Of a stretch of 32,976 bases of DNA, positions 1 to 32,976 are shown in pieces. The stretch spans positions 1 through 32,976 of the forward strand of contig CALCTU010000059.1 in NCBI GenBank assembly GCA_937907045.1, written 5' to 3'. Each line of letters begins with the position of its first letter. Position 1 is the first letter of the stretch. The stretch is from an uncultured Alphaproteobacteria bacterium (GTDB taxonomy: Bacteria > Pseudomonadota > Alphaproteobacteria > Rickettsiales > UBA6187). The notes under the pieces are model-generated. The model was not told the DNA's origin and searched no databases. It saw only the letters and a program-made list of their open reading frames with translations. A program made the position numbers and the translations under genes.

Positions 1-3000
1 GCGTGATATTCCAGATGCTGCTTTCCAAGATTTTGTCCGAATATATGATTTTTTTACTCAGTCTTACACGCAAGTGACAGCACCTGTGTTGGACTTTATT
101 CGAGAAGCAGTATTATGTTCGTTGCGTCAAGCTATAGGGGCCAATATGCAGGTGGCACCAGAGCTGGCACGCTTTGAATCTGAGTCTCCTATATTGACCC
201 AATCACAGTATGAGCAACGCAAAGCGCTAGATGAGTCTAAGTATACACGTATTGATGTGGATGCTACGATGCCGCTTCCTGGTAAAGAGAAATTTGATCC
301 TGAAGCGTTATTAAGTGCTATTGCTGAGGATGTGTGTGGTAAAGTTAAAGCAGCCAATAAAGAAGGTAAATCTGCCATCATTAATATTAGTGATATTAAG
401 ATGAAGCTTACTACACGCGCAGGTGTTGCTGCTCGTATGATTATTCCAGATGTGTATGTTGTTAGCATGGTTCATAATGCGCTGTGTAAGGCCAAAACAG
501 AAGATGGTAAAAGTTTGCGTCAGCTTAGCTCTATAGTATGCGAGTCACACCAGGTACATGAACCTCACGGCATGGCATTGTTATTAGCTGCCGGTGCTAA
601 TGAAATATGTCCATCTATGGCATATGAATTAGCAGATGCCATGGGGTTGGGTAAAAATAAACAATCATTGGTAGAGGCCTTTGTTAAGGCGGTGAAGAAA
701 AATATGGGTAAGGTAGGTTATACGCACCTGTCTTCGTATATTGGTTCATTAGCTAGTACGTTTTTATCAGAAGGCCTGTATCTAAAAGACGGACCGCATG
801 CCAGAATCTTTGAGGGTTTAGGTTCGGTGTATGGTGGTTTTGATATGAATGTGATATTCTCAAAATTAGTGCATCAACATGAGATGGCAGCAAGCTATTC
901 GGGACCTTCTATTAAAAATAAGGGAGAGAAGGATAGTGCCGCAGGTGGAGAGCAACATGGTTTTGGGTCTGAGTATGTCAGTGCAAGGCATGACATGTTA
1001 CGAAAGGCTAATGGTCCAAGTAAAAGGACATATGTAGAGCAGTTAGCCGAATGCAAAAAAGGTAAAAAGCCAACGGTTGGGATTGATGGACAAGAACTTA
1101 AAGATGGTAAATATTCTAAGGAGTTTATAGATAGTTACCAGTCTGATGCTGCCATATTATTTATGGATCATTGGCGCAATGAAAATACACGCAACCCTAT
1201 CACGCTCAGAGATGCTTCTGATATTAAGTCATTTGGTAAACCGATCCCACTTGAAGAAGTAGAACCGTTATCGTCTATTATAAGGCGTTTTAAAGGTGGT
1301 GCGATGAGTTATGGTTCTATGACCAAAGAAGCACACACCATATTAGGAGAAGCAATGCGTGCGGTTGGAGCACGTGCTAATGCAGGCGAAGGTGGGCCAA
1401 GCGATGCAATAGAAAACCAACAATGGGCGTCTGGAAGATTCCATACTGGTGCCCATGTTTATTATATGATAGGCGAAGGTGGTGAGCTTGAGATTAAAGT
1501 TATTCAAGGTGCCAAGCCAGGTGAAGGAGGAGAATTGCCTCCGCAAAAAGTAACTGAAGAAATTGCAGCAGTTAGAGGAACCTATCCAGGCTTTTGTTTA
1601 AAAACACAAGATGGAAAAGAAATGTGGTATGGTGGTTTGGTTAGTCCACCGCCGCATCATGACATTTATTCTATTGAAGACTTAAAAGAGCTTATTTATG
1701 ATTTGGGAGGTGATGCCATCTTGAATGTTTCAGTTGAGAAGCAAGATGACGCAATCCGAATTAGTGTGAAGTTGGGTTCGCACCCCAGTATTGGCGATAT
1801 TGCTGCTGGAGTATCAAAGCTACTTGCTGAATTAGGTGTTAAAGGTAACATTAGTGTTTCAGGTAAGGAAGGTGGTACAGGTGCATCTCCGTGGTCAAGT
1901 GTGATGCATGCGGGTATGAGCGCTCCTGCGGGTGTTGCTGCGGTGGATAAGTCACTTATGGATAAAGGATTACGTGGAGCTGTGACGGTTACCTCCGGCG
2001 GTGCTATTCGTACACCATGGCATGTACTCTATGACATCATAATGGGAGCAGATTTTCCTGAGATTGGTTCACAGGAGCTTATTGATATGGGCTGTGTAAT
2101 GGCTAAAAAATGCAACAAGGCGGCTCAGTATGACGATATGGGAAATATTGTTAAAGATGGTGGCTGTCCAGTATACCTTACCAACACAGGTGAAAAATTT
2201 CAGGACTCAGGTCAAGCATTAGATGTGCACCGAGGACTAATGAATTTGGCCTACGGCGTAAGAGTGTTAATGAGTCGTTTGGGTATTAAAAATCTAGATG
2301 ATGTTAGAGGAAGGCGAGATTTAATTGAAGTTCATCCAGAGCGTTTTCATGCGCTTGCGGCTATGCGAGATGAAATTATTGAACAGCTAGGAAAAGAAGA
2401 AGGCCAACGTATATTTGATGGCCTGATGAGCAAGTTTGACTTTTCGCATATGGCAGGGGAATCTTCGTTGGTTCATAATCCGGCAGTGAAAATATCAAAT
2501 GAAGCACTAGAAGAAAAAATGGCTGCTAATGTTGCGCGTACCAGGACCAAAAAAGGTAGTGCGTTATGGCCTCAGATTGAAACAGAACTTACTAATTCTG
2601 GTAATAAGAAAGTATGTGTTAGGGTTGAAGATGCCTCTATTGAAGATCATGCTCTTGGTGGTTTTATAGCTCTTCAGCTGGAAAAAAGATTCAAACCCGA
2701 ACTAAATCATGCACAGCGGCAACAGTATACAGTCTTAGCTCAAAAAGATAGCAATGATACGCGTATTGCAGTTCAAGAAGATCATGTGACAATGGTGATT
2801 GGTAGCGACCAACAACCAGCAAGTGTATCACACGCTTTTGGACATAAAAATGTGCATGGCCAGTGCCTTAAATTGATTGGTAGGGCTCATGACTATGTGG
2901 GTGGTAGTATGACAGGTGGTAAATTGGTATTATCACGTCCTCAAGGTTATGAAGATAGTGCCGTAGCTGGTAATACATGTCTTTATGGAGCCAGAGGCGG

Positions 3001-3607
3001 TAAAGCTTTCTTTAAAGGTGATGTTGGTTCACGTGCTGCAGTGCGTAATTCGGGTGCCACAGTTGTGTTTGGTCGTAGTGCGGGCTTTGGTTTAGGCGGA
3101 TATATGACACGCGGCAGTGTATTGGTTTTACAGGGCCACAATATTGGACCATGTGCGTTTAATGGTATGGGAGGTGGCGTCGCGATTGTTAGGGGAGAAC
3201 CCAATGCCATTAATAATAAGCTAGATCATCGTTATGTGAACTTACAAACTAAAGCGGAAGATCGAGAGCCTTATCTTGAAGCCATAAAGTCACTGATTCA
3301 AGAGTACGCATCAGATACAGATGATAAGGTTGCAACACAGATTTTATCAGATTGGGAGCGTGAAAAAGATAGTTTTCAGGTTGTACTTCCTAAGTCGATG
3401 TGTGCGCTTAAAGATGCTCTTAGTCAGCGTGAGAATGTGGGCCTAAATCAGTCTGCAGTGACTGCGTTTAAGAAGTTTGAACGATCCATTAAACAGGCCG
3501 ATAATCCGTTAACAGTATTTGAACAAGTATGGTTTGACCAGGTAAGAGCATTAATGCCAATGCATCATGCTGCTGGAGTTGCTGCTGGTAGTAGTTTAGA
3601 GTTTTAA
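1..3607 (+). CDS. gltB: Glutamate synthase large subunit, highly divergent, 5'-truncated by window edge
   Basis: Frame is open from base 2 (RDIPDAAFQDFVRIYDFFTQSYTQVTAPVLDFIRE, matching GltB 'YFKQLFAQVTNPPIDPIRE'), so the GTG at 74 is internal. FMN-domain motifs AMSYGS, NAGEGG, QWASGRF, QGAKPGEGGELP, SPPPHHDIYSIEDL, SGKEGGTGASP; 3Fe-4S Cys motif GCVMAKKC...CP; C-terminal GXGXG beta-helix (AGNTCLYGARGG, RAAVRNSGA). The amidotransferase domain lies upstream of the window. Confidence 0.9.
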   Translation, partial: RDIPDAAFQDFVRIYDFFTQSYTQVTAPVLDFIREAVLCSLRQAIGANMQVAPELARFESESPILTQSQYEQRKALDESKYTRIDVDATMPLPGKEKFDPEALLSAIAEDVCGKVKAANKEGKSAIINISDIKMKLTTRAGVAARMIIPDVYVVSMVHNALCKAKTEDGKSLRQLSSIVCESHQVHEPHGMALLLAAGANEICPSMAYELADAMGLGKNKQSLVEAFVKAVKKNMGKVGYTHLSSYIGSLASTFLSEGLYLKDGPHARIFEGLGSVYGGFDMNVIFSKLVHQHEMAASYSGPSIKNKGEKDSAAGGEQHGFGSEYVSARHDMLRKANGPSKRTYVEQLAECKKGKKPTVGIDGQELKDGKYSKEFIDSYQSDAAILFMDHWRNENTRNPITLRDASDIKSFGKPIPLEEVEPLSSIIRRFKGGAMSYGSMTKEAHTILGEAMRAVGARANAGEGGPSDAIENQQWASGRFHTGAHVYYMIGEGGELEIKVIQGAKPGEGGELPPQKVTEEIAAVRGTYPGFCLKTQDGKEMWYGGLVSPPPHHDIYSIEDLKELIYDLGGDAILNVSVEKQDDAIRISVKLGSHPSIGDIAAGVSKLLAELGVKGNISVSGKEGGTGASPWSSVMHAGMSAPAGVAAVDKSLMDKGLRGAVTVTSGGAIRTPWHVLYDIIMGADFPEIGSQELIDMGCVMAKKCNKAAQYDDMGNIVKDGGCPVYLTNTGEKFQDSGQALDVHRGLMNLAYGVRVLMSRLGIKNLDDVRGRRDLIEVHPERFHALAAMRDEIIEQLGKEEGQRIFDGLMSKFDFSHMAGESSLVHNPAVKISNEALEEKMAANVARTRTKKGSALWPQIETELTNSGNKKVCVRVEDASIEDHALGGFIALQLEKRFKPELNHAQRQQYTVLAQKDSNDTRIAVQEDHVTMVIGSDQQPASVSHAFGHKNVHGQCLKLIGRAHDYVGGSMTGGKLVLSRPQGYEDSAVAGNTCLYGARGGKAFFKGDVGSRAAVRNSGATVVFGRSAGFGLGGYMTRGSVLVLQGHNIGPCAFNGMGGGVAIVRGEPNAINNKLDHRYVNLQTKAEDREPYLEAIKSLIQEYASDTDDKVATQILSDWEREKDSFQVVLPKSMCALKDALSQRENVGLNQSAVTAFKKFERSIKQADNPLTVFEQVWFDQVRALMPMHHAAGVAAGSSLEF

Positions 3608-3627
3608 TACCAAATAAAGGAAATTCC

Positions 3628-5418
3628 ATGTTAGGTGGACAAAGTGCAAGCGATATTGAAGATTTAGGAGCCCCTAAATATGGAAAACCTGGGACGGCCA
3701 TGTGCGACTGCCAAGCATATTCTTGCCATGGACCAAAAGGCTGCGCTCAGCGTAAAGAAATTCCGAATGATGTTCGTCCATTTGGAGAAGCAATTGCGTT
3801 ATTTGATGCTCTTATAGATAAGCCAGAATCTTTATTGAAATTAGATCCTAAAAATCAATTGCACCAGCCTATTTTAGCTAAACTTCATTTAGCATTTAAG
3901 CATGCTATAAGTAACAGTATGGATATGTTAGAGGGGTTTATTTGTCCTGCTGATTGTGAAGCGGCATGCGTCAAAAATGGTCCAGGAAATGAACAACCCG
4001 TTGAAATTAAAGATACGGAGAAGCATTTATTTTTGGCTGGTATGACCTATGGTTGGTTTGATGAATACGTCGCTGAAGATGTAAGGCGTAAACCTCCTAA
4101 AGATAAAATAAAAAATATTGGCATTGTTGGTGCTGGGCCTGCTGGCATGAATGCTGCCTATTTATTATGGAGGGCTGGCCATAATGTGACGGTGTTAGAT
4201 AAGCAACAACAGATCGGTGGGTTATATTGGCAGATACCCGATGATAAATTACCTAAAGACTATGTTAAATTTTATGACTCGTTATACCGCGCAACTGGTA
4301 TGACTTTTAAGATGGGTGAGAATGTGACACCACAAATACTTGAGACGTACGCTTTTGATGAGGTAGTACTTGCTACTGGGGTCATGGAATCGGCACGCTG
4401 GGTAGAACTTAATGTGTCTGAGGCGCAAGTTGTTCCACAACAAGAGGAGCCCAATGTTACTAAGTATCGAAAGAACCTTCAAGAGGTTGAAGGGGTTAGG
4501 CAGTCCATTGAAGTAATGTGGGCTAAAGACTTTAGCCAATATGCTGGTAAAGATGTGGTTGTTTATGGTGGTGGACTAACTGCTAATGATGACCTTAGAG
4601 AACTTGCTAAAGTGAAACCTAACTCTGTTACTATGTTAGATCGTAATCCAGAAAGTGGTGAGCCAGGACATTGGACAAAACCTCCTGAACGACTAAAAAA
4701 TGACCGTGATTACCGCCAAGAATCAATTAAGATGCTTAAAGACGCCGATGTAAAGGTCAAAGTAATTTACAACTCTCAGGCTAATGAAGTTGTGTTAGGA
4801 GAAGATGGCAAATTACAGGGGGTGATTATAGATCTGACAGCATTTGAACAGCAGGAGCATGAATTATTACCCAAAGCTGAACGCTCTAAACTAAAGAAAC
4901 GTGGTTCATCAGCAGATTCACTTGGTGAAACAATGTCTCATCCACTAACAGGTGAACCACTGGAAGAACACCAGTATTATGTTGCGTGTACGCAGATGTT
5001 GCTAGCATTAGGAAGCCAAAAGAGTACATCAAATGAGTTAGTCAAAGGATTAGAACTTAATATTGATGAAAACACAGGAGCAATAACAGATGTGATTGTT
5101 GGTGCTACAGCAAAGCCACATATTTGGGTGGCAGGTGATTTAGATCCTAATCACCTGATTGGAAGAGACGATAAAACAGAGACAGTGATTGCTGCATCAG
5201 CATCGGGTTCTCAGACAGCTGCTGCCATGCTGCATTGCTTTAAAAAAGAACAGTCTTGGGAAGGTTTTAGAAGTCTTCGTGGTCGCCCAGGGTGTGATAA
5301 TTCTGATCTTATTCCGCAACCAATAGGTGATTTGCTGCAAAAGCTTGATAAGAGTCACTTCCATCTTGCTATTGCTTTTAGTGCAGGGTCACAAGCTGAT
5401 AAGGCTAGAGCAATGTAA
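3628..5418 (+). CDS. gltD: Glutamate synthase small subunit-like FAD/NAD(P)H oxidoreductase with Fe-S domain, divergent
   Basis: 20 bp after gltB with an AAGGA RBS; Cys clusters CDCQAYSCHGPKGC and ICPADCEAAC; FAD motif IVGAGPAG; ATG motif (VLATG); NAD(P) motif YGGGLTA; C-terminal AGD. Confidence 0.82.
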   Translation: MLGGQSASDIEDLGAPKYGKPGTAMCDCQAYSCHGPKGCAQRKEIPNDVRPFGEAIALFDALIDKPESLLKLDPKNQLHQPILAKLHLAFKHAISNSMDMLEGFICPADCEAACVKNGPGNEQPVEIKDTEKHLFLAGMTYGWFDEYVAEDVRRKPPKDKIKNIGIVGAGPAGMNAAYLLWRAGHNVTVLDKQQQIGGLYWQIPDDKLPKDYVKFYDSLYRATGMTFKMGENVTPQILETYAFDEVVLATGVMESARWVELNVSEAQVVPQQEEPNVTKYRKNLQEVEGVRQSIEVMWAKDFSQYAGKDVVVYGGGLTANDDLRELAKVKPNSVTMLDRNPESGEPGHWTKPPERLKNDRDYRQESIKMLKDADVKVKVIYNSQANEVVLGEDGKLQGVIIDLTAFEQQEHELLPKAERSKLKKRGSSADSLGETMSHPLTGEPLEEHQYYVACTQMLLALGSQKSTSNELVKGLELNIDENTGAITDVIVGATAKPHIWVAGDLDPNHLIGRDDKTETVIAASASGSQTAAAMLHCFKKEQSWEGFRSLRGRPGCDNSDLIPQPIGDLLQKLDKSHFHLAIAFSAGSQADKARAM

Positions 5419-5433
5419 GGGAAATATTTTTAC

Positions 5434-5463
5434 TTGCTTAATGCCGGTGTATTGTGCTATAAG
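5434..5463 (+). promoter_or_regulatory. Putative sigma70 promoter of rpmE
   Basis: TTGCTT (5434-5439), 18 bp spacer, TATAAG (5458-5463) preceded by TGC (extended -10). Confidence 0.5.
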
Positions 5464-5505
5464 ACGACCCCTTTGTAGTTTTTAGATTTTAAAAAAGTTA
5501 TTGCC

Positions 5506-5760
5506 ATGAAACCAGAAATTCATCCAGACTATCATGAAATTACCGTTAAAATGACTGACGGTTCTACATTCAAAACACGTTCTACTTATGGCAAAGAAGG
5601 TGATACACTCCAGCTTGATGTTGATCCAAAAACGCATCCTGCATGGACTGGTGGTGGCGTTCTTCTAAACAAGAAAGCAGGTCGTGTGGCTAAATTTAAC
5701 CAGAAATTTGGTAATTTTGGCTTTGGTAGCAGTTCTTCTTCGGATGAAGAAGATAAATAG
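5506..5760 (+). CDS. rpmE: 50S ribosomal protein L31 (Cys-free type)
   Basis: [19 protein letters not shown]...[14 protein letters not shown]...[10 protein letters not shown] is typical alphaproteobacterial L31. Confidence 0.97.
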
Positions 5761-5919
5761 AGCTGCTAAAGGGGTAGTCTCTCCGCTATTTATTATTTTT
5801 CTTTTTTTATATTATTTCATTCATCCTAGCACGGTTACTAGGCTCAGGATTGTTTTGCCCTGTTTATGACGCGGGTGATAGATAATTACCTGCTATAAGA
5901 ATAGTGGTGAAACTAGAGG

Positions 5920-7833
5920 CTACTCATCACTTGTATCAGTTTGTGTAGCTTCGGGGGTTTGATCTAACGATTCAGTTGAGGTTTCAACGTTAACTTCAGA
6001 TTCTTTATTTGAAGCAGCAGCGGTATTTGGTTTTTTGGCAATACGCTTCTTAAACTCTTTAATGGTTTGTGGGCTTGCTCCTTGAATGCCTTCTATTTTA
6101 GCGCGATATAAAATAGTGTCATTAAATGTAGCACGATGAATATTGGCGCGTCTAAGGGAAGCATTGTGAAGACTAGCTTCATCGAGGTTAGCGCCCTCTA
6201 GGTTGGTATGGTTAAGATTAGCACGCCCTAAATCAGCGCGAAAAAGCTCAGAACTTGCAAGATTTGCTTCCAGGAGGTCTGCTTTGTTAAGATCTGCTCC
6301 GCGTAGATTTGCACGGGTAAGGTTGGCTCCTTTCAAATTGGCTTTTGAAAGAATAGCACGTTCCATTGTTGCGCGCGTAAAATCGGTATTGCTTAAGTTG
6401 GCGTCGCTGAAATCTGCTTCGGTTAACGTGCAGCGTTTGAAAGTGGATTGTGAAAGGTTTGCCCCTGCAAAATTAATATTTCCAAGGTCCATTTGATCAA
6501 AGTTCATGGATGATAGGTTGATATTTTTTGCTGCGGCATTTTCTATTTGCTTAATGGTGGTGAAAGACCCTTGTTCTTCTAAGCTTGCAATGGTGCGGCG
6601 TTTAAGCCCACTTACCTCAATCAAAAGAAGATTTGTCACGTTAGCGCCGGTAAGGTCGGTGTTGCTTAAGTTGGTTTTTTGAATATTGGCGCCCCATAAT
6701 TTGGCATTATTGAGTTTTGCACCAGCTAAGTTTGCCTCACGGATGGCGGCCCGCGTTAAATTAGCACCTGTTAAGTTAACAGACCTTAGGTCGGTGTAAT
6801 ACATTTCAGTATCTTGGAGTGATGCCCGTTGCAGCTGCGCTACGGTTAGTATGGTACGATAAAGATTTGCACCATCAAGTCTGGCTTCTACCAGCGTTGC
6901 TTTTTGTAGGTCGGCTCCGCGTAAATCTGCTCCCACCATAAAGGCGCGTTTAAGGTCGGTTTGGGTAAGGTTTGTTTGCTCTAAAATGGTGCTATCCATA
7001 ATCACACCGTGAAGTATTGCATTGTTAAATTGAGCATTGGTTAAGTTAGCTTTGCTAAAGTTACTTTTAGAGACGTCTGAATCTTTAAAGATTGTTGCAA
7101 TTGCAGTTGCATTTTCGAGTACAGCACCAATAAGCTTGGCTTCAGTAAAGTTGGTTCGGGAGAGAGTTGAGCTGGTTAAATTGGCTTTTGATAAGTTTGA
7201 TCGAGAAAAATTAGCACTTTGTAAGTCCGCACCTTCCATGTAAGCGCGGTAAAAAACTGCTTCAGACGCTTTAGCTCCTTGTAGATCGGAACTATAGAGA
7301 TTAGCACCGTTAAATTTTGAGCGTCTAAGGTCTGCGCCATAAAGTTTAACGCCAAACATATTGGCATCTGAGAAATTGGAGCCGTTAATAATGCTGTTAG
7401 ACAGTACTGCTTCTTTAAGATTAGCCTCGGTAAAATTGGCTCCCTTGATGGAGGATTCTTGAAGGTCTGCATCCGTTAGGTCTGCACCAGTGAAGTTTGC
7501 TTTGTCTAAGGTAGTAGACGACAGGTCTGCCTGAAGCAGGGTGGTGCGGGATAAATTTGCCCCCTTGAGGTTGGCACCATAAAAACTAGCTTCACGAAGA
7601 TTGGCACCACTAAAGTCAACATCCTGAAGGTCCAAACCACTTAAGAATAATTCACTGAAATCTGTACCGAATTTTTCAGTCAGCTTAACTGGGGCTCCAG
7701 ATTTACGTGTTTTTTCTATGTATTGCTCTATCTGGGCAATGGTCGGTTTTGCTAGGGCTTGTGCAGACAATAAGAGGGAAATACATAGGGATAAACTTAC
7801 ATACCAAGTGGCACGGAAGATCAATAGTTGCAT
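5920..7833 (-). CDS. Exported pentapeptide-repeat protein
   Basis: N-terminal hydrophobic signal ending AQALA; about 100 tandem A(D/N)L/Fxx repeats in two blocks; acidic Thr/Ser tail. Confidence 0.92.
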   Translation of the reverse strand: MQLLIFRATWYVSLSLCISLLLSAQALAKPTIAQIEQYIEKTRKSGAPVKLTEKFGTDFSELFLSGLDLQDVDFSGANLREASFYGANLKGANLSRTTLLQADLSSTTLDKANFTGADLTDADLQESSIKGANFTEANLKEAVLSNSIINGSNFSDANMFGVKLYGADLRRSKFNGANLYSSDLQGAKASEAVFYRAYMEGADLQSANFSRSNLSKANLTSSTLSRTNFTEAKLIGAVLENATAIATIFKDSDVSKSNFSKANLTNAQFNNAILHGVIMDSTILEQTNLTQTDLKRAFMVGADLRGADLQKATLVEARLDGANLYRTILTVAQLQRASLQDTEMYYTDLRSVNLTGANLTRAAIREANLAGAKLNNAKLWGANIQKTNLSNTDLTGANVTNLLLIEVSGLKRRTIASLEEQGSFTTIKQIENAAAKNINLSSMNFDQMDLGNINFAGANLSQSTFKRCTLTEADFSDANLSNTDFTRATMERAILSKANLKGANLTRANLRGADLNKADLLEANLASSELFRADLGRANLNHTNLEGANLDEASLHNASLRRANIHRATFNDTILYRAKIEGIQGASPQTIKEFKKRIAKKPNTAAASNKESEVNVETSTESLDQTPEATQTDTSDE

Positions 7834-7855
7834 ATTTCCCCCTAAAAATTACTTG

Positions 7856-8872
7856 TTAGTTTAAGTAGTTTTCTATCAGTTCTTCAGCAATCTGTACAGC
7901 ATTTAACGCAGCACCTTTTCGTAAGTTATCTGACACTACCCACATGTTTAGTCCGTTGGCAACACTTAGATCTTGGCGAAGACGTGAAATAAATACATGA
8001 TCTTCGCGTACACATTCTATAGGTGTTACGTAACCACCATCATTTCGTTCGTCCACAACCACAATGCCAGGAGAGGAGCGTAAAATCTCACGAGCCTCAT
8101 CGTCACTAAGATTGTTCTCAAACTCTATATTAACAGATTCTGCATGCCCAGTAAATACTGGTACGCGGACACAGGTGGCGCATACTTCAATGCTTGGGTC
8201 CAAGATTTTTTTGGTCTCATTAATCATTTTGGCCTCTTCTTTGGTTAGGCCATTATCCAAAAAGACATCAATATGCGGGATAACATTAAAGGCAATTTGT
8301 TTAGTGAATTTGTGTGGAGGAATTTTGTTGGTTTCAAAAATACCTTTAGTTTGCTTGTATAATTCATCCATAGCATCTTTGCCAGACCCAGAAACAGACT
8401 GGTAGGTAGATACCACAACACGTTTGATGACTGCTGCATCGTGCAAAGGTTTAAGTGCCACAAGCATTTGTATGGTTGAGCAATTGGGATTGGCAATAAT
8501 ATTGCGTTTTGTATAATCCGCAATGGCATGAGCATTGACTTCTGGGACAACAAGAGGGATGTCTTCATCCATTCTAAAATGAGAAGTATTGTCAATAACT
8601 ACACAGCCAGCTTCAGCCGCAATGGGTGCATATTGTGCGGACACACTGCCACCAGGGGAAAACAGAGCAATATGAGTTCCGGTAAAGTCGAAATCTTCCA
8701 AAGCTTGTATCGTTAAGGTGTCATGTTCGCCAAAGCTAACCGTTTTGCCTTCAGAGCGTTTTGATGCAAGAGCAACAACTTCGCTAACAGGAAATTCGCG
8801 TTCAGCAAGAATAGAAAGAATTTCGCGGCCAACATTACCGCTAGCGCCAACTACAGCAACTTTGTAAGACAT
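7856..8872 (-). CDS. asd: Aspartate-semialdehyde dehydrogenase
   Basis: VVGASGNVG Rossmann motif, IANPNCSTIQ catalytic Cys, TYQSVSGSG, CVRVPVFTGH, DNLRKGAALNAVQIAE. Confidence 0.98.
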   Translation of the reverse strand: MSYKVAVVGASGNVGREILSILAEREFPVSEVVALASKRSEGKTVSFGEHDTLTIQALEDFDFTGTHIALFSPGGSVSAQYAPIAAEAGCVVIDNTSHFRMDEDIPLVVPEVNAHAIADYTKRNIIANPNCSTIQMLVALKPLHDAAVIKRVVVSTYQSVSGSGKDAMDELYKQTKGIFETNKIPPHKFTKQIAFNVIPHIDVFLDNGLTKEEAKMINETKKILDPSIEVCATCVRVPVFTGHAESVNIEFENNLSDDEAREILRSSPGIVVVDERNDGGYVTPIECVREDHVFISRLRQDLSVANGLNMWVVSDNLRKGAALNAVQIAEELIENYLN

Positions 8873-8910
8873 GATATACCTATGATATTTCTTAAGATTA
8901 AGGGGCTAAC

Positions 8911-8939
8911 CTTATAGTCCTTAGTGCCAAGAAATGCAA
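8911..8939 (-). promoter_or_regulatory. Putative sigma70 promoter of asd
   Basis: Minus strand TTGCAT (8939-8934), 17 bp spacer, TATAAG (8916-8911). Confidence 0.55.
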
Positions 8940-8941
8940 GT

Positions 8942-10390
8942 CTAGTCTTCCCAGAACTTCTTAGAAAAGAGTACCAATACTGTAAAAATTTCTAGACGTC
9001 CCAACAACATACCAAACATTAAAAACCATTTGGCGGCATCTGTGAGGGGTGCAAAATTACCAGAAGGACCAACTATAGGGCCAAGTGCAGGGCCAACATT
9101 TGCCATGGTAGCTGCTGATGCACTCATGCTGGATAAGAAATCCAAGCCAGTAAATGATAATAATAAGGATAAACATAAGAAACTACAGGCAAATAAAATG
9201 AAAAAGCTCATTACCGAAGAAGTAATGGCCTCACTGACTGCTCTATTGTTAAATTTAGGTTTGTAGATTGCATGAGGATGAATAAGACGGTTTATCTGTA
9301 CTGACGCAGTTTGAGATAAGATTTGGTAGCGAAATATTTTGATACCACCAGTGGTAGAGCCTGTACATCCTCCCATCACAGAGAGCATAAATATTAAGGT
9401 TAATGCAAAGCCTCCCCATAATGAATAATCTTGAGAAGTGAAGCCGGTTGTTGTGGCAATAGAGGTTATATTAAACAAACTGTGACGCACAGCAGTAAAA
9501 ATATCCATGTCCAAGTAATAATGGAGCCAAAGAGCCATAACCATAATACAGCCTATTAATGTGCGTATAAACCATTTGACTTGCGAGTCACGAAAAAATG
9601 CCTTTACATTTCCTCCCATTGTCTGAATGTAGAGTACGTAGGGCAGTGCACTCATTATCATAAATATTGCAATGACCAGCTCAATTCTGGCATTATTAAA
9701 ATAACCAATGGACTCATCGTGAGTAGAAAATCCAGCTGTGGCAATGGTGGTCATAGCATGGCATATAGCATCAAATCCGGTCATGCCTAGCATCCACAAA
9801 ATAACCGCGCATGTTCCGGTTAATACTATGTATGTGGTGCTAATGCCGGCAGCAATTTGTGTGGCTCGAGGCATAATTTTATCTGACTTATCCGACGATT
9901 CTGTTCTAAATAGCTGCATACCACCAATATTGAGCATAGGAAGAACCGCCATGGCAACCACAATGATTCCCACACCTCCAAGCCATTGCAATATAGCGCG
10001 CCATATTAAAATGCCTTTGGACATGTCATCTAGTCCAATCAGTACTGTGGCTCCAGTTGTTGTTAGGCCTGACATAGACTCAAAAAATGCATCGGTGAAG
10101 CTTAGTTCTAAAGTTGACATGTATAACGGAATGGATGCAAATAGTGCCAATACCACCCAGCTAAGGGTGGTTAAAATAAAAGCTTCACGCACACTAAGTT
10201 TTGCGTGTTTATCTTGGTTGGTGAGTGCCAGGCTAATACCAAAGAAAGCGGTTAAGAAGGATGATATTACAAAATTTGACCATCCGGCATCTCCACGATA
10301 ACCATCAACAATGGCTGGTACCAACATCGCTATTGATAATACAATTAACAAAATACCAATAACGTAAAAAACAGGACGGTAGTGGAGCAT
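8942..10390 (-). CDS. trkH: Trk potassium uptake membrane protein
   Basis: Multi-TM protein with pore-loop motifs FFESMSGLTTTG, TTIATAGFS, SIATTTGF, GGCTGSTTGGIK, ANVGPALG, LGRLE. Confidence 0.96.
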   Translation of the reverse strand: MLHYRPVFYVIGILLIVLSIAMLVPAIVDGYRGDAGWSNFVISSFLTAFFGISLALTNQDKHAKLSVREAFILTTLSWVVLALFASIPLYMSTLELSFTDAFFESMSGLTTTGATVLIGLDDMSKGILIWRAILQWLGGVGIIVVAMAVLPMLNIGGMQLFRTESSDKSDKIMPRATQIAAGISTTYIVLTGTCAVILWMLGMTGFDAICHAMTTIATAGFSTHDESIGYFNNARIELVIAIFMIMSALPYVLYIQTMGGNVKAFFRDSQVKWFIRTLIGCIMVMALWLHYYLDMDIFTAVRHSLFNITSIATTTGFTSQDYSLWGGFALTLIFMLSVMGGCTGSTTGGIKIFRYQILSQTASVQINRLIHPHAIYKPKFNNRAVSEAITSSVMSFFILFACSFLCLSLLLSFTGLDFLSSMSASAATMANVGPALGPIVGPSGNFAPLTDAAKWFLMFGMLLGRLEIFTVLVLFSKKFWED

Positions 10391-10465
10391 GGTGCTTTTA
10401 ATGTTTTATGTTGTCTTCTTTGAACAACATTAACTACACCCTGAAATTTTCAATTTCAATAGAAC

Positions 10466-11032
10466 TTAACGAATAAGGTTTAAAAACTCATTGCGTGTAC
10501 GACGGTTTGATCTAAATGCACCAAGTAAATGGCTGGTTTTCATGATTACATCTGGCTTATGGACGCCGCGAGTACTCATGCATTGATGAGTAGCTTCAAT
10601 AACAACAGCAACTCCTTTTGGCTCTAAGGCATCATAAATGGTCTGGCCAATTTGGGCTGTCATCTTTTCTTGTATTTGCAGACGTTTAGCGTAGGCATCT
10701 ACTACTCTTGCTAATTTACTAATACCAACTACCCGTTTATTGGGAAGATATGCGACATGCGCTTTGCCAATAATGGGCAGCATATGATGTTCACAGCATG
10801 ATTCAAACTGAATATCTTTAAGCAAAACCATTTCGTCATAGCCATCTGTTTCTTCAAATGTACGTGATAGCAATTCTGCAGGGTCTTCATTGTATCCTGC
10901 AAAAAGTTCTTTGTAACTTTTTACTACACGAGCTGGTGTGTCAATGAGTCCTTCACGACTAGGATCGTCTCCTGCCCAGGAAATAAGAGTTTTGACAGCC
11001 TCAAGGGCTTGTTCTTGGGTAATTTTGTTCAT
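10466..11032 (-). CDS. folE: GTP cyclohydrolase I
   Basis: [41 protein letters not shown]. Confidence 0.98.
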
Positions 11033-11104
11033 AGATAAATATGCTATTAATGCTTTATATTAAAGCGATTGTTTTAGCGTTTTATACTGAAAATGCAAGA
11101 ATTA

Positions 11105-11506
11105 CTACTGATTTAGCCCGTAATCTTGTGCAACTTCATCAATAGCAAGAAGTAAGTCTTCGGTAGTGAAGGGTTTTACGACGTACTTATCGACTCCCTG
11201 GTCTAACGCTTCTTGAATACGTTCTGGTACGGCGTCACCACTTTGTATAATGACAGGTACATCCTTTAAAATGGGATGTTTTTTCATTTCATTATTGATT
11301 TCCATGCCGGTCATGGTGACCATCATTTTGTCAAGAAGAACAATGTCCACATCATCTGGGTGCGCTTGTAAGTGCTCCCAGGTTACGCGTCCTTCTTCAA
11401 ATATAGTTGCAGTGTGGCCGCCATCTTTAAGATTTTTGACCATAATCTCAACATTGATAACATCATCGTCAGCTCCGACAATGCGCAGTCCCTTTACATG
11501 CTCCAT
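11105..11506 (-). CDS. Single-domain response regulator receiver (CheY/DivK-like)
   Basis: ADDD acidic pocket, LLDKMM phospho-acceptor Asp, IIQSG, VVKPF; no output domain. Start placed at ATG 11506 (GGGGAGAG RBS upstream) rather than TTG 11563. Confidence 0.9.
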   Translation of the reverse strand: MEHVKGLRIVGADDDVINVEIMVKNLKDGGHTATIFEEGRVTWEHLQAHPDDVDIVLLDKMMVTMTGMEINNEMKKHPILKDVPVIIQSGDAVPERIQEALDQGVDKYVVKPFTTEDLLLAIDEVAQDYGLNQ

Positions 11507-11534
11507 ATTGTCTCTCCCCTCGCATGTTGTTAAT

Positions 11535-11563
11535 ATTATAACCAATTGCGCAAAGAAAGGCAA
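11535..11563 (-). promoter_or_regulatory. Putative sigma70 promoter of the receiver gene
   Basis: Minus strand TTGCCT (11563-11558), 17 bp spacer, TATAAT (11540-11535). Confidence 0.55.
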
Positions 11564-11693
11564 CTTTTAGTTACAAAATTGTCAAGTTTAAGGTAGTTGT
11601 CGGTCATCAATGGATTTTTTGGTAAGTGACGCGCGTTTGCCTGGACGCTGCCAAGCAAGCAAAATAACCTTTAATGTGCTATATGAGGGTGAT

Positions 11694-13235
11694 CTATAGT
11701 TCCGCACCTACAGATGTGACTTCACCTTCAGGATTATTATCGGGGATAGTGAAGATAAAAATAGCACCGCCGCCAGGGTTATCCTCTACCCAAATTTTGC
11801 CACCGTGAGAACGGACAATGCCTGCGCTTATACTAAGTCCTAATCCTGTGCCGCCAGCTTGTGTTTTTGTACGGGTGCTTTGCACAAATTTCTTGAAAAT
11901 TGCTTCATGTTCACCTTCAGGAATACCGACTCCTTGATCAGAGACCATAAATGTAATATTGCCAGTACCGTCTTTGTCTTTACCTTTTTTGATTTTCAAT
12001 GAAATGGTTTGGCCTTCAGAACTAAATTTAGCTGCGTTACCAAGTAGGTTCACTAGAACTTGTACAATTTTGTCGCGATCACATACTAAATGAAGTTTCT
12101 GTTTTGGTGCTTTCATGCTGAAGGTTAGGTTCTTATCTGACATTGCGGTAGGTTGTTCCATTGAGATGATATCAGTAATGGATGCCAGCGGGTATCGTTG
12201 CATGTTAAAGACTTCAGAGCCATCTTCCATCTTAGCAATATTTAATACACCGTCTACGAGTGTTGTTAGGCGCTGTGTTGTAACGTTGATGCGCTCGAAA
12301 TATCGTTTTAGGTCTTCGCGGTCTGCGGTTTCATATTCATTAATACCAAATATTGAGAAGCTGTTCATTCCGTGTAACGGTGTACGAAATTCGTGTGACA
12401 TGTTACGAAGAAATTCTGATTTTGCTTCATTTGCGGCTTCTGCTTTAATTTTTTCCTCTTCGAGGTCGGCTGTTCGTTGAGCAACTTTTTTTTCTAAGCT
12501 TTCATGGCTTTTCTTGAGCTGTTGGTCACGACGATGAATAACTTCCATCATTTTATTGAAACCTTTTGCGAGTTTACCAAGCTCAGCTGTTCCTAGTTCT
12601 TGGGTTCTTACGGTGTAGTCACCACTTTGCACGTGCTCTGTGATATCTACGAGGCTTGCAATTGGAGTGGAAATAATGCGCTGAATCATGTAGGTCAGAA
12701 GGTAGGAAATAGCAAGTACGGCAAATACGATGCCAAGAAGCTTATAAGAAAATTCTTCAATATGCTGATCAACACGGCGAAGGTCGGATAAAATAAAGAT
12801 ATGCCCACGTGTGGAATTGTTGATTTTAATAGGCTGATAGCTGTTAATTAAGTCCGAACGTTGTTGAAGTGTTGCGTATTTGTCACACGTGTCAGAAAAT
12901 TCTTCCTGCTTATACTGAGCAAAAATCGCATTATCATCGGTAAATATGCATGCTAGTAATATGTATTTAATTGCCTTAAGGTCGTTCAAGTTCGACTCTG
13001 CTTGCTCTGGTAAATCATAGTCAATTGCAGGTATTACACGGTTCCCGATGATACGAGAGAGCATGCTTAATTCGTCTTTGATGGAATTTTTAGCATTTTG
13101 TGTATCGTATTTTATAAATGCTAAAGATAAAGTTAGGGTAGTAACAATGCATAGAAACATCCCCATAAACGTTAGCTGTGCCTTGATGGGTATATTATAG
13201 ATGAAGCTGGCGTGGCTGCTTTTATCTTTTGACAT
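11694..13235 (-). CDS. Membrane sensor histidine kinase (TM - periplasmic YfiN/CHASE8-like sensor - TM - HAMP - HisKA - HATPase)
   Basis: Two TMs flanking a ~120 aa periplasmic region; HAMP (PIASL...ELGKLAKGFNKM); H-box NMSHEFRTPL; N-box NLLGNAAKFS; DQGVGI; GGTGLGL. The sensor family assignment is inferred from architecture and the yfiR neighbour. Confidence 0.93.
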   Translation of the reverse strand: MSKDKSSHASFIYNIPIKAQLTFMGMFLCIVTTLTLSLAFIKYDTQNAKNSIKDELSMLSRIIGNRVIPAIDYDLPEQAESNLNDLKAIKYILLACIFTDDNAIFAQYKQEEFSDTCDKYATLQQRSDLINSYQPIKINNSTRGHIFILSDLRRVDQHIEEFSYKLLGIVFAVLAISYLLTYMIQRIISTPIASLVDITEHVQSGDYTVRTQELGTAELGKLAKGFNKMMEVIHRRDQQLKKSHESLEKKVAQRTADLEEEKIKAEAANEAKSEFLRNMSHEFRTPLHGMNSFSIFGINEYETADREDLKRYFERINVTTQRLTTLVDGVLNIAKMEDGSEVFNMQRYPLASITDIISMEQPTAMSDKNLTFSMKAPKQKLHLVCDRDKIVQVLVNLLGNAAKFSSEGQTISLKIKKGKDKDGTGNITFMVSDQGVGIPEGEHEAIFKKFVQSTRTKTQAGGTGLGLSISAGIVRSHGGKIWVEDNPGGGAIFIFTIPDNNPEGEVTSVGAEL

Positions 13236-13351
13236 TTAGTCCTAATTTACCTAATTGTTGATACCTGTAGTTGTTTATATAACATAGTAAATCATTTGAG
13301 AAAACTCTTGTCTTGAATGTTTTATGAATGCCATACAAATGGGGGGAACCA

Positions 13352-15319
13352 ATGAAAGGTAAAAAAACCAACAGGTTACTTATGTGTGTTTCATGCGTTG
13401 CAATGCTTGCATGTAGTTCGGTGAATGCTCAAGAGTTAGATGAAGAAACGCAAAAGTTGTTGTCGATGTCATTGGAAGATATTGTGAATATGCAAGTGAC
13501 CTCGGTGTCAAAGCGTTCAGAAAAATACCGTGAAGCTGCGGCTGCCATTTATGTTATTAACAAAGAAGATATTAGGCGTTCTGGTGCTACACAAATACCA
13601 GAATTACTACGTATGGTTCCAGGAATGCAGGTAGCTAAAGTTGGTACAAGCAGATGGGCTGTGTCAGCAAGGGGTTTTAATAGCCAATTTGTAAATAAGC
13701 TACTTGTACTCATTGACGGGCGTTCAGTTTACACACCAATTTTCTCTGGAGTTTATTGGGATGCTCAGGATGTATTGCTTGAAGACGTTGAGCGTATTGA
13801 GGTTATTCGCGGTCCTGGAGCAACGTTGTGGGGTGCAAATGCGGTCAATGGTGTGATTAACATTATTACCAAGAATGCTGAGGATGCCCAAGGATCAATG
13901 GTAACTGCAGGGGTAGGAAAGCAAGAAAAAGCTTTTGTAGGTGCCAGAACAGGTTTTCAAATAGATGAAGAAGTTTATGCTAAGACATATGGAAAGTTTT
14001 TTGTAAGAGGAGGGGGGCGTAATCTTTCTGGAGTTGAACAGAATGATGATTGGAGAAGAGGACAAGGTGGTTTTAGAGCAGATTGGAAGAAAAGCAAAAG
14101 TAAGTATACTTTACAAGGAGATGTGTATAGTGGCACGGCGGATGTTTCGTTGGTAACGCCAACACTTACTGCTCCATATTCTCAGTCTATTGAGATGGAT
14201 GAAGAGTCCTTTGGAGGTAATGTCTTATTTAAGTGGGATCAGACACTTGATAATGATTCGGTGACGTCATTTCAGGCATATTATGACGTTGCTCAACGAA
14301 ATGGTATTTCGGCTGGAGGTAATCAAGATATTCATACCCTGGATTTAGATTTTCAGCATGCACTTACGCCCTATCATGGTAACGAGATAACCTGGGGTAT
14401 TGGGTATCGAAATATTCACGGGATGTTTGATAATACCGAATTGGCAGCATTTACACCAGATGATCGTTATACGCATTTATATAGTATGTTTCTTCAAGAT
14501 AAAATTACTCTCATACCGGATGAGTTGTTTTTTACCATTGGTTCGAAATTAGAACATAATTCTCATACTGGTTTTGAAGTGCAACCAAGTGCACGAGCAA
14601 GCTATCTTATAGATGAAAAGCAAACATTATGGGCAGGGGTATCGCGTGCGGTGAGAACACCTAATTTGTTCCAGGATGATGGTGAGCTTGCAGCGGTTGG
14701 TACGCCTGTTGGTTTTGTGAAGCAAGTTGGACGCAGAGGATCTGATTCTGAAGAGCTGATTGCTTATGAGGCTGGCTACCGTATTCAGCCAAGAAGTGAT
14801 GTCATGTTTGATATTGCGGTATTTTATAATGATTATACTAAGCTAGCAAATAATGTGACATTATTGACTACTCCTGTGCAAGTGACGGTTGGTAATTCTG
14901 GAAGTGCTCAAGTGTACGGTTCTGAGGTTGCTGTGAATTGGGAAGTGACCGATTACTGGGAGTTGGCTGGTTCGTATAGTTATATCAATATTAAACCAGA
15001 CAAGACCTTTGAAACTATTGTTACAACTGATGTGCGTACTCCAAAACAGCAATTGAATGTTAGGTCTTACCTGGATCTTCCTTATGACTTAGAGTTAACA
15101 AACCTTGTCTATTATGTTGATGAAATAGTAAATGGAACGGTTGATAGCTATATTCGGTTTGACACTAATTTAACGTGGGAAGCTTCTGATGGGGTTGAGT
15201 TAAGTTTGATTGGTCAAAACTTGTTCGATGACTATAATGATGAATTTGTAGCAAATTTTGGAGAGATTGCCTACGAAAATGGCCGAACCATTTTTGGTAA
15301 AGTGAGAATTGATTTTTAA
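13352..15319 (+). CDS. TonB-dependent outer-membrane receptor
   Basis: Signal peptide ending VNA; plug motifs (IPELLRMVPG, LLVLIDGR, IEVIRGPGATLWGANAVNGVINIITK); beta-barrel; C-terminal Phe. Start likely ATG 13352 after GGGGGG (alternative 13328). Confidence 0.95.
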   Translation: MKGKKTNRLLMCVSCVAMLACSSVNAQELDEETQKLLSMSLEDIVNMQVTSVSKRSEKYREAAAAIYVINKEDIRRSGATQIPELLRMVPGMQVAKVGTSRWAVSARGFNSQFVNKLLVLIDGRSVYTPIFSGVYWDAQDVLLEDVERIEVIRGPGATLWGANAVNGVINIITKNAEDAQGSMVTAGVGKQEKAFVGARTGFQIDEEVYAKTYGKFFVRGGGRNLSGVEQNDDWRRGQGGFRADWKKSKSKYTLQGDVYSGTADVSLVTPTLTAPYSQSIEMDEESFGGNVLFKWDQTLDNDSVTSFQAYYDVAQRNGISAGGNQDIHTLDLDFQHALTPYHGNEITWGIGYRNIHGMFDNTELAAFTPDDRYTHLYSMFLQDKITLIPDELFFTIGSKLEHNSHTGFEVQPSARASYLIDEKQTLWAGVSRAVRTPNLFQDDGELAAVGTPVGFVKQVGRRGSDSEELIAYEAGYRIQPRSDVMFDIAVFYNDYTKLANNVTLLTTPVQVTVGNSGSAQVYGSEVAVNWEVTDYWELAGSYSYINIKPDKTFETIVTTDVRTPKQQLNVRSYLDLPYDLELTNLVYYVDEIVNGTVDSYIRFDTNLTWEASDGVELSLIGQNLFDDYNDEFVANFGEIAYENGRTIFGKVRIDF

Positions 15320-15390
15320 GTTTTTGAGTATCTTTTGGTATAGTTACGTGAAGTGTTTTTTGTTAGTTTTATGAGGGTGTTTGTAAGGTA

Positions 15391-15900
15391 ATGCGTGTAA
15401 AGATGCTCCTATTTGGTTGGGTGTTTTTGGTTGTTTTACTTCAATCTTGGTTTTCTGTTGTCTTGGCAAAGGAAGCATTTAAAGATTATAAGTTAACAGC
15501 CGTGTACATCTTTAAGTTATTAGACCATGTGGAGGTACGTGATCATAGTGGTAAGGCCACAGTGTGTGTGTTTGGAGATGAACGTGTCTATGCAACATTA
15601 TCCAAGATTGTTGGAAAGAAGAAGATAACGGTATCTCAAGATGAGAATGTCTCTGGCGGGTGTCAAATTGTTTATATTAGCGTGTTCCATGAAGATTATG
15701 ATAGGTTGCTTGCAAAATACAGTGATATGAATGTAGCTACGATTGGAGATGCAAAGGGCTTTGCTAAGAAACACGGAATTATTGAGTTTAGCTGGCAAGC
15801 AGACGGTAAGGTGAAGTTTTTTATTAATATTAACCGGGCCAAGCGCAAAAATATTAGAATTAATTCAGACTTGCTTGCTATTTCTACAGTAATTAAATAA
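15391..15900 (+). CDS. YfiR-family (DUF4154) periplasmic protein
   Basis: Signal peptide; DYKLTAVYIFKL, VCVFG, CQIVYI, ATIGD...FAKKHGIIEF, KVKFFIN...IRINSDLL match the YfiR/DUF4154 pattern including the Cys pair. Confidence 0.85.
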   Translation: MRVKMLLFGWVFLVVLLQSWFSVVLAKEAFKDYKLTAVYIFKLLDHVEVRDHSGKATVCVFGDERVYATLSKIVGKKKITVSQDENVSGGCQIVYISVFHEDYDRLLAKYSDMNVATIGDAKGFAKKHGIIEFSWQADGKVKFFININRAKRKNIRINSDLLAISTVIK

Positions 15901-15932
15901 TGTTTTTTTATTTATTATAAGTTGAGGGTATT

Positions 15933-17720
15933 ATGGGTAAAGATATATGCATTATAGGTGCGGGTGCTTCTGGCCTGACAACCATTAAACAGTTGTTAGA
16001 TGAAGGGCACAATCCAATTTGCTTTGATAAAGCCGCTGATTTAGGTGGGTTATTTAACAGTAAAGAGGCTTTTGATGGTAAAAGAGGGAGTGTTTATAAA
16101 AATACAGTTCTGACCATCAGTAATTATCAAATGGCATTTTCAGATTTTTCACCAAAGGAACATAGACGTGTTCATTGGCATCATTATCAATATCTCCAGT
16201 ACTTAAGAGATTATGCACTAGAATATAGCCTGGATCGGTTTATTAAATTTTCTACACAAGTATTATCGGTGGCAGAAAAAGGTGATCGCTGGGTTGTGAC
16301 GGTAAAGTGTAATAACTCTGGTGATGTATTGGATTATGAATGTGATGGAGTTGCTATTTGCACGGGTACACATCAGGTGCCCAGTATACCACAATTTGAA
16401 AAAAGTGATGAATTTAAGGGCGAGATTGTCCATAGTTCTCAATATATGGAAGGGGATGCCTTTAGAGATAAAAAGGTGGTTGTGATTGGTATTGGCGAGA
16501 GTTCGGCCGATATTGTAAGGGAGATATCGGATGTCTCCAAAGAGTGTCATTTGCTGATCCGGAATTATCCTGTGCTTGTACCAAGAAATCAACAGCATGA
16601 GGCTGCTGATGCTAATACATCTAGAGCATTATCTTCATTTTCGTACCCTTCATCAACACTACTCAAGGTTTATCTTTTTGCTTGTGCTACAGTAGCAAAG
16701 GTGACTAACAGTGTATTGAAGCTTTTGGGATTGAACAAAAAACCAGCCCTTGATTCGTTCAATCAGAGTACTGATATGAGCTTCTTGGATCACAGTGTTC
16801 CTCATGAGGTGGAAGCTGTTAAGCTGATTAAGTCATGGAGTATCCTAGGGGGAGCAACGCCTGAAAGAAAATTTGCTACAAAAAATGTTACGTTTGTGAA
16901 GAATATTGTTTCAGGAAAAATTGATGTTCATAAAGATGAGATAGCTGAGTTTTATGACCATGGTATTATTACCAAGTCAGGTCAGAAAATCCCGTGTGAT
17001 ACTGTGATGTTGTGTACTGGTTATAAAGAAAGCTTTGGCTTCTTAAAAGATCATCAGGTAGAAGACAATAATGTAAGGAACTTGTACTTGAATGCATTTC
17101 ATCCAAAAATGAAGAATGTAGCGTTTATTGGTTGGAATAGGCCATCTTTAGGTGCAATACCTGCATGTTCAGAAATGATAGCACGGTATTACGCCTTGAT
17201 TCTCAGTGGTAAACGACAGTTACCTCACAATATTGAATTATTGATCAAACAACATAAGAAAGAAAAGGATGAGCGTTTTAAATTTAGTCCAAATATTTTG
17301 ACAGTTGTTGATTATCATGAATTTATGACCACGCTTAGCAAACTTATTGGGTGTCAGATAGAGTGGTCACGGTACGTGTTAAGGCCTGCAATGCTCTATA
17401 AGTTAGTATTTGGTGGGCATATGTCAGCGCAATATAGGATCACTGGGCCACATGCGATGACGGAACAATCCGAGAAAGTTATTTCAAGGTTGCCTGTTAG
17501 TCCGGTGATTCAAAATCTTTCTATGAAATTAGCCTTAGGACAGCTAATTGGTGCTCGGGTACAAAACAACGTTTCCCATAAGCAATTAATCAATAAATTG
17601 TTCTTACCTGGCATTGAAGTTAGTGACGACGATATTGAACGTTACGCTTTTAAGCCAAACGCAAATGATGACGTTAACACTGCAACTTCAGAAATTGAAG
17701 AAGAGAAGCTTGCTGTTTAA
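15933..17720 (+). CDS. Flavin-containing monooxygenase (class B, FMO-like)
   Basis: IIGAGASG FAD motif, FMO fingerprint FKGEIVHSSQY (FxGxxxHxxxY), IGIGESS NADPH motif, LCTGY. Confidence 0.92.
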   Translation: MGKDICIIGAGASGLTTIKQLLDEGHNPICFDKAADLGGLFNSKEAFDGKRGSVYKNTVLTISNYQMAFSDFSPKEHRRVHWHHYQYLQYLRDYALEYSLDRFIKFSTQVLSVAEKGDRWVVTVKCNNSGDVLDYECDGVAICTGTHQVPSIPQFEKSDEFKGEIVHSSQYMEGDAFRDKKVVVIGIGESSADIVREISDVSKECHLLIRNYPVLVPRNQQHEAADANTSRALSSFSYPSSTLLKVYLFACATVAKVTNSVLKLLGLNKKPALDSFNQSTDMSFLDHSVPHEVEAVKLIKSWSILGGATPERKFATKNVTFVKNIVSGKIDVHKDEIAEFYDHGIITKSGQKIPCDTVMLCTGYKESFGFLKDHQVEDNNVRNLYLNAFHPKMKNVAFIGWNRPSLGAIPACSEMIARYYALILSGKRQLPHNIELLIKQHKKEKDERFKFSPNILTVVDYHEFMTTLSKLIGCQIEWSRYVLRPAMLYKLVFGGHMSAQYRITGPHAMTEQSEKVISRLPVSPVIQNLSMKLALGQLIGARVQNNVSHKQLINKLFLPGIEVSDDDIERYAFKPNANDDVNTATSEIEEEKLAV

Positions 17721-20197
17721 TTGCAAGCTTCTTCGAGCTCCTTGGCGGTAGTGACAGCTGTGTTGCTATTGTCAAGGAGCGACGTTTGAATATAGTGCGC
17801 CATTTGTTTTGCGCCATTGCCTGAAAACATACTGATATGGTTCCCATCAATAGTAATCAGTTCTGTGTTGCCATGAAAATATGGTTGCCATTTTGTAACG
17901 TCTATATCCAGGGCGTAGTCGTTTGTTTTTTCATTAGCTAAGAAATATACTACATTGTCATGATATGCAGTGGTTTCATAGCAATAGAGGCTTTGTTTGT
18001 GTATACGCCAGTTATCAAAGAATTGCTCCAAATGTTGATGTGATGTCTTACTCAAATCTGTGATTTGTTTGGACATGTCAGGAGATAATTTTTTAATATA
18101 TTCAATGATTTGTTCATTTGAATCGGGGATATTATCGTGCGTTGGTTGCGCTAAACCCGGTGGTGGGCTGTCAGCCATGGCAAGAAGTGCTACTTCTTCG
18201 TTATGTTGTAGCAATAATTTAGAAATTTCGAATGCTATATTACCGCCAATAGATGCGCCAAATAATCGGTATGGTCCCTCTGGTTGGATGGCTTTAATAC
18301 GATCACGTTCTTTTATGGCGATGTCTTGGATGGTGGTGTTGTCAGTGAGGTGATCTGATTCAAGCCCAATAACATTGATGGTTTCAGGCATATGGCGGGC
18401 AAATTCTTTAAAAATTGCTACTGATCCACCTGCAGGATATAGGCAAAATAATGTAATGGCAGATTCTGAGATGGTGTTAAGATGAATATAGTTCTTATGA
18501 GTTGCTGGGTCAGAGGCTGTTTGGTTTTGTTGAAGATTGGTGATGTGTTGACTTAGTGCTTTAAGTGTTGGATAGGTAGTAAAATCTTGCAATGTAACAC
18601 TTATTTTTAAAGATGTTTCAATTTCGAGTATGAAATCTAATGTCATAAAAGAATCGACATTTAGCTCATCAAAGGTAAGCTCAGTATCGTCTATTGTGTC
18701 ACCTGTAAGGTTTTCCAAAGTCTGTGTAAGTGTTTCTAAAATAGTGTGCTGACTGGTGCCGGTGGACGTTGTTTTAGCAGGTGATGTGATTGTATCAATC
18801 CAGAAGCGACGACGATTGAATATGTTTATTGGTGGCGAAATAGCCGAGGTTGCTTGTTCAAGCGGGGATTCTTCAATAATAGCGTGGACATTGCACCCTC
18901 CCATACCAAATGAACTAATACTGGCGCGTCTTGGATGAAGCTTATTGCGCTGCCAGTCATGTAAGGAAGTATTCACCGAAATTGGAATGGAAGAAAAAGG
19001 TATATTTTCATTACCTGTTTCAAAATTGATCGAGGGAGGAATTTTTTTATGATGGAGACTGAGTACCGTCTTAATAAATCCTGCTATTCCGGCTGCAGCA
19101 TCAAGGTGGCCAATATTGGATTTTACAGAGCCAATTTTACATGGGTTTGAGCTGTCTCTATGTTTGTGGACAGTGCTGATGGCTTCCATTTCGATAGGGT
19201 CGCCAAGTAAGGTTCCGGTACCATGTGCTTCTATATATTCAATGGTTGATGGGTCTATTTCGGTGACAGCAAGGGCATGTTTAATTACTCTAGTTTGCCC
19301 CAGTACACTTGGAGCGTTATAAGACATTTTATTGGCGCCATCGTTATTTGTAGCGGTTCCTTTGATGACGGCATAAATAGTATCATGGTCATCGATCGCA
19401 TCCTCTAATCTTTTTAATATGACAACCCCCAGTCCGTTACCAGGGACTGTTCCTGATGCGTTCTTGTCGAATGGCCGGCAGTGTCCGTCAGCAGATGCGA
19501 TGCCTTCTTTTTTGTACATATAGCCAGATTTAAGAGGAGTGGTAATCGATACGCCGCCTGCAATGCTAATGTTGCAGTCATAATTGAGTAATCCTTGGCA
19601 GGCGTTATGTACAGCTAACAAAGATGATGAGCATGCAGATTGAATGACTTGCGAAGGGCCGGTTAAATTGAGTTTGTGACTAATACGTGAGGCTAGAAAA
19701 TCAACACCATTGGCAGTAACAAGTTGGTAGAAGTGGTTAGAGTCCAGAAGGTAGGGATGCTGCTTGATGAGTTCAAGAATATATGTATTGAAGCTAGAGC
19801 TAACGTATAAACCAACAACATTGGAGTCGTTATGTGTATCGACCTTGCACTGTTTAAGCGCTAAAAGTGTTTCTTCTAAAAGACAACGATGTTGTGGGTC
19901 AATGAGTGATGCTTCAAGTGTAGAATAATTAAAGTATGATGCATCAAACATATCAGCATCATGCATGATGGCTTTTGCTCGTACATAATTGGGGTTTAGG
20001 ATATCTTCTTCTGCAATACCGTTGGTGATCAGTTCATCGTCAGAAAAACGGGTGATTGATTCTTTTGCATGAATTAGATTTTCCCAAAAACTGTTAACAG
20101 AGTTTGCACCTGGAAAACGTCCTGACATGCCAATAACGGCAATGTCGTTATCATTATGTTCTGTCATAAGCTTGTCATATCTCCCTTTAAAATACAC
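17717..20197 (-). CDS. AT-less polyketide synthase module KS-ACP-TE
   Basis: KS: IAVIGMSGRFPGA, DPQHR, QSACSSSL, EAHGTGT, KSNIGHL (intact C-H-H triad). ACP: NVDSFM. TE: YPAGG, FGASIGG, GNH. No GHSxG AT domain between KS and ACP. Start is either GTG 20197 (overlapping the NRPS stop) or ATG 20167. Confidence 0.92.
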   Translation of the reverse strand: MYFKGRYDKLMTEHNDNDIAVIGMSGRFPGANSVNSFWENLIHAKESITRFSDDELITNGIAEEDILNPNYVRAKAIMHDADMFDASYFNYSTLEASLIDPQHRCLLEETLLALKQCKVDTHNDSNVVGLYVSSSFNTYILELIKQHPYLLDSNHFYQLVTANGVDFLASRISHKLNLTGPSQVIQSACSSSLLAVHNACQGLLNYDCNISIAGGVSITTPLKSGYMYKKEGIASADGHCRPFDKNASGTVPGNGLGVVILKRLEDAIDDHDTIYAVIKGTATNNDGANKMSYNAPSVLGQTRVIKHALAVTEIDPSTIEYIEAHGTGTLLGDPIEMEAISTVHKHRDSSNPCKIGSVKSNIGHLDAAAGIAGFIKTVLSLHHKKIPPSINFETGNENIPFSSIPISVNTSLHDWQRNKLHPRRASISSFGMGGCNVHAIIEESPLEQATSAISPPINIFNRRRFWIDTITSPAKTTSTGTSQHTILETLTQTLENLTGDTIDDTELTFDELNVDSFMTLDFILEIETSLKISVTLQDFTTYPTLKALSQHITNLQQNQTASDPATHKNYIHLNTISESAITLFCLYPAGGSVAIFKEFARHMPETINVIGLESDHLTDNTTIQDIAIKERDRIKAIQPEGPYRLFGASIGGNIAFEISKLLLQHNEEVALLAMADSPPPGLAQPTHDNIPDSNEQIIEYIKKLSPDMSKQITDLSKTSHQHLEQFFDNWRIHKQSLYCYETTAYHDNVVYFLANEKTNDYALDIDVTKWQPYFHGNTELITIDGNHISMFSGNGAKQMAHYIQTSLLDNSNTAVTTAKELEEACN

Positions 20198-23100
20198 TAA
20201 TGGCTAAGAATTTTTTTGCGATTAAGATGGCGTTTCCGTTTTTTGACCATATCAGAAGACAGAAACATGTTGTGTTGACGCGAGTAGTTTTGTGCTGTGT
20301 ATTGGTCAATAAAATGGGCGCAGTCGGTAATGGTTGGTAAGGAGAAAAATTGACTCAGTGATATTTTTATGTTGAACAATGCTTCAATATCACACGCAAC
20401 CGCAATGAGTGAAATGGAGTCGCCACCAATCTCAAAAAATTTATCATGAATACCAATTTTTTCACTAGGAATTCCAAGTTGATGAGACCAAATCGTCAAG
20501 ATAGATTCTTGGGTTTTATTGAGAGGACGCTCTTCGGTCTTAGATGTTTGTAACTCTATTGGCCTATCGGCAAGCTGATGCCGGTTTATTTTGCCATTTC
20601 GAAGAAGAGGCATGTGGTCGAGTTTTACAAACAAAGCAGGGACCATATAATCGGGTACCCGTGACGTAAGAAAGCGTTTGATGTCTTGGTTTGTAGGCTG
20701 ACTGTTAGGGTTGCTTGTATAGAATGCAATCAGCATAGGAGTATGCGTGTAAGGATGGTCTCTTTTGATGATGGCAACTTTACCCACATCCGGGTGAGCC
20801 AGTATATTATGCTCAATATCATCAATTTCAATACGGTAGCCATTGAGTTTTATTTGATTATCTCTTCTACCAACAAATTGAATATTTCCTTCTTTGGTAT
20901 AATAACCTAAATCGCCTGTTCTATATAATCGAGATTGGGAAGGGTCGTTGGCGATGTTATTAGGGACAAATTTTTTCTTGTTAGCGCTTGGATTGTTAAT
21001 ATAACCGTTTGCAAGGCAGTCGCCTCCTATATACAACTCACCAACAGCTCCAAGTGGTTGAAGTTGTTGGTAATCATTTAAGATATAAATAGAGGTATAT
21101 TCAGCAGGTTTGCCAATTGGAATGGTGTGAGCATTGTTTTGATTCGGTAAGCAAGGATAGTAAGTTGCGGTAATGGTGGTTTCGGTTGGGCCGTATAAAT
21201 TGTAGAGTGTTGTTTGTGGATACTGAAACTCTTGATAAAATTTATTTACTAACTCAGGGTGTAATGCTCCACCTCCTGAGAAAACATAATTAAGGTCGTT
21301 GCACTGGCTAAAGGATGGGTTATTTAGTAACATTGATAGGAGGGATGGAACGCAAGAGATGCAATTAATTTTTTGAGAGTGGATCAATGCTACAAGATAG
21401 TCTGGACGGCCAGATTGCTCAGGATCAGATATCGCGATACAAGCTCCATTACTTAAAGGCCATAACATTTCGTGAAGTGATGGATCAAATGTAATATTAA
21501 TGTGATGAAGTACCCTGTCTCCAACTTGTAATGGAAACGTTTTTTGCATCCATTGCATTTTTAAAGCAATGCTTCGATGTGAAATTTCAACTCCCTTTGG
21601 TTTTCCGGTTGTTCCTGAAGTGTAAAGAATATAGGCAGGAAGTTCGAGGTGATTGGAAGGAGTAGGTGGTATTGTTTTTATGTTCGTATGGGAATAGTTT
21701 GTAGGATCTAATGTGACCACAGGAGGACAGTTTTGCAGATTGCTTAATTGCGCTTGCTGTTGGGGTGTTGTGATGATGATATTGGTTTGGCTGTCTTGGA
21801 GTATATCGTTTAGTCGGCTTTGTGGTGTACCCGGATAAATAGGAATATAACATGCACCCAATGTAAAGATGGCAAGCATTGTTGCAATGAGATCTGGACT
21901 ACTGTGCATGTAAACCATGACGCGTGATCCTGGTTTAACGGAGTGTTCGGATAGCAATAGGCTAATTTGATCGCACATTTGCAGTAGTTCGGTATAACTA
22001 TACTGCTGTTGTGTATGGTTGATCAGTGCGGTTTGGCTTGAGTATTGCCGAGCGATTTTTCTAATTGTTGTAGAAATGGGCTCAAGTTCTGTGGTTGATG
22101 AGTGTGTGTGGTGGTTAAATTGATGGATAAGTTGTTCTGATTCTGGAGAAATAACTTTGAGTGTCGATAAATCAACCAATGGATCTTGCGATATTTGATC
22201 AATTAGGTAGCTAAAACTACTAGTTAGTTCTTGAATTTGCTCTAGCTCAAATAATTTAGTTTTATATTGCCATTCAAAAACAATCGTGTCTTGCATTGAG
22301 GTGTCATAAATTAAGGCAAGGTCATTAATGACTTCCTGGTAGTTAAACTCTAACGGTGTAATAATCATGTCATGAAGTGATGCTCCTGGAAAAAGAACAT
22401 TTCCCTCGCTTAGAGAGAGATTCATGTTGTTGTTAGAAATAGTTTGAGTTTTACGCATATGTTTGATGATTTGTGGTAAAGGAACATGTGCGTGTTTTTT
22501 AGCGTCTTTTCGTTGTTGGTGGCATTGTTGAATAATGTCCTGAAATGACATACCAGCTTCTAGTTTAACCCTAAGAGGGACGTTATTGACAAACAATCCT
22601 AGGCAGTGTTTTAAGTTTAAAGGACGCGTGTTAATGCTGTAATGCGATACAATATCGTTGTTATTAAAATAATTACTTACCAGAATATTAAATAAGGAAG
22701 TAATGGTAACAAAAAGAGAAGTTTTATGCTGCTTTGCAAGGGATTTAAGTTTTTTATTTTGGGCATTGGTTAGTTTAAAACGTAAGCAATTACCTTGAAT
22801 ATTTTGGTTGGAATCTAATGTTTTATTAAATGAAAGTTCTAGGTTGTGGTCTTTTAGTATGTTTTCCCAATAGGCAAGTGATGAAGACAGCGTAGTATCG
22901 TTGTTTGATTGGGGGTGTTGATAAAAAGAAACATATTGTTGTAGTTGATCGCCTGGCTTAAGAGTCTCAAATTCCAAGGGGTCATTGTTATATATCATTG
23001 AGAGTGTTTTAAGGAAAAGTTGTGCTGACCCTCCATCAAATAAAATATGTGGAATGGAGGTGCCAAAAAAATAAGTGTCATGTGAAACTTTAATTAAACA

Positions 23101-23463
23101 AAATCTGGCTAAGGGTGCAGTGAACAAATCAAATGGTTGGCGTGCTAGGTTATGGACGATGTGAGTCGCTTGATCCTTTTTTTCTTCGTCATTGATTGTG
23201 TTATTGGTGGTTAGGTCAAAATAGTCTAATGTTGGTATGATATCGCTAGAAAGCTCGGCACAAATATCTCCATTATGAGAGATAAATTTGACTCTCAGAG
23301 AATCAAATAATGTTATGCATTGCATAATAGATTTTTTGAAATGCTCTACATCCATGTTACCATTTAATTGTAATTGGATAGATGTATTGTACGCATAACT
23401 TTGTGGATTGAGTTTCCACGCAAACCAAAATCCTTCTTGTAGCGGTACCATCGGGTAAAGCAT
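20197..23463 (-). CDS. Single-module NRPS C-A-T
   Basis: C domain (PLQEGFW, AYN, PHILFDG, YW, LGLFVNNVPLR); A domain (YTSGTTGKPKG, FDPS, NLYGPTE, GELYIGG, YRTGD, GRRDNQIKLNGYRIE, NGK); PCP FFEIGGDSI. Start likely ATG 23463 after GGGGG (alternative 23502). Confidence 0.94.
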   Translation of the reverse strand: MLYPMVPLQEGFWFAWKLNPQSYAYNTSIQLQLNGNMDVEHFKKSIMQCITLFDSLRVKFISHNGDICAELSSDIIPTLDYFDLTTNNTINDEEKKDQATHIVHNLARQPFDLFTAPLARFCLIKVSHDTYFFGTSIPHILFDGGSAQLFLKTLSMIYNNDPLEFETLKPGDQLQQYVSFYQHPQSNNDTTLSSSLAYWENILKDHNLELSFNKTLDSNQNIQGNCLRFKLTNAQNKKLKSLAKQHKTSLFVTITSLFNILVSNYFNNNDIVSHYSINTRPLNLKHCLGLFVNNVPLRVKLEAGMSFQDIIQQCHQQRKDAKKHAHVPLPQIIKHMRKTQTISNNNMNLSLSEGNVLFPGASLHDMIITPLEFNYQEVINDLALIYDTSMQDTIVFEWQYKTKLFELEQIQELTSSFSYLIDQISQDPLVDLSTLKVISPESEQLIHQFNHHTHSSTTELEPISTTIRKIARQYSSQTALINHTQQQYSYTELLQMCDQISLLLSEHSVKPGSRVMVYMHSSPDLIATMLAIFTLGACYIPIYPGTPQSRLNDILQDSQTNIIITTPQQQAQLSNLQNCPPVVTLDPTNYSHTNIKTIPPTPSNHLELPAYILYTSGTTGKPKGVEISHRSIALKMQWMQKTFPLQVGDRVLHHINITFDPSLHEMLWPLSNGACIAISDPEQSGRPDYLVALIHSQKINCISCVPSLLSMLLNNPSFSQCNDLNYVFSGGGALHPELVNKFYQEFQYPQTTLYNLYGPTETTITATYYPCLPNQNNAHTIPIGKPAEYTSIYILNDYQQLQPLGAVGELYIGGDCLANGYINNPSANKKKFVPNNIANDPSQSRLYRTGDLGYYTKEGNIQFVGRRDNQIKLNGYRIEIDDIEHNILAHPDVGKVAIIKRDHPYTHTPMLIAFYTSNPNSQPTNQDIKRFLTSRVPDYMVPALFVKLDHMPLLRNGKINRHQLADRPIELQTSKTEERPLNKTQESILTIWSHQLGIPSEKIGIHDKFFEIGGDSISLIAVACDIEALFNIKISLSQFFSLPTITDCAHFIDQYTAQNYSRQHNMFLSSDMVKKRKRHLNRKKILSH

Positions 23464-23716
23464 GGTGCCCCCGCTATTACAACTGAGCTGTTTGTCCAAC
23501 ATTGTCTATCCGTTAGTTTGAAAATATTCTCTCTTTGGTTGTATAAGTGCATGCGCGTAATCGCTTTATAGCGACCGGAGATACGTTCCCCCAAAGTCTA
23601 ATGTATAACTTAAATGCACCCATTACAACACATACAAAAATGACGGATATTATTCAACCTATTGTTTTAGAAAAATTCAAGTTATGATTTATTCTTGCGG
23701 TAATCCATGGGAGGAA

Positions 23717-24652
23717 TTATGCGCTACCGCTCAGTTCTTTGCGTACTTCTTTATCCAATTGTTTCATCACTGCATCAAATGCCATAAGAAAGCCTTCAAG
23801 TGTAACACGGTTAAATTTTTTGCTGATTGGATGGTCCAGATATGCAAGATATTGGTTGCGTTGTTCTTTGGTCAAGTGGCGATAGGAATAAGCCAGAGTG
23901 AGTTGGGCGGTGTGGTGAGCCTGGGCATAAATCTCAGGCCTATTTTGGTTTACTCGGGTTACAATTTGGATATGTTCTTGAGGGCTGTATAAAGATGCCA
24001 TTACGTTGAGTGTTGCATCGAGAATATTATCTTGAATGGCAATGGATTGTTGACTAATTCCGACAAGCTCATCAATGCGTTTGGCAAAATCCATTAATTC
24101 TTGGTTTGCCTGTATCATGGCTGCACTTGCAAGTGCTTGTTGATAGTTTTCTGGCTTTCCAAGCTCTGTATCGTTATAGCTGATAATTTTACCTAAGTCC
24201 GAATTATGCCATTCAATAATGTATGTGGCCTCTTTTGGAGTAATGTTTTGCTTATAGTATTTTCTGAGAATTTCAATCATGATGTTTGCATCAAGAGAGC
24301 GCATTAATGCTGCACGTAGCTGCGATGTTTTTTTAGCGTCTTCAGGTTTTTGTTTAGCACGCTGTGTTAACTGTTGGTCAATAGAAGTCCGAATCATAAC
24401 CGGAACTTGTGTTAATTGTTGTTCTAGTCGGGTGACCTGCATTAATGCATTCACTCCATCGTCAGTTAACTCTTTTGCCGATGATAGAGAAGGAATAACG
24501 ATTATTGCTGAGATGATAAGGAGTGTTTTGCAAATATAATCACTTCTATTTTTAATACTTGCTATCACAGGCGTAAAACAGCTGCTTTTACGTACCTGTG
24601 TTGATAGTATTTCATAGATGAATTGAGAAAATACTTTAGAGTGTTCAAGCAT
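23717..24652 (-). CDS. Exported alpha-helical protein, DUF2059-like
   Basis: Hydrophobic signal-like stretch ending SLSSA; two repeats resembling DUF2059 (YYKQNITPKEATYIIEWHNSDLGK; YSYRHLTKEQRNQYLAYLDHPISK). The true start may be downstream of 24652. Confidence 0.6.
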   Translation of the reverse strand: MLEHSKVFSQFIYEILSTQVRKSSCFTPVIASIKNRSDYICKTLLIISAIIVIPSLSSAKELTDDGVNALMQVTRLEQQLTQVPVMIRTSIDQQLTQRAKQKPEDAKKTSQLRAALMRSLDANIMIEILRKYYKQNITPKEATYIIEWHNSDLGKIISYNDTELGKPENYQQALASAAMIQANQELMDFAKRIDELVGISQQSIAIQDNILDATLNVMASLYSPQEHIQIVTRVNQNRPEIYAQAHHTAQLTLAYSYRHLTKEQRNQYLAYLDHPISKKFNRVTLEGFLMAFDAVMKQLDKEVRKELSGSA

Positions 24653-24687
24653 GTGTGTTGACCTAATGTTTGATGTTTTTTTACAGG

Positions 24688-25533
24688 TTAACTACAATCC
24701 CAATTAAACAGAACATTTGAAAAATCTTTGTTTTTGAGATCTTCTTCGCTAATAAAAAATTGTGCAATGCCGCCATCGCCCCAATATATATCATTTTCAG
24801 GGTCAGAATCTATTTGGAGTAACATGATTGTTTTGTCTTGATAACCGCTTGAATTGTAGCTACGAGGGTCGTCTTGCCTAAATGTTGGATATCCGCCAAC
24901 CCTATGGCCATCTCCCGGATATTCTGCGATATAGGCTTCTATGCCTTCATCACTATTAAATCTTAGTATTTTCTCGCGGCGGAAATCCTCAAAAGTAACC
25001 GGCATTGAGCGTTTTTTGAAACTTAGCCTTAATCCATGTTGGTGATTGTCTCCAAGTGGGCCATTTTCAAATGGCTCAACAAAGTCAAAGTTGGTTACAA
25101 GATTGTTGTTATCGATCTGCGGGTAAAAAATGACTCTAAAGCCATCTTGCAGAGTTTGGTCGTCGGTATCAAGGCCATAAAGGTCATCGTTTGCAATCCA
25201 AAATTGCAATATACCCTTCTTGGGAAAGGGTTGAATGGATGGCATCTGAGCAAAGTTGATTTGCGCTAAAAAATGCAGATGTTCGCCTTCACTGTCTTTT
25301 GGGTATTCCTGTGAAGTTGGAAGGTAAGGTAGGCCACCAAACTTGCTGTCCCATAATTGGAGTGATTTATCGGCAGTTGGTGTAATTTCAACACTGGGTA
25401 ATTCGCTTTCTACAATTGCGCTGAATATTCCAGCTTTTTTTCTGAATTGTTTAAGTAAATCGGATTTATATATGAGGTAGTACCCACCTACCCAAACAAT
25501 TAAAAGTCCAATAAAAATAGCTAATGTGGTCAT
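24688..25533 (-). CDS. YwqG/DUF1963 family protein with N-terminal membrane anchor
   Basis: SKFGGLPYLP, FLAQIN, GILQFW, HRVGGYP, LLQIDSD, WGDGG, C-terminal WDC. Confidence 0.85.
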   Translation of the reverse strand: MTTLAIFIGLLIVWVGGYYLIYKSDLLKQFRKKAGIFSAIVESELPSVEITPTADKSLQLWDSKFGGLPYLPTSQEYPKDSEGEHLHFLAQINFAQMPSIQPFPKKGILQFWIANDDLYGLDTDDQTLQDGFRVIFYPQIDNNNLVTNFDFVEPFENGPLGDNHQHGLRLSFKKRSMPVTFEDFRREKILRFNSDEGIEAYIAEYPGDGHRVGGYPTFRQDDPRSYNSSGYQDKTIMLLQIDSDPENDIYWGDGGIAQFFISEEDLKNKDFSNVLFNWDCS

Positions 25534-25544
25534 GGTATTGTTTC

Positions 25545-26861
25545 TTATTGAGGCTTACGATATGCTTTGTATATTACAATCACAAACATAAGTCCACCAA
25601 TTAGCGCAAGCGGTGCGCCTCCAAAAAACAAGGCTTTTCCAATGATAGTGTCGACTTGAGCACTATTTCCTGCAGTTTTACGAAGTGCTCCATAGCCGCC
25701 CATTACGGCCAGGCCGGTAATGTGTAGTACGTGACCAATACCATACAGGTATAACTGAATCATTGCTGCACGTGGTTGGGTAAATGCTTTGTCCAAGAGA
25801 GTAGGGACAACTGTATAGCATAGTGTCATGAATGCCATGGTGATGCCACCTACGACGGAGGCGTGATAATGTGCTGGTACAGTTGTGTCCATACCTCCAA
25901 TATGAACACCAAGTAGACCGCCATAGCCAAAGAATAAAATTGACCATAAAAGACCGTGTTTAATATAAGGCAAAGGAGATTGATTGTTGGATGTAAGGAA
26001 GCTTCCCACAATGATTAAGCCGATTGTTACTGGGGCAATGCCACCAAGCCATCGCATATGTAGTGTAAATGGCCAAATAGTATCTTCTATTGAGGGGTAT
26101 AATTTGTAGATAAATGGACATATACCCGCAAATAAAAGATTACATAATATAATAATACTAAGGTATTTGTTTTTAACTAAAAGTGATAACCCAGTGTGGT
26201 CAGCAAGCTTTAGCCAGGTTGCAATGAGTAAGCTGGTAAATGTAAATTGAAGTGCATGGCCACCTCCCCAAAAGAGTTGCTCATAAAAATGTGCTAAATC
26301 ATCAGGTTGGTTAGGCAACATCGTGCCGGCGATCATGAAACATCCCATTGCTATCAAGATAATTACCGCAGCGCTGCAAAGGCTGAGATTAAGTGGTTGA
26401 GAAAGGGTAGGAAATCGAGGTGGGATAGCAAGAATTGCCTGGCCCAGAATACCACACGCAAATACACTAAGTCCTATGATAAAGACAATGTTTGTAAGCA
26501 TTGGAATATAGTTACTTTTGATGGCCTGAGTATCTGGGACCAATGCTCCAAGTGTCATGAGTACTGTTCCGCCTAAGCATAAGTAAAAGCATAATGTTGC
26601 TAATGCATAAACATGTACAAACCGGTTGGTGGCATGCATGACTGTCATCATGCCACCAATAGCGAGAATCCATACCAAGACTGACATATTAACATGTATA
26701 ACTAAGCTAACATCAAAAATATGCTGGGTATTAAAAAGTTGTTCAAAAAACGGACCGCGTAAAATGGCCGGTGGAAGTGAAAATAATCCAGCAATAGCAA
26801 GTGAGGCAATGCTCAAGAAAAACCACTTGCGGGCCAAGGGGATAGCGTTTGGGTTTTGCAT
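25545..26861 (-). CDS. Heme-copper oxidase subunit I-like membrane protein (atypical, no CuB His-His pair)
   Basis: About 12 TMs; helix-II-like His (VIHVN), helix-VI-like LFWGGGH, helix-X-like PAHYH, loop GALRK similar to GMPRR. Confidence 0.72.
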   Translation of the reverse strand: MQNPNAIPLARKWFFLSIASLAIAGLFSLPPAILRGPFFEQLFNTQHIFDVSLVIHVNMSVLVWILAIGGMMTVMHATNRFVHVYALATLCFYLCLGGTVLMTLGALVPDTQAIKSNYIPMLTNIVFIIGLSVFACGILGQAILAIPPRFPTLSQPLNLSLCSAAVIILIAMGCFMIAGTMLPNQPDDLAHFYEQLFWGGGHALQFTFTSLLIATWLKLADHTGLSLLVKNKYLSIIILCNLLFAGICPFIYKLYPSIEDTIWPFTLHMRWLGGIAPVTIGLIIVGSFLTSNNQSPLPYIKHGLLWSILFFGYGGLLGVHIGGMDTTVPAHYHASVVGGITMAFMTLCYTVVPTLLDKAFTQPRAAMIQLYLYGIGHVLHITGLAVMGGYGALRKTAGNSAQVDTIIGKALFFGGAPLALIGGLMFVIVIYKAYRKPQ

Positions 26862-26935
26862 GATTTTACGTATTTGATAAGTTAAAATTGTGGATAATAT
26901 AAAACATTTGGTGTAGAACGATAGCGGAAATTTGT

Positions 26936-27003
26936 GTGTAAGACTTTTTAATATCCGTCATCCCGGCACTTGAGCAGATGATGAATGTTAAAAAGGGTTA
27001 TAC
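26936..27003. repeat. Long imperfect palindrome, possible RPE/REP-like element remnant
   Basis: TTTTTAATATCCGTCATC (26945-26962) pairs with GATGATGAATGTTAAAAA (26977-26994), extendable to GTGTAA/TTATAC; core CCGTCATCCCGGCACTTGA. Confidence 0.6.
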
Positions 27004-27083
27004 GTAATAATCAAGATCATCAAGCAACAAGTGTTTTCGTAATGTTGTGTATAGTAAAAATTAGTAATTATTTAAATTAACCC

Positions 27084-28082
27084 ATGCCTAAAACCTACAA
27101 CCAAGCTATCTATCGTTGGCTATTAGTGTGCTGTTTCATGGTCCTACTCATGGTGGCCATTGGTGGGTTAACTAGGCTTACTGGTTCAGGGCTTTCGATG
27201 ACAAACTGGGAGCCTATTTCAGGTATTTTTCCACCATTGACCGAGCAAGAATGGCAGCAAGAATTTGCTTCTTATCAAAATAGTCCTGAGTTTAAGCTTA
27301 TTAACCATGATATGGACTTGGATGGGTTTAAGGGAATTTTCTGGCTAGAGTTTATTCATCGTCTGGCAGGGCGTTTGGTAGGCGTAATATTTTTTCTTCC
27401 TTGGCTTTATTTTACCGCGACTAAAAAAATCAAGACAAGCTTTTCTTTAAGATTGTTGGGTATATTTGCTCTTGGAGGATTACAAGGGTTAGTGGGCTGG
27501 TATATGGTAAAAAGTGGCCTCAATGAAGTGCCCAATGTTAGCCATTATTGGCTTGCAGGGCACCTTATTTTTGCGTGTCTACTATTTGCGGCTCTATTGT
27601 GGAGTGCTTTGTCGGTAAAATATTGTGGTAAGCGATTGTTAGCCGCGCAGCCTAATGCTATCATAGCGGTGCGTGCTATGGCTGCATTGGTGTTGGTGCA
27701 GATTATGTTTGGTGGTTGGGTAGCTGGTTTAGATGCTGGGTTGGTGTATAATACATTCCCTGACATGAATGGTTATTTTGTCCCGTCAGATGCTTTTGAG
27801 GGGACGCTTACGGCAAACCATGCATTTGTTCAGTTTATCCACCGTATAACAGCATTTGCAGTGGTGGCGCTGGCGTGGTATTTATATGCCTCTATTGGAA
27901 GTGGAGAGACTAAAGTACTTGGGCTGGCGGTATTGGTTCAATTTGCTCTTGGCGTGGCAACATTATTGTATCAAGTGCCAATTGGTCTTGCATCGCTTCA
28001 CCAGGTGATGGCCGTGATAATATTTGCTATTGTGGTTGATATGAACTATAAGGTTGTCAAATCAGCTGGATCCCACTCATAG
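27084..28082 (+). CDS. ctaA: Heme A synthase (type 2, COX15/CtaA)
   Basis: [41 protein letters not shown]; about 8 TMs. Confidence 0.96.
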
Positions 28083-28096
28083 TATCTTGTTATTCC

Positions 28097-29332
28097 ATGA
28101 TTAATTACGATCAATTTTTTGTTAATGCTGTCGATAAAGTCAAAGAAGAAGGGCGGTATCGTCAATTTACGGATCTTGCCCGTCAAGCCGGTGCATTTCC
28201 GGCAGCAGTGAACCACTCTGATCAAGCGCAAAAAGAAGTGGTGATTTGGTGTAGTAATGATTATTTGGGTATGGGGCAACATGAAGATGTGATTGCTGCT
28301 GCTCGCACTGCTATGCAAACAATGGGAATGGGTGCAGGTGGTACACGTAATATAGCTGGAAATAATCATGCTGTTGTGGAGCTTGAACGAGAACTGGCAA
28401 GTTTACATGGTAAAGAAAAAGCTTTAGCCTTTGTTTGTGGTTATGTTGCTAACGAGGCAACACTCAGTACGTTATCGTTGATCATTCCAGATTGTGTTGT
28501 GTTTTCCGATCAGTTGAACCATGCATCAATGATTCAAGGTATTAGAGCAGGAAAGGCAGAGCGATATATTTTTAAACATAATAATGTTGAGCATTTAGAG
28601 TCACTCTTAAAGTCGGTGGATATTGACCGACCAAAAATGATTGCCTTTGAGTCAGTATATTCAATGGATGGTGATATTGCTCCGATAAAAGAAATTTGTG
28701 ATTTAGCAGATAAGTATAATGCTATTACTTATATTGATGAAGTACATGCTGTTGGTATGTATGGGCCACACGGTGCTGGTATATGTGAACAACAAGGATT
28801 AATGGATCGTGTTACTATTATTCAGGGCACATTAGCCAAAGCATATGGTGGAATGGGAGGGTATATTGCTGCAAACGCTCAGCTTATTGACGCGATTAGA
28901 AGTTATGCGCCTGGTTTTATTTTTACGACGGCATTGCCTCCATCAGTGGCAGCAGGTGCTCTTGCGAGTGTTCAGCATTTGCGTGCATCGGATGTTGAAC
29001 GCAAAGGTCAACAAGAGCGAGTGTCGCGTTTAAAGTCAATGTTACGTCAATGCCAAATTCCGTTTTTGGATAACAATACGCATATTGTTCCTGTGATGGT
29101 GAGGGATCCAAATTTATGTCGACAGGCGTCCGAAATATTGATGGAAGAATTTAATATTTTTGTGCAGCATATCAATTTTCCTACTGTACCTAAAGGAACA
29201 GAGCGCTTGCGCATTACCCCAACTCCGCTTCATACTGATGAAATGATGGAAAAGCTAGTTGATGCGCTTATTGAGGTGTTTGATCGGTTGCAGATTAACA
29301 AGCAGTCGTTACAATCGTCTGAATCAGCGTAG
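28097..29332 (+). CDS. hemA: 5-aminolevulinate synthase
   Basis: [49 protein letters not shown] (PLP Lys), [12 protein letters not shown]. Confidence 0.97.
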
Positions 29333-29349
29333 ATTTTGGGTTTTTTTAC

Positions 29350-29378
29350 TTGCATATTAGGGCGATAACTGTTAAACG
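29350..29378 (+). promoter_or_regulatory. Putative rpsB-tsf promoter
   Basis: TTGCAT (29350-29355), 17 bp spacer, TAAACG (29373-29378) preceded by TGT. Confidence 0.45.
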
Positions 29379-29397
29379 TGCTGCCCTTAATTTATTT

Positions 29398-29483
29398 CAC
29401 ATGCATCTTAAGTATAGCTGATTTGCCGTTGGTGCCTTTGTAGAGGGTTTGGTAGTATTGGTTGAGATGCAGAAGACACAACC
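29398..29483 (+). ncRNA. rpsB 5' leader (t44 / S2 leader-like structured RNA)
   Basis: CAC-ATGCATCTTAA...GCCG-TTGGT-GCCTTT-GTA-GAGGGT-TTGGT...TTGAGATGCA-GAAGAC-ACAACC: a 10 bp outer stem (29402-29411/29462-29471), an inner stem-loop and a GGU bulge, in the same arrangement as the proteobacterial rpsB leader. Confidence 0.7.
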
Positions 29484-29501
29484 AAAATTGGAGTAAAATT
29501 C

Positions 29502-30410
29502 ATGTCTGCATTACCAAAATTTACAATAAAAGAATTACTTGAAGCTGGCGTTCACTACGGCCATAAGACCATGCGCTGGAATCCACGTATGGCACCTTAC
29601 TTGTTTGGTAGCCGTAATGGTGTTCATATTATTGACCTTCAACAAACGGCACCTATGCTTCATCGTGCCTTAAGTGTTGTATATGAAGTAGTGAAAAATA
29701 ATGGACGTGTTTTGTTTGTAGGAACTAAGCGTCAAGCATCCGAGATTATTGCTGGTGAAGCAAATCGTTGTGGCCAATATTATGTTAACCACCGTTGGTT
29801 AGGTGGTATGCTTACAAATTGGCAAACTGTTTCAAAGTCCATTAAAACACTACGCGATATTCAAGAGCAGCTTTCGGGTGATATGATTGGTCTTACTAAA
29901 AAAGAAGTTCTTGGTCTAAGCCGTCAACAAGAAAAACTAGAGCGTTCTTTAGGCGGTATTATGGATATGGGCGGTAAGCCAGATTTGTTGTTTGTAGTAG
30001 ACACAAACCGCGAGTCGCTTGCGATGGCTGAAGCTAAAAAACTTGGCATTCCTGTGATTGCAGTAGTAGATAGCAATTCAAATCCTGAAGGTGTTGACTT
30101 TCCAATTCCTGGTAATGACGATGCTTCTCGTGCTATTGAGCTTTATTGTCGTTTAATTGCAGATACTGTGATTTCGGGTATCGAGAAAGGCATGGCAGCT
30201 TCTGGTGTTGATTTGGGTGCTTCTCAAAAACTTCCTGCTTCTGCTAAGTCAAAGGCATCTAAAACAGAGTCTAAAAAGGACGATAAAAAAGAAGAAGCTC
30301 CTAAAAAACAAGCTGCTAAGAAGTCTGATGCAAAAGAAGAAAAGCCAGCTAAAAAAACAGCAGCCAAAAAAGATGATGATGCAAAAGCCGATAAAAAAGA
30401 AGCTTCCTAA
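29502..30410 (+). CDS. rpsB: 30S ribosomal protein S2 with long Lys/Ala/Asp/Glu-rich tail
   Basis: [38 protein letters not shown]. Confidence 0.99.
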
Positions 30411-30471
30411 GCTCCTTTTAGCTTTTTGCTAACTATGATTAATATAAACATATCAATAAAGGATACGTGTT

Positions 30472-31392
30472 ATGGGTATTTCTACAGCAGATATTAAACA
30501 ACTTCGTGAAAAAACAGGCGCTGGCATGATGGATTGCAAAAAAGCGCTTTCAGAAAATGATGGTGATATGGAGCAAGCAATTGACTGGCTTCGTACGAAA
30601 GGTCTTTCTGCTGCGGCTAAAAAATCTGGCCGTGTGGCAGCTGAGGGTCTTATTGCACTTGCGGCGAATGATACTCAAGGTGCTCTTATTGAATTGAATT
30701 CTGAGACGGACTTTGTTGCCAAGAATGATAAATTCCAACTTCTTGCTAAAAATATAGCAGGTGCAGCGCTTGAGCAACAAGCTGCGGATGTTGAAGCTCT
30801 TAAAGAAGTTACTTACCCTGGTGGTGATAAATCAATTGCTGACGAGGTGGTTGAGCATGTAGGCGTTATTGGTGAAAACCTTCAACTTCGTCGCAGTGCT
30901 TTTATAGAAGGCGATATTGTTGTACCTTATATCCATAATTCTGTGGCTGATGGCTTAGGAAAGATTGGTGTATTGGTTGCGCTTTCTACTTCAGGTGATG
31001 CAGATAAAGCACGTGATTTGGGTAAACAAATTGCGATGCATGTAGCGGCTGCGCGTCCAGAATCTTTAGATGTGGATGGTCTTGACCAAGAATTAGTGAA
31101 TCGTGAAAAAGAAGTTTTAACCGAGCAAGCACGTGAATCTGGCAAACCAGATAATGTGATTGAAAAAATGATAGAGGGCCGTATTCGTAAGTTTTATGCT
31201 GAAGTGGTACTTCTTGAGCAAGCCTTTGTTATTGATGGTAAGACACCTGTTAAGCAAATACTTGCCGATGCTGCAAAAGAAATTGGTGGTGATGTCACCA
31301 TTTCTGGTTATGCGCGTTTACAACTTGGTGAAGGTGTTGAGAAAAAAGAAGAAGATTTTGCTGCTGAAGTTGCAAAGGCTGCAAACGGCTAA
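30472..31392 (+). CDS. tsf: Elongation factor Ts
   Basis: LREKTGAGMMDCKKAL, ELNSETDFVAKN, IAMHVAA, GKPDNVIEKMIEGR. Confidence 0.99.
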   Translation: MGISTADIKQLREKTGAGMMDCKKALSENDGDMEQAIDWLRTKGLSAAAKKSGRVAAEGLIALAANDTQGALIELNSETDFVAKNDKFQLLAKNIAGAALEQQAADVEALKEVTYPGGDKSIADEVVEHVGVIGENLQLRRSAFIEGDIVVPYIHNSVADGLGKIGVLVALSTSGDADKARDLGKQIAMHVAAARPESLDVDGLDQELVNREKEVLTEQARESGKPDNVIEKMIEGRIRKFYAEVVLLEQAFVIDGKTPVKQILADAAKEIGGDVTISGYARLQLGEGVEKKEEDFAAEVAKAANG

Positions 31393-31420
31393 GCATCTTT
31401 TTTAAATATAATGATTGAAG

Positions 31421-31451
31421 AAGGAGTATCTGTGAAGGGTACTCCTTTTTT
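31421..31451 (+). terminator. Intrinsic terminator after tsf (possibly bidirectional)
   Basis: AAGGAGTATCT-GTGAA-GGGTACTCCTT 11 bp stem running into a T tract. Confidence 0.8.
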
Positions 31452-31470
31452 ATTGCTCTTATGGTGTGGT

Positions 31471-32724
31471 TTATAGGAGGTGTTGTGGTGCTTGAGGTAG
31501 TGGGTACGCCATTGGTTGAGTGACGTGGTGTTGTGGGTAGTAAGCAGGGACACTCATGCCCTGAGCGGCGGCATGTAAAGCCAGAGTATGTTGTTGTTGC
31601 AAAAGTGCATATAAGAATGGTGACGGTGGAAAGACTGCCTGAGGTTGTGGTATTGGCAGTCTGCTATGATAATATGCATTTGGTGGTTGCTGTGCAGACG
31701 CAGCTGCTGGCATTGCCTGAGTAGCTCTAGGTGTAGCTGGTGTGAGTGCTTGCCATGGTTGACTGAGTAATGAAGTAGAACTTGTTTGTACTAAAGTTGC
31801 TGCGATAGAGCCAGGAGCTATCGATGATGATTGCTGCTGCTGCATGCTACGTGATAGACTCATACTCATGGATGGAGATGAATGGCTAGTTGATGAAAGC
31901 TGTTGTGGTTGTTTTTCATCAATATGCTCTGCATTACATATTCTGATTAATTCAGATTTGAACGTTTGGTCATAGTTTTCTTGCGGAATTTTAAAAGAAA
32001 TAGAGGATTCTCTGGGGTTGTGCTTAATGATAACATTATGAGTATGGGCGAGTCCTTTTAGCTTCGTGGCTAATGATATGACCTCTTTGTTATGAGCATG
32101 GTTAAATTGTAACGTTACTACAACAGAAGTGTCAGTGCCACCATCGATCTGAGCTTGGATGCGTATATTATTTATGCTAGTAGCAGAATGTTTCTTTGGT
32201 TTGTCTGGTAGTGATGATTTAGTTTTAGAAGGCAGTAATGGTGGGGGCTGTATAGCGGCTAGTTGTTCTTCGGAGTAATCTGCTGGTGTTAATAAGTCAG
32301 CTGCTAACTTTTCTAACTTTTTTGCATTGCGTACTTCCTTATCATATTGTTCAGTACTAGAGTGAACCTTTCCCTGAATAAACTTCTCAACAAAAGCAAC
32401 TATTTTTTCTGCTTTAGCTTTGTCTGGTGTAGAAAATTGGTAACAATAAATTTTGTCGTTATCTGGATCAAGACCATAAAGTTTATCACTTCCATTCGGA
32501 TTAATTCTATCTACTTTAATTGTTTCTGCAATAAACGCGCATGCCTCACCAATATGATTGTTAGCATACCAATATTTTGTTCCACTGCGACTAGTACGTG
32601 ACCTGACTTCAGTGTTAGGAAAGTTTAGGACGATTAAATAACCATCTTCTTTTTGTATAAATCGCACGTTAGTGAGTTTACGTAATCCGCTCTTAATATT
32701 GGTTATGTTATGTGGCATAATCAA
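31471..32724 (-). CDS. Hypothetical protein with Gln/Pro/Ser/Ala-rich low-complexity C-terminus
   Basis: 417 aa ORF filling the tsf-pyrH gap; globular-looking N-terminal ~270 aa; no family recognised. Confidence 0.7.
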   Translation of the reverse strand: MIMPHNITNIKSGLRKLTNVRFIQKEDGYLIVLNFPNTEVRSRTSRSGTKYWYANNHIGEACAFIAETIKVDRINPNGSDKLYGLDPDNDKIYCYQFSTPDKAKAEKIVAFVEKFIQGKVHSSTEQYDKEVRNAKKLEKLAADLLTPADYSEEQLAAIQPPPLLPSKTKSSLPDKPKKHSATSINNIRIQAQIDGGTDTSVVVTLQFNHAHNKEVISLATKLKGLAHTHNVIIKHNPRESSISFKIPQENYDQTFKSELIRICNAEHIDEKQPQQLSSTSHSSPSMSMSLSRSMQQQQSSSIAPGSIAATLVQTSSTSLLSQPWQALTPATPRATQAMPAAASAQQPPNAYYHSRLPIPQPQAVFPPSPFLYALLQQQHTLALHAAAQGMSVPAYYPQHHVTQPMAYPLPQAPQHLL

Positions 32725-32879
32725 TTTTCTATTATTTTTTTAATATTAATATACAAAAATAGCATTATTAGTAAATGGGCGTACAGTCAAGGATAATAAT
32801 ACTTAACAAATCATTGCAATTGGGGTATGAATGCATCGCGCATCTGTTAACTGTGTAAATGTATGTAAGTGATAACTCT

Positions 32880-32976
32880 ATGCAATATAACCGAATTTTA
32901 CTTAAGCTCTCTGGTGAAGCATTAATGGGCGATCAGTCTTATGGGCATAATTTGGAAGCCATAGAGCGGATTTGTA
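32880..32976 (+). CDS. pyrH: UMP kinase, 3'-truncated by window edge
   Basis: Translates as [32 protein letters not shown] (KLSGEAL signature); alternative in-frame ATG at 32859. Not in the supplied ORF track. Confidence 0.93.

What the first reader, a model, noticed from the sequence alone, without database searches (positions are those of the whole stretch)
17717..23463. Minimal AT-less NRPS-PKS assembly line (C-A-T + KS-ACP-TE) in a Rickettsiales-like genome
Seen: two coupled genes (TAG/GTG overlap at 20197) with intact catalytic residues and no AT, KR, PPTase, transporter or regulator within the cluster. Known: an N-terminal C domain with no upstream module typically acylates the first amino acid. 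As I recall, C-A-T plus KS-ACP-TE without AT is the architecture of the reutericyclin/mutanocyclin N-acyl tetramic acid pathways of Firmicutes, which add PhlABC-like acetylases that are absent here. Inference: it makes an N-acyl amino acid extended by one malonate, released as a tetramic acid or beta-keto acid/ketone and possibly oxidised by the FMO, with malonyl supplied in trans (e.g. FabD). This would be a likely new metabolite from a lineage not known for such clusters.
Basis: partly seen in the sequence, partly recalled or inferred. Interest (0 to 1): 0.78.

Follow-up and report, generated by a model that had tools for sequence, protein, structure and literature searches.

The report
Minimal two-gene NRPS-PKS assembly line
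A marine, Rickettsiales-like bacterium carries an intact two-gene enzyme line built like the one that makes reutericyclin-type tetramic acids in lactic acid bacteria; it probably makes a small fatty-acylated amino acid derivative and sits beside an outer-membrane sensor system.

Summary
Window 20197-23502(-) encodes a C-A-T NRPS (1101 aa). Window 17717-20197(-) encodes a KS-ACP-TE PKS (826 aa) with no AT and no KS-AT linker. All catalytic motifs are present. These are the only condensation domain and the only modular KS in the 2.36 Mb draft. The only AT is FabD-like and the only PPTase is AcpS-sized.

The architecture equals MucD/MucE of the mutanocyclin/reutericyclin pathway. Published work shows those two proteins plus a trans malonyl transferase make an N-acyl tetramate. 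PhlABC-type genes are not found here.

The pair is rare. Among about 800 sampled genomes of the same class it recurs once, in another family of the same order (G030, NRPS 29% identical). The adjacent FMO occurs in 0 of 40 relatives.

Best reading (about 0.5): an N-acyl amino acid plus one malonate, released as a 3-unsubstituted N-acyl tetramate or a beta-keto acid. This is a new variant of a known kind.

Not tested: product, amino acid, C-domain subtype, and sequence kinship to Muc/Rtc. The scan's earlier notes hold no similar finding.

The parts
20197..23502 (-). NRPS gene, C-A-T, 1101 aa (alternative start ATG 23463). C domain about 22126-23457, A domain about 20590-22059, T domain about 20308-20505.
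17717..20197 (-). AT-less PKS gene, KS-ACP-TE, 826 aa (alternative start ATG 20167 gives 816 aa). KS about 19019-20149, ACP about 18542-18733, TE about 17783-18454. No KS-AT linker subdomain.
15933..17720 (+). FMO-like flavin monooxygenase, 595 aa, with motif FKGEIVHSSQY (FxGxxxHxxxY). Convergent with the PKS gene; the 3' ends overlap by 4 nt. Starts 32 nt after the YfiR-like gene on the same strand. Probable tailoring enzyme.
15391..15900 (+). YfiR/DUF4154-like periplasmic protein, 169 aa. Best NCBIfam hit is the TOL_0243 family (55.5 bits, cut-off 125).
13328..15319 (+). TonB-dependent receptor, 663 aa. Best NCBIfam hit is the TOL_0244 family (628 bits, cut-off 645).
11694..13235 (-). Sensor histidine kinase CHASE8-HAMP-HisKA-HATPase, 513 aa. 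The N-terminus matches 'HK, YfiR-like protein-associated' (126.9 bits, cut-off 194). Whether it belongs to the system is a possibility, not shown.
11105..11563 (-). Single-domain response regulator, 152 aa, downstream of the kinase. Whether it belongs to the system is a possibility, not shown.

Best explanation
The two genes form one operon that encodes a complete one-module NRPS and a one-module AT-less PKS.

Proposed steps (all inferred):
1. The A domain loads an alpha-amino acid onto the T domain. The specificity code, read by motif anchoring, is D-P-H-S-F-G-L-I-T-K. The amino acid is not assignable.
2. The N-terminal C domain, which has no upstream module, acylates the amino group with a fatty acyl thioester from primary metabolism.
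3. The housekeeping FabD-like transacylase puts malonyl on the PKS ACP.
4. The KS (Cys-His-His) condenses the N-acyl-aminoacyl chain with malonyl-ACP.
5. The TE releases the beta-keto product. By analogy with MucD/MucE this would be an N-acyl-5-substituted pyrrolidine-2,4-dione without a 3-acyl group. Otherwise it would be the free beta-keto acid, which decarboxylates to a ketone.
6. In this genome the lineage-specific FMO next door probably oxidises the product or the ACP-bound beta-keto intermediate.
7. The carrier domains would have to be primed by the single AcpS-type PPTase.

Shown: the domains, the motifs, the absence of AT, Sfp-type PPTase and PhlABC-type genes, and the recurrence of the pair.
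For: - Domain order and intact motifs.
- Gene coupling.
- Exactly one condensation domain in G000 and one in G030. No other NRPS or PKS in the own genome by tblastn.
- One Acyl_transf_1 gene, with a FabD-like GHSLG sequence.
- Experimental precedent for the same architecture: MucD (C-A-PCP) plus MucE (KS-ACP-TE) plus a trans MAT make M-307, and MucE refuses the non-acylated aminoacyl surrogate (PMC10161427, section 4 read).
- The pair is kept intact at 29% (NRPS) and 45%/31% (KS / ACP-TE) identity in G030, which argues for selection.
- A-domain Asp235 and Lys517 equivalents are kept in both genomes, as expected for an alpha-amino acid.
- The composition of the FMO-PKS-NRPS stretch is ordinary for the genome: GC 38.8% against 40.2%, and 44% of 202 same-sized genome windows have a tetranucleotide distance at least as large.
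- Independent Logan contigs bridge the YfiR/FMO junction, the FMO/PKS junction and the NRPS 5' end.
- FMO: 0 of 40 relatives have it, so it is accessory like the synthases. Among its best matches to solved structures is a PKS-associated protein (8odw, 158 bits). FMO-type enzymes that oxidise beta-ketoacyl thioesters are known (OocK; PMC6174933, abstract read).
Against: - No Sfp-type PPTase. G000 (89% complete) and G030 (99% complete) each have one AcpS-sized PF01648 gene. Relatives with large NRPSs (G183, G278, G038) each have a second, Sfp-sized gene near their clusters.
- The C domain resembles elongation-type C domains more than the one starter C domain found among solved structures. Its first motif His is Pro.
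- G030 lacks the FMO.
- Kinship to MucD/MucE could not be tested. The closest NRPS relatives found are only 25-33% identical.
- There is no acyl-activating gene, no exporter and no evidence of expression.
Confidence: 0.5

Rival explanations
1. The PKS acts first. The KS is primed with a fatty acyl group and extends it to a beta-ketoacyl-ACP. The C domain joins this to the aminoacyl-T. Dieckmann-type release then gives a 3-acyl tetramic acid, a known metal-chelating scaffold.
For: - The same six domains allow this order.
- The C domain looks like an elongation-type domain that takes a carrier-bound donor.
- A TonB-dependent receptor lies next door in both carriers.
- PMC10161427 (section 10 read) notes that Dieckmann closure yields an innate 3-acyl chain.
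Against: - The gene order is NRPS then PKS, with the TE fused behind the ACP, not behind the T domain.
- The only experimentally studied C-A-T + KS-ACP-TE pair works NRPS-first (PMC10161427, section 4).
- The best structural matches of the KS include KS domains of NRPS/PKS hybrids.
Confidence: 0.12
2. There is no lipoinitiation. The free aminoacyl chain is extended by malonate and released as an unacylated tetramic acid or a gamma-amino-beta-keto acid, and the C domain has another role or none.
For: - The PHxxxDG variant motif.
- No acyl-CoA ligase or acyl-ACP gene in the locus.
- The C domain is not close to the solved starter C domain.
Against: - The 440-residue C domain is kept full length, with the catalytic His and Asp, in both G000 and G030. 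The same holds in four C-A-T-C relatives.
- MucE did not accept unacylated Leu-SNAC (PMC10161427, section 4).
Confidence: 0.13
3. The line is silent or non-functional in this organism because nothing primes its carrier domains.
For: - Only an AcpS-sized PPTase is found in G000 and G030. Relatives with large NRPSs carry an extra Sfp-sized gene.
- No MbtH gene.
Against: - Two long ORFs (3.3 and 2.5 kb) stay open with every catalytic motif in a 40% GC genome.
- The pair persists at 29-45% identity in G030.
- The two C-A-T-C carriers tested (G075, G019) also have only an AcpS-sized gene. The small NRPS systems of this order therefore consistently lack an Sfp-type enzyme.
Confidence: 0.1

Closest known systems
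MucD/MucE (Streptococcus mutans muc cluster) and the reutericyclin rtc cluster
   Same: - Two adjacent genes, C-A-carrier then KS-ACP-TE.
- No AT, with malonyl loaded in trans.
- An N-terminal C domain with no upstream module.
(PMC10161427, section 4 read.)
   Different: - No MucABC/PhlABC-type acetylase set (none among the neighbours).
- No MucF deacylase, TetR regulators or MFS exporter in the window.
- An FMO instead.
- The KS is joined to the ACP with almost no linker.
- The host is a marine alphaproteobacterium, whereas the 63 muc-like clusters surveyed were in Firmicutes (60) and Actinobacteria (3) (PMC10161427, section 9).
- Sequence kinship was not testable here.
Stand-alone AT-less KS-ACP-TE proteins from metagenomes and MAGs (P0005, P0009, P0003, P0004; G030 PKS)
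   Same: - 41-56% identity.
- Same domain order.
- Shared TE signature HPAGG ... GNH(I/L)xMH.
- P0005 (827 aa) and P0009 (818 aa) also lack the post-KS linker.
   Different: All are uncharacterised. Their gene neighbourhoods could not be retrieved, except for G030.
Trans-AT PKS modules and OocK-type FMO oxygenases
   Same: - An AT-less KS whose best solved matches include trans-AT and hybrid KS domains.
- An FMO-fold enzyme beside a line that produces a beta-ketoacyl-ACP (PMC6174933, abstract).
   Different: No dedicated trans-AT gene and only a single module. Kinship of the FMO to OocK was not tested; its best match is ancestral FMO5.
TOL_0244 / TOL_0243 / YfiR-associated kinase triad (NCBIfam NF053590-NF053592) and YfiBNR
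   Same: TBDR, YfiR-like protein and CHASE8 kinase are the best hits to these three models. The same triad is found in 8 of 11 family genomes and a second time in the own genome.
   Different: All three score below the curated cut-offs. No function is published for the triad: two searches found no paper on it. An association with an NRPS-PKS is not described.
C-A-T-C single-module NRPSs of the same order (G244, G075, G131, G019)
   Same: 31-33% identical over C-A-T, with the same PHxxxDG motif in the N-terminal C domain.
   Different: They end in a second C domain instead of handing over to a PKS. Their A-domain code differs: D(V/I)ASL(A/C)(V/L/I)IYK.

Membership tests
muc/rtc-type N-acyl tetramate pathway | Adjacent C-A-T NRPS and KS-ACP-TE PKS genes | tested here: met
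   definition from PMC10161427, section 4
muc/rtc-type N-acyl tetramate pathway | No cis AT; malonyl supplied by a separate transacylase | tested here: met
   No PF00698 hit in P0002. One FabD-like gene elsewhere in the genome. The actual loading is not testable here.
muc/rtc-type N-acyl tetramate pathway | MucABC/PhlABC-like C-3 acetylase genes (mucA-E were the search criterion of the published survey) | tested here: not met
   PF01796 was not found in G000 or G030. No thiolase or HMGS-like neighbour.
muc/rtc-type N-acyl tetramate pathway | Starter-type C domain | tested here: inconclusive
   The domain is N-terminal with no upstream module. Its best solved matches are elongation C domains (105-98 bits), against 50 bits for RzmA-Cs.
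muc/rtc-type N-acyl tetramate pathway | Sequence orthology to MucD/MucE or RtcN/RtcK | not testable with these tools
   No Muc or Rtc sequence could be obtained. No Firmicute protein appears among the 120 listed hits. The plasmid search gave 0 records covering >=80% of the query.
muc/rtc-type N-acyl tetramate pathway | Product is a pyrrolidine-2,4-dione | not testable with these tools
   Needs chemistry.
trans-AT PKS system | Dedicated trans-acting AT gene with the cluster | tested here: not met
   Only one Acyl_transf_1 gene in the genome, FabD-like, on another contig.
TOL_0244 TBDR / TOL_0243 YfiR-like / associated kinase triad | Scores above the NCBIfam curated cut-offs | tested here: not met
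   628 against 645, 55.5 against 125, and 126.9 against 194 bits. Each is nevertheless the top or specific hit. G030: 458.6 and 45.9 bits.

The most novel reading that the evidence does not exclude
The small NRPS-PKS product is the cognate ligand of the adjacent TonB-dependent receptor / YfiR-like / CHASE8-kinase module. The cell would make a lipophilic tetramate (a possible metal chelator) and recapture or sense it at the outer membrane. The receptor would then titrate the YfiR-like protein away from the kinase, as YfiB does in YfiBNR. That would make this a self-produced outer-membrane signalling or metallophore loop, and it would give a first ligand for a widespread orphan sensor triad.

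Basis:
- Both known carriers (G000, and G030 from another family) have the pair tail-to-tail with the YfiR-like gene of such a module.
- Each genome has only 2-3 such receptors.
- In G000 the accessory FMO is placed as the last gene of the receptor operon.

The receptor tree does not resolve whether the adjacency was inherited or arose twice.
Probability: 0.15. Interest if true: 0.8.

Novelty: new variant of a known kind. Interest (0 to 1): 0.5.

Why it matters
If it is active, this is one of the smallest complete NRPS-PKS lines known: 5.8 kb and six domains. It lies outside the Gram-positive, human-associated range so far reported for this architecture, in an uncultured marine lineage with a reduced genome.

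It lacks the acetylase set and apparently any Sfp-type PPTase. It therefore bears on two practical questions. First, what the bare C-A-T + KS-ACP-TE core makes on its own in nature. Second, whether an AcpS-type enzyme can prime such lines.

The repeated adjacency to an orphan TonB-receptor/YfiR-like/kinase module offers a testable candidate ligand for that sensor family.

The cluster is small enough for direct synthesis and heterologous expression.

Tried and rejected
- Genome-contig scan with the full PKS alignment. The patterns fell in generic KS motifs. All 80 kept loci matched mainly the KS at 44-52%. Re-inspection found AT-less KS-x-ACP-TE genes after NRPS genes only in L076 and L077, with a TE only 22-25% identical. 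These are not close relatives.
- Metagenome-contig scan with P0005. 56 pattern matches, none a relative.
- Metagenome-contig scan with the ACP-TE alignment A2. 80 loci at 22-33% identity, all generic terminal TEs. None has KS and ACP-TE within about 1 kb of each other.
- Plasmid tblastn. 999 records matched, 0 covering >=80% of the query.
- HMMER scan of 1.84 billion representatives with P0001. The top 150 are all multi-module giants ranked by summed score, at 25-30% identity. This says nothing about single-module relatives.
- Word-index search with P0001. Best hits are only 25-31% identical.
- Class-wide search with A2 (400 other genomes). The best other matches are <=116 bits. The 846-925 aa ORFs inspected (6 loci) are A-T-TE proteins, not KS-ACP-TE.
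- ESM Atlas look-ups. Only generic EF-Ts and PKS clusters.
- Sequencing runs. No RNA holder listed. Two marine metagenome DNA runs from one study.
- Receptor tree. A star topology; the G030 receptor sits on a long branch; uninformative.
- Mobile-element signs. No tRNA. No flanking repeats beyond short chance-like pairs.
- Promoter and terminator scans were at or near shuffle expectation.
- Rejected: mis-binning or chimera. The contig carries gltB, rpmE, asd, folE, rpsB and tsf around the cluster, its composition is typical, and independent contigs bridge the junctions.
- Rejected: fragment of a larger line.
- Supplementary files of PMC10161427 (C-domain tree, list of muc-like strains) were not seen and may bear on the C-domain subtype and on the reported distribution.
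Full report
WHAT IS THERE

The window is a whole contig (C59) of a 2.36 Mb draft genome in 239 contigs, 89% complete. On the minus strand lie two ORFs:
- 20197..23502, 1101 aa
- 17717..20197, 826 aa

Pfam gives these domains:
- First protein: Condensation (16-459), AMP-binding (482-834 and 896-971), PP-binding (1000-1065).
- Second protein: the two KS halves (17-393), a 55-residue stub of the KS C-terminal extension, PP-binding (489-552), Thioesterase (582-805).
- No Acyl_transf_1, KR, DH or ER domain.

NCBIfam gives no equivalog above its cut-off.

The catalytic motifs can be read directly:
- C domain: PHILFDG.
- A domain: TSGTTGKPKG, YGPTE, YRTGD, GRRDNQIKLNGYRIE and NGK.
- Carrier serines: GGDS and VDSF.
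- KS: Cys-His-His.
- TE: GASIGG, DSPPP and GNH.

The NRPS stop TAG and a GTG share one base. An in-frame ATG lies 30 nt further on, with AAGGGAG 13 nt upstream of it. This ATG is an equally good PKS start and matches an 816-aa database entry of the same 90% cluster. Either way the two genes are coupled.

IS IT COMPLETE?

- tblastn of both proteins against the whole draft finds no other NRPS or modular PKS. It finds only a FabF-like gene, two acyl-CoA ligases and a small ligase fragment at a contig end.
- PF00668 finds exactly one condensation domain in G000 and one in G030.
- PF00698 finds one gene, a 314-aa FabD-like protein with GHSLG.
- PF01648 finds one gene whose sequence is AcpS-like: it starts IGTDIV and is about 119 aa.
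- No MbtH gene and no DUF35/PhlB-type gene.

ORGANISM

- Ribosomal protein S2 has its best named relatives in MAGs labelled Rickettsiales (67% identity) and Rickettsiaceae (66%), followed by other Alphaproteobacteria. Unnamed hits reach 74-79%.
- The proteins occur in Tara and other marine data, and the only holders found are marine metagenome runs.
- 'Rickettsiales-like' therefore rests on submitters' labels. It is consistent with an order of at least 39 families with genomes of 0.9-3.3 Mb.
- The FMO-PKS-NRPS stretch has ordinary composition: GC 38.8% against 40.2% for the genome, and 44% of 202 same-sized genome windows have a tetranucleotide distance at least as large.
- There are no tRNAs or flanking repeats.
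- Housekeeping genes flank the stretch on both sides.
- Independent Logan contigs bridge the YfiR/FMO junction, the FMO/PKS junction and the NRPS 5' end.

DISTRIBUTION

- None of the 11 same-family genomes matched P0001 at E<=1e-30, and none matched the ACP-TE half of P0002.
- In 400 scored genomes of the order, 40 match P0001 at E<=1e-30. Only G030 (another family, 99% complete) has a stand-alone C-A-T of about 1,085 aa.
- In G030 the C-A-T gene is followed, with a 4-nt overlap, by a 908-aa KS-linker-ACP-TE gene. Identities to G000 are 29% over the full NRPS, and 45% (KS) and 31% (ACP-TE) for the PKS.
- I inspected the contexts of four higher-scoring hits (G244, G075, G131, G019). They are C-A-T-C proteins of about 1,480 aa with no PKS adjacent.
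- A profile of the ACP-TE part found no further member in 400 other genomes of the class.
- In the protein database, 26 of the 120 listed hits to P0002 are 818-1,050 aa and carry KS, carrier and TE hits but no AT hit (my count).
- The closest of these (P0003, P0004, P0005, P0009) and the G030 PKS share a TE signature, HPAGG ... GNH(I/L)xMH, with P0002.
- P0005 (827 aa, 42% identity) and P0009 (818 aa, 41%) also lack the post-KS linker.
- The gene neighbourhoods of these database proteins could not be recovered.

NEIGHBOURS

On the plus strand, converging on the PKS gene, lie three genes:
- a TonB-dependent receptor, 13328-15319
- a YfiR/DUF4154-like protein, 15391-15900
- an FMO, 15933-17720, starting 32 nt after the YfiR-like gene

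Upstream and divergent lie a CHASE8-HAMP histidine kinase and a response regulator.

The sensor triad:
- NCBIfam holds three linked models: the TOL_0244 receptor, the TOL_0243 YfiR-like protein and a 'kinase near YfiR-like'. They are the best or specific hits to these three proteins, though all score under the curated cut-offs.
- The triad is common without any NRPS. Receptor homologues at 40-46% identity (blastp) occur in 8 of 11 family genomes and a second time in the own genome. In the six neighbourhoods inspected (five family genomes and the own contig C30), a YfiR-like gene or a small ORF in its position follows the receptor gene, and a kinase gene lies nearby.
- In G030 the NRPS-PKS pair is again tail-to-tail with the YfiR-like gene of a TOL_0244-type receptor (32% and 24% identity to G000's proteins). 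G030 has three such receptors.
- With 2-3 such modules among about 2,000 genes, adjacency in both carriers is unlikely to arise by chance twice. It could, however, be one inherited arrangement. The receptor tree is unresolved.

The FMO:
- It is found in 0 of 40 relatives and is absent from the G030 locus.
- It carries the FxGxxxHxxxY motif.
- Its best solved matches are ancestral FMO5 (203 bits), ancestral FMO2 (180 bits) and a 'polyketide synthase modules-related protein', 8odw (158 bits).

MECHANISM

The architecture is that of MucD/MucE. The following comes from PMC10161427, sections 4, 9 and 10:
- MucD is C-A-PCP with a starter C domain. MucE is KS-ACP-TE.
- Holo-MucE, together with the trans acyltransferase PksC, malonyl-CoA and N-decenoyl-D-Leu-SNAC, gives the tetramate M-307 by lactam closure.
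- Unacylated Leu-SNAC is not accepted.
- MucABC then acetylates C-3.
- The authors' survey for mucA-E found 63 strains: 60 Firmicutes and 3 Actinobacteria.

By analogy, the present pair should give an N-acyl, 3-unsubstituted tetramate, or, if the TE hydrolyses, a beta-keto acid.

The A-domain code:
- I placed the code positions by motif anchoring, from my recollection of the Stachelhaus scheme, and transferred them by alignment.
- The code is DPHSFGLITK in G000 and DPYSIGMIMK in G030.
- Asp235 and Lys517 are kept, which indicates an alpha-amino acid.
- I cannot assign the side chain.

The C domain:
- Its first motif His is Pro in G000, in G030 and in the four C-A-T-C relatives.
- Among solved structures it scores best with elongation C domains: SrfA-C 105 bits, TycB 102, TycC 98.
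- It scores only 50 bits with the starter domain RzmA-Cs. The identities of these structures come from PMC11142918 passages and the listing of PMC7804268.
- Lipoinitiation is therefore inferred from position, not from sequence class.

The FMO could hydroxylate the product. Alternatively it could, like OocK, insert oxygen into the beta-ketoacyl thioester (PMC6174933, abstract). This is inference.

THE PPTASE PUZZLE

- G000 and G030 have only an AcpS-sized PF01648 gene. So do the two C-A-T-C carriers tested, G075 and G019.
- Three relatives with multi-module NRPSs (G183, G278, G038) each have a second, 236-272 aa gene within about 15 kb of their NRPS genes.
- The search therefore does detect Sfp-type enzymes in this order, and the small systems consistently lack one.
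- Either AcpS primes them or they are unprimed. Conservation of intact genes favours the former.

VERDICT

- This is a new variant of a known kind: a bare MucD/E-type core with an even more compact PKS, an FMO, no acetylase set and no Sfp-type PPTase.
- It sits in a marine alphaproteobacterial lineage and is repeatedly placed beside an orphan outer-membrane sensor module.
- No RNA evidence was available.
- The scan's earlier notes hold nothing similar.

Noticed in passing
L129:4061-8527, L130:8670-13151, L131:8655-13082, L132:8793-13241 (G244, G075, G131, G019): Four genomes of the same order carry a single-module C-A-T-C NRPS of about 1,480 aa. It is 31-33% identical to P0001 and has the same PHxxxDG variant in the N-terminal C domain. 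Its A-domain code is conserved: D(V/I)ASL(A/C)(V/L/I)IYK. Small conserved ORFs follow it. This looks like a separate, uncharacterised lipoamino-acid-type system.
   Followed up: partly
G183:C1:295906-296127, G038:C1:1603455-1603691, G278:C1:653706-654017: Sfp-sized PPTase genes lie within about 15 kb of large NRPS genes in three relatives with small genomes. One of those NRPS ORFs is 13,274 aa, in a 2.0 Mb genome (G183). The genomes with single-module NRPSs have only an AcpS-sized gene.
   Followed up: partly
G000 contig C30:7676-12431: The own genome has a second kinase / TonB receptor / YfiR-like triad. The receptor is 42% and the kinase 47% identical to the window's copies. There is no NRPS-PKS beside it.
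   Followed up: partly
window 15910-16123 and 17225/23767: Logan contigs of run X1 show loose ends at 15910, 15916 and 16123, exactly at the YfiR-like/FMO boundary. One low-depth contig joins 23767 to 17225 with 11 extra letters. This may be strain variation or an assembly artefact around the FMO-PKS-NRPS block.
   Followed up: no
window 23717-24652 (-): A 311-aa protein with an N-terminal hydrophobic segment and no Pfam family lies 214 nt upstream of the NRPS gene. It has no counterpart in the G030 locus. Function unknown.
   Followed up: partly
window 5920-7833 (-): A 637-aa protein made almost entirely of pentapeptide repeats (14 Pfam stretches, E 8.5e-109), between rpmE and asd.
   Followed up: no
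window 24688-26861 (-): A DUF1963 protein and a 438-aa membrane protein with only a weak COX1 match (E 5.8e-10) sit next to the heme A synthase gene ctaA.
   Followed up: no
L076:152-9494 and L077:9956-12973: AT-less KS-x-ACP-TE genes of about 1,000 aa also occur in an Aminicenantes MAG (directly after a 2,083-aa NRPS gene) and in a Candidatus Anammoxibacter MAG. Their TE domains are only 22-25% identical to the window's. The NRPS-to-AT-less-PKS hand-over therefore recurs in distant phyla.
   Followed up: partly
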